A stretch of 64,000 nucleotides of DNA from Pristiophorus japonicus (lineage: Eukaryota): contig NC_091999.1 of the NCBI RefSeq assembly GCF_044704955.1, positions 50,158,001 through 50,222,000 on the forward strand. Direction: 5' to 3'. The notes below the pieces were generated by a model. That model was not told the DNA's origin, ran no database searches, and worked only from the letters and a program-made list of their open reading frames with translations. The number at the start of each line of letters is the position of its first letter. Position 1 is the stretch's first letter. This document shows positions 1 to 64,000 of this stretch, piece by piece. Both the position numbers and the translations under genes were made by a program.

Positions 1-94
1 CTGCTCCTAATCCTTATGTTCTGATGGAAGGGAACCTGCCACCCAACCTGTCCCACGGCTTTTACCACCCAGAAGGAAAAGGGCAGCAGGTGAA

Positions 95-348
95 TGGGAA
101 CACCATCATCTGCAAGTTCCCCTCCAAGTCACACACCATCCGGATTTGGTCATATATCGCCGTTCCTTCATCGTAACTGGGTCAAAATCCTGGAACTGGC
201 TCCCTAACAGCACTGTGGGAGCACCTTCACCACACGGACTGCAGCGGTTCAAGTAGGTGACTCCCCACCAACTTCTCCAGTGTAATTAGGAATGGCCAAT
301 AAATGCCGGCCTTGGCAGCGACGGCCACAGCCCGGAACAAATTAAAAA
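95..348 (+). mobile_element. LINE 3' end fragment (CR1/L2-type)
   Basis: Degenerate RT C-terminal motif (...ATCCTGGAAC...CCCTAACAGCACTGTG...CGGTTCAAG) followed by a 3' UTR with AATAAA and an A-rich end, resembling shark LINE tails. Confidence 0.6.
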
Positions 349-448
349 ATCTGTAAATGTTCAATGGATTAAAAGTCTCTCCAGAAATACTTGTTCCTCA
401 AACACTTTTCCATTGTGTGGACAGGGGGTGCTTAACAATCTAATCTCC

Positions 449-775
449 CCCAGAGCCCACCTCCCCGGGGGCCCCGCACGGGCCCAGAGTCCACCTCCCC
501 GGGAAACCCGCACGGGCCCAGAGCCCACCTCCCTGCACGGGCCCAGAGCCCACCTCCCCGGAGGACCCGCACGGGCCCAGTGCCTACCTCCCCGGGGGCC
601 CCGCACGGGCCCAGAGCCAACCTCGCCGGGGGCCCCGCACGGGCCCAGAGCCCACCTCCCCGGGGGCCCGCACGGGCCCAGAGCCCACCTTCCCGGGGGC
701 CCCGCACGGGCCGAGAGCCCACCTCCCCGGGGGCCCCGCACGGGCCCAGAGCCCACCTCCACGGGGGCCCCGCTC
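449..775. repeat. GC-rich 34-bp minisatellite, ~10 copies
   Basis: Unit GGGCCCAGAGCCCACCTCCCCGGGGGCCCCGCAC read directly; one shortened unit near 514-538. Confidence 0.95.
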
Positions 776-779
776 GGGG

Positions 780-1400
780 AAAGGCCGGAGCCGCAGGTTG
801 TTGTTCGGGGCCTGAGGCCCACAGTGGGTGTGTGTGAAGCGGATAATGCGGAGTGTTGTCTCTCGGGCAGGCGGGGCCTGGGCCCGCACTCGGTGTGTGT
901 GAAGCCCGCGCCGCCTGGGGTTTATTAACCCGCTCCCTCCCTGGGCCCATCTCTCAGCCGCTGCGTCAGACACAGCCGCCCTAGCGCGCATGCTCAGCTC
1001 ACACTGCCCGGGTGATTGACGGCAGCTCCGGGCCAATAGGAAGAGCGGGGGCGGCGCCGGAGGACCGAGTTGGCAATGGGTCCTCCAACGAATCAGACTG
1101 TGCTCGGGGCGGGGCTGGAGGACCGAGCGGGCGGAGGGTCCTCCAACCAATCGGAGTGTGCGAGAGGCAGGGCTGAGCCCGGATCTCCCGCACTGAGCAT
1201 GTGCGGGCGGCGGCGGCGACAGTTGGTGGAGCCCGGATCATTTCTGTTGTCGGCGCGGGGCTGGAAGTGGAGCCGTGTGTGGAGCTGGTGAGCGTCATAA
1301 ACACCTGGTGTAGGGCCCAGGGCCAATCACAGCCCAGAGGCTGACCCCGGGCTTGATCTGCGGTGACAGGCCCGGGGTCAGCGGGGTCACCGGCCGCCAG
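780..1400 (+). promoter_or_regulatory. CpG-island promoter and probable non-coding exon 1 of the downstream zinc-finger gene
   Basis: CpG-rich; CCAAT boxes at ~1033 and ~1147; GC box GGGGCGGGGC at ~1106; NRF1-like GCGCATGCTC at 986 and an inverted copy at 1193; ETS-like GGAAGTG at ~1263; candidate donor TG|GTGAGC at 1288. The link to the ZNF exon is inferred. Confidence 0.65.
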
Positions 1401-1865
1401 CTGGGATTTGGGAAAGAGGAAAAATGGGAGACATTCTAAAGCAAATGGTGCAATTTGCAGGTGAACACAAAGCTGTGAGGGGCAGGGTCCGCTGATCAAT
1501 CTGTTCCAGCATTAATAGCAGTATAGAGTACAACAAGCAAGTTCTGGTCAACCTTTATCACTCACTATTTAGACTCAGATATTGAGGGTTGGCCTCAATT
1601 CTGGGACATCAATAATAACTTTCAAAACCAGCAATGTTCAAAGGGAACATTTTCTGGTGTTTTGGGGCAGGTGCAGGGAGTGGGTCTTTCAGTGAGTTGG
1701 ACAGGCTCGATGGGCCGAATGGCCTCTTTCTGTGCTGTGTGATTCCCTGAAATGGTGAGAGTCCGGGAGCGAGTGGTCAGGGAGAGCCCATCACCAAAAC
1801 AGGGAGATATTACAGATATATAGGGAGGGTCAGAGTGTATAAAGAGGTGACGAGAGCACAGACAC

Positions 1866-1995
1866 CCAGAGTCAGTACCTTCAGGGGAGGGGAACCAGTG
1901 AGTGTAGAACTGAACCCAGCCAGAGTCAGTGCTTTCAGGGGAGGGGAACCAGTGAGGGTCGAACTGAACAAAGCCAGAGTCAGTACTTTCAGGGA
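1866..1995. repeat. 54-bp minisatellite, ~2.4 copies
   Basis: CCAGAGTCAGT...TTCAGGG recurs at 1866, 1920 and 1974. Confidence 0.85.
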
Positions 1996-2462
1996 GGAGG
2001 TACAGAGGTTTCGTGAGAGTGTTCCAGAGCTTGGGGCCTCGGCAACAGAAGACAAAGCCACCAATATTTGAGCGATTATAATCAGGGATGCTCAGCAGTG
2101 AGTCACATTCTGCACTGGGGGAGTCGGGTGGTGGCTTCAGGCTTTAAAATTCTCATCCTCTTGTTCAAATCCCTCCAAGGCCTCGCCCCTCCCTATCTCT
2201 GTAACCTCCTCCAGCCCGCCAATCCTCTTAATAAGGAGAAACAATTTTCAGTGTCAGAAAGTTCAGTAACCACAGGCTCAGATTGAATGTGATTGGTAAA
2301 TGAACCAGATGCTACATGAGGGGACTAATGAAGCAGCGAGATGTTCTGGCCTGGAACGCAATGCTTGTTCGGGTGGTGGAAGCAGATTTACTTGTAACTT
2401 TCGAAAGAGATAAACATGAGTTGAAAAAATTTTCAGCGTTATGGGGCAAGAGTAGGACAGGA

Positions 2463-4150
2463 GTCCCCTGAGTGCATCTCACTCGCTAACCGGTTTCCAG
2501 TTCTGGATACTGATGAGGGCGATGATTTCTCTGGGGAGTACAGCCAGAGCCATGTCCACGACACCGTGGGTGGCTCAGCTGCACAGGGCGGGGAGGAAGA
2601 AGAGTGGAAGAGCATTAGTGCTGGTGCATTTGATAGTTAGGGGAACAAAAAAGCGCTTCTGCAGGCACAGACATGATTCCAGGATGGTATGTTGCCTCCC
2701 TGGTGCCAGGGTCAAGGATGTCACTGAGCAGCTGCAGGACATTGTTGAGGGGGGAGGATGAACATCCAGAGGTTGTGGTCCGTATCGGGACCAATGACAT
2801 CGGTAGAAAGAGGGAGGAGATCCTGCAGGCAGATTTTAGGGAGCTAGGAAAGAGATCAAAAAACAGGACCTCAAAGGTAGTAATGTCCGGATTACTCCTG
2901 GTGCCACGTGCTGGTGAGTACAGAAATAAGAGGATGGAGCAGATGAATGCATGGCTGGAGTTTGGTGCAGGAGGGAGGGCTTTAGATTCCTGAGGCATTG
3001 AGAGCGTTTCTGGGGGAGGTGGGACTAGTACAAGCCGGACAGGTTGCACCTCAACAGGACCGGACAATATCCTCACTGGGGCTTTTGCTAATGTTTGGAA
3101 GGCAGAGGAAACAAAGGCTAGAAAATAGACAATAAGGGAGTTTGGCAGGGCTAAATGCCATTGCCAGTGTGTTTCAATGAGATCATCTCTCATTCATCTA
3201 AACTCCGGAGAGTATAGGCCCATTCTACACAAACGCTCATCATAAGACAGTCCTCTCATCACAGGAATCAATCTAGAAATTCTTCAATGCCAGTGCAAGG
3301 AGTCTGGGGATTGAGGCAGATAAGCTGAGGGCACAGACAGACATGTGGGGGTATGATATTGTAACTATTAGTGAAACACGGCTAAAAGAACTGCAGGAAT
3401 GGCAGCTCAACATTCCTGGTCACAGGGTTTTAAGACAAGATAGAGACGGGATAAAAAAAAGGCGGGCACATCGCAGTGTTGATTAAAGAAACAATTCCAG
3501 CTGTGGGGAGGGATGATATGTTTGAAGGATCATCAAATGAGGCCACATGGGAGACGTGAAGAACAAAAAAGGGGCGATCACACTGCTGGGGATGTACTAT
3601 AGACCCCCAAACAGTCAGAGGGAGACAAAAGAGCAAATATGTCGGCACATTTCTGATACGTGCAAAAATAATAGGGCAGTAATAGTCGGGGATTTCAACT
3701 ACCCAAATATTAACTGTGATAGAATTAGTATGAATGATATAGAAGGAGCAGAATTCATAAAATGCATTCAGGAGAACATTTTTAGCCATTACGTAGCAAG
3801 CCCAACAAGAGAGGGGGTGGTTTTGGAATTGGGTTTAATGAATGAAGCTTGGGCAGGTGGAAGTGGTATCAGTGGGAGAGTATTTTGGTGCTGGTGATCA
3901 CAATTCAGTTAGATTCAGGGTCGTTATGGAAAAGGACAAAGATGGACCAGAAATAAAAGTTCTCAATTGGCATAAAGCTAATTTTACTAAGCAGAGATGT
4001 GATTTAACCAAAGTGGACTGGAAACAGCTACTTGAAGGTAACTTAGTGTCAGAGCAGTAGGAGGCATTCAAGGAGGAGATAGCGAGGATTCAGAGCTAGT
4101 ATGTTCCCTTAAGATAAAGGGTGGGACTAATAAATCTAGAGCCCCTTACA
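2463..4150 (+). mobile_element. CR1 LINE 5' part: ORF1 (SGNH-esterase-like) and ORF2 endonuclease, disrupted
   Basis: ORF1 motifs CCLPGARVKDV and VVVRIGTNDIG; AP-endonuclease motifs YYRPPNS, IVGDFNYP, GDHN; frameshifts and stops. Confidence 0.9.
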
Positions 4151-4159
4151 TGTCAATAT

Positions 4160-5523
4160 TAGAATATCAGAGATAGGAGCAGGAGTAGATCATACGGCCT
4201 CTCGAGCCTGCTCCGCTATTCAATAAGATCATTGCCCTCAACTCCACTTTCCCACCTGATCTCCATATCCCTTGATTCCTCGAGAGTCCAAAAATCTATC
4301 TATCTCAGCCTTGAATAGACTGAGCATCCACAGCCCTCCAAAGAATTCCATAGATTCACAAACCTCTGAGTGAAGACATTTCTCATCTCTGTCTTAAATG
4401 GCCTCCCCCTTATCTTGAGCCCCCGAGTTCTAGTCACTCCAGGCCGGGGGAATCTAGCTCTCAGCATCTACCCTGTCAATACCCTTCAGAATCTTGTATG
4501 TTTCAATGGGATCCCCTCTCATTCTTCTAAACTCCAGAGAGTATAGGTCCATTCTTCACAATGTCTCATCGTAACACAGCTCTCTCATCCCAGGAATCAA
4601 TCTTGTGAACCTCCATTGCACCGTCTTCAAGGCAAGTGTATCTTTCCTTAGATAAGGAGACCGAAACTGCCCAGTACTCCAGGTGTGGTCTCACCAAGGC
4701 CCTGTACAATTGTAGCAATAGATCCTTACTCTTATACTCCACCCCCATACTGCTTGCTGTACCTGCATGCTCGCTTCCTGTGTTTCTTGCACAAGGACAC
4801 CCAAATCTCTCTCAACACCAAGATTTAAAGTTTCTCACCATTTAAAAGATATTCTGTTTTTCTATTCTTCCTACCAAGGTGAATAACCTCACATTTCCCG
4901 ACATTATGCTCAATCTGCCACCTTACTGCCCATTCACATCGTCTGTCTATATATCTTTGCACTCTTGTGTTCTACTCACAGCTTACTGTCTCACCTAGCT
5001 TTGTATCGTCAGCAAATATTACACTCGGTCCCTTTATCTAGGTCATTAATATAGATTGTAAATAGCTGAGGACCCAGCACTGACCCTTGCTTCACGGTAG
5101 AAGACACTAAAAACCTCTCCTTTTTTAAATAGGGGCGTTACATTTGCGGTTTTCCAATCTGGTGGGACTGCCCCAGAATCCAGGGAATTTTGGGAGATTA
5201 AAACCAATGCATCCACTATCTCTGCAGCCATTTCTCTTAAGACCCTGGGATGTAAGGCATCAGATCCAGGGGACTTGTCCGCCTTCAGTCCCATTATTTT
5301 ACCGAGTACCACTTCATTACTGACAGTGATTGTATTAAGTTCCTCCTTACCTATAGCCCCTTGATTATCCACTTTTGGGATGTTTTTAGTGTCTTCTACC
5401 GTGAAGACCGATACAAAATATTTGTTCAACGTCTCTGCCATTTCCCTGTTCTCCATTATTAATTCCCCAGTCTCATCCTCCAGGGGACCAACATTTACTT
5501 TCGCCACTCTTTTCCTTTTTAAC
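4160..5523 (-). mobile_element. CR1 ORF2/3' UTR fragments joined across an internal deletion
   Basis: LYRALVRPHLEY (4566-4748) and KSPGSDALHPRVL...WKTANVTPLFKKG (5046-5525); junction at ~5090-5115. Confidence 0.9.
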
Positions 5524-5604
5524 ACTCTTTAAAATGTGCCTCTTTGACCCCCGGTGTCAAATTCTATCTGATAATGCTCCTGTGAAGCACCAGGGGCCAT
5601 TTTA

Positions 5605-5777
5605 CAGAGTTATTTCAAGGCTGAGATAGATACATTTTTGATGTTTGGGGAATCGAGGGAATGGAGATCGGGCGGGAAAGTGGAGTTGAGGTTGATGATC
5701 AGCCATGATGTTATTGAATGGTGGAGCGGGCTCGAGGGGCCGTATGGCCTACTCCTGCTGATAACTCTTATGTTCTT
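5605..5777 (+). mobile_element. CR1 3' UTR fragment
   Basis: ...GAATGGTGGAGCGGGCTCGAGGGGCCGTATGGCCTACTCCTGC...CTTATGTTCTT tail, shared with other CR1 copies in the window. Confidence 0.85.
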
Positions 5778-6054
5778 AAAGGTGCTATATAAATGAAAGT
5801 TGTTGTTGTTTATAAAGGAAGGATAAATGGTGGTGGGTCAGGGAGAGCATTTGATCAGAACTGGGAGATATGGCAGATGGACAGCTTATAGGGAGCGATA
5901 GAGTGAGCGAAAGGAGAGAGAGAGAGAGACCATGTACACAAGAAATGAACTGTAAAGTTGGGTGGGGAAGAGGAGGTGGGGAAGTGACAGCAGACAAAAG
6001 GAGGCACAATAGGAGAAGGGAGAGTAATAAAAGACATATAGAAAATAAAAACAC

Positions 6055-6481
6055 TTGCATTTATTTCGCACCTTTCACCACCACCAGATGCTCCAAAGCC
6101 CTTTACAGTCAATTAAGTTCTTTTTGAAGTGTAGTCACTATCGTAATGTAGGAAACGCAGCAACCAATTTACAATGTGATAATGACCAGATAACCTGCTT
6201 CACTGATGCTAAGGGAAAATATTGGCCAGGACATCGGGGATAACTCCCCTGTTCTGCTTGAAATATTGCAATGGGACCTTTTACGTCCACCTGAGGGAGC
6301 AGACGGGGCCTCGGTTCAACATCTTATCCAAAGGACAGCACCTCCGACAGTACAGCAGTCCCTCAGCACTGCACTGGAGCATCAGCCGAGATTTTTGTGT
6401 TCATGTCTCTGGAGTGCGACATCAACCCACAACCTTGTGACCCAGAGGCAAGTGTGTTACGCACTGAGTCACAGCTGACAC
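6055..6481 (-). mobile_element. tRNA-derived DeuSINE (SacSINE1-like), near full length
   Basis: Minus strand: tRNA-like head TGTCAGCTGTGACTCAGTGCGTAACAC..., Deu-domain-like core GATGTTGAACCGAGGCCCCGTCTG...GTCCTGGCCAATATT, and an L2-type tail ending ...AAATAAATGCAAG. Confidence 0.8.
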
Positions 6482-6615
6482 AAATACTGACATAGTTAGA
6501 GCAGGTTAGCTCAGTTGGAGATGTGAGATGATGCATTTATCAATGCTTAGATATTTTGACTATTCCTCAAAATCAGTAAAATTGTGGAATGTTCAGGTCA
6601 AGGTTCACAGATTAA

Positions 6616-8515
6616 CAATAAGAAATAGGAGCAGGAGTAGGCCATTGTATCCCTCGAGCCTGCTCTGCCATTCAATAAAATCATGGTTGATATGATCTTG
6701 ACCTCAACTCCACTTTCCTGCCTGCTCACCATTACTCTTGACTCCCCTATTATGCAAAAATCTGGCTATCTCCGCTTTAAATATATTGACTGACTCAGCC
6801 TCCACAGCTCTCTGGGGTAGAGAATTCCAAAGATTCACGACCCTCAGAGAAGAAATTCCTCCGCATCTCCGTTTTAAATGGGCGACCCCTTATTCTAAAA
6901 CTATGCACCCTAGTTCTAGATTCCCCCACGAGGTGAAACATCCTCTCTGCATCTACCCTGTCAAGTCCCCTCAGAATCTTACACGTTTCAATAAGTTCAC
7001 CTCTCACTCTTCGAAACTGCAATGAGTACAAGCCCAACATGCTCAATCTTACTTCATAAGACAACCCCTTCATCTCAGGAATCAACCTCGTGAGTTTCTC
7101 TGAACTGCCTCCAATGCAAGTATATCCTCCTTAAATAAGGAGACCAAAACTGTACGCAGTACTCCAGGTGTGGTCTCACGAACACCGAGTACATTTGTAG
7201 CAAGACTTCTCTACTTTTATACTCCATTCCCCTTCAATAAAGGCCAACATTCCATTGGCCTTCCTGATTACTTGCTGTACCTGCATGCTAACTTTTTGTG
7301 TTTCATGCACAAGGACCCCCAGATCCCTTGTGTCCCGCAGCATTTTGTAGTCGCCATTTAAATAATAATTTGCTTTTTTATTCTTCCAACCAAAGTGCAT
7401 AACCTCACATTTTCCCTCATTATACTCCATCTGCCAAATTTTTGCCCACTCACTGAGCCTGTCCATAATACTTTGCTGAATCTTTGTGTCCTCCTCACAA
7501 CTTGCTTTCCCACCTATCTTTGTATCAGCAGCATATTTGGCTGCAGTGCACTCCGTCCCTTCATCCAAGTCATTAACATAGGTTGTAATTAGTTGAGGCC
7601 CCAGCACTGATCCCTGTGGCACCCCACTAGTTACAGTTTGCCAACCTGAAAATGACCCATTTTTCCGACTCTCTGTTTTCTGTTAGTTAGCCAATCCAAA
7701 ATTTATGCTAATATATTACCCCCAACCCCGTGAGCTCTTATATTGTGCAGTAACCTTTTATCTGGCACCTTATCGAATGCCTTCTGGAAATGCAAATACA
7801 CCACTGCTACTGGTTCCTCTTCATCCACCGTGCTCGTTACATCCTCAAAGAACTCGAGCAAGTTTGTCAAACGTGATTTCCCTTTCATAAAACCATGCCG
7901 TCTCTGCTTGACTATTATGATTTTCTAAATGTCCTGCTACTATTTCCTTCATAATGGACTCCAGCATTTTCCCAATGATAGATGTTAGGCTAACTGCTCT
8001 ATAGTTTCCTGCTTTCTTTCTCCCTCCCTCCCTTGTTGAATTGGGGTGTTGCATTTGGGGTTTTCCAATCCACTGGGACCTTGCCAGAATCCAGGGAAAT
8101 TTGGTCGATTACAACCAATACATCCACTTTCTCTGCAGCCACTTCTTTTAAGACCCCAGGATGCAGGCCATCAAGTCCAGGGGACGTCCAACTTTAGTCG
8201 CAATAGTTTGTCTGGTACTTTTTCTCTTGTGATAGTGATTGTTTTAAGTTCCTCGCTCCCTGTGACCCCTTGATTATCTATTATTATTGGGATTCTTTTA
8301 GTGTCTTGCACCGTGAAGACCATACAAAATATTTGTTTAAAGTCTCCGTCATTTCCCTGTTTCTCATTATTAATTCCCCGTCTCATCCTCCAAAGGGACT
8401 AAAGTTTATTTTACCTATCTCTTCCTTTTTATATATCTGTAGAAGCTTTGACTGTATTTATATTTCTTGCCAGTTTACTCTCAATCTACCTTCTCCCTCT
8501 TTATTATTTTTATTA
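6616..8515 (-). mobile_element. CR1 ORF2 (RT) and 3' UTR, disrupted
   Basis: FQKAFDKVP, PQGSVLGPQL, KYAADTK, FKTEMRRNFF in the ORF track; several frameshifts. Confidence 0.92.
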
Positions 8516-8622
8516 AGACAATACTTAAAACCACACGGCAGAAGGAAAGAATGTTCCATAGAAACTAGAATTGTCTCTTCTGAATTTCGATTCTGTACTT
8601 ATTTTGTAAACTCCTTTTGCAG

Positions 8623-9404
<782 letters not shown>

Positions 9405-10649
9405 CTGCAGGGGTTGGATTCTGCTATCATTGCAGCTGTTAATCACATCCCGACTGAATCGTGTCCATTACGACAGTTGAAGTTAGTTTCTGATGATAAT
9501 AACCCTATAATTGGGCTGGAATATAATATTTTGATGTTTCAGTAACAGAGTGTGTCGATATTTAATGTTCCAAGATAAGAGGAGACTAATTGATGTCCTG
9601 TTACTGACTGCACCATTTTGGCGCCTTTTCTCCTTTCTAACTCTGGATTATTTCAGTTCTCATACCTTCGGTTACTCTCGTGGACAAATGCCAGTTCCCC
9701 TTCCCTTCCAGAGTGCCTCTCCTAGCCTTGGCATTGAGGAAAGGTGTCGGTAACATGCCTGGGATCACTGAACACAAAACCCAGTCTGTGAATCACTTTC
9801 AGATACTGGACTTAGTGTCTGTCCAACAGCATCTCTCTCACCTTCGATGTGTGAATGGAGCATCACGCCTGCAAACCTGGGTTTAATTTAAATTTGAATC
9901 CACTCAGGAAATGTATTTAAGAGAATACAGATCACATCAAATAATTGCCAACGGTTTCGAGTCAACAAGATGAACAAGTAAATACATCCCGGCCCAATAT
10001 TCCAGCTCCACATTCACAGGAGAAAGTCTGTTATCAAACTCCTCGAGTAGACAGAATAGAGAACGATGCTGACTCTAAGAATATCTACCATCTGTTGTAA
10101 ATATCTTTCAAATCCTGACTGATACAACCTGGCATTTTCCTTTCAGTTGAAGTGAATGGAAGATGAGAGGGGACTTGGCATAGGGAACTTGGTTAATTCA
10201 GCTTCTGAAAGGTGTTCATTCCATATCGGGGAAAATGTGGTTGTTATCATTAGGGAGAGATTTCACTGAGCAACAGTTGGTGTTTGCACCCAACTGGCTG
10301 TGGATATTTTCATCATAGAATGTTTAGATTAGAAATATTATGCGCGAATAAGAAGAGTTCAAAGACTAGTTGTTTGTGCTTATCACAGGAAGTCTAGTGC
10401 TTCCAACATTGTTGATGTATGTTGAAGAAAATGCAGACTTGTGTCTCTGGACTATGCCGTAGCCAAAGACGACAATATTAGGCAATGCCAGTTCCAGTTG
10501 GATAAGAGGTTGATGGCATAGCAAAAGATCCAGCAGTTAAAACAAAATTATCTCCAGTTATCTGCAGACATCGAATTACGCAGCATGGTCACAAAGTTGG
10601 ACTAAAGAATTTAAAGTATTGAGTTAAATTATTGGGATTGATTGTTATT

Positions 10650-11255
10650 GAATTGAATTGTTATAGAATGGAAAAGTGGTGAAGTTATGCTAAACTTGTA
10701 TCGAACCTTGGTTAGACTTTGTGCGTGCAATTCTGGTCACCATATTATAAAAATGATATGGAGGCACTGGAGAGGGTGCAGAGAAGATTTACAAGGATGA
10801 TACCATAAAGGCGATCGTATACCTATCGGGAAAGGATGGACAGGCCGGGTCTATCTTCTCTTGAAAAAAAAAGGCTGAGGGGTGACCTAATGTCTTTAAA
10901 ATGATGAAAGGTTTTGATAGAGTAGATACAGTGTTTCCACTTGTGGGGACCAGCAGGATTAGAGGCCATCAACATAAGATAGTCACCAAGAAATCAAATA
11001 GGGAATTAAGAAGAAACCTCTACCCAGAGAGTGGTGAGAATGTGCAACTCGCTGCCACAGGGAGGGGTTGAAGCGAATAGTATCGATGCATTTAAGGGGA
11101 GGCTAGACAAGTATATGAGGGAGAAGGGAATCGAGGGTTATGTGGATATAGTTAGATGAGGAAAGAAGTGAGGTAGCTCGAGTGGAGCATAAACGCCGGC
11201 ATGGACTGGTTGGGCCGAATGGCCAGTTTCTGTGTCGTATATCCGATGTAATCCT
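10650..11255 (+). mobile_element. CR1 3' fragment
   Basis: LYRTLVR...QFWSP...ALERVQRRFTRMIP...RLRGDL motifs plus 3' UTR. Confidence 0.88.
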
Positions 11256-13029
11256 ATTGTCCAAGTCACACTGCTCGAAGGGGAAGATAAATGACTTGCA
11301 TTCAAACGCAATTGTTACTTTTGTCTTCTTGGTAAAATGACCATGTCTGGGCATAATTTGTTTGTGAAATTAATACTGATTTTATATATATATATATATG
11401 TATTGCAAAGCGTCGCTGGTCAAACACATGGGAAGGAAAATTTAGCTGAAAATTGAGATCATTAAGTTTTATTTTTGAAAAGGTCCCGTCTCTGTGGTTC
11501 TGTCCAAACTATGTATTCAGTAATAAGTTTTTGGGGGTGACTGTTATGCTAAAGGTAACTAACATCCTTCCTCTTGTAGACTGAATTGCTCTCTGACATA
11601 TTTTGGAGAATAAAAGGTCCAAGAAGAGGTTTGGTTAAATAAAATTAAACAAAGAAACTGGGTCAAAACTTGAACCAAGTGGGATTATTTGATCGATGTT
11701 TAAAGAAAGTATGATAATATTGTATTAGACAGTAAAGTTCCTAAGGGCTCATGAATGAAATGGTGAACACTGTATAAAATGTAATGAGAGGAAATGAGTG
11801 AGGATATACGAGGAAAACAGGAAAGTTACACCTCCAAATAGAAATGTTTCTTAACTCATTGTCATAAATCACCTGGGTACAATCTGGTGTTAATGTAAAT
11901 TCTTGTTAAAGTCAGGGAAGTGTAGGAAATTGCTAAGATTTCTCTCTCAGATGTTTGTGTCATTGCCTACACTGAACAATAAGAAAACTGAATTAAATCG
12001 CCTGGCCACTACCCCAGACATCGGGACTGTGCAGAGGGAGATGAACAAAGATCTTCAGACACCCCACGATCTTTTGATAAGTACACCTCAAATGGCTTGG
12101 ATCAGATGTCCCATTGGGCATGATACTGTGATACCGCTGCGTGTGTGTGTGAACGAGTCTCAGGCATGCTCCGTTATCGACAACAGCACAACATGAAATG
12201 GCTAATGTGGCTCAGGAGAGTGAGAGAACTTTTTAAACCATCAAGGCCGTGACACATTCTCCATAGAAAATGCGACTTTGAAATAATCATGATGGAGTTA
12301 AACACACTGCTACCTGTCAGAGGCATTAGAATTAACAGTGGCGAGAATGCTGATCAAATTAGGATTTCCTTACAGCTAGAATGGTCGTCAGTTTCAAGGC
12401 CTCCACTAAGTACTGAACAAAGAAAGCTTGTAGAGGGGCTAAAAACAAAAGAAGCCAGCCTGTCTGTGTCTGGACAAGGTGGCCATGGCTGTGTACAGAT
12501 CAGCTACAAGCTGAAGGTGGGAGATAAAGAGGCCAGACCTCACAGGCTCCATAACAAAACATGAATCCAAGTGAGAGGCCATCTCCAGCAGGAAGCAGAG
12601 GACCTCAAAAGGGATAGTTTTGGAATCGTGATAAACCGAGGTATAGACCCTCAAAAGCATCATTTTAGTGGTAATAGAGAAAGAACCCTAAAGCCTGCTC
12701 CTTGGAAAGATTGGGAGACCAGGAAGACCCCCCTGAACCAGGTGGGTTGGGACACATCCTGACCCCAAACACTAAATTAATAGTGTTCACTTAAAGAGTT
12801 AGTATCACACCAGGACAATAAGTAATTCAAGAACATTATGTCATACTTCAATACAAACTTAAAAGGTAATGACAGCAGGTTATTTTAAAGTAAGAAATGT
12901 CGTATGTTGATCAGTAATGTTAACTATTGGTTTGCCAAGTACAAACGCTGATAGTGATCATCATATGTGGGACTTAAATAAAATGACATCCCACCTCACA
13001 AAAAGACTCGACCTGTCCCATCCAGTAAA

Positions 13030-14500
13030 AGAACCCACATTTTATGGACTAGAAGTAACTGAATCAGGAAATGTATTATCTAACAATGTGTGTTTTTAAA
13101 TTGTGAATTGAAATCAAAAGATTTAAACATGAGCTTGAATCGATCAACTAGATTATGTGAAGGGAGATATTCACAGTTAATAGACAAAATTGGAAGAGAA
13201 TTAGTAAAGGATGTGTTAGTAAAGAATAGAACACAGGAACCAAGGGATGAGGAAGATGGGGAAAACAAGGAGAAGCTGTTTAATTCGACAGTAAAGTGAC
13301 AGCTGACAGGATAGCTCAGAATAGGAGCCACAGCAAGGTTAGCAGGAGTAAACAGAATAGATACAGAAAGTGAATGGGAACACGATGTGGCTTACTGGTG
13401 GTATTGTGTGTAGCCTCTGTGACATTTATGATGAATGTGGTACAGAAGGGACTAGACAAGAGAGAGAGTAATCAAATTCCTTTGTTTATTCATGAAGGAC
13501 AACTGAGAAAAAGGTTTCGGGGAACCAAGTCATAGGCTTTGATGTGATGCAGCCAATAGGAATGGGGATTTGTCCCCTAAGGAAGGAGAAAGAAGTGAAG
13601 ATATTAGACCAGTGGGATTGGTCTTGCCTTTGCTGAGGAAAAATAGAAATGAAACGAAACCTTGGACGGTGTATCGGGTAGAATCGTTTTCAAGGGTGGA
13701 AGACTGAGTTAGGTCCGATCCATAAACAGTGTGAGGAATATCCAAGATATCTGATTCAGAAGGGAGGAACTTGGATAGCACCAGATAAGCAGTGTTGTAC
13801 TCTGAAAGGAGCAACATGGCTGTAGCATTGACGGGGAAGGAGGTGATCTGTATAAAGAATTCGAAGGGGTAAGCTGCAGGACAAGTTATAACGAACCACA
13901 AAAGGCTGAAAACCAAGGGTGGGATAGGTGTATTGCCTGAAAAAGAAGGAATACAACTAAAGGGAGAGTGTACCCCAGCGATCGTTAGAGGAAATATACG
14001 GCGTATGACCTGAAGCGTGACATGGTAATAACACAGTGAAGCTGGTATTGATCGTGTGTAGTGTAAGCAAAAAGGAATTCGAGCTAAAATGTGGGGTGGG
14101 ACCCCAGGATCCTAGGAAAACTGGCCAGTGGGATAAAATGCAAGCTAAAATAAATGGAAAATTATTAAAAGAAAAGAAAAATGTTGGAAAAGCAAATTGA
14201 ATTTACAAAGGACAGTTAGTTTTTACCAAAAGATACAAATGCGAACTTGAAAGCTGCAGCAGCTTGAAAGAGAAACAAAGATGTTGAGGAAAATGGACTG
14301 GAGGAAGATCATCAAATTACAAAAACGAATTTGAAGAAATGAGATTTAAATTGGCTGTGAAAAAGATATTGGTTTAAATATAAAAACTTACGAGTTAAAC
14401 CCGACAAAGCTTTGTGCTGAGAAAGAGAAACAACGATGTTTAACGATGGACTGGAGTAAGGTCATCAAAAAATGATTAAGTTCCGATTCAAAAGGGGGAA
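13030..14500 (+). mobile_element. Decayed LTR-retroelement env-like remnant ending in a candidate polypurine tract
   Basis: Pieces across frames: FYGLEVTESGNVLSNNV; IGATARLAGVNRID; PVGLVLPLLR..PWTVYRVE (13609); EYPRYLIQKGGTWIAPDKQCCTLKGATWL* (13736-13825); hydrophobic LVLIVCSV at ~14042; AAAAGGGGGAA at ~14490. Confidence 0.45.
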
Positions 14501-15629
14501 AAGTAGTAAGCTAGGCGAACTCAGCACAGAAAGAAAAAACTGGGAGTTACAGAATTCTTAAAAACGATGGACCGGCACCGAAGTTTAGATTTTGTGCTGA
14601 GAGAAATAAAACACAAGATTTGCTCAGTAAACGGGATCGTAAAAAAACCAAACTGCTGGAATGTATATAGATTGCGTGGAAATTGGATTTCTGTAAACAG
14701 AATAGCTATTAAAAATGTGTGGTCTCGCTTTAAATCAATGAAAAACTCGTTGGCAAGTATTTGAATTGGATGTGTAGAGAAATTGGAGTTTAATCTAAAA
14801 TGCTGCCTTTCCTGATGAAAACGTTTTATTATGACAACTTTACTAATAATTTCTGCTATTTTAACGGATTCCTAATTTCTTATCAAGTTTTGAAAGCACA
14901 AAGACTTGGGGAAATATTTTCAGATGAATACCCGAAGTCACGTAATTACGTCAGACCTTCTTACAAACCTGTAGTGGAATTAACCCATTCCATTGACAGC
15001 TGTTTTATTTATACTGGACATTATCAGTTTGGATTTCTTAATAAAAGAAAGAAGACTTACCCGACAGACAGAGGACATGGTGGGATAGTCAGAATAAAAA
15101 TAAAATGAAGAAAGGCGATGCAATAATACTTGCCTGCTACAGAGGAGAGATAGATACTCAAACAAAACAAAAGTTAGCAGCCCGTCTGCCTGTGGACTGC
15201 AAATTTACAGAGCGACCTTCCTCACCCCGACCCTTTCGGCCCAGCAGACCATGCCAGAGTTTACTCCATCATCACGTCCTGATCTTAAACGGAGTGCACA
15301 AAGAGAGTGGTCAACATGGGAACGTAGGGAAAGTGAGATTCGGTGGTAAGTCCGTGGTGAGTCTAGCTGAGTATTAGCTGTAAGAAGGGAAATTTAGATT
15401 AAAGTTTTGAATTGAACTTAGAACTTTAAATACAGAAATTAGCAGAAACTGCCTGTTAGTAGTAGTTAACCACCAGTCAGCTGTAAGTGTTAGTCTGAAA
15501 TAGGTGCTAATTACTGCCAGCAATGGGCATGGAGCTGAGACAGCTCTTGTAATTTGTGTGTGGCTCCAAAGATATAAAACTAAACACTGACTTGTGATTC
15601 TCAGTGTGTTCTGCACAGTGATATTAAAC

Positions 15630-16860
15630 GGAATTTGGTGAGAGTTTGAATGGGAACAGTGGTTGAAGGAGGTGCTGCTTTGGCCTCCAAATTACAGCCG
15701 GTCGATGAACGTTTGGTGAGTATTACCTTTTTTCTCGAAGCTTGGTCTACACTAAGACCTGGGAGCAATAACAATACTTTATTAAATTAATAATTTAACT
15801 ATAATTACTAATTAATTAATATCATTATAAATAACCATTGAATAAAAACTAAGTAATTAAATTAATTCAGTGTGTAAATAAGCAAATAAATTTATAAAAA
15901 AATAACTAAAGATGGCAGGGTAGACAATGAGTCGAGACTGTAGTGTGTATGAGTTTGTGGACATCAAATCTGTCCCACTTTCCCACATCTGCAGGAAATG
16001 TCTCTGCTTTATTCACTCTGGCTCAGCGCAATTGGGCTGGAGTGCGAGTTCGACACACTCTGAAACACACAGGATAAGTGATATAATCCAGAAAACAGTC
16101 ACATCCCACAGAAAAACGCAGGTTCAGGAAAGTCCGTGGTTGATTGGGTGCCGTGTAGCGATAACTGAGGAGAGGCTGAGAATGAGATACTGCTCCTGCC
16201 CAACGATAAGGATAAAGATTGCGTGGAGGACATCCACAATACATACCAAGGTACGTCGCTCATAAGGTTGTCCACAGGCAGAGATAGGAAGAAATATTAA
16301 ACAATTACTTTGCATCAGTATTTATCAGGGAGTCAACACAGGTGGACATGACATTGGATGATATTAGAAATGAAATAAATGCATTTAAAATAACAAGAGG
16401 GAAAATATTATATAAACTAATCAAACCGAAATTGGATAAAATGCCGGCTTCGGACAAATTACATCGAGGGAAGAGATAGCAGAGGCATTAAGAAACATAT
16501 TTAATACTTCGTTAGAATAAAGTGCAGTGCCGGAGGATTGGCAGATACCTAATGTAACACCTATTTTTAAGAAGGGAGGTAGAACGTGTCTGAGGAACTA
16601 TAGTCCAGTCAACTTAACATCGTTGGGAGGAAAAATAATGGATTCCCTACTAAAGGAGAAGGTGGAAGAACAACTTGAAACCAAAAATGAATAGTCAGCA
16701 TGGATTATAAAAGGGAAAGTCTTGAATTGACCAAATTCTTTGAATTTTTCGAAGAAGTAACAGATAGCGTAAACTAACGTAATGTAGTAGATGTAATTTA
16801 TCTAGATTTCCAAAAGCCTTCGATAAGATACCCCATAATAGATTGAAAGGGCAGAACAAA
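15630..16860 (+). mobile_element. Old CR1, 5' UTR/ORF1 zinc-finger start plus ORF2 pieces
   Basis: DCSVYEF...HICRKC (CR1 ORF1 N-terminus); WQIPNVTPIFKKGG...NYSPVNLTS; YLDF. Confidence 0.75.
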
Positions 16861-17339
16861 AATTATAATTACAATTAATAATAATAATTGGGATGTTTTA
16901 AAATGGAGTTAGCAGATTTTTAAAATGGATCCCACAGCCTGTTTTTCAATCAATGGGAAGCATGTGTGGGATGCCATCCGCAGAGGGTCAGATGTTCCAA
17001 TGCGTAGACCAAAGGTCTTGGGAGCTGGGCACAGACACAGATAACATCGAATTTGAATTCTGTAATACGATACAAGTTAAATAAAAAGAATCATAACAAC
17101 ACGTATCCTGAATTAATAATTAAACCTATAGAGGCCAGATTGGAGGAAGCAACCTACCAGATAATCATGTATTAATCAATCAGCACGTATTAATTGTAAC
17201 TTGCCTATTTAAGTAAGACTATAATCTGAAACTTTATAAAATAAGATGTCTCTGGCAGTTTCTCTGAGCATTCCTTCAAGGGTAGCTCACCTGTCAGCTT
17301 GTATCTCCGAGTGGTGGTTTGAAGTTAACTCTAACAACG

Positions 17340-17357
17340 TGGCGCAGTCAACAGGAT
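17340..17357 (+). other. Primer-binding site complementary to the tRNA-Ser 3' end
   Basis: TGGCGCAGTCAACAGGAT vs TGGCGTAGTCGGCAGGAT expected for GTAGTCG-type tRNA-Ser+CCA (15/18), just after a CA dinucleotide. Confidence 0.8.
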
Positions 17358-19591
17358 CTATTCGACGGGCAGATTAGACTCAAAAAGCCAAACCAACCGA
17401 ATAACGAGTGAGTAGAGAATTACCTTGAGAAATTCTCCTCGCAAAGTAACCAGATATCCAACGAATCTGAGGTAGAGTCCATGCAGCCAGTAAATCCAGT
17501 TGAGGGGCGCGTCAGGACAATGTAAATAAGTACTCTAATTGTTGGGACAATAAGTACGCATACGGGATATCGGGGAAAAAGCCTCAGTGTAAATATTTCC
17601 GCATAATTAAAGGTGGAAAAACAGCACTAGTTAAAAAGCATTGGTTTAAAAAGTTCTGCTTAAGTAAAGATGGTAAAACAGGAACTGGGGAAAAAGCCCC
17701 AATGTCTGAAATGGCAAAGGAATCTGCCAAGGCCCTTGGAGGGCTTCGGTATAAACTACCAGAAGAGTTTCTGAGAGATACATCTGAAAAGGTCATAGAG
17801 ATGGTTAAGGCAGGATATGATGAAGGGAAAAAGATAATTTTAACAGCCGGAAAGATGAATAGAAAGATACCCGAAGGTGAGATGGACAGAGAAAGTGACA
17901 AAAGACAACAGGATGTAAGTATAAAAATAGATATAGATGACAGAAGAGAATGGACAGAGGAATTTGGCCCAAATTTGTATCCCACACTAACAGGGTTATG
18001 ATTAGGACTGAGGAAAATAAAGGATTGATTGGGGGCCAGAAGGCTCGCTGAGTAGATATTTTTCGTAAGTCCATAACACAAAATGTTAGTGACTATCTTA
18101 AGTGAAGTATGGATCCAAAAATAGAGCCGGCCAAACAATAAGCTTTGTTGAATGAAGAGAGACTTTTGTGAATGTCTGTCTTTGAATGAAAGTGCTTGTG
18201 TGATTTTTGGCTGCGAAATATTTGAGGTGGGAATTAATGAATTTTTCATGTGTCTGTAAGCCTGCTTCAGAAAGTGGTAGAGCTGTCTGTTGTTATGGCT
18301 CCACCCACTTTTTCAGAAAGAGTGATTTGTTTTAACCCTTTGCAGTGTTGTCCTGTATGAAGGAAGTTTTAAGAAAGTGTGAACCTAGATTTGAATTACA
18401 TTTTAATTTAGAAACCCAGGTGTGGATTTATTCAGATGATATGTTATGGAGCTAGGAAATGCACAAAGGATAGGTTTGTTGAGCAAAAGATAAAAAATGT
18501 GTGGTCCCGATGGTTTAAAAAAAACATTTCGACACGCTCACTTGTCAAAAGAAAACATGTAATCATTGATTACATTTGTTTGAAAGACAATACATTTCGT
18601 CTAGGAATGAGATAAAGAACGGAGAAGGGAAATTGTAATGCCTTAAAAAAAGAATCCTGCGTGGGTGACTCAAGGCTGCGGTCTTGGGAAGTACGCCCCC
18701 ATATTTCTTTGTGTAAAATCTTCATGCGAAAGCTTCGAGCTCAGTAAAAATATTTTTAAATAAAAGATTGGCATATTTGAATTGGGATTTTGAGATATTT
18801 GTGGTGATTCTCCTTGATAAACATTTTGGTTGTATTGGAAAATCTTGGGTTTGGAAGACTTTTAATAAAAGTAAACATACTGCGGCAGAAGCTGAAGCTT
18901 TAAATAATTACATTTATGAGATACTGTATCACAAAATTGCAGTTACAGCGCAAAAGATTCGAGTTTCTGATGTTCAGCTTCTAAAGCAGAAGTGAGGCAC
19001 ATAATTATAAAAAAAGTAATTTGCATTCTGTGATCTGTGAATCACTATAAGCATAAATGATAAGTCCGATTAAAAAACAGTATTATCATATTTGACATTT
19101 CATAATCCAACAATAAATACAAATACTACAAAAAGGGAGCAGAAATTAGGATGGAAGCAGTGAAGAGTTAATTTTGTTGTGAAGATTTCAAGTACAACTA
19201 TTTAAGAAAATACGCAACAAAATTAGATACATTTAAAATCAAAAGTTAAATCTGATCTCTTAAAAAAAAGAAATAAAACTATAATGTTTGGAAACAATGT
19301 AGAAATACCTTCAGGGATCAGGTCAAACTCCTGGGCAAGTGGGGAGCTATCTGCGAAATTGCAAAAGGAATTTTGAAAAAAATTAAAGATTAAAATGGCA
19401 GGCTTTAGCACTTTAGAACAAAGGAAAATATAAGTTGAACTTGTGACTTCAGATACGGTGGTTGAAGAACCATAGAAACTGAGACGTAAAGGCTATGAAA
19501 CTGGAGCATTTGAGACAACAGAAAGCAGTTATCAAAGCCTACGTGCTAGACTCTGTTCTAGTAATGAAAAATACATTTGAGATAATGGAAA

Positions 19592-19840
19592 GCAGGATGT
19601 AAACTAAATCCCAAAAAGGCACAAATCGTACAATTTGTGGTACAGTACCTGGGACACGAAATATCCCAAGGAAATCGGACCATGTCCAATGTCGGGAAGG
19701 AGGGCATTAGGATTATGCCCCGACCAAAACCAGTCTGAGGGGTTTGTAAGGTACTGGGGTTCTTTAGCTATTGTAGGAATTTTGTGCATAACCACAGCAA
19801 TTGCAGAACCAATACAGTGGCTAGTGAAAGGAAAATCCGG
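19592..19840 (+). pseudogene. pol: Retroviral pol fragment (RT palm end and thumb)
   Basis: AGCKLNPKKAQIVQFVVQYLGHEISQG...MPRPKPV*GVCKVLGFFSYCRNFV, then a frameshift to AIAEPIQWLVKG; matches the KKAQI..V.YLG and LG...YCR motifs of LTR/retroviral RT. Confidence 0.88.
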
Positions 19841-20129
19841 TTGAAATGGAAATGGTAAGACTCTAACTAAAACCTGGAATATCCAAGATGTGCTTTATCA
19901 ACAGAATATAAACGTGATCATCACCTTCCTTCCGATTCTACAAGGACAAGCTACAAGGCCGCCCCGAGGGGGCCCAGAAGCATTTAACCACAGCGGAGGG
20001 TACAACAACTACATAAAGCAGCATCTAGGGGGCGGCATCTAAGTGTCGGGAGCGTTTGTCTTGAAGCCATAAGATAAGTGTGTAAAAAATGTTACCTGAA
20101 TATTGTAAACCAGGGGAATTAACCTTGGG

Positions 20130-20768
20130 AAATAGTTAAACCTGGAACAGAAGTAATGTTGTTATTTGACAATGTGTAGCATGAAATGTTACCTGTGAGC
20201 ATAAATTAATCAGCCAGAAAAAAATAACCACAAGACTAAAGCGTTGTAAATACGATTGCTAGACACAATCCTGAGAATATCTAGCGACGCATCAGGAGCA
20301 AGGGAGTAACACAAGAAGCTGAGACACAAAGAAGGAAGACAGAGGAGATATACAGCGAATGACGTCTTAACTTTAAAGGGACATCTCTAGTAGTTGCACC
20401 AGATATAGAGGCGATCCAGGCAGGTGTAGAAAGTTTGAGGGGAACAACGGAGTTACTAATCAGGAAACAGGCCAGGATTGGGATAGAATCTTCAGAGTTA
20501 GGATCTAAAACATCCCAAAAAAATGCTAGAGCGTGTAGCCGTATTGGAAGGCCATGCACGAAAAATTAACGAGCAAAATAAGCAGGAATTGAGAGGACGA
20601 TGCCGAGGACAGGAAAAGAGACACATGTCATGCTGATGGGAGATGGATGATTGGTCAGGTGAGACACGATATGGATCAGATACAAACCGGGCGAGTTACA
20701 GGTACAATAAATAGCACCCAGTTGAAAGAAATGGCACAGCACACTGGGCCATTAGATGCATGCACCCT
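20130..20768 (+). pseudogene. env: env remnant (furin site, fusion-peptide-like and heptad-like segments)
   Basis: EIVKPGTEVMLLFDNV*HEMLPVSIN; RQRR at 20337-20348 then YTANDVLT; frameshift to GTSLVVAPDIEAIQAGVESLRGTTELL; MLERVAVLEGHARKINE; WMIGQVRHDMDQIQTGRV. Confidence 0.6.
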
Positions 20769-23700
20769 GAAACATAGAAACATAGAAACATAGAAAACTG
20801 TTGCGGGAATAGACCATTCGCCCCTTCGAGCCTGCACCAACATTCAATAAGATCATGGCTGATCATTCAACTCAGTACCCCTTTCCTGCTTTCGCTCCAT
20901 ATCCCTTGATCCCTTTACCTTAAGGGCCATATCCAACTCCCTCTTGAATATATCTGATGAACTGGCATCAACAACGTTCTGCAGAAGAGAATTCCACAGG
21001 TTAACAACTCTCTGAGTGAAGAAGTTTCTCCTCATCTCGGTCCTAAATGGCTTATTCCTTGTCCTTAGATGTGACCACTGGATCTGAACTCCTCCAAAAT
21101 CGGGAACATTCTTCCTGCATCGAACTTGTCCAGTCCCATCAGAATTTTATATTTTTCTAAGGTCCCCTCTCAAGCGTCTAAACTCCAGTGAATACAGACC
21201 CAGTCGATCCTATCTCTCCTCTGATGTCAGTCCTGCCATCCCGGAAATCAGTCTGGTGAACCTTCGCTGCACTCCCTCAATAGTAAGAACGTCCTTCCTC
21301 AGATTAGAACAAAACTGAATACATTATCCCAGGTGAGGCCTCACCTAGGCCCTGTACAGCTGCAACAACACCGCTCTGCTGCTATATTCAAATCCCCAAG
21401 ATATGGGGCCAACATGCTATTTGCCTTCTTTCTGTCTGCTGCACCTGCATGCCAACCTTCAATGATTGATGTACCATGACACCCGGATCTCGTTGCACTT
21501 CCCCTTTGCCTAATCATCCGCCATTCAGATAACATTCTGCCTTCGTGTTTTTGCCAAGAAAATGCATAACCTCACATTTATCGTTATTACACGACATCTG
21601 CCACGCAATTGCCCACTCACCTAACCTGTCCAAGTCACCCTGCAGCCTCTTAGCATCCTCCTCACATATCACAACGCCATCCAGCATCATGTCATCTGCA
21701 AAATTGGAGATATTAGACACAATTCCTTCATCTAAGTCATTGATGTACATTGTAAATTGCTGGGGACCCAGCACTAAGCCATGCGACACCCAACTAATCA
21801 TTGCCCGCCATTGCGAAAAGAACCCGTTTATCCCGACTCTGTCAGCCAGTTCTCTATCCACATCAATACATTACCTCCAATGCCATGTGCTTTAATTTTG
21901 CACACCAACCTCTTGTGTGGGACCTTGTCAAAAGTCTTTTGTAAGTCCCACTACACCACATTCACTGGTTCTCCCTTGTCCGCTCTACTAGTTACATCCT
22001 CACAAAATTCTAAAAGATTTGTCAAGCATGATTTCCCTTTCATAAATTCATGCTGATTTGGACTGATCCTGATAGTGCTTTCCAAATGTGCTGCTATTTC
22101 ATCTTTAATAATTGATTACAATATTTTCCCCACTACTGATGTCAGGCTAACTGGTCTGTAATTACCTGTTTTCTCTCTCCCTTCTTTTTCAAAATGTGGT
22201 GTTACATTCGCTAACCTCCAGTCCATACGAACTGATCTATAGTTGATGGACTGTTAGAAAATGATCACCAATGCATCCACTATTTCTCGGGCCAATTCCT
22301 TAAGTATTCTGGGATGCAGACCATCAGGCCCCGGGGATGTATCGGCCTTTAGTCCCATCAATTTTCCGAACAAAATTTCCCACAAATAAGGATTTCCTTC
22401 AGTTCCTGCTTCTCACTAGCCCCTCGGCCACGTACTATTTCCAGAAGGTTATGCGTGTCTTCCTTCGTGAATGCAGAGCCAATGTATTTGTTCAACTGGT
22501 CTACCATTTCTTTGTTCCCCATTATAAATTCACCTGAATCTGACTGCAAGGGACCTACGTTTGCCTTCACTAATCTTTTTCTCTTCACATATCTATAGAA
22601 GTGTTTATGTTCCCAGCAAGCTTCCTCTCATACTCTATTTTCCTCCTCCGAATTAAACCCTTTGTCCTCCTGTGCTGAAATCTAAATTTCTCCCCGTCCT
22701 CAGGTTGATGCTTTTTCTGACCAATTTATATGCCTCTTCCTTGGATTTAACACTATCCTTAATTTCCCTTGTTAACCACGGTTGAGCCACCTTTCCCGTT
22801 TTATTTTTTTTACTCCAGACAGGGATGTCCAATTGTTGAAGTTCATCCATGTGATTTTAAATGTTTTCCATTGCCTATCTGCCATCAACCCTTTAAGTAT
22901 CATTTCCCAGTCTATTCTAGCCAATTCATGTCTCATACCATCGAAGTTACCTTTCCTTAAGTTCAGGACCCCAGTCTCAGAATTAATTGTTTCACTCTCC
23001 ACCTTAACAAATATTTCTACCTTATTATGGTTACTTTTCCCCAAGGGGCCTCACACAACAAGATTGTTAATTAGTCCTTTCTCATTACACATCAACCAGT
23101 CTAGGATGGCCAGCCCTCTAGATGGTTCCTCGACATATTGGTCAAGTAAACCATCCCGAATTCACTCCAGCAAATCCTCCACCGCATTGCTACCAGTTTG
23201 GTTAGTCCAATCTATATGTAAATTAAAGTCGCCCATGATAACTTCTGTAGCTATATTGCACACATCCCTGCTTTCTTGTTTGATGCTGTCCCCAAACTCA
23301 CTACTATTGTTTGGTGATACACAACTCCCACTAGCGTTTTCTTCCCTTTGATATTCCGCAGCTCCACCCACACAGAATCCACGCGAATGTCCTTCCTTAC
23401 TATTGGGTTAATTTCCTCTTCAACCAGCTATGCCACCCCACCTCCTTTTCCTTTCTGTCTATCTTTCCTGATTGGTGAATATCCCTGGATGTTGCGTTCC
23501 CAGCCTTCGTCACCCTGGAGCCATTTCTCTGTGATGCCAATTACATCATATTCATTCATTGCTGCCTGTGCAGTTAATTTGTCCACCTTATTACGAATAC
23601 TCCTCGCATTGAGGCACAGTGCCTTCAGGCTTGTTATCTTAACACACCTTGTCCCTTTATAATTTTGCTGCAAAATGGCCCTTTTTGATTTTTGCCTTGG

Positions 23701-24055
23701 GTTTCTCTGCCCTCCACCTTTACTTTTCAGCCCCCATTTTACTTCCCTCTGTCTCCCTGCATAGGTTCCCATCCCACTGCCATATTAGTTTAACCCCTCC
23801 CTAACAACACGAGCAACTCTCCCCCGTGGACATTGGTTCTGTCCAGGTGCAGAGCGTCTGGTTTGCACTGGTCCCAGCTCCCCCTGAACCGGTTCCAATG
23901 TCCCAGGAAATTGAATCCCTCCATTCTGCACCACACATTCATCTGAGCTATCCTGCGATTCCTACTCTGACTAGCAGGTGTCAGTGGTAGCTATCCTGAA
24001 ATTGCTACCTTTGATGTTCTATTTGTTAACTTAGCTGCAGGATCCCTAAATTCAG
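20769..24055 (-). mobile_element. CR1, near-complete ORF2 plus end of ORF1, disrupted
   Basis: (CATAGAAA)n tail at ~20770; CLNARSIRNKVDKL (ORF2 start), IMGDFN, NFADD, RRNFFTQRVVNLWNSL. Confidence 0.93.
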
Positions 24056-24267
24056 CTCATAATTCCTCAGACAGAGTGAGTCAGACTCAAACACAAACAC
24101 ATAAAGAGCTCTCTTAACACAGAGAGTGAGAGGCACAGAAACATTGCATGATCCCATTTCTTTGTCAGTTGAGAATGTTATAAAATTATCGACATGTACA
24201 GATTCAACAGAATACATTTGCGTATTACTGAGCAGGATGGGAGGAAATCGGTTTGAATTTAAAGATT

Positions 24268-24351
24268 TACCAAGAGTGGGGTATCGAACCCACACAGCTA
24301 TACACCCAGTGGATTTTATGTCCAACGCCTAACCCACTCGGCCATCCTGGT
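24268..24351 (-). pseudogene. tRNA-Leu(TAA) pseudogene
   Basis: ACCAGGATGGCCGAGTGG body; U33>A, anticodon-stem mismatch, altered T loop. Confidence 0.85.
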
Positions 24352-24778
24352 TTTGTCAGTATTCGGATTTTGTCTCTGTGAGAATCTGGGCTGCAGATCC
24401 ACTCTCACAGACATCGGTTTTCAATGAGCATTTTCAAACATTTGTAGTAATATTGACACAGGGGCAACTCTCCTATTCTTTTTCGAGTAATGCTCTGGGA
24501 ACTTTCACATCTACCCGAGGGTGCAGACGGAGATTCAATTTAACATTTCATCCGAAAGTCAACAGCTTCAACAATGCAAAATTGCCCAAGTACTGCATTT
24601 GAGCGTCAGCCAAGATTATATGCTCAAGTCTCAAGAGTCGGACTGACACACACAACCTCCTGATTCAGCCGAGAATGCTGCCACTGAACCAAAGCTCACA
24701 TCCGTATTACTTTCCACAAGTCTTTTTCTAAAGTTCCAGGACATTTTGAAGCAATATTCAACATTTTGAAAAAGCTCC

Positions 24779-24850
24779 ACCCTCGTCAAGGTATTGAACC
24801 CCGACCTCACGCGTAATAGGAAGGGATACTAACTACTACACTAACGAGGA
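24779..24850 (-). pseudogene. tRNA-Asp-derived pseudogene
   Basis: TCCTCGTTAGTGTAGTAG... body; anticodon reads ATT; stems broken. Confidence 0.8.
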
Positions 24851-25574
24851 ACTGACGGGCATTTGTTTTGTCAGAGCAGGAATCGAGCTGTGAACAGAAC
24901 TGGACACCATGAAAAGGCGACAGGCACTTTGAGAGACAGAGACTTCCGACAAACAGGGAGAGACAGACAGCGAGATAGAGACAACGCGAGACAGAAAGTA
25001 TGAGACTGAGAAGGAGAGGCAGACTGAGTGAGAAAAAGACACAAACACACACATATACAGAGATGTGTGTGTATGTGCTCTTTAAAGAGAGAGAGGGAAA
25101 GAGTGAGAGAAAGACAGTGACAAAGACAGTGACAAAGAGAGAGACAGAGAAAGAGTGAGCGACAGATAGAGAGATAGACAGAGATATAAACAGAAATTGA
25201 TGGAAATACTCAGCAGGTTAGAGGCAGTAACTAACAGAGACAGGCAAAGAGAGAGACAGGTAGAGACATGGACAGACAGAGATGATGGGAATGAGAGCGA
25301 CAGTCAGACAGAGAGACTGAGTGAATCCCATTGGAACAGAACTGGACATCGTGAGAAAGAGACAGATACGTTGAGAGACAAGGAAACAGGGAGAGACAGA
25401 CAGCGAGAAAGAGACAAAGAGAAACAGAGACTTTGAGACTGAGATGGAAGGTCAGACTGAATAACAGAAAGACTCAAACACATACATATACAGAGATGTG
25501 TTTGTGTGCTCCATAAAGAGAGGGAGGCAAATAGTGATGGAATGGCAGGCACAAAGACAGGAACAAAGAGAGAG

Positions 25575-27980
25575 CCAATTCATATAATGCATACGGGACT
25601 GTTTCTTAGAACAGTATGTAACAGAGCCTAAAAGGGAGCAAGCCATCTTGAATCTGGTCCTGTGTAATGAGACAGGAAAAATAAACGATCTCCTCGTAAA
25701 AGATCCTCTCGGAATGAATGATCACGATAAGGTTGAATTTGTAATACAGATTAAGGATGAGGAAGTTGTATCAGAAACGAGGGTACGATGCTTAAACAAA
25801 GGGGACTACAGTGGGATGAGGGCAGAGTTGGCTAAAGTAGACTGGAAACAAGGACTAAACAGTGGCACAATTGAGGAACAGTGGAGGACATTTAAGTAGC
25901 TCTTTCATAGTGCGCAAAAAAAATATATTCCAGTGAAAAAGAGGGGAGGCAAAAGAAGTGATAACCATCCATGGATAACCAAGGAAATAAAGGAGAGTAT
26001 CAAATTAAAAACCAATCCGTATAAGGTGGCCAAGGTTAGTGGGAAACTACAAGATTGGGAAAATTTTAAACGACAGCAAAGAATGACTAAGAAAGCAATA
26101 AAGAAAGGAAAGATAGATTACGAAAGTAACTGGCGCAAAATATAAAAACAGATAGTAAAAGCTTTTACCGATATATAAAACGGAAGAGAGTGACTAAAGT
26201 AAATGTTGGTCGCTCAGAAGATGAGAAGGGAGATTTAATAAGGGGAAATGTGGAAATGGCTGAGACATTAAACAATTATTTTGTTTCCGCCTTCACAGTG
26301 GAAGACACAAAAACAAAGCCAAAATTTGCAGGCCACAGGAATGTGGGAAGGGAGGATCTAGAGACAATCACTATCACTAGGGGAGTAGTGCTGGACAGGC
26401 TAATGGGACTGACGGTAGACAAGTCCCCTGGTACTGATGAAATACATCCCAGTGTACTAAAAGAGATGGCTGAAGTTATAGCAGATGCATTCATTATAAT
26501 CTACCAAGATTCTCTGGACTCTGGGGAGGTACCAGCGGATTGGAAAGCAGCTAATGTAACGCCTCTGTTTAAAAAACGGGGCAGGCAAAAGGCAGGTAAC
26601 TAAAGGCCGGTTAGTTTAACATCTGTAGTGGGGAAAATGCTTGAAACTATCATTAAGGAAGAAATAGCGGGACATCTAGTTAAGAATAGTGCAATCAAGC
26701 AGACGCAGCATGGATTCATGAAGGGGAAATCATGTTTAACTAAATTACTTGAATTCTTTGAGGATATAATGAGCATGGTGGATAGAGGTGTACCGATGGA
26801 TGTGGTGTATTTAGATTTCCAAATGGCATTCGATAAGGTGCTTCACAAAAGGTTACTACAGAAGATAAAGGTACGCGGAGTCAGAGGAAATATATTAGCA
26901 TGGATAGAGAATTGGCTGGCGAACTGAAAGCAGAGAGTCAGGATAAATGGGTCCTTTTCGGGTTGGAAATCAGTGGTTAGTGGTGTGCCACAGGGATTAG
27001 TGCTGGGACCATAACTGTTTACAATATACATAGATGACCTAGAAGAGGGGACAGAGTGTAGTGCAACAAAATTTGCAGATGACACTAAGGTTAGTGGGAA
27101 AGCGGGGTGTGTAGAGGACTCAGAGAGACTGCAAGGAGATTTGGATAGGTTAAGCGATTGCGCTAAGGTTTGGGAGATGGAATACAATGTCGGAAAGTGT
27201 GAGGTCATCCACTTTGGGAAAAAAAACAATAAAAGGGAATATTATTTGAATGGGAAGAAATTACAACATGCTGTGGAGCAAAGGGACCTGGGGGTCCTTG
27301 TGCATGCATTCCAAAAGCGAATGGAATATTGGCCTTCATTGCGAAAGGGATGGAGTACAAAAGCAGGGAGGTCTTGCTGCAACTGTATAAGGTATTGGTA
27401 AGGCCGCACCTGAGTACTGCGTGCAGTTTTGGTCACCTTACTTAAGGAAGGATATACTAGCTTTGGACGGGGTACAGACACGATTCACTAGGCTGATTCC
27501 AGAAAAGAGGGGGTTACCTTATGATGATAGATTGAGTCGACTGGGTCCTTACTCCTTGGAGTACAGACGGATGAGGGGTGATCTTATAGAAACATTTAAA
27601 ATCATGAAAGGGATAGACAATATAGAGGCAGAGAGATTGTTTCCACTGGTCGGGGTGACTAGAACTAGGGGGCACAGCCTCAAAATACGGAGGAGTCAAT
27701 TTAAAACCGAGTTGAGAAAAAATTTCTACTCCCAGAGGTTTGTGTATCTGTGGAATTCTCTGCCAAGGAAGCAGTTGAGGCTCGCTCATTGAATGTTTTC
27801 AAGTAAAAGATAGATAGATTTTTAATCAATAAGGGAATTAAGGATTACGGTGAGAGGGCGGGTAAGTGGAGCTGAGTTCACGACCAGATCAGCCATGATC
27901 TTATTGAATGGCGGGGCAGGCTCGAGGGGCTAGATGGCCTACTCCTGTTCCTAACTCTTATGTTCTTATGTTTTTATGTT
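25575..27980 (+). mobile_element. CR1, 5'-truncated ORF2 to 3' tail, inserted in the first array unit
   Basis: QHGFMKGKSCL, YLDFQMAFDKV, KFADDTK; (TTCTTATG)-type tail at ~27955-27980. Confidence 0.93.
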
Positions 27981-28032
27981 CAAAGGGGGAGACAGATAGA
28001 GAGAAAGACAGATATAGAGAGAGATAGAGACA

Positions 28033-30000
28033 ATAATTCGGTTCTGTCTTTACAAAGGAAGATACAAAAAACCTTCAAAATGTACTAGGGGCCTGTGAGT
28101 CTAGTGAGAATGAGGAACTGAATGATATCCTTATTGGCGGGAAATTGTGTTCGGGAAATTGATGGGAATAAAGGCCGATAAATCCCTGGGTCCTGATAGT
28201 CTGCATCCCAGAGTACTTAAGGAAGTGGCCCTAGAAATAGTGGATGCATTGGTGATCATTTTCCAACAATCTATCGACTCTGTATCAATTCCTATTGACT
28301 GGAGGGTAGCTAATGTGATGGCACTTTTTTTTTAAAAGGAGGGAGAGAGAAAGCGGGTAATTATAGACCAGTTAGCCTGACATCAGTAGTGGGGAAAATG
28401 TTGGAATCAATCATTAAGGATGATATAGCAGCCCATTTGGAAAGCACTGACAGGATCGGACCGAGTCAGCATAGATTTATGAAAGGGAAATCATGCTTGA
28501 CGAATTTTCTGGAATTTTTTGAGGATGTAACTAGTAGAGTGGACAAGAGAGAACCAGTCGATGTGGTGTATTGGGATTTCAATAGGCTTTTGACAAGGTC
28601 CCGCACAAGAGATTGGTGCACAAAATCCAAGCGCATGATATTGGAATTAATGTACTGACCTGGATAGAGAACTGGTTGGCAGACAGGAAGCAGAGAATCT
28701 GGATAAACAGGTCATTTTCAGAAATGCTGGCAGTTACTAGTGAGGTGCCGCAGGGCTCAGTGCTGGGACCCCAACTCTTTACAATATACATTAACGATTT
28801 GGTTGAAGGAATAGAGTGTAATATCTCCAAGTTTGTGGATGACACTAAACTGGGTGGTGGTCCGAGCTGTGAGGAGGATGCTAAGAGGCTGCAGGGTGAC
28901 TTGGACACGTTAGGTGAGTGGGCAAATATATGGCAGATGCAGTATAATGTGGATAAATGTGAGATTATCCATTTTGGGGGCAAAAACACGAAGGCAGAAT
29001 ATTATCTGAATGGCGGCAGACTAGAAAAAGGGGAGGTGCAACGAGACCTGGGTGTCATGGTTCATCAGTCACTGAAAGTGGGCACGCAGGTACAGAAGGT
29101 GGTAAAGAATGCAAATGGAAAGCTGGCCTTCATAGCTAGGGGATTTGAATAAAGGAGCAGGGAGACCTTACTGCAGTTGTACAAGGCCTTAGTGAGGCCA
29201 GACCTGGTATATTGTATTCAGTTTTGGTCTCATAGTCTGAGGAAGGACGTTCTTGCTATTGAGGGAGTGCAGCAAACCAGTTGCCAAACAGTTCTCTATT
29301 CACGTCAGTACATTAATCCCAATACCATGCACTTGGACTTTGTACACCAATCTCTTGTGCGGTACCTTGTCAAAAGCCTATTGAAAGTCCAAATACACCA
29401 CATCCACTGGTTCTCCCTTGTCCACTCTACTCGTTACATCCTCAAAAAATTCCAGAAGATTCATCAAGCATGATTTCCCTTTCATAAATTCATGCTGACT
29501 CGGTCCGATATTGTCAACAGACTGATTCCAGGGATGGCAGGACTGTCATATGAGGAGAGATTCGATCAACTGTGCCTTTATTCACTGGCGTTTAGAATGA
29601 TGAGAGGGGATCTCATAGAAATATATAAGATTTTGACGGGCCTGTACAGGTTAGATGCGGGAAGAAAGTTCTCGATGTTCGGGAAGTCCAGAACTAGGGG
29701 ACATAGTCTTAGGATAAGGGGTAGGCCATTTGGCACTGAGATGAGGAGAAACTTCTTCACTAAGAGAGTTGTTGACCTGTGGAATTCCCTGCCGCAGAGA
29801 GTTGTTGATGCCAGTTCATTGGTTATATTCAAGAGGGAGTTAGATATGGCCCTTACGGATAAGGGGTGAAGGGGTATGGAGAGAAAGCAGGAAAGGGGAA
29901 CTGAAGGAATGGTCAGCCATGAACATAGTGAATGGCGGCGCAGGCTCGAGGGGCCTAATGGCCTAATTCTGCAGCTATTTTCTATGTTTCTATGTTTCTA
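28033..30000 (+). mobile_element. CR1, 5'-truncated, with an internal inverted segment
   Basis: VPQGSVLGPQLF, KFVDDTK, RRNFFTKRVVDLWNSLP; (TTTCTATG)n tail at ~29980-30000. Confidence 0.93.
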
Positions 30001-30417
30001 AAACTGAAAATGATGAAAATACTCATCAGGTTAGAGACAGGGACAAAGTGAGACAGGCAAAGACATGGGCAGAGATGATGGGAAAGAGAGAGACAGTCAG
30101 ACATAGAATCTGAGAGAATCCTATTGGAACAGACGTGGGCACCGTGAGAAAGAGACAGATTGAGAGACAGAGACAAACAGAAAAACAGGCACAAACAGAG
30201 TGAGTCAGGGAGAGGCAGACTCAGACTCAAGCACACAAACACATGCACAGTTCTCTAAAGACAGAAAGGCAGAGACTGAGATACACAGATACATTTCACA
30301 ATTTCATTTCATTTTCGGCTCAGAATGTCACAGAGCAACAGAAAATTGTTGATTCTGCAGATGAAACTCAGGTATCACTGATCAGCATGGGGCAAAATCA
30401 GTGATAAATTAAAGAGA

Positions 30418-30499
30418 TTCGAGGAGTGGGGACCGAACTCGCGTGGGAAAATCCCATTGAATTTTAAGGCCAACGCCTTAACCACTCGGCCACCCTGGT
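30418..30499 (-). pseudogene. tRNA-Leu(TAA) pseudogene
   Basis: Leu body with anticodon stem TTGGC/TTCAA and a damaged T arm. Confidence 0.85.
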
Positions 30500-31252
30500 C
30501 CTTCCAGTGTTTCGATTCTGTCTCTGTGAGAATCTGGGCTTCAACTCCACCCCACAGACACACAAACACACCGGGTTTCAGTGAGCATTTAGGAACATTT
30601 TTCGTAATATTGACACGGGGGCAACTCTCCTATTCTTTTTCGAGTAATGCTGTGATCCACCCGAGGGTGCAGACGGAGCTTTAATTTAAAATATCTTCCG
30701 AAAGTCAACAGCTTCAACATTGCAAAATTCCCCAAGTACTGCACTTAAGTGTCTGCCAAGATTATCTGCTCTAGTCTCAGGAGTGGGACTGAAACACACA
30801 AACTCCTGATTCAGTCGAGAATACCGCCACTCAACCAAAGCCGATATCAAAGTTCACAACCCTATTATTTTCATCAAATCTTTTTAAGAAGTTCCATGAC
30901 ATACCAAATTCATGGTGATGATTTATACAGACAGTTGCACATACACAGATATATATATATATATACAGATAGACAGACACAGACACACACACACATAAGC
31001 AAAAATATACTCGCAACAACGGACAAGGACAGATGTCTTAGACATCGAGAGGGATAGCCAGGCTGAATCACTGTCGCAACTTTGGCTGATTTTTGCGTTT
31101 TTCTACACGAAAGTATCGTGAATATTGCAGTTTAATAAAATGATTTAAAAAATGACAGTTTTGAAAGGTGTGGGACGTTATTCCATCTATCTCAGGATGA
31201 GTTTTGCAGAGACCTGGTTAAATTGTGAAATGGAATGAAAAATGCTGAGAAT

Positions 31253-31334
31253 CGTAGTCGGCAGGTTTCGACCTTCAGCGGAAAAATACGATGGATTTTC
31301 GAGTTTATCGCTGTAACCTCTTGGTCACGACTAC
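31253..31334 (-). pseudogene. tRNA-Ser pseudogene (CGA-like anticodon)
   Basis: GTAGTCGTG...CTGCCGACTACG ends intact, interior degraded. Confidence 0.82.
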
Positions 31335-31523
31335 TGACTCATTAGTTCTTTAAATGTTACTCAGATAAAACTCAATCATCCACCTCTCTGCAGCAGATGA
31401 CACAGAATTCTGAAAAAATCTCCTCTTCCTATATTTTTACTATTCTGCATTGCACTGGAACTTTTTAATATGAATCTATACCAAGAAACAGAAGTAAAAT
31501 CCTACATTTTGAAAAAGCTTCCT

Positions 31524-31592
31524 GTCCGTTGGAGAATTGAAACCCTGTCTTCTGCATAACAGGCCGGGATACTAAGCACTATACCAACGAAT
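31524..31592 (-). pseudogene. tRNA-Asp-derived pseudogene (anticodon GTT)
   Basis: TTCGTTGGTATAGTGCTTAGTATCCCGGCCTGTTATGC... Confidence 0.75.
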
Positions 31593-32336
31593 GTGGGTTT
31601 AGTCAAAGCAGGTATCGAACTGTGAAGAGAACTGGACTCCATGAGAAGTAGCGAGACACATTGAGAGACAGAGACAAACCGACAAACAGGGAGAGACAGA
31701 CAACGAGATAGAGAGAACGAGAGACAGAAAGTGTGAGACTCAGAAGAAGAGGCAGACGCAGTGAGAAAAAATCTCAAACACATACATATACAGAGATATG
31801 TGTGTGCTCTATAAAGAGAGAGAGGGAAAGAGTGAGACAAAGACAGTGTTAATGACAGTGACAAGGACAGAGACAGATAGAGAGAGAGCGACAGATATAG
31901 AGAGAGACAAAGATATAAACAGACAATGATGGAAATACTCAGCAGGTTAGAGACAGGAACTAACAGCCTCAGGCAAAGAGATACAGACAGGCAGAGGCAT
32001 AGACAGACAGAGATGATGGAATAGAGAGAGACAGTCAGACAGAGAGATTGAGAGAATCCCATTCGAACAGAACTGGACACCGTGAGAAAGAGACAGACAT
32101 ATTGAGAGACAGAGACAAACAGGGAAACAGGGAGAGACAGACAGCGAGATAGAGACAGAGATAGACAGAAAGTTTTAGACTGAGAGGGAGGGTCAGACTG
32201 ATTGAGACAAAGAATCAAATACTTACATACACAGAGATGTGTTTGCGTGCTCCATAAAGAGAGGGAGGCAAATAGTGATGGAATGACAAGAAAAAGACAG
32301 AGACAAAGAGGGAGACAGATATAGAGAAAGACAGAT

Positions 32337-32368
<32 letters not shown>

Positions 32369-32697
32369 GCATAGAAATAAAAACAGAAAATGATAGAATG
32401 ACTCATCAGGTGAGAGACAGTGACCAACACAGACAGGTAAAGAGAGAGACGGTCAGACAGAGAGTCTGAGAGAATCCCTTTGGAACAGAATTGGACACAG
32501 TGAGAACGAGACAGAGGCAGACTTCGAGCGACAAAGACTCAAACACATACACAGCTTTCGAAAGAGAGAGGTGGAGACTGAGCGACGCAGATACATTTCA
32601 TTATCTGCTCAGAGTGTCACCGAAACATGCACATGCAACAGAGGTAAATCGGGTATCATGAGCAGCCTGGGAAATAATCTCTGTTTAATTAAACAAT

Positions 32698-32780
32698 TAC
32701 CAGTTGTGGGGTTCGAACCCGGGCAGTTATAAATCCATTGGATTTTAAGTCCAACACCTTAACCACTCGGCCATCCTGGG
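32698..32780 (-). pseudogene. tRNA-Leu(TAA), probable pseudogene
   Basis: Anticodon arm TTGGA CTTAAAA TCCAA intact; acceptor and T stems mismatched. Confidence 0.82.
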
Positions 32781-33285
32781 CCTGGCAGAAACGGGCTTTG
32801 TCTCTGTCAGAATTTGGGCTTCAACTCCACCCCCATAGACAGAGGGTGTAAGGGAGCATTTTCGAACATTTTTCGTGATACTGACACGGGGCAACTCTCC
32901 TATTCTTTTTCGAGTAATGCTCTGGACCTTTCACAGCCATCCGAGAGTGCAGGCGGAGCTTCAATTTTACATTTCATCCGATGGTCAACAGCTTCAACAA
33001 TGCAAAATTCCCTAAGTACTGCATTTGACTGTCAGCCAAGATGATGCGCTCAAGTCTCAGGAGAGGGACTTACACACACGACCTTTTGAATGGAGCCACT
33101 GAAACAAAGCCGATACCAAAGATCACAACCGTATTATTTTCCCCAAGTTTTTATAAATGTTCCAGGACATACCAAATTCTTGGTGATGATTTCCATAGAG
33201 CGTTGCACATACACAGAGACATAGATACAGATAGAAATACACAGACACACACACACATAAAATAACCAAAAATATACACGCATTA

Positions 33286-33992
33286 ACATAGAATCATAGA
33301 AACATATAAATTAGTTGCAGGAGTAAGCCGTTGGCCCTTCGAGCCTGCACCACCATTCAATAAGATCATAGCTGATCTTTCAACCTCAGTACCTATATCC
33401 TCCTTTCTCTCCATATCCCTTGATCCCTTGAGCCGTAAGGGCCATATCTGACTCACTCTTCAATATAGCTAACGAACTGGCTTCAACAACTTTCTGCGGT
33501 AGAGAATTCCACAGGTTAACCACTCTCTGAATGAAGCTGTTTCTCCTCATCTTGGTTCTAAATGGCTTACCGCTTATTCTTAGACTGTGACCCCTGGTTC
33601 TCGAACTCCCCAGCAACAGCAACATTCTTCCGGCCTCTCACTTGTCCAATCTCGTCAGAATTTTATATGTTTCTATGAGATCCCCTCTCATTCTTCTAAA
33701 CTCCAGTGGATACCAGCAGAGTTGATCCAGTCTATCCTAATATGTCAGTCCTGCCATCCCTGGAATCAAGCTGGTGAACATTCGCTGCGCTCCATTAATA
33801 GCAAGGACGTCCTTCCTCAGATTTGGAGACCAAAACTAACAAAATATTTAACGTGTACAACTGCAGGAAGACTTCCCTGCTCCTATATTCAAATCCCCTA
33901 GCTATGAAGGCGAACATGCCATTTGCCTTCTTCACCGCCTGTTGTACTTGCATGCCCACTTTCAATGACAGATGTAGCATGACACCCAGATC
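33286..33992 (-). mobile_element. CR1 3' fragment co-amplified with the array (copy 1 of 3)
   Basis: Same ~700-bp piece and same junction (CACCCAGATCAAGATATAC) as at 36627 and 39918. Confidence 0.9.
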
Positions 33993-34517
33993 AAGATATA
34001 CACAGAGTGCCTTAGACAAATAGACGGATAGACAGGCAGGGTCCCTGTCGCTACTTTGGCTGGCCTTTGCGTTTTTCCGTCGAGAATGCTGCCACTGAAC
34101 CAGAGCCGAAACAAAAGTTCACAAACGTATTATTTTCTCCAAGTCTTTTGAACAAGTTTCAGGACATACCAAATTCATGGTGATGATTTCCACAGATAGT
34201 TGCACATACACAGATACATATATACAGATAGACAGACACAGACACAAACACACACACACACACACATAACCAAAAATATACATGCACCAACTGACATGCA
34301 CAGATGCCTTAGACATATCGAAGGATAGACAGGCTGAGTCACTACATTGGGTGATATTTGCATTTTTCTATCCGTATGTATCGTGAATATTGCAGACTAA
34401 TAGAAATGTGAAAAAAATTTCAGTGTTGAAAGGTGTGGGACGTTATTCCATCTATCTCCGGATCATTTTTGCCAAAACCTGGTTAAAATGTAAAATGGAA
34501 TGAAAAATGCTGAGAAT

Positions 34518-34599
34518 CGTAGTCGGCAGGATTCTAACCTACGCGCAGAAAACCCAAAGTATTTCTAATCCATCGCTTTAACCACTCGGCCACAATTAC
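34518..34599 (-). pseudogene. tRNA-Ser(AGA) pseudogene
   Basis: Ser body; T loop TTAGAAT; acceptor stem mutated. Confidence 0.82.
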
Positions 34600-34816
34600 T
34601 GCGTCTCTGGCACTTTAAATGTTACTCAGAAAAAACTCAGTCGTCCATCTCTGTGCAGCAGACGGCCACAGAATCCTGAAAAAGTCTCCGTTTGCAAAAA
34701 ATCTGAAGAGGCAATCTCCTCTTGCTGTATTTTTACTGTTCTATATTGCTCTGGATCTTTTTAATAAAATCTATACCAAGAAACAGAAGTAAAATTCGAC
34801 ATTTTGAAAAAACTGC

Positions 34817-34888
34817 TGCGCCGTCGGGAAATGGAACCCGGTTCTCCCGTATAACAAGCGGGGAAAATCACCACAACACGGACGAGGA
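34817..34888 (-). pseudogene. tRNA-Asp-derived pseudogene (anticodon GTT)
   Basis: TCCTCGTCCGTGTTGTGGTG...CCCCGCTTGTTATACGGGAG... Confidence 0.78.
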
Positions 34889-36027
34889 TATGGGTTGCGT
34901 TAGAGCAGTAATCGAGCTGTCAACAGAAGTCGACAGACACATTGATCGACAGAGACAAACCGGCAAACAGAGATCGACAGACAGCGAGAGAGAGAGACAA
35001 CGCGAGACAGAAAGGGTGAGACTGAAAAGTGAGGCAGACTCAGTGAGAAAAAGACTCAAACACCTACATATACAGAGATGTGTGTGTGATCTATAAAGAG
35101 AGAGAGGGAAAGAGTGAGAGAAAGACAGTGACAAGGAGAGAGACAGATAGAGAGAGAGCGACAGATAGAGAGAGAGACAGATATAAACAGAAAATGATGG
35201 AAATACTCAGCAGGTTAGAGGTAGCAACGACCAGCGACAGGCAAAGAGAGACAGATAGGCAGAAACATAGACAGAGAGAGATGATGGGAAAGAGTGAGAC
35301 AGTCAGACAGAGAGACTGAGTGAATCCCTTTCGAACAGAACTGGACACCGTGAGAAAGAGACAGACAGATTCAGAACCAGAGACAAACAGGGAAACAGGG
35401 AGAGACAGACAGCGAGATAGAGACAAAGAGAGACAGAAAGTTTGAGACTGAAAGGGAGGATCAGACTGAATGAGTAAAAGACTCAAACACATACATACAC
35501 AGAGATGTATTTGCGTGCTCCAAAAAGAGAGGGGGGGGCAAATATTGATGGAATGACAGAGAAAATGACAGGGACAATGAGAGTGAAAAAGAGGGCGACA
35601 GATAGAGAGAAAGACAGATAGAGAGAGAGAGACATAGAGACAAACACAGAAAATAATGGAAATACTTATCAGGTTAGAGACAGGGACTAACAGAGACAGG
35701 CAAAGACATGGACAGACAGAGATAATGGGACACAGAGAGACAGTCAGACAGAGAGTCTGAGAGAATCCCATTGCAACAGTACTAGATACCATGAGAAAGA
35801 GACAGATTGAGAGACAGCGATAGACAGAGTGGGTCAGAGAGAGACAAAGACTCAAACACACAAACACATGCACAGCTCTCGAAAGAGAGAGAGCGGCAGA
35901 GACATTTCACAATTTAATTTCATTATCTGCTCAGAGTGTCACATAGTTACAGAAAACTAGAGATTCAGCAGATGAAAATTGGGAATCACTGAGCAGGATG
36001 AGAAAAATATCTGTTTAATTAAGGAAT

Positions 36028-36110
36028 TACCAGGAGTGGGGTTCGAACCCACGCGGGTATAAACCCATTAGATCTTAAGTCTAACGCCTTTACCACTCGG
36101 CCATCCTGGT
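36028..36110 (-). tRNA. TRNAL-UAA: tRNA-Leu(TAA), structurally intact
   Basis: ACCAGGATGGCCGAGTGGTAAAGGCGTTAGACTTAAGATCTAATGGGTTTATACCCGCGTGGGTTCGAACCCCACTCCTGGTA: acceptor ACCAGGA/TCCTGGT, anticodon stem TTAGA/TCTAA, variable arm GGGT/ACCC, T arm GTGGG/CCCAC, A discriminator, T5 run ~20 nt downstream. Confidence 0.92.
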
Positions 36111-36626
36111 CCTGATCCTGTCATGGGTTGGACTCAGCCTCTGTGAGAATCTGGGATTCAGCTCCAGACATATCGGATTTCAGGGAGCATTTACAAACAT
36201 TTTTCGTTACATTGACACGGGCGCAACTCTCCTATTATATTTCGACTAAGGCTCTGGGAACTTGCACATCTACCCGAGGGTGCAGATGGAGCATCAATTG
36301 AAAATTTCAGCCGATGGTCAACAGCTTCAACAATGCAACATTGCCCAAGTACTGAATTTGAGTGTCAGCCAAGATTATGGGTTCAAGTCTCAGGAGTGGG
36401 ACTTACACACACAACCTCCTGATTCAGTCGAGAGTGGAACCACTGAACCAAAACCGATACCAACGTTCACAACTGTATTATTTTCCCCAAGTTTTTTAAA
36501 AAGTTCCGGGACGTACCAAATTCATGGTGATGATTTCCACAGACAGTTGCATATACACAGAGACATACATACAGATAGACATGCACAGACACACGCACAC
36601 ACAATAACCAAAAATATACACGCTTC

Positions 36627-37345
36627 AACATAGAAACATAGAAATTAGGTGCAGGAATATGCCATTCGGCCCTTCGAGCCTGCATTACCATTCAATAACA
36701 TCATGGCTGATCATTCAACCTCAGTACCCCTTTCCTGCTTCCTCTCTATACCCCTTCATCCCTTTAGCCGTAAGGGCAATACCTAACTCTCTTTTGAATA
36801 TATCTAATGAACTGGCCTCAACGACTTTCTGCAGTGAAAAATTTCAGAGGTTATCCACTCTCTCACTGAAGACGTTTCTCTTCATCTCGGTTTCTAAATG
36901 GCTTACCCCTTACTCTTAGACTGTGATCCTTGGTCTCGAACTCCCCAGCACCGAGAACATTCTTCCAGCCTCTAAGCTGTCCAATCTCGTCATAATTTTT
37001 CATGTTTCTTCTGATCTCCTCTCATTCTGCTAAACTCCAGTGGATACCAGCCCAGTTCATCCAGTCTCTCCTCATATGTCAGTCCTGCCATCCCGGGAAT
37101 CATGCTGGTGAACTTACGCTGTACTCCCTCAATAACAAGGACGTCCTTCCTCAGATTCGGAGACCAAAACTGAACACAGTATTCCAGTTGTGGCCTCACG
37201 GAGGCCCTGTACAAATGCAGTAAGATCTCCCTGCTCCTATACTCAAATCCCCTAGCTATGAAGGGGAACATGCCATTTGCCTTCTTCACCATCTGCTGCA
37301 CCTGCATACCAACAATCAATGACTGATGTACCATGGCACCCAGAT
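36627..37345 (-). mobile_element. CR1 3' fragment co-amplified with the array (copy 2 of 3)
   Basis: [19 protein letters not shown]; shared junctions. Confidence 0.9.
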
Positions 37346-37865
37346 CAAGATATACAAAGATTGCCTTAGACAAGTAGATGGATAGACAGGCAGGGTCACT
37401 GTCGCAACTTTGGCTGTCTTTTGCGTTTTTCAGTCGAGGATACTGCCACTGAACCAAAGCCGATACCAAGGTTCACAACCGTATTATTTTCCCCAAGTCT
37501 TTTTAAAAATGTTGAGCACATACCAAATTCATGGTGATGATTTCCACAGACAGTTGCACATACACAGAGACATATATACAGATAGAAAGACTCAGAGACA
37601 CACACACCCACACACATAACCAAAAATATACATGCACCAACAGACATGATTTTGACATATAGACGGATAGACAGACTAAATCACTGTCGCTACTTTGGCT
37701 AATTTTTGCGTTTTTCTATCCGTATGAATCATGAATATTGCAGATGAATAAAAATGAGAAATAGATGTCAGTGTTGAAATGTGTGGGACGCTATTCTGCC
37801 GATCTCAGGATCCGTTTTGCAAAAACCTGGTTAAATTGTAAAATGGAATGAAAAATGCTGTGAAT

Positions 37866-37947
37866 TGTAGTCGGCAGGATTCGAAACTACACGCAGAAAA
37901 CCGAAAGGATTTCTGGACCATCGCTTTAACCACTCGGCAACAACTAC
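37866..37947 (-). pseudogene. tRNA-Ser(AGA) pseudogene
   Basis: GTAGTTGTTGCCGAGTGGTTAAAGCGATGG...TTCGAATCCTGCCGACTAC with stem mismatches. Confidence 0.82.
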
Positions 37948-38150
37948 TGCTTCTCTGGCCCTTTAAATGTTACTCAGAATAAACTCTGCAACAGACGGCC
38001 ACAGAATCCTGAAAAAGTCTCCGTTTGCAAAAGATCTGTAAGAGGCAATCTCCTCTTGCTGTATTTTTACTGTTCTATATTGCTGTGGAACTTTTTAATA
38101 AAATCTATACCAAGAAACAGAAGTAAAATTCGACATTTAGAAAAAGCTGC

Positions 38151-38222
38151 TTTTCCGTCGGGGAATTGAACCTGGTTCTCCCGCGGAAAAGGGGGGCATA
38201 ATCGGCACGACACGGACGAGAG
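38151..38222 (-). pseudogene. tRNA-Asp-derived pseudogene
   Basis: 3' half GCGGGAGAACCAGGTTCAATTCCCCGACGG recognisable, 5' half degraded. Confidence 0.72.
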
Positions 38223-39315
38223 AACGGGTTGCATCCGAGCAGTAATCGAGCTGTGAACCGAAGTCGACAGAAACATTGATCGACAGAGACAAACCGATAA
38301 ACAGGGATAGGCAGACAGCGAGAGAGAGACAACGAGAGACAGAAAGCGTGAGACTGAAAAGTCAGTCAGAGTCAGCGAGAAAAAGACTCAAACACCTAAA
38401 TATAACGAGAGATGCGTGTGTGTGATCTATAAAAAGAGAGAGGGAAAGAGTGAGAGAAAGACAGTGATAAAGACAGTGACAAGGTGAGAGACAGATAGAG
38501 AGAGAGCGACAGATAGAGAGAGAGACAAAGATATAAACAGAAAATGATGGAAATACTCAGCAGGTTAGAGACAGGAACTACCACTGGACACGGTGAGAAA
38601 GAGACAGACACATTGAGAACCAGAGACAAACAGGGAAACAGGGAGAGACAGACAGTGAGATAGAGACAAAGAGAGAGATAAACATTGAGTCTGAAAGGGA
38701 GGACCAGACTGAATGAAAAAAGACTCAAACACATACATACACAGAGATGCATTTGTGTGCTCCTTAAAGAGAGGGAGGCAAATAACGATGGAATGACAGA
38801 GAAAAGGACAGGGACAAAGAGAGAGACAAAGAGGGAGACAAATAGAGAGAAAGACAGATAGAGAGAGAGATTATCAGAGACAAAAACAGAAAATAATGGA
38901 AATACTTATCAGGTTAGAGTCAGGGACTAACAGAGACAGGCAAAGACATGGACAGACAGAGATAATGGGACAGAAAGAGACAGTCAGACAGAGAGTCTGA
39001 GAGAATCCCTTTGCAACAGAACGAGACACCGTGAGTAAGAGACAGATTGAGAGACAGAGACAAACAGAGAAACAGGGACAGACAGAGTGTGTCAGAGAGA
39101 GGCAGACTGAGAGAGACAAAGACTCAAACACACAAACACAAACACAGCTCTCTAAAGAGAGAGAGCGGCAGAGACCGAGCGACACAGATACATTTCACAA
39201 TTTCATTTCATTATAGACTCAGAGTGTCATATCGTTACAGAAAATTGGAGAGTCAGCATTTGAGAATCGTGTATCACTGAGCAGGATGGGAAAAATCTAC
39301 TTTTAATTAAGGAAT

Positions 39316-39398
39316 TACCAGGACTGGGGTTCAAACCCACGCGGGTATAAACCCATTAGATCTTAAGTCCAACGCATTTACCACTCGGCCATCCTGGT
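39316..39398 (-). pseudogene. tRNA-Leu(TAA), near-intact, probable pseudogene
   Basis: Differs from the 36028 copy by C56>T (GTTTGAAC), a T-stem C>G, a D-stem G>T and a G:U pair in the anticodon stem. Confidence 0.85.
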
Positions 39399-39917
39399 CC
39401 TGATCCTGTCAGAACTTGGGCTCTGCCTGTGAGAATCTGAGCTTCAGCTCCACGCCCACAGCGACACACAGACACATAGGATTTCAGGGAGCATTTACGA
39501 ACATTTTTCGTTATATTGACACGGGCGCAACTCTCCTATTCTTTTTCGACTAAGGCTCTGGGAACTTTCACATCCACCCGAGTGTGCAGATGGAGCTTCA
39601 ATTTAAAATTTCAGCCGATGGTCAACAGCTTCAACAATGCAACATTCCCCAAGTACTGCATTTGAGTGTCAGCCAAGATGATGTGTTCAAGTCTCAGAAG
39701 TGGGACTTACACACACAACCTCCTGATTCAGTCGAGAATGGAGCCACTGAACCAAAACCGATATCAGAGATCACAACCATATTATTTTCCGCAAGTTTTT
39801 TAAAAAGTTCCAGGACGTACCAAATTCATCGTGATGATTTCCATAAAGAGTTGCACGTACACAGATACATACATACAGATAGGCATGCACACACAATAAC
39901 CAAAGATGTACACGCAT

Positions 39918-40622
39918 CAACATAGAAATATAGAAATTAGGTGCAGGTATATGCCATTTGGCCCTTCGAGCCTGCACCATCATTCAATAAGATCATGGCT
40001 TATCGTTCAACCTCAGCACCCCATTCCTGCTTTCTGTCCATACCCCTTGATCCCTTTAGCCATAAGGGTCCTTTTGAAAATATCTAACGAACTGGCCTCA
40101 ACGTCATTCTGCGGTAGAAAATTTCACAGGTTAACCACTCTCTGAATGAAGAAGTTTCTCCTCATCTCGGTCCTAAATTGCTTACACCTTATTCTTAGAC
40201 TGTGATCCTTGGTCTCGAACACCCCAGCAACGAGAACATTCTTCCAGCCTCGAAGCTGTCCAATCTCGTCAGAATTTTATATGTTTTTATGAGATCCCCT
40301 CTCATTCTTCTAAACTCCAGTGGATACCAGCCCAGTTGATCCAGTCTCTCGTCATATGTCAGTCCTGCCATTCCGGGAATCATGCTAGTGAACCTTCGCT
40401 GTGTTTCCTCAATAGCAAGAACGTCCTTCCTCAGATTTGGAGACCAAAACTGAACACAATATTTAAGGTGTAGCCTCACCAAGTTGTACAATTGTAGTAA
40501 AACCTCCCTGCTCCTATTCTCAAATCCCCTCGCTCATAAGGCGAACATGCCATTTGCCTTCTTTACCGCCTTCTGCACCTGCATACCAACAATCAATGAC
40601 TGATGTACCATGACACCCAGAT
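39918..40622 (-). mobile_element. CR1 3' fragment co-amplified with the array (copy 3 of 3)
   Basis: [17 protein letters not shown]; shared junctions. Confidence 0.9.
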
Positions 40623-41156
40623 CAAGATATACATAGGTTGCCTTAGACAAATAGATCGATAGACAGGCAGGGTCACTGTCGCTACTTTGGCTGGCTTTTG
40701 CGTTTTTCAGTCGAGGATGCTGCCACTGAACCAAAGCCGATACCAAAGTTCACAACCGTATTATTTTCCCCAAGTCTTTTTTAAAAGTTCCAGAACATAC
40801 CAAATTCATGGTGATGATTTTCACAGACAGTTGCACATACACAGGGACATAGATACAGATAGACAGACACAGCGACACACACACATCAATAACCAAAAAT
40901 ATACATGCACCAACGGACATGCACAGATGCCTTATACATATAACGGGATAGACAGGCTGAATCACTTTCGCTACTTAGGCTGATTTTTGCGTTTTTCTAT
41001 CTGTATGCATCGTGAATATTGCAGATATTGAGATATTGCAAAAAATGAGAAATAGATTCCAGTGTTGAAAGGTGTGGGACGTTCTTCCGCCGATCTCAGG
41101 ATCAGTTTTGCAAAAACCTGGTTAAATTGTAAAATGGAATGAAAAATGCTGAGAAT

Positions 41157-41238
41157 CAGAGCAGGCAGGATTCGTTCCTGCGCGGGGTAAACCCAAAGGA
41201 TTTCGAGAACATCGCGTTAACCACTCGGCGACAACTAC
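41157..41238 (-). pseudogene. tRNA-Ser pseudogene (CGA anticodon)
   Basis: Ser body; B box damaged (GGAACGAATCC); acceptor stem broken. Confidence 0.78.
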
Positions 41239-41457
41239 TGCGTCTCTGGCACTTTAAATTTTGCTCAGAAAAAACTCAGTCATCCATCTCTGTGCAGCAG
41301 ACGGCCACAGAATCCTGAAAAAGTCTCCGTTTGCAAAAAATCTGGAAGAGTCAATCTCCTCTTGCTGTATCTTTACTGTTCTATAGTGCTCTGATACTTT
41401 TTAATATGAATCTATACCAAGAAACAGAAGTAAAATTCGACATTTTGGAAAAGCTGC

Positions 41458-41529
41458 TTGTTTATTGGGGAATTGAACCCGGTTCTCCCACGTAACAGGC
41501 AGGGATAGTCACCACTATGCGGATGAGAA
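41458..41529 (-). pseudogene. tRNA-Asp-derived pseudogene (anticodon GTT)
   Basis: GCATAGTGGTGACTATCCCTGCCTGTTACGTGGGAGAACCGGGTTCAATTCCCC. Confidence 0.78.
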
Positions 41530-42238
41530 TACGGGCTGTGGTGAAGCAGTTATCGAGCTGTGAAAATAAGTCGACAGACACATTGAGAGACAGAGACAAA
41601 CCGACAAACATGGAGAGACAGACAGCGAGATAGAGACAACGAGAGACAGAAAGTGTGAGACTGAGAAGGAGAGGCAGACTGAGTGAGAAAAAGACTCAAA
41701 CATATACATATACAGTGATGTGTCTGTGTGTGATCTATTAAGAGAGAGGGAAAGAGTGAGAGAAAGACAGTGATAAACACAGTGACAAGCAGAGAGACAG
41801 ATAGAGAGAGAGCGATAGAGACTAAAACAGAAAATGAAGGAAATACTTCTCAGCTTACAGGCAGGGACTCACAGAGACAGGCAAAGACATGGACAGACCG
41901 AAATGATGGGAAAGAGAGAGCCAGTCAGACAAAGAGTCTGAGAGAATCCCATTGGAACAGATGTGGCACCGTGAGAAAGAGACAGATTGAGAGACAGAGA
42001 CAAACAGGGAACCAGGGACAGACAGAGTGAGTCAGACTGACAGAGACAAAGACACAAACATACAAAACTCTCTGAAGAGAGAGAGAGAGGCAGAGACCGA
42101 ACGACACAGATACATTTCACAATTTCATTTCATTATCGGTTCAGAGTGTCACATTGTTACAGAAAATTGCTGATTCAACCGATGAAAATCCGGACTCATT
42201 GATCAGAATGGGAGCAAATCCGTGTTAAATTAAAGAGA

Positions 42239-42319
42239 TACCAGGAGTGGGGTACGAACCCACGCGGGGAACACCATTGAATTTTAAGGCCAACGCCTCA
42301 ACCACTCGGCTATCCTGGT
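42239..42319 (-). pseudogene. tRNA-Leu(TAA) pseudogene
   Basis: Acceptor stem intact; T loop mutated (GTTCGTAC); anticodon stem TTGGC/TTCAA as in the 30418 copy. Confidence 0.85.
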
Positions 42320-42484
42320 CCTGTGAGAACCTGGATTCTGTCTCTGTGAGAATCTGGGCTTCAACCCCAACCCCACATACAAACACATACACATCGGCTT
42401 TCAGTGAGCATTTTTGAACATTTTTAGTAATATTGACACGGGGGCAATATCCAGATATTTTTGTTTTTGTATCCCCTCAAAACA

Positions 42485-42728
42485 ATACTATTTAGATGGT
42501 ACTGCCTCTCCATGTTCCACCCAAAGTATACCGCTTCTTAATTATCCGCATTAAATTGCACTGCCATGTCCCGGCCCATTTCACTCGTCTCTCTGATTCC
42601 TCTTCAAGTCTGTTACTATCATGCTCACTATTGGCTACGTTGCCAGGTTTTGCTTCATCTTCGAACTTCGAGATGGAATCCCTATAACCAAGTCCAGGTC
42701 ATTGTTATATAACAAGAACAACAATGGG
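42485..42728 (-). mobile_element. Old CR1 internal fragment
   Basis: Minus strand NDLDL...ISKFEDEAKPG...WQCNLMRIIK, a degenerate FADD region. Confidence 0.6.
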
Positions 42729-42895
42729 AATTGAAATGGACCGTTTTAAGGAGAAACTTCCAATTAACCGGATTTTGGAATGGTATTTAATTCGGATTAT
42801 TTATTGAGTGGGAGGAAGGAGGAAACTCAAGAGACGTCCATTCAATAGGATGGAATAGAGCCCAGATCATAGTGCGCTGAGTAGGGAGAAACTGC

Positions 42896-43083
42896 TTCCG
42901 CTGTTTGGCGATGGACTACTCCCCCAAAATCACCAGTTTTTCCTGGAAGAAAGATAAAATCACCAGCCTTTCCTGGAAGAAAGATAAAGAGCCGGTTAAC
43001 CATCACCGAGTCAGAGGTGTGCAGTAGCACCATCTACTGCGAGGTTTGACGTGGTGTGTCGGTCTGGGCCATCACAATGCCAG
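42896..43083 (+). pseudogene. IGHM: IgM heavy chain Cmu1 exon remnant (5'-truncated)
   Basis: CLAMDYSPKITSFSWKKDK...LTITESEVCSSTIYCEV*RGVSVW...P then G|GTTAGT donor; matches shark Cmu1 as remembered (GCLAMDY..ITSVSWKKD..LTITESEV..IYCEVRRG). Confidence 0.88.
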
Positions 43084-43162
43084 GTTAGTGATGTGGGATA
43101 GAGGGCAAACTGTGATAAGATGAGAAGGTATGTTCAACTTGTACAGAAATTTGGTTAGACGA

Positions 43163-43575
43163 CACTGAGAGTGCTGTGTACAGTTCTGGTCTCCATATTA
43201 CACTTAGAATGATGTGTACAGTTCTGTTCTCCAGATCACACTTAGAGTACTGTGTATAGTTCTGGTCTCCCTATCGCACTTAAAATACTGTGCACCGTTC
43301 TGGTCTCCCATATCACAATTAAAATACTGTGTATAATTCTGGTCTCTCTATCATACTTAGAATATTATGCACAGTTCTGGTTTCCATATCACATTTAGAA
43401 TACTGTCCACAGTTCAGGTCTCCATATCATACCAAGAATATTGTTTACAGTTCTGGTCTCCTAATCACTCTTGGAATACTGTGTAACGTTCTGGTCTCCA
43501 GATCATACTAAGAATATTATGCACAGTTCCGGTCTGCAGATTACACTGAGAAGACTGTGCACAGTTCTGCTCTCT
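43163..43575. repeat. 38-bp minisatellite (~11 copies) derived from CR1 ORF2
   Basis: Consensus CACTTAGAATACTGTGTACAGTTCTGGTCTCCATATCA, equal to the CR1 [11 protein letters not shown] segment. Confidence 0.9.
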
Positions 43576-43692
43576 GTAAATGCCAGGTTAGTGTTAGTCT
43601 GACAGCGAGGAACCTGTTAAAATATAAGGACACTTTGCATTTCTTAATGATTGATTTTGCAAGCAATGTCAATAATTTGTCTTCTCTTGAAG

Positions 43693-44010
43693 ATCCTGAA
43701 CGCGACATCATTCCTCCAACTGTTCTCCTCACGCTGAGTTCTACTGAACAAATCACCAGCAGCAGATATGCAAGCGCCGTGTGTTCAATCATCGATTTCC
43801 GGCCAAAGTCACTGACCGTGAATTGGCTGGAGAGTGGACAACTCCTGGATTCTGGCTCCGTCACCTCTCCCGTCTTTGAGGTGAACGGGAACTTCTCGGC
43901 GGCCAGTCGGCTGACAGTCCCCGCCGAGGAATGGTTCACCGGCTCGGTCTACACCTGCTAGGTCACTCATGAAGTGGTCACGCAAAGCCGTAACTTCACC
44001 AGATCTCAGG
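43693..44010 (+). pseudogene. IGHM: IgM Cmu2 exon with premature stop
   Basis: AG acceptor 43691-2 and GTAAG donor 44011; PPTVLLT...CSIIDF.PKS.TVNWL...[17 protein letters not shown]...VYTC*VTH..TQSRN; TAG at 43959-43961. Confidence 0.93.
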
Positions 44011-44149
44011 GTAAGAAGCACAATCCCGAGAGGTTACAGACCATTCTGAGCGCTGATCTCAGTCAGGACTTTTATTGAAATTAGTAAAAAGCACCGAACT
44101 ATTCCTAATTTCCAATCATGCAGTTTGTATATTCTTGTGATTACAAACT

Positions 44150-44570
44150 TGCCTTGAAACAGCGCCTTCAGCGACCTTAGTCTAAACCAAATCGCTTGCC
44201 AGCCAATGAATTAAGTTGTGAAATGTGGTCACAGTTGTAATGTACAACGTGCAGCAATCATTTAGTGCACAGCAATCTCCCACAAACAGCAGTGTGATAA
44301 TGACCAGATTATATTTTGCTTAGTGGTGTTTTTTGAGCTATAAATATTCCCAGGCCACGAAGGAAAAGTCCTCGGCTTTTCATTGAAATAGGTCCAGGGA
44401 ATCATTTACGTCCACCTAAGAGGCCAGACGGATCCGCGGTTTAACACGTGATCCGAAAGACGGCACCTCCGACAGTGCACCACGCCCCCAGTACTGCACT
44501 GGGAGACACAGCTTACATTTTGTGATCAAGTATCTGGAGTGGGACTTCAACCCACGATCTTCTGGTTCAG
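44150..44570 (-). mobile_element. DeuSINE (SacSINE1-like)
   Basis: Homologous to 6055-6481 over core and tail. Confidence 0.78.
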
Positions 44571-44769
44571 GATTCCTCATTGTTCAGGATTTAATAAACT
44601 CGCCAACGAAGCTTTCCCCCTGCTCTGATTTCAGGCAGTGAGTAACGTGCCCTTATTCTCAGGTTTATCCTGAGTTGGCTGATTATATACGGAGCGGCAG
44701 TCGGAGTCTGGAACCCTTTACTGCTAACTGTCCAGGAACCCACTGTTGGAATGGGCATCTACCCTATTC

Positions 44770-45265
44770 AGAGCGCTGAGTCCAATTCTGGGCTCCGCAC
44801 CTCAGGAAGGACATACTGGTCATGGAGGCGGTAAAGTGCAGGTTTATCCGAATGATACCGGAGCTAATAAAATAAAATGATGAGGAGACGAGCAGAGAAT
44901 ATTAAGAGGTGATACAATTGAGGTGTTCAAGTAGATAAATACAATTGATCAAGTAGATATAGAACAATTATTTCCTTTGACGGAAAAGTCCAGAACAAAT
45001 AGCAGAATCTTAAAATTAGAGCGAGATCTTGCGGAAGTGATGTCAGGAAGGATTTCTTCACAGGAAGTCTGGATTTCCCTCTCCAAAAGCTGCTGAAGTT
45101 TGGTTTCAATTCAGAACTGAGATTGATTGATTTTTGTTAGGCAAGATTATCAAGTGTTACAGAACTAAGGCGTGAATATGGTGTTGACTGTAGATCAGCC
45201 CTGATCTAACTGGATTGCGGGACAGGATGGATGGGCTGAATGGCCTCCTCCTGTTCCTATGTTGC
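44770..45265 (+). mobile_element. Old CR1 3' fragment
   Basis: QFWAPHLRKDIL...RFIRMIPE, plus 3' UTR GAATGGCCTCCTCCTGTTCCTATG. Confidence 0.8.
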
Positions 45266-45658
45266 TATTAATGCCCTGAGATCATATTTAACTCTGACTC
45301 TCTCTCACCAGACATGATAAATGTTCAGTAATGACAGAAATTAACAAACTACATCACATCATTACAAATGATGCCCCACCACAAAAGACCCTTTGGAACT
45401 CCATTCTCCCGACCTTGAACTTCTCCTCTGACGGGGGCTGTGACTGGTTCCTGCACATTTTCACCGCAATAAAGATCACAGCAAGTGACCAGAAACATAA
45501 CTTTGTTTCCTGCTGTCCCATAAATCCTGAAATTAATTTGACACTTGTTTTGAACCAGAGTAATGCTGGTGTAGACCTCTAGACCTTCGGGCTATTTGGG
45601 TTACACTATTATAACCAGCGGAGATGCGTTTGGATGCAAGGATCTACAGATGGGTGTA

Positions 45659-48419
45659 AACATAGAAACATAGAAACATAGAAAATAGGTGCAGGAGTAG
45701 GCCATTCGGCCCTTCTAGCCTGCACCGCCATTCAATGAGTTCATGGCTGAACATTCAACCTCAGTACCCTATTTCTGCTTTCTCGCCATACCCCTTGATC
45801 CCCCTAGTAGTAAGGACCTCATCTAACTCCTTTTTGAATATATTTAGTGAATTGGCCTCAACAACTTTCTGTGGGTAGAGAATTCCACAGGTTCACCACT
45901 CTCTGGGTGAAGAGGTTCCTCCGCATCTCGGTCCTAAATGGCTTACCCCTTATCCTTAGACTGTGACCTCTGGTTCTGGACTTCCCCAACATTGGGAACA
46001 TTCTTCCTGCATCTAAACTGTCTAACCCCGTCAGAATTTTAAATGTTTCTATGAGTTCCCCTCTCATTCTTCTGAACTCCAGTGAATACAAGCCCAGTTG
46101 ATCCAGTCTTTCTTGATAGGTCAGTGCCGCCATCCCGGTAATCAGTCTGGTGAACCTTCGCTGCACTCCCTCAATAGCAAGAATGTCCTTCCTCAGGTTA
46201 GGAGACCAAAACTGTACACAATACTCCAGGTGTGGCCTCAACAATGCCCTGTACAACTGTAGCAACACCTCCCTGCCCCTGTACTCAAATCCCCTTGCTA
46301 TGAAGGCCAACATTCCATTTGCTTTCTTAACCGCCTGCTGAACCTGCATACCAACCTTCAATGACTGATGTATCATGACACTCAGGTCTCTTTGCACCTC
46401 CCCTTTTCCTAATCTGTCACCATTCAGATTATAGTCTGTCTCTCTGTTTTTACCACCAAAGTGGATAACCTCACATTTATCCACATTATACTTCATCTGC
46501 CATGCATTTGCCCACTCACCTAACCTATCCAAGTCGCTCTGCAGCCTCACAGCATCCTCCTCGCAGCTCACACTGCCACCCAACTTAGTGTCATCCGCAA
46601 ATTTGGAGATACTACATTTAATCCCCTCATCTAAATCATTAATGTACAGTGTAAACAGCTGGGGCCCCAGCACAGAACCTTGAGGTACCCCACTAGTCAC
46701 TGCCTGCCATTCTGAAAAGTACCCATTTACTCCTACACTTTGCTTCCTGTTTGACAACCAGTTCTCAATCCATGTCAGTACACTACCCCCAATCCCATGT
46801 GCTCTAACCTTGCACATCAATCTCTTGTGTGGGACCTTGTCGAACGCCTTCTGAAAGTCCAAATATACCACATCAACTGGTTCTCCCTTATCCACTCTAC
46901 TGGAAACATCCTCAAAAAATTCCAAAAGATTTGTCAAGCATGATTTCCCTTTCACAAATCCATGCTGACTTGGACCTATCATGTCACCTCTTTCCAAATG
47001 CACTGCTATGACATCCTTAATAATTGATTCCATCATTTTACCCACTACCGATGTCAGGCTGACCGCTCTATAATTCCCTGTTTTCTCTCTCCCTCCTTTT
47101 TTAAAAAGTGGAGTTACATTGGCTACCCTCCACTCCATCGGAACTGATCCAGAGTCAATGGAATGTTGGAAAATGACTGTCAACGCATCCACTATTTCCA
47201 AGGCCACCTCCTTAAGTACTCTGGATGCTGTCCATCAGGTCCTGGGGATTTATCGGCCTTCAATCCCATCAATTTCCCCAACACAATTTCGCGGCTAATA
47301 AGGATTTCCCTCAGTTCCTCCTCCTTACTAGACGCCCCGACCCCTTTTATAACCGGAAGGTTGTTCGTGTCCTCCTTCGTGAATACCGAACCAAAGTACT
47401 TGTTCAATTGGTCCGCCATTTCTTTGTTCCCCGTTATGACTTCCCCTGATTCTGACTGCAGGGGACCTACGTTTGTCTTTACTAACCTTTTTCTCTTTAC
47501 ATATCTATAGAAACTTTTGCAATCCGTCTTAATGTTCCCTGCAAGCTTCTTCTCATACTCCATTTTCCCTGCCCCAATCAAACCCTTTGTCCTCCTCTGC
47601 TGAGTTCTAAATTTCTCCCAGTCCCCAGGTTCGCTGCTATTTCTGGCCAATTTGTATGCCACTTCCTTGGCTTTAATACTATCCCTGATTTCCCTTGATA
47701 GCCACGGTTGAGCCACCTTCCCTTTTTTACTTTTATGCCAGACAGGAATGTACAATTGTTGTAGTTCATCCATGCGATCTCTAAATGTCTGCCATTGCCC
47801 ATCCACAGTCAACCCCTTAAGTATCATTCGCCAATCCATCCCAGCCAATTCACGCCTCATACCTTCAAAGTTAGCCTTCTTTAACTTCTGGACCATGGTC
47901 TCTGAATTAACTGTTTCATTCTCCATCCCAATGCAGAATTCCACCATATTATGGTCACTCTTCCCCAAGGGGCCTCGCACAACGAGATTGCTAATTAATC
48001 CTCTCTCATTACATAACACCCAGTCGAAGATGGCCTCCCCGCTAGTTGGTTCCTCGACTTATTGGTCTAAAAAACCATCTCTTATGCACTCCAGAAAATC
48101 CTCCTCCACCGTATTGCTTCCAGTTTGGTTAGCCCAATCTATGTGCATATTAAAGTCACCCATTATAACTGCTGCACCTTTATTGCACGCACCCCTAATT
48201 TCCTGTTTGATGCCCTCCCCAACATCACTACTACTGTTTGGAGGTCTGTACACAACTCCCACTAACGTTTTTTGCCCTTTGGTGTTCTGCAGCTCTACCC
48301 ATATAGATTCCACATCATCCAAGCTAATGTCCTTCCTCACTATTGCCTTAATCTCCTCCTTAACCAGCAATGCTACCCCACCTCCTTTTCCTTTTATTCT
48401 ATCCTTCCTGAATGTTGAA
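45659..48419 (-). mobile_element. Young CR1, most of ORF2, in the Cmu2-Cmu3 intron
   Basis: ORFs of 103, 275 and 449 aa covering endonuclease to RT (KFADDTK) with few lesions; (CATAGAAA)n tail. Confidence 0.96.
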
Positions 48420-48730
48420 GCAGCAAGGGATTTCAGGATGAGCGCTCTTCAGTGCCTAACACAATAGCACCACAATGTATTCCCGTTTTACGCCGGTTAT
48501 TTGCTTCACAGCCCATTACAGGTGGCTCTGGCTTCAAATACACAGGAAATGTTACAGATCTCCCGGAATCGTTGCCAATACATTGTCCTTCCAATAACGC
48601 CGGTGTTAAAGCAGCAGCGTGAGGTTGATATCTCAAAAGTGATTTGTCCCCCTTGAACGAGTTAAGGCTAAAAATTGGTGTCCGGATTCTGAAGATGCAG
48701 CTTTTCCTGACTTTCATTCCTGTTTTGCAG

Positions 48731-49038
48731 TGGATGTCCCATGCAGCGATTCAAAAATCACTCTTCGCCCACAGTCACTGGCACAGGACTTACTGGAGCG
48801 ACGGTGACCTTAAACTGCGTCGTGTCTGATGCTCCTTATGGGCTCACCGTGTCCTGGACCTGAGAAAAGGAGGCTTTGAAATCAGAGACTGCCGTCTAAC
48901 ACGGAGAGGATCCCAGCAGCGTAATCAGCAACTTAAACATCTCGACACAAGACTGGCTGAGTGGGGATAAGTTCTACTGGATGGTGAGCCATCAGGATAT
49001 ACCGACTCCTATCAGAGATTCCATCCACAAGGAAAAGG
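48731..49038 (+). pseudogene. IGHM: IgM Cmu3 exon, disabled
   Basis: TTTTGCAG acceptor; VPCSD..LLE(frameshift)[67 protein letters not shown]; second Cys>Trp; donor GT not seen. Confidence 0.92.
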
Positions 49039-49928
49039 GATAGCGCGGAGATTGTTACAATAAGTCAGATACTGTGACTATTTCTGCTGCATGTGCAAGG
49101 GCCAATTCATTATTTAAAGTGTTTAATGGGCTACTCTGATCATTCAGTTTGGTAATTCCACGAACTCAGCACTCTGGGACCTGATGTTATGTATTTTAGG
49201 GGAAACTGGATAAGTCCATGAGCGAGAAAGGAATAGAATGGTATGTTATTAGGATGAGATTAAGTGAGCTAGGAAGAGGCATGTGTGGAACATACACACC
49301 AGCATAGACCAGTTGGCCAAATCTCCTTGATCTGTGCAGTAAATTCAACTCCAACCCTTCAAGATTTCAGAGAGAAAGATTATGTTCACTCTGCTGCGGG
49401 ATGGTAAACCAGAGAGGCCCCAGAGGGGATATAATAAAGCGTTAAATGTCAACGAAGAGCATATTTCTCTGACGTACAACCACGGGACATTGGCGAATGT
49501 AAACAGAGAAAGCGAGTTGGTGGTGGCCTCAAAGGCCACCCGGGAGCAGAGGAGGATTGGAATCCGAGTGAGGAGCTCTCGGATCGCGGGGGGTGGGTTA
49601 GGCAGGGAACCTGGATCCAGGAGGGAGGTGTAAGGGCAATAACCACCTGGGTGCAGCTGTAACTGCTGGGATTTACACAGTATGTCAAGCCGGACCAGCT
49701 ACAGTTAAAAACCGAATGGAGGTTAAAATAGAGGATTCCAGCCTCCTATAAATATATTATTCAAATACAATATTACAACCAGGAGTGGTCGGGTTGATGT
49801 CGGGATGCCGATTTTTACCAATTTAATCACCCCCACAGCCTCAATACGCCTGCTTTATTAGATTAAAACTCCCACCATTGTATCTGGAACTGTCCAGTTC
49901 ATTTGCCTTTATTGTAACTGTTCTACAG

Positions 49929-50319
49929 CGAAAGATCCACGGGAACCAGCCGTGTCTGTCCTCCTGCCCTCGGCAGAAGAAGTCTCTACTCAGAGGTTGG
50001 TCAGCCTCACCTGCTTAGTGAGAGGTTTCTCCACCCGAGAGATCTTCGTCAAATGGACCGTCAAGGACAAGCCGGTGGTTCCGACAACTACCTTAACACC
50101 GAGGTGATGGCGGAGAATGGCAGCAGATCCTTCTTCCTGTACAGCCTGCTATACATTGCAGCCGAGGAGTGGGCCCGCGGCGCCTCTTACTCCTGTGTGG
50201 TGGGACATGAAGCGATTTCCTTGAAAATCACCAACAGAACCATCAATAAATTCAGAGGTAAACCCTGTTTTGTGAACATTTCCCTTGCTCTGATGGACAA
50301 CATCAATTCTTATCAATGA
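49929..50319 (+). pseudogene. IGHM: IgM Cmu4 exon plus secretory tailpiece, frameshifted
   Basis: [16 protein letters not shown]...[16 protein letters not shown](frameshift ~50080)NTEVMAEN...[20 protein letters not shown]...[20 protein letters not shown]; internal donor G|GTAAA at 50258. Confidence 0.94.
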
Positions 50320-50357
50320 GAATCTCTCGATTGCCTTTCAGTTCTTAAGTAAAAAAC

Positions 50358-50363
50358 AATAAA
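50358..50363 (+). promoter_or_regulatory. Secretory-form poly(A) signal
   Basis: AATAAA ~40 nt after the tailpiece stop. Confidence 0.75.
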
Positions 50364-50749
50364 GGCCTTTTCTTCCAATCGTGAGTTACACACACAGCCG
50401 CTCAATTAATTTTGTTTCCTATTTTAGCCAAGGGGTGCGCTGTTAATCTGAAGCAGAATATTTGTCGGACTTGTGGCCAAAGCTGGTACATTCAGCGCTC
50501 TCAGCTCATATACACCACAGGTTGGAGAGAAAGAGAAGCTCTTTAATGACAGGATACCTCAAAGTCATTTCAGCAACTTTCGTCCCACTGGGAGAATCTG
50601 CATAGTTCTATTTCCCGATAAACAAATGCTGTACATTTATATTTCGGTGCCCTTGTTTCTCGTGTTGTCCATCCCTTCAGATTTGGGGACAATTTATTTG
50701 GCAGCATCGCACACTCTGGGATCTGAAATGAGGTCCACACACGAACACG

Positions 50750-51715
50750 AACTGAATCTCCCATCGCCCCACCAGAGAGAGGTGAAATGGAAATTGTTAT
50801 CCCCCTGTACCTTCCACTACACCACCAGAGAGAGATGAAAGGGCAATTATTCATCCACTGTAAGACCATTGCCATACCAAAGAGTGGTGAAATGGCAATT
50901 CTGAACCCACTTGTGCTTCCCACTGCCCCACCAGAGTGAGGGGAAACGGCAATTGTTAATGCACTGTAACTTCACTCCGTCTCTGCAAGATTCTACAAGT
51001 TCCCTGGCAGGACAGACGCGCCAAAATTAGCGTCCTCGTGCAGGCCAACATCCCAGCATCGAAGCACTGACCACACTTGATCAGCTGCTCTGGGCAGGCC
51101 ACATTGTCTGCATGCCAGACACGAGACTCCCAAAGCAAGCGCTCGACTCGGAACTCGCCCATGGCAAATGAGCCAAAGGTGGGCAGGGGAAACGTTATAA
51201 GGGACCACAAAGCCTCCCTGATAAAGTGCGACATCCCCACTGACACTTGAGAGTCCCTGGCCAAAGACCGTCCTAAATGGAGGAAGGGAGGAAGTACATC
51301 CGGGAGGGCGCTGAGCCCCTCGTGTCTCGTCGCCGAGAGCATTCAGACATCAAGCGCAGGCAGTGGAAGGAACGTGCGGCAAACGTGTAAAATCTTCCCC
51401 TTCCCGCAACCACGGTCTTTCCCACCTGTGACAGAGACTGTGGTTCCCTATTGGACTGTACAGCCACGTAAGAAATCAGGCTAAGAGTGGAAGCAATTCT
51501 TCCTTGATTGCGAGGGACTGCCTTTGATGATGTAAACCCTCTCCCCCACCAGAGAGAGGGGAAAGGGCAATTGTTAACTAACTGTCCCGCCCACTACCCC
51601 AGCATAGTGAGGGGAATCTGCAATTGTTAACCCAATGTATCCGACTTCCGCACAAGCGAGAGGGCAAAGGGCAATTGTTAAATCATTGTACCCCTCAATG
51701 TCACCAGAGAGAGAT
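50750..51715. repeat. ~55-60-bp degenerate minisatellite interrupted by an RTE fragment
   Basis: CCACCAGAGAGAGGGGAAAGGGCAATTGTTA-like units on both sides of 50978-51533. Confidence 0.75.
50978..51533 (+). mobile_element. RTE-clade LINE 3' fragment
   Basis: LCKILQVPWQDRR...QLLWAGHIVCMPDTRLPKQAL.SEL, typical RTE C-terminus; (GAT)n-like tail. Confidence 0.85.
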
Positions 51716-51834
51716 GCCCATCGATTCATTTGTTGCATTCCGTCAGCTGATGTCACATTGTGTCTCACAATGAACACATTTACACAGAGCGAGGAAGAAT
51801 GCGTGGAAACGTTAGTAGTGTATGTTTTTGTGGA

Positions 51835-52480
51835 AGTTCACACTTACATATAAACACAACACGGATTTACACATAAACACACAGCGACTTACACATAAAC
51901 ACACACATTGACACACTGACACAAGATATTACGCATACCCAGAATATAATACACACCGTCATTGTCAGAACCACAGCACCATTAATATGACAGCAAAAAT
52001 AAACACACCCTTAAATAAAACAGAAGCACTAACACACACACACACACACACACAAACACACACACTTTCACTTGCATAAACACATATTCAACACAAATTA
52101 ACTAACGCATAGCACACACACACATTTACATGCGAACACACAGAGTTATACATAAATGCACACATTGTTACCCATAAACATACACAACACGTACACATAA
52201 CCATACACAAACACATTAAAACACGCACATGAACGTACTTACAAAGAATAGACATATTTAAACATAACCACAAACAATTGCATATATACACATAAAGGCT
52301 TACATGTAAACATACACAAACTTACAAAAATACACAAACACTTAAACATAAATATAAATATATGGAATGACACATTAAAACATTCAAACTTACATATCAA
52401 CATATATCAACACACAAACACAGACAACACCAAAAGAAGAGATCGTCATACACACAAACACAAACACTAAAGTGCAAAAA
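51835..52480. repeat. AC-rich low-complexity tract including (AC)n
   Basis: Read directly; purest run at ~52032-52065. Confidence 0.85.
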
Positions 52481-53107
52481 ATACGTCAGGTAACAGACGA
52501 ATATAGAATTAAAATAAATTCTTTGAACAGACAGTCTGCAACGATTGTATTAAATAAATCATTTCTGATACCATAATATCTAACATTATATATTCTGGTC
52601 CTGAACGCAAACTGAATCAAAGTTCTTAGTTGGAAACTCATGCAAATTAATTATGTTCAGAACCTTGACTACCACAAATTAATCCAGATTATAACTCACA
52701 TCTGATGTCTTACCCTGTCCCTTTGACAGTCTCCGAATAATTAGCTATCTGAAGCTATTGTTAAATTAATCGATATCATTCAGTATAGTTCCCCCGATAT
52801 TACATCATACTATTCCCGAATGGTAAATCCTATGAAATTGATGCAAAATCAATTAGCCTGTGACATTGAAGGAAAACTGTCATATTTTCCAAAACCGACT
52901 ATAGAAGGATCATAAAGAAAGAACGACTGTGGAATTAGAAACACAGATAGATTACTGAGCGTGATTAACTTAACACAGGACATACATTGAACATTAAAAT
53001 AGAGAATAATCTAACACCTTAAAAAAAGAAAATAGAATACGTAATAATAAGATGAGATCTTGGGTTAACAAACGATCTGAATATATTTCCTCCCCTACAT
53101 CCCGTAG

Positions 53108-53235
53108 ATTCCTCAGACCACATCTGGAGTGAAGAGTATGAGGACGAGAGCAGCAACTTCTGGACAACCGCTTCCACATTCATCATCTTGATCTTCCTGA
53201 ACATTTCCTACAACGCTGCCATCACTCCGGTGAAG
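53108..53235 (+). pseudogene. IGHM: IgM TM1 exon
   Basis: TAG acceptor and GTGAG donor; DSSDHIWSEEYEDESSNFWTTASTFIILIFLNISYNAAITPVK, an Ig TM motif with substitutions. Confidence 0.92.
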
Positions 53236-53373
53236 GTGAGAAGATTCAATGCACTCAGTTCGAGTTGATTGAAGAGGTTTGACAAATCTCTAAATATTTC
53301 ATTGATAACAACCCTGAAATTAATGCCCCAAACCACTAAAACGCTGCTTCAAACTTTTATCCCTCTTTTACAG

Positions 53374-53382
53374 GTCAACTGA
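53374..53382 (+). pseudogene. IGHM: IgM TM2 exon (coding part)
   Basis: CTTTTACAG|GTC AAC TGA = VN* (canonical VK*); AATAAA at 53795-53800. Confidence 0.75.
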
Positions 53383-53967
53383 TTGACTGAATTTCGGCCG
53401 CCGGGGATTTTTCTCCTCTGGTTGTTAACTGTGTCTTGAAAATAAATTATGTCCTCTTGGTGATTCCCGGAGTAAATTGCCTTCAATTTTTTCATTTCTC
53501 TGTTTGAAATGTGTGAGATAACCGTGGCTATAATGTAAATGTATCTCGGAGTCAAACAATTGTTTGAATATCTCATGTGTACATAAGTCACTTTTATCAT
53601 TCATGATTCACAATTATTCACTTCCCTTGGTGTTGAACATCTGTTTCTCTCTCCCTGATGTCTGTTAGAGTTGTACAAATAGCTGGCAGCTCAGACCGAC
53701 TGTGTTCTGGTATTAATGTGACGCTCATTTGTTATATTCAATTTGTGTGAACTTTTGAAAACCTTCTCTGTAAATTGTTCTCTGTGAAATTGTTAATAAA
53801 ACTGCAATGGCAAATGGAATAATTTGGACTGTGCTGAACTTTTACTCCAAGGCTCCTTCACACTGTTCTATTTCCCTATCACACGTTGTTTTATTTCCAT
53901 GAAATTTATTCTTCCCGCGTCCTATCCTGATGTGTTTGAATCCAAGTCCCTTCGGTTAAGGAGCCAC

Positions 53968-53985
53968 TGCGCCACCTAGTGTCCC
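53968..53985 (-). promoter_or_regulatory. CTCF-like motif
   Basis: Minus strand GGACACTAGGTGGCGCA vs consensus CCACYAGRKGGCGC. Confidence 0.6.
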
Positions 53986-54154
53986 ATCAGAGTGACGGCA
54001 CATTTTCCCCTGCCTTGTAACATCATGCACCAGAGGCGGAATGACTGCACAGTGACCAGGCGGTCTCCTCTAATATTATGGCCTTTCACGTGCCATGTTA
54101 TATTAAAGAGCAGGCCTCTGATGCACCATAGTCCGATACAGTATAGTATGTGTC

Positions 54155-54464
54155 AGAGCAAATCTCCCTCTACACTGTCCTAACAAACACTCTCAGGGCA
54201 GGTACAACACAGGTTAAATAAAGAGTAAAGCTCCCTCTGCACTGTCCCATCAAAAACTCCCAGGGCAGGTGCAGTACGGGTTAGATACAGAGAACAGCTC
54301 CATCTACACTTGCACACCACACCCTCCCAGGGCAGGTACAGCACGGGTTAAATATAGAATAAATCTCCCTCTACACCGTCCCATCAAACACACCCAGGTC
54401 AGGAGCAGCACTGGTTAAATACAGATTAAAGCTCACTCTATACTGTCCCATCAAACACTTCCAG
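54155..54464. repeat. 67-bp minisatellite, ~4.6 copies
   Basis: AGAGTAAAGCTCCCTCTACACTGTCCCATCAAACACTCCCAGGGCAGGTACAGCACGGGTTAGATAC-like units at 54155, 54222, 54289, 54356, 54423. Confidence 0.9.
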
Positions 54465-54892
54465 ACACACTAGAGAGCACAAACTCTTGGAATGATTCCC
54501 ACAAACTGGGGCCTAACTGACACACAGACACGCGCTCCAATGTTTCTGTTATACACATATAGAAAGCCAAGAAAGAGACGACAGGTGGAGAGATTTTCTT
54601 TGACAGAGAGGAGATGAGAGTTCACGCGGCATCTGCAGGTACATATGGAGCTTTGTGCCCGTTGGGCACCTACATACAAAATGTGTGATGCACGGGCAAT
54701 ATCAATTTCTGATGTAAAATCATTGTCGTTTTGTTCTACCCAAATATATGATTGACATCCTCCTCTCTGGGAGGGCATTCGTAGAATGTAAGTTTCGTTT
54801 ACGATTCAACTCTTTAAAGGTCACCTGAATGCATATGGTCCATACGGACAGAAATGCGTAGGGTTATCACTGCCAACCGTTCTCCATTATGA

Positions 54893-55700
54893 GGAACATA
54901 CATAAAAACATAAGAATATAAGAAATTGGAACAGGAGTAGGCCATACTGCACCTCGAGCCTGCTCTGCCATTCATGGCGGTTATGATAATGGACTGAGCT
55001 CCACTTTCCTGCCTGCTCCCCATAGCCCCTTATCGTTTAAAACACTGTCTATTTCTATCTTAAGGTTATTCAATGTCCCAGCTTCCACGGCTCTCTGAGG
55101 CAGCGAAGTCCAGACATTTACAACGTTCTTAGAGAGGAAATTTCTCCTCATCTCTGTTCTAATTGGGCGGCCCCATATTTTAAGATCATGCCCTCCAGTT
55201 CTAATCTCCCCCATCAGTGCAAACATCCTCTCTGGATCCACCTTGTCAAGCCCCCTCATAATCTGATACATTTCGATAAGATCACTTCTCATTCTTCTGA
55301 ATTCCAATGAGTCGAGGCCCAAACTACTCAACCTTTCCTCATAAGTCAACCCCCTCATCTCCGGAATCATCCGAGTGAACCTTCTCTGAACTGCCTCCAA
55401 AGCAAGTATATCCTTTCATAAATATGTAAACCAAAACCGCACACAGTTCCAGGTGTGGCCTCCCCAATATCCTGTATAACTGTAGCAAGACTTCCCTGCT
55501 TTTATACTCCATTCTCTTCACAATAATGGCTAAGATGCCAATGGCCTTCCTGATCATTCGCTGTACCTGCATATCATCCTTTTGTGCTTCATGCACAAGT
55601 ACCCTCAGGTGCCGCTGAACTGCGGCACTTTGCAATCTTTTTCCATTTAAATAATAACTGTCTCTTTGATTTTTTTCTGCCAAAGTGCATGATCTCACGT
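54893..55700 (-). mobile_element. CR1 3' fragment
   Basis: AVQRRFTRMIPEMRGL...RRNFL...; tail at ~54895. Confidence 0.9.
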
Positions 55701-55744
55701 TAAACACGACCCGCTGTCACCTCTTCCCTGGACTGCCTTTCTGT

Positions 55745-55945
55745 CTGCTCTGCACTATTCCCTCTGATACCATCTCGCTTAACTCACTGAACATCACCCA
55801 CAGATTTGTTCTCACTGCTCTGCTCCATTCCTTCTGATACCATCTCCCTGAACTCACTGAACATCACCCTGAGGATTCTGTCTTCCTGCTCTGCGCCATT
55901 CCTTCTGATACTATCAACGTGAAATCAGTGAACAACTCCTGCGGA
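55745..55945. repeat. 70-71-bp minisatellite, 3 copies
   Basis: CTGCTCTGC..ATTCC.TCTGATAC...CACTGAACA at 55745, 55815, 55886. Confidence 0.85.
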
Positions 55946-56875
55946 TACGGCAGTCACCTTCGAAGAAACAGCCAATCACTGTGCTATGATGTATGCGAGG
56001 GATTATGGCGTCATCCACGGAATCCAGGTACGCAACTCAGTTGAAGTTAGTACCAGGGACAAACATATTTCCTGATGTTTGATTTCTGATTTAAGCAAAT
56101 TGGAAAAGGAGCCTGAGGTGAAAAGGGCCGAATTTATTGATGCAGGTTTGATCAGGAATATACTACGTGAAAGAGTGGGGAAAAGAATTAATATTAACTT
56201 TAAAAAGGGAATTAGTTAAATATCTAAAAGGAGAAAATTGCAGGGCTTTAGGAAAAGAGTGGGACTAATACGATAGCTCTTTCAAAGTGCCAGCACAGGC
56301 TTAATGTTCTGATTCTAGATTCGAGGCGATGCCAGCGAATGTTGTCATTCTGTTCTCACAATTAACTTTAGCTGCAACCAGTTGGCTTCTGCTTCGTGCA
56401 TGTCGCTAAGATACTCAACCTGCCCAATTGATTGGCTCTGCAGGACATTGCCACGAGTATTAAGAAATCAGTTTATTGTGAGCCCTTCATAAAGGATACT
56501 GTCCTTTGGGTCCATCTCAGTGTGTGTCGGCTCACAGGAACCAATGTGGCAGGATCTGCCCGCCGTTATATACGACTTCAGCAGTCGGAGCCAAGATCTA
56601 CAAAGTGGCGGGAGGTTCTGTATGAGGGTTGAACTGAGTTCCATCACTGTGAGTGCCAGGGCACGTTAATAAACTGCAGGTCCAGTCATCTGCAGCCCAG
56701 AGATGGTTAAACCGGTAAACGTAGTCACAATTTAGAGATCTGCAGAGAAACGTCTCTGGCAAAATATATTACCTTCATAATAGCCGATGTATTTCACCAG
56801 AATAATCTCGATCGCAGGTAGGTTGTGGTAAGTGTTCCCTGTGCTGGTTTAAATTGTGCTAATTAAGAAGGACAT

Positions 56876-58350
56876 TAGAAACATAGAAACATAGAAAATA
56901 GGTGCAGGAGTAGGCCATTCGGCCCTTCTAGCCTGCAGCGCCATTCAATGAGTTCATGGCTGAACATTCAACTTCAGTACCCCATTCCTGCTTTCTCGCC
57001 ATACCCCTTGATCCCCCTAGCAGTAAGGACCTCATCTAACTCCTTTTTGAATATATTTAGTGAATTGGCCTCAACAACTTTCTGTGGTAGAGAATTCCAC
57101 AGGTTCACCACTCTCTGGGTGAAGAAGTTCCTCCGCATCTCGGTCCTAAATGGCTTACCCCTTATCCTTAGACTGTGACCCCTGGTTCTGGACTTCCCCA
57201 ACATTGGGAACATTCTTCCTGCATCTAACCTGTCTAACCCCGTCAGAATTTTATATGTTTCAATGAGATCCCCTCTCATTCTTCTGAAATCCAGTGAATA
57301 CAAGCCCAGTTGATTTAATCTTTCTTGATATGTCAGTCCCGCCATCCCGGGAATCAGTCTGGTGAATCTTCGCTGCACTCCCTCAATAGCAAGAATGTCC
57401 TTCCTCAGGTTAGGAGACCAAAACTGTACACAATACTCCAGGTGTGGCCTCACCAATGCCCTGTACAACTGTAGCAACACCTCCCTGCCCCTGTACTCAA
57501 ATCCCCTTGCTATGAAGGCCAAGATGCCATTTGCTTTCTTAACCGCCTGCTGCACCTGCATGCCAACCTTCAATGACTGATGTACCATGACACCCAGGTC
57601 TCTTTGCACCTGCCCTTTTCCTAATCTGTCACCATTCAGATAATAGTCTGTCTCTCTGTTTTTACCACCAAAGTGGATAACCTCACATTTATCCACATTA
57701 TACTTCATCTGCCATGCATTTGCCCACTCACCTAACCTATCCAAGTCGCTCTGCAGCCTCACAGCATCCTCCTCGCAGCTCACACTGCCACCCAACTTAG
57801 TGTCATCCGCAAATTTGGAGATACTACATTTAATCCCCTCATCTAAATCATTAATGTACAGTGTAAACAGCTGGGGCCCCAGCACAGAACCTTGCGGTAC
57901 CCCACTAGTCACTGCCTGCCATTCTGAAAAGTACCCATTTACTCCTACTCTTTGCTTCCTGTCTGACAACCAGTTCTCAATCCATGTCAGTACACTACCC
58001 CCAATCCCATGTGCTCTAACTTTGCACATCAATCTCTTGTGTGGGACCTTGTCGAACGCCTTCTGAAAGTCCAAATATACCACATCAACTGGTTCTCCCT
58101 TATCCACTCTACTGGAAACATCCTCAAAAAATTCCAGAAGATTTGTCAAGCATGATTTCCCTTTCACAAATCCATGCTGACTTGGACCTATCATGTCACC
58201 TCTTTCCAAATGCACTGCTATGACATCCTTAATAATTGATTCCATCATTTTACCCACTACCGATGTCAGGCTGACCGGTCTATAATTCCCTGTTTTCTCT
58301 CTCCCTCCTTTTTTAAAAAGTGGGGTTACATTGGCTACCCTCCACTCCAT
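56876..58350 (-). mobile_element. Young 5'-truncated CR1 with an uninterrupted RT ORF
   Basis: 459-aa ORF 56974-58353 with all RT motifs; nearly identical to the 45659 copy; (CATAGAAA)n tail. Confidence 0.96.
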
Positions 58351-58576
58351 CAAATGCTGTTACCCAATTAAAGAATTTGGTGCCTTTTACGAGGAGAAGA
58401 ATTGCATGCAATGCTTCTTTACTTTCTGTTATACCTCCCTGCCAAACAGTTGCTCACTTTACTGAGTATAGCAGCTTGCAATGGGAAATAGAATTTAAAT
58501 TTTAAGGTGTTGTTCGTGACATTGTAATAGCGCCCATATCGTACCATCATATCATTATATTGTGGCTGGTGCAGGA

Positions 58577-59875
58577 TCATAGAATCATAGAATGGGTTAC
58601 AGCATAAATTGACACATTTCGGCCTGTGGAGCCCCTGTCCGCACTCTGCAAGAGCACCTCAGCTATTCCCACTCCCCACCTTTTCCTCATAGCCCTGCAT
58701 TTTTCCCCTTTAATTAGCTATCCAACATCCTTTTGAAAACTACGATTGAACTTGCCACCACCATCCTTTCAGGCAGTGCTTTCCAGATCATAACCACTCG
58801 CTGCATAAAAAAGTTATTCCTCAAGTCGCCTTTGGTTCTTTTGCCAGTCCACTTAAATCTGTGTCCTCTTGTTCTCGAACCTTCCGCCAATGGGAAGAGT
58901 TTCGCCCTGTCTTTTCTGTCCCGAACACTCATGATTTTGAACACCTCTATCAAATGTCCTCTCAAGGTTCCCTGCACCAGAGAACAACTCCAGCTTCTCC
59001 AGTCTATGCACGTAAATGAAATCCCTCATCCCTGTAACCATTGTTCTAATTTTTCTGCACTCTCTCGAAGGCCTTCACATCCTTCCTAAAGTGTGATGCA
59101 CAGCATTGGATACAACATCCAGTTGAGCACGAACCAGTGTTTTATAGAGGATTATCTTAACTTCCATGCTTTGGTACGCTATGCCTCTATTTATGAAGCC
59201 CAGGATGGCGATTGTTGTTTTAACTGCTTTCTCAACCTGCCACTCTCAACGATTTGTGAACGTGTATCCCAGGTTTCTCTGTTCATGCACCCCCTTTAGG
59301 ATTGTACCCTTTAATTTATACTGCTTCTCCTCGTTCTTCCTTCCAAAATGTTACACTTCACACTTTTCTGCATTGGATTTCATCTGCCACGGATCCGCCC
59401 ATTCCAACAGCCTGCGGTGCCCTTTTGAAGTCTATCACTGTCCGCGTCAATGTTCACCATACTTCTAAGTTTTGTGTCGTCTGTAAATTTTGCAATTGAG
59501 ACAAGTACACCCAAGTCCAATTCATTAATATATATCAAGAAAAGCAACGTTCCTGATAAAGAGTCCTGGGTAACACTGATATCAGTCAGAAACACATTCC
59601 ATTCATCACTAATCCCTCTTTCCTGTCATTCAGCTAATTTGGTAACCATGCTGCAACTTTCCCTCTTACTCTATGGGCTTCTACTTTGCAGGCAAACGTA
59701 TTAGCTGGCACTTCGACTTTTTGGAAGTTCATGTATACCACATCAACCGCATTGCCCTCAACTACTCTCTCTGTTACCAACGTAAAAAAACTCAATCAAG
59801 TTATTTAAACACAATTTACCTTTAACAACTGCATACTGGCGTCCTTTAATTAATCCATACTTGTCCAAGTGACTA
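58577..59875 (-). mobile_element. Old CR1 fragment
   Basis: KFTDDTK, RGHLIEVFKIM, FFMQRVVMIWKALP; CATAGAAT tail. Confidence 0.85.
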
Positions 59876-60291
59876 AATTTTGTCTCTATTTTTCGCAGGA
59901 TCACAGAGACTGCTGCCATGATCCACCACTCGCAATAGTCCTGAGAGTTATGGATCAAGGATATTCAGAGCGGTCTCTACAGGATAACAACTGGTTGTCA
60001 CATAGTCGCATAATCCTGACTCTAAGAAGGAAAGAAAGAAAGTACTGGATTTATATAGCACCTTTTACAACGAGTGGAAGTCTCAAAGCGCTTTACAGCC
60101 AGTGAAATACTTTTTGAAAGTGTAGTCACTGTTGTAATGCAGTGAGCCGATGGTGATTCTTGAGAGCACGATAGAATGGAAAAGTATCTGTTAGCATTGG
60201 TTTGATAATACTACTCTGAGGAAACAAACCGCCGGCAGTACTGAAAAAGGGCCCTCTGATTAAATATAATCTTAATTACACGCAAATCAGT

Positions 60292-60382
60292 TGTACGATT
60301 TCTCACACATGGATGTCAAGATGTACGATATCGCGCATGTGGATGTCGAGATATTCAATTTCTCAGACTTGGATGTCGAGAT
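60292..60382. repeat. 30-bp tandem repeat, 3 copies
   Basis: TGTACGATTTCTCACACATGGATGTCAAGA-like units. Confidence 0.75.
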
Positions 60383-60491
60383 GGGCCATGTTATTGGGGC
60401 TGATGGAGCTGGACAAAGCTGGTTCAGAACTGACAGGACAGGATGGCCCACTGGGTGTGATGTAATGCAGAATTAACACGAAAATACATTT

Positions 60492-61397
60492 TTATAATTT
60501 GATTAATTTTATAATGAGATTAATTGGATATTTCAGCGCATCCATTAACTCCTCTCTGAATTTACTCTGGATCACTCCATAAATACACGTGTTTGTGCAG
60601 GAACTCAAAAGCTGAAGACTATTTCCGGTTTCTTGGAGAATACATTTTGGGTCTTTGAAATTGGAACCTGAGAAATAATTATTCTTTGTAATTCGGACAT
60701 ACAAGAAATTTACAACGTACACTGTCCATAATAGGATGAAACTGCCCGAGATGGTAAAGTGTAAAACGATTAATTTTCTCCGGCTCTCCAACTCTGGGTC
60801 GCTTTGATTCTCTCCATTGATGTGGGCCCGGAGCCTTCTGCGGGTTCTGCTCGTCGCTAGAATATGTCTGACGGTCAGAGCATTGAGCAGCAATATCAGG
60901 AGAAAGTCATGGCGTTAAAATTCTGTCAATCCATTCATATACTATCCATAGAGGAGAACGATAAAATATTACTTTGATGTTACATAACCATGGGACATTG
61001 TCAGTTATGAACATAGGTTCATAAGTGAGATAAGAAGTGATGTTTTTTTAAACAGCCAGGGCACCGACCATGACTATAATCAGAGCTGCACTTTTCTCAG
61101 TGCAATATTTTGTTTTCAGTTTCTGGCATCATATCGCCACAAATCGATCGAAGGTGAAAGCGACTGTTAACCAGATGGAACTATCCGTGGCTACATAAAT
61201 TAGGATAGATGTTATAGTACAGCCTGGAGTAGTGGACAGCAGACTAAATTGAAAATAAATTCCACTGATCCGGTTTAATATCACAGCGGTGATAATGACC
61301 AGGAGATCTGCCACTGCCATGGACAGCAGGTACTAAGTGATACATCTGGAAAGACCGCACTTTCCTCGGGACAGGATCACAATTATCACCAAGTTAG
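60492..61397 (-). pseudogene. GPR139/GPR142-like rhodopsin-family GPCR, exon 2, disabled
   Basis: CTGCAG acceptor; NLVIIVILSRGKCGLSRCIT*YLLSMAVADLL...WLTVAFTFDRFVAI*CQKLKTKYCTEK...LLNALTVRHIL...DPELESRRK...LLSSCTNTCIY..QSKFREEL; stops at 61333, 61129 and ~61049; frameshift ~60905. Confidence 0.9.
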
Positions 61398-61789
61398 CTG
61401 CAGGAAATAGACAGAAAAGAAAACAGTAACATTAAGTATCACTCCTCCTTGATGTTTATTTATTTTGATCATATTTCAGCCTCGCGATGGGAATGATTCA
61501 GTGACCTGTCGGCAGAGATTGATCTGTTAAGATTTGAATAATGTTTGAGGAAGGGAAGCAGGAACAGCGAAAGTGAAGGAGCGTGGGCGGACTAAAGCAA
61601 TGAATGAGGAGCAGGACAGTGAGAACAGGCCAAGGAGTTTTAGGTGCAACTTCGTGACTACAACCGTTTATCGTTCACTGATTGCCATCCATTTAATGAC
61701 TCAGAATATCCCTTCAATAATTGCATGGCTAAAATCACACGTCAATCATGCAATCACTCAATCAGTTCAGAAATTCGATCATATAGACT

Positions 61790-62660
61790 CATAGATTCAT
61801 AGAAGCTTACAGCACGGAAGGAGGCCATTTAAGGCCCTCGACCAACAAGAAGCTTTTCAGCTTAATCACACGTTCCAGCTCTAGGTCTGTAATCCTGCAG
61901 GTTACGGCACCTATGGTGCATATCCAAGTACTTTTTAAATGTGGTGAGGTGTTCTGCCTCTACCATCCTTTCAGGCAGTGAGTTCCAGAACTCTCTGCAT
62001 GAAGAAATTCCCCTCAAATCCCCTTTAAAACTTTTAATTATTTTAAATTGATGTATCCTGGTTGTTGATCCCTCTGCTAATGGCAATTAACCCTTTCTAT
62101 CCACTATATCTAGGCCCGTCATAACTTTAAACACATCAATGAAGTTTCCCCTCTGTTCCAAGAAAAACAAATCCAGCCTATCCAATCTGTCCTCGTGGCT
62201 AATATTCCCCACTACCGGCAACATGCTCGTAAATCTCCAGTTCAATCATCTCCTTCCTGCAATGCGGTGACCAGAACTGCACACAATACTTCAGCTGTGG
62301 CCTAACCAGTGTTTTATACAGTTGACGCATAAGCCCCCCCTGCTCTTGAATTTTATGCCGCGGCTAATAAATGCAAGCTTTAATTATGCCTTATTAATCA
62401 CCTTATCTACCTGTCCTACTAACTTCAGGGATCTGTGGACATGCACTCCAACGTCTCTTTGTCCCTCGACACTTCTCAGTGAACCATTTAATGTGTATTG
62501 CCTTTCCTTGTCAACCTTCCCCAAATGCATTACCTCACAAACCTCTGGATTAAATTCAATTTGCCACTGTTCTGCCCACCTGACCCGTTGATAGACATTT
62601 TCCTGCTGTCTGCACCTTTATTCTTCATTATCAACCACACAGTTGATTTTAGTATCGTTT
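61790..62660 (-). mobile_element. Old CR1 3' fragment in the GPCR intron
   Basis: FWNSLPERMVEA..FKKYLD; [14 protein letters not shown]. Confidence 0.85.
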
Positions 62661-63296
62661 CAACGCAATAGTCAGAAATAGATGCATTTTAATAACCCTT
62701 TACACGCATCATTTCTGGACATTTGTCCGTCGACAGCATTTGTGAACCTGTGTTTGATCACCAGAATTAACTGTACTGATAAAAAGTGGCGGGAAATACA
62801 TATCAAGACACACATTATTGACTGATCATTGTCGCATCGGTTCACTTCATATTTTTGCATTAGTCACACGATTCTTACTTTTTAAAAATAACGACTTTTG
62901 ACTTGAACAGAGATTATTAGCTGAAGGCAGTGCGAATATAGATCTGGGACACGAAGTCACGCTGATGCAGAATAATGTTGTAATAAATTTTGCTTTGGAC
63001 ACCCGGGGAACTTTACAATTCCAATAAAATGTCACACTGAACAGGGATACAGAAGACACATACTCTGACTCAGGGAGATTTGAAATGAGACCAGAAAACC
63101 TGGAAGGTCAAGCAACATCTGTGGAGAGAGAAAATGAGTTAATGTAGCAGATCAGTGATCTTTCATCAGAACACAATGAACAAAGCGGCTGTGAAGCAAA
63201 ATCTCGAAACACAAAATGCCAAATCGGGTAAAGATGCAGATCATCAGCAGAAACCGTGATATCCTTAACAACCAATGACTTGCTGTAATACCTTAC

Positions 63297-63366
63297 CTGG
63301 AACACCGACAGCAGCGAGAAGCGGATAGTAAATGGCAAGTATTGGACTGTTTCCAGGTGCGTGCAT
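63297..63366 (-). pseudogene. GPR139-like GPCR exon 1
   Basis: MHAPGNSPILAIYYPLLAAVGVP-G|GTAAGG; 70 nt, phase 1, joins exon 2 in frame (G+CT) to complete TM1 as GVPAN. Confidence 0.85.
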
Positions 63367-63712
63367 TCTCTGTGAGAAACGAATTGCTGGAGACAGTAGC
63401 TCCAATATGAGATGTGGCTCATTCTAATGATCCCTTAGTTATACCGAATGTTAATCCCCAGTGAGCCAATCAGATTATGCAATTTTATTGTGAGCTACGG
63501 TCATTGAAACAAACAAATTAAGGCAGCCATTTTCGAGTTCACCTTTTCTACATTACAATAACTTCCAATGAATATTGCAGCATGTGGCAGGGGAAAAAAG
63601 ACTTCCGTATCTTTCTAAGGAAAATATAATGTAAATCTCCATCTGGACATTCGAAGATGGCATAAAACCATACACAGCATAGAGGTCCGAGTTCAATTCC
63701 TGGTGTTTTCTT

Positions 63713-64000
63713 TTGAACTATGGGGCACAGTCTCAGGATAAGGGGAAGCCCATTTAGGATCGAGATGAGGAGGAATTTCTTCACTCAGAGGGTTGTGAAT
63801 CTTTTGAATTCTCGGCCTCATCGGGCTGTGGATCCCGAATCTCTGAATATATTCAAGACTGAGGTGGATAGATTTTTGGAGTCTATGGGGAATCTGGGGA
63901 TATGAAGATTGTGCAGGAAAGTGGAGTTGAGTTCGATGATCAATCATGAATTTATTGAATGGCAGAGCAGGCTCGAGAGGCATAGGGCCTACTCCTGCTC
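63713..64000 (+). mobile_element. CR1 3' fragment
   Basis: GHSLRIRG.PFR.EMRRNFFTQRVVNL and 3' UTR. Confidence 0.9.

Follow-up and report, generated by a model that had tools for sequence, protein, structure and literature searches.

Does the retrovirus-like sequence at positions 16890 to 20769 of the 64,000-nucleotide stretch of Pristiophorus japonicus DNA analysed here (the window) come from a lokiretrovirus, as a preliminary description had proposed, or from another retroviral lineage? The element at this locus is a real endogenous retrovirus (ERV), broken, present in many copies and likely of cartilaginous fish. Our preferred reading, to which we give a probability of about 0.6, is that this is one dead copy of a multi-copy ERV, from which internal parts are deleted. 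Its reverse transcriptase (RT) remnant groups with canonical retroviruses outside class I, likely in a class III group of cartilaginous fish related to snakehead retrovirus (SnRV). Its env remnant is likely of the F type (paramyxovirus-like) and related to the lokiretrovirus Env.

A broken provirus with a tRNA-Ser primer site

The 5' LTR remnant (16890..17336, + strand) ends in CTAACA at 17331-17336, with CA at 17336. A 3-nt spacer then leads to the primer binding site, and both the end and the spacer are as in CmiERV lineage I. The start of the LTR is approximate because a matching TG...inverted end was not found; no second LTR is present within the 64-kb window. The primer binding site (17340..17357, + strand) matches at 15 of 18 nt the window's own tRNA-Ser(AGA) gene (34518-34599, − strand) with CCA added. 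Two sites in the window, the primer site and the tRNA gene itself, reach at least 15/18 to tRNA-Ser, against 5 in 200 shuffles. The CA end and the serine primer site reported in the preliminary description are thus both in place.

An open frame of 165 codons lies in the leader (17504..18001, + strand, Met at 17702), 5' of the Gag-start remnant, and is possibly a pre-gag accessory frame. It gave no credible match in Pfam, and its single-sequence fold was uninformative (pLDDT 36). The remnant of the Gag N-terminus (18024..18140, + strand) is broken by stops and includes DWGPEGS, identical to residues 13-19 of the shark protein P0007; its segment 18027-18074 was equalled by 2 of 500 shuffles. The interior that follows (18160..19580) has no detectable gag or pol homology and no matches to the relatives. 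A zinc-knuckle remnant candidate at 19327-19389 did not reach significance, being equalled by 256 of 500 shuffles, and protease, RNase H and integrase remnants were all lacking among the segments that passed in the alignment of the window to the relatives. Only the Gag start at 18027-18074 and the RT piece align to them, which bears out the earlier statement that most of gag-pol is deleted.

The element is multi-copy, as 4-61 contigs (run X1) carry other letters at the listed sites inside it. The LTR, RT and env bins have depths of the same order, 3,000-15,000 in most of them, against a summed contig depth of 80,000-250,000 for 18113-18514, a segment common to a far more abundant repeat (run X1; depth is not copy number). 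None of the contigs listed spans RT to env; the stretch that separates RT from the first env motif is crossed by diverged contigs at 19934-20107 and 19949-20156. One further diverged contig (X5 record 30, 19543-19792), with 23 other letters and no gap, runs over the 5' boundary of the RT homology, and since that boundary may fall anywhere in 19568-19595 the bridging is marginal. Rfam gave 0 matches in 15500-25500.

The RT remnant groups with canonical retroviruses

The RT remnant (19586..19846, + strand) comprises 85 codons of the palm end and thumb, with one in-frame stop and one frame change near 19800. Both motifs named earlier were located, KKAQI at 19613-19627 and YCRNF at 19769-19783. 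The description of the segment as retroviral agrees with a PDB comparison in which MuLV scored best (E 1.8e-6), followed by foamy (2.8e-6) and Ty3 (0.21). KKAQI is a gammaretrovirus-like motif in the alignments of Wang and Han (PMC7947760). The published lokiretrovirus RT rows carry K-x-Q-W in 24 of 24 cases, as against KAQI here. PFG is likewise present in 24/24 of those rows, as against LPQG or LSQG in the two near relatives that cover the region; LPQG is known from relatives and not from this copy. The fragment also has the retroviral form G-x-R where nearly all lokiretroviruses have G-x-x-P, and it has K-A-Q and LGHE in common with amphibian lokiretroviruses. Identities counted by eye over 64 positions (SnRV 22, MuLV 22, three lokiretroviruses 19 each, feline foamy virus 18) do not separate the references.

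Searching 1.84 billion proteins with HMMER gave 106 matches, all to the RT part and none to env, the best with 48-54% identity over 65-71 residues. Three of the best relatives are named, two from Heterodontus francisci (P0006 and P0007) and one from Scyliorhinus canicula (P0033). The attribution of the element to sharks comes from these names; by its Ig heavy-chain constant exons the window on its own points no further than to a jawed vertebrate. P0007, which holds the RT core, has an LPQG motif, a tether-like domain and an SnRV-like Gag. Its RT is closest to MuLV (E 4e-63), then foamy (3e-42), then Ty3 (2e-32), and its tether-like domain, a region deleted in our copy, aligns better to MuLV than to Ty3. 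The C-terminal half of its Gag aligns to SnRV Gag over 220 columns with 68 identities and a score of 147; five other Pol proteins score 33-54. This Gag bears two CCHC knuckles, in a region not detectable in our copy. P0007, the bearer of this SnRV-like Gag, is tied to our copy by both the RT and the Gag-start remnant. No integrase occurs in the six nearest relatives, and lokiretroviral thumb motifs occur in 0 of 119 proteins examined. Word-index protein searches with RT and env pieces gave no matches, a further search limited to proteins of 2145-5000 residues gave four uninformative rows, and viral and metagenome contigs scanned for RT, env and the primer site yielded no match, apart from SnRV itself in one scan.

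In phylogenetic trees the RT remnant, a 68-residue fragment that fills 21-22% of the columns, falls inside the canonical retroviral clade with support of 100/100, in trees composed without lokiretroviral or foamy rows. It forms a seven-row clade with shark proteins (97/92; 88/93 with SnRV added). The rows taken as class I-like on the basis of motif and of three bird or mammal names, in a set with no class II row, form a separate clade (100/99 and 98/99). In the tree with SnRV, that virus, the shark clade, class I and other NGF-type rows all join at a polytomy, and the shark clade is not the sister of SnRV. Of the outcomes that an RT phylogeny, earlier proposed as a check, could bear on, it speaks to placement among canonical retroviruses and apart from the Gypsy and class I-like clades. 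The RT remnant thus appears to lie inside canonical retroviruses and outside class I. A Ty3/Gypsy origin (Metaviridae, including the errantiviruses with F-type env) was rejected on the 100/100 branch that splits the remnant from the Gypsy-type rows (27 and 11 in two trees) and on the Ty3 RT E value given above. A class I (gamma/epsilon) ERV was rejected on the position of the RT outside the class I-like clade and on the absence of ISD and CX6CC from every + frame of 20349-20769. Most chondrichthyan ERV RTs are assigned to clade III in the account of PMC11089739.

The env remnant is likely of the F type

The 5' half of an env gene lies at 20129..20769 (+ strand) and may begin further upstream, at about 19900. 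Its pieces are spread over all three + frames and contain stops, leaving no intact ORF. The preliminary description had seen an env with a furin site near its N-terminus followed by fusion-peptide-like and heptad-like segments. Of these, the furin motif RQRR (20337..20348, + strand) and an amphipathic heptad-like stretch 3' of it (20378-20570) stand; the sequence is not an ORF, and the hydrophobic fusion peptide is short or decayed. The same description held that leader and env remain, which is correct for the leader; of env about the 5' half is left, ending at the tail of a LINE at 20769. No signal peptide was identified in the remnant, and the TM half is absent from this copy.

We searched for six blocks read from 12 lokiretroviral Env rows, the blocks having been chosen with the window already known. 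The best chain in 128 kb (both strands of the window) falls at the RQRR site, which anchors it. Four blocks are collinear with lokiretrovirus-like spacing; A2 and the fusion-peptide block are unmatched. RLKR at 20233-20244 was rejected as the cleavage site, since the chain prefers RQRR. Among 1000 local shuffles one reached the chain score, as did one among 500 patterns with shuffled columns; of 136 real control tiles 0-2 did so, or 9-45 once block B2 was left out. At 38.6, against a mean best score of 37.7 for shuffled 64-kb windows, the chain counts only because its site was fixed beforehand by the RT remnant.

Neither ISD nor CX6CC, the gamma-type hallmarks, occurs in the 140 codons after the furin site. 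Comparisons of the env pieces gave no match to PF00523 or any other fusion protein in Pfam and PDB, and nothing beyond chance in Pfam, PDB (three pieces), the Atlas (two pieces) and protein libraries. Judged by its motif order and spacing, the remnant is likely that of an F-type fusion protein.

Alternative readings

The lokiretrovirus placement fails because the RT, which defines that group, lacks the lokiretroviral signatures, and the nearest relatives are canonical retroviruses. The fallback offered earlier, a related unnamed lineage, comes near the truth for env only. The preliminary description also had lokiretroviruses reported mainly from lampreys, bony fishes, amphibians and reptiles, and this agrees with the table of Wang and Han (PMC7947760), where six cartilaginous-fish genomes stand without a presence mark. 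A true lokiretrovirus of cartilaginous fish, with both RT and F-type Env of that group, is in our judgement very improbable. It would account for env motifs closer to the lokiretroviral Env than to SnRV Env, the K-A-Q and LGHE of amphibian members and the similar by-eye identity (19/64 against 22/64 for SnRV), and the trees that nest the RT among canonical retroviruses contain no row of that group. It sits badly with KAQI, G-x-R and the LPQG/LSQG of the relatives, and with the lack of lokiretrovirus-type proteins among the 119 examined. On pages 1-300 of the 318-page supplement to PMC7947760 the Ser(AGA)-type primer 10-mer stands at no lokiretroviral LTR, although line breaks could hide one. 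Nor does a foamy-like (spuma, clade Tu) ERV seem credible. Its Env is known to fold like F (PMC11468914), a cartilaginous-fish foamy ERV is cited in that paper, and foamy and MuLV RT give the RT fragment equal scores. P0007, the nearest long relative, has an RT far closer to that of MuLV than to foamy RT and a Gag with two CCHC knuckles, a structure absent from spumavirus Gag according to PMC8278194; in the env the chain that precedes the furin site is short, with no large receptor-binding insert.

The remaining readings accept a class III RT and concern env. That the stretch after RT is another type of env, or decayed sequence with chance motif matches, we regard as unlikely. The blank database searches, a chain score that leans on one block and does not exceed the whole-window null, and the gamma-type env described for class III ERVs from frogs and chimaera all speak for it; the position of the best chain in both strands of the window at a furin motif where env is expected, the collinear blocks and the missing gamma-type hallmarks where they should lie speak against it. 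A local composite, in which a class III LTR-gag-RT relic was joined by recombination or nested insertion to the env piece of a separate lokiretrovirus-like element, would explain why RT and env indicate different relatives, why the interior is a patchwork of very uneven depth and why none of the contigs listed spans the element. We hold it to be very unlikely, given that LTR, RT and env lie on the same strand in canonical order and at similar depth, and that diverged contigs bridge the gap from RT to the first env motif.

Comparison with known retroviruses

SnRV resembles the element in having a K-x-N-P-K-K thumb start in a canonical retroviral RT, as well as the NGFW/NGFF and LPQG of the element's relatives. 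Its Env, by eye, has a furin site and a heptad and no ISD, as in the env remnant. SnRV differs in a primer site that by eye is not Ser-like and in about 620 Env residues before the last furin site. A pairwise comparison of the env remnant with SnRV Env was not significant (p ~0.2), and the lokiretroviral Env blocks do not single out SnRV Env (63/500). SnRV Env itself gave nothing credible in Pfam and chance matches alone in PDB, and the single-sequence fold of its core was uninformative (pLDDT 36). SnRV and its ERV kin form clade Huo of Xu et al. 2018 (PMC6001957), and the SnRV clade also appears in PMC12193657.

CmiERV lineage I of Callorhinchus milii, published as SnRV-like (Han 2015, PMC4422223), shares with the element a class III affiliation in cartilaginous fish, the CTAACA LTR end, the 3-nt spacer and the tRNA-Ser primer site. 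Both have G-x-K-L-N-P in the RT, and by eye its Gag motif VDWG-x-L-x-EEAV-x-Y is common to P0007. Its env, unlike the element's, is by eye gamma-type, ISD and CX6CC both being present, and its RT thumb has the G-x-R-P form of another subgroup. XtERV-S of Xenopus (Yedavalli et al. 2021, PMC8278194) is likewise class III, has a primer site for tRNA-Ser(AGA/TGA) and carries an env that comes from another lineage, but differs in its ERV-L-like gag-pol with dUTPase, its lack of a zinc knuckle and its gamma-type TM.

Lokiretroviruses, or lokiorterviruses, are marked by a dual RNase H (the tether closest to Ty3 RH), an integrase closest to CGIN1/NYNRIN and an Env resembling the F protein of Mononegavirales (PF00523), with signal peptide, RxKR, fusion peptide, coiled coil and TM (Wang and Han 2021, PMC7947760). 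Their Env has, like the remnant, a short chain starting near (E)-I-V-x-P-G, an R-x-K/R-R site and a heptad, together with the blocks V-L-x-x-H-x-x-x-I/L-N and M-x-x-x-V...G-R-I/V at similar spacing; the fusion-peptide and ITNC blocks are unmatched in the remnant. Their RT signatures are absent from the element, the RT of which nests in canonical retroviruses, and its host group is outside those reported for them; integrase and smc are both absent from this copy. Foamy viruses (Spumaretrovirinae) belong to the canonical retroviruses, and their Env is F-like, of class Ib (Fernandez et al. 2024, PMC11468914). They differ in a Gag without zinc knuckles and in an Env that has a leader peptide as well as a large receptor-binding insert, and the element's relatives have RTs closer to MuLV.

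Class III ERVs with Ser primer sites are already known from cartilaginous fish. A bolder reading would add a lineage of canonical, non-foamy retroviruses in this host group with a minimal lokiretrovirus-like F Env, closer to the lokiretroviral Env than to any known canonical retroviral Env; we advance this tentatively, at slightly less than even odds. A single decayed copy is a poor specimen and cannot alone carry the claim of an F Env in a canonical retrovirus. In the open-access literature searched, we found neither a canonical class III ERV with a lokiretrovirus-like F Env nor lokiretroviruses in cartilaginous fish.

Wang and Han found no detectable similarity between canonical retroviral Env and the lokiretroviral Env, and independent Env acquisitions are preferred in PMC9040795. 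Later work showed that the Env of foamy viruses folds like F (PMC11468914). Because foamy viruses are canonical retroviruses with an F-like Env, an F-type Env is not exclusive to lokiretroviruses. An SnRV-related canonical shark retrovirus with a lokiretrovirus-like F Env would be a third data point on the origin of retroviral Env, which would become testable by phylogeny and structure; it would also warn against taking an F-like env as a marker of lokiretroviruses. Taken with the foamy Env, the bolder reading would mean that an F-type fusogen was ancestral to retroviruses or was swapped between lokiretroviral and canonical lineages, and either would run against the independent origins preferred in PMC9040795.

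Proposed history of the copy and its surroundings

Judging from the relatives and from general retrovirology, the parent virus would have primed reverse transcription with host tRNA-Ser, packaged its RNA by a Gag with two zinc knuckles and used an MLV-like RT with a tether domain. Its Env would have been made as an F0-like precursor that furin cleaved into two chains, a short F2-like one and an F1-like one whose heptad repeat drove membrane fusion at cell entry. Germline integration would have been followed by amplification, possibly as a non-autonomous derivative, and by the loss of most of gag-pol from this copy, in which stops and frame breaks then accumulated. No viral protein could be made from the copy today, except possibly from the leader frame 17504..18001. 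The 3' part of env and the 3' LTR were probably lost at the insertion of the LINE that now abuts the rest of env.

This LINE (20769..24030, − strand) truncates env with its (GAAACATA)n tail and is not part of the provirus; from its ORF2 motifs and tail we take it to be CR1-type. To the left of the LTR stands a decayed LINE fragment (15920..16846, + strand), presumably also CR1-type, which has blastn matches to other LINE copies in the window and is likewise not part of the provirus. Ig heavy-chain constant exons lie in the same window.

The reverse transcriptase remnant and its placement

The RT palm/thumb remnant at 19586-19846 (+) matches MuLV and foamy RTs, which confirms the retroviral RT segment of the preliminary description. 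Among solved RTs, the fragment matched MuLV and foamy equally and Ty3 poorly. A HMMER search of 1.84 billion proteins returned 106 matches, all 106 of them to the RT part. The nearest relatives are the proteins P0001, P0002, P0006, P0007, P0033 (48-54%) and P0008 (46%), three of which are named and belong to Heterodontus francisci and Scyliorhinus canicula. P0007 comprises a Gag with two CCHC knuckles, an LPQG-bearing RT and a tether-like domain, and its nearest solved structure is that of MuLV.

The element had been called lokiretrovirus-like, an assignment that the RT contradicts. In the lokiretrovirus alignment of Wang and Han (PMC7947760, supplement), PFG and K-x-Q-W each occur in 24 of the 24 aligned lokiretroviral RTs, and the lokiretroviral thumb motifs are found in 0 of the 119 proteins collected. 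Nearly all lokiretroviral RTs there carry G-x-x-P at the position of G-N-R in the window copy. The supplement contains 13 instances of KKAQ, and the nine displayed belong to gammaretroviruses and CaMV. A first tree of 48 rows, consisting of the window fragment and 47 matches hand-picked to cover motif types, assigned the fragment to a clade of seven rows (97/92) inside the canonical retroviruses (100/100) and outside the class I-like rows. With the snakehead retrovirus (SnRV) sequence added (L001, 10,688 bases; its RT is by eye identical to the SnRV row of the published alignment), a 30-row tree supported the 7-row clade at 88/93, in a polytomy with SnRV. The RT fragment occupies about one-fifth of the columns in both trees, neither of which includes lokiretroviral or foamy rows. 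A hand identity count over 64 positions (SnRV 22, MuLV 22, three lokiretroviruses 19, feline foamy 18) is non-discriminating. Judged by its RT sequence, the window element is not a lokiretrovirus.

Other features suggest a tie with SnRV and its kin. The Gag of P0007 can be aligned to that of SnRV over 220 columns, 68 of them identical. CmiERV lineage I, an ERV of Callorhinchus milii described as SnRV-like (PMC4422223), agrees with the window element in LTR end, spacer length and possession of a Ser primer site. The class III Xenopus element XtERV-S also has a Ser primer site (PMC8278194), clade III predominates among cartilaginous fish ERVs (PMC11089739), and clade Huo is present across all vertebrate groups (PMC6001957). 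All the above indicate a backbone of known kind. The element is a dead class III ERV, likely related to SnRV and likely with an F-type env, with SnRV not shown to be its specific sister. The preliminary observation holds in part, and so does the reading placed on it.

LTR, leader and deleted interior

The LTR-like region ends in CTAACA, with its last base at 17336. After a spacer of three bases follows an 18-base primer site, 15 positions of which agree with the tRNA-Ser(AGA) gene of the window plus CCA; 200 shuffles yielded five equally good sites in total. The CA end and the tRNA-Ser PBS are both borne out. No definable LTR start was found, and a self-blast of 14000-26000 gave no second LTR. 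The leader holds an open frame of 165 codons (17504-18001, +) in an otherwise stop-riddled element, which could be a pre-gag accessory frame. It is internally duplicated (17576-17639 and 17633-17697, 75%), and the opposite strand is likewise open for 242 codons (17584-18312).

A Gag-start remnant at 18027-18074 aligns with the shark protein P0007. Between it and the RT remnant, 1.4 kb gave no detectable viral homology, in keeping with the earlier view that most of gag-pol is missing. Summed contig depth over 18113-18514 is 10-50 times that of the LTR, RT and env bins, and about 18156-18599 is skipped in other copies; 18113-18514 may constitute an abundant repeat in its own right or a non-autonomous derivative's core.

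The env-like stretch

The pieces of the env-like stretch 3' of the RT remnant are spread over three frames, and the stretch stops at 20769, where it meets the (GAAACATA)n tail of a LINE on the minus strand. None was identified by any library searched. Six residue-class blocks were drafted, with the window in view, from 12 of the 23 lokiretroviral Env rows printed in the PMC7947760 supplement, and collinear chains were scanned in all six frames of the window; two blocks are unmatched there. The top chain in the whole window scored 38.6, anchored on RQRR at 20337. That score was reached once in 1000 local shuffles and once in 500 column-shuffled patterns; among 136 real tiles, 0-2 reached it across nine parameter settings. 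Shuffled 64-kb windows gave a mean best score of 37.7, and therefore the result depends on the location having been fixed beforehand. When block B2 was omitted, 9-45 of the 136 tiles scored equally high.

By eye, block matches on the forward strand are EIVKPG (20129), G-T-S-L...I-E-A-I-Q-A-G-V-E-S-L (20378), V-L-E-G-H-A-R-K-I-N (about 20541) and M-I-G-Q-V...G-R-V (20647). The last two lie about 68 and 113 codons from the furin site, compared with about 72 and 121 in one lokiretroviral row. The blocks are also visible by eye in 11 further rows, the chain scores resting on the 12. ISD and CX6CC are both absent from the 140 codons 3' of RQRR, whereas CmiERV lineage I has both by eye (PMC4422223). 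Between the RT and the first env motif (19850-20130, +), a 65-codon frame (19845-20042) includes a brief hydrophobic segment plus an N-glycosylation motif, and is possibly the env signal peptide and a small head domain.

The RQRR-anchored lokiretrovirus-like chain speaks for the F-type env described earlier, and the empty library searches against it. The remnant is probably F-type (probability roughly 0.7). SnRV Env looks F-like by eye; its C-terminal half (L001 7703-9010) shows, likewise by eye, a furin site, a heptad and motifs in lokiretroviral order, and no ISD. The best local alignment of 20620-20769 to SnRV Env is in register (residues 704-748) and not significant (p 0.2), and 63 of 500 controls did as well with the blocks on SnRV Env, which is not singled out.

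F-like Env is known in lokiretroviruses (PMC7947760), foamy viruses (PMC11468914) and invertebrate errantiviruses, anamniote Env surveys are limited to gamma- and beta-types (10.1101/2021.11.23.469661), and lokiretroviral elements are unmarked in the six chondrichthyan genomes listed (PMC7947760). No report of a canonical class III ERV with a lokiretrovirus-like F Env was found in the literature covered, which excludes subscription journals and Repbase. That canonical retroviruses carry an F Env homologous to that of lokiretroviruses stands at slightly worse than even odds.

The parent would have been a retrovirus primed by tRNA-Ser, with a zinc-knuckle Gag, an MLV-like RT and, for cell entry, an F-type fusogen activated by furin. 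It would have entered the germline and multiplied; the window copy would have been stripped of most of gag-pol and, at a later stage, of its 3' end through the LINE insertion.

Copies and genomic setting

Read contigs came from four runs of at most two samples, one possibly the source of the window. Diverged copies are numerous in them, the listed pieces differing by about 10-17%. In run X1, the listed sites within the element show a different letter in 4-61 contigs, the depth there not being a copy number. The internally deleted form may have multiplied by copying in trans. As to recurrence of the deletion junctions, one diverged contig bridges the 5' edge of RT homology, and does so marginally.

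The window is LINE-rich vertebrate DNA. Its host is a jawed vertebrate, and the named relatives of the RT remnant suggest a cartilaginous fish. An IgH cluster is close to the element, given the plus-strand heavy-chain constant (C1-set) exons at 43596-43961 and 49918-50319, the latter of which seems to continue into a secretory-tail-like end. The region 24068-42450 is a tRNA gene cluster in decay, whose units are repeats of about 3.3 kb (75-90% alike) holding tRNA-Leu(TAA) genes and a single tRNA-Ser(AGA) gene (34518-34599); a tRNA-Asp-like sequence was seen by eye at about 24810-24880. Two young minus-strand LINEs (45858-47234 and 56974-58359) have open RT frames of 458 and 461 codons and are 95% alike in part. 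A rhodopsin-family GPCR fragment lies at 60492-60914 (-; Pfam 7tm_1, E 8e-4), and minisatellites occupy 405-812 (34-base GC-rich units) and 43126-43613 (38-base units).
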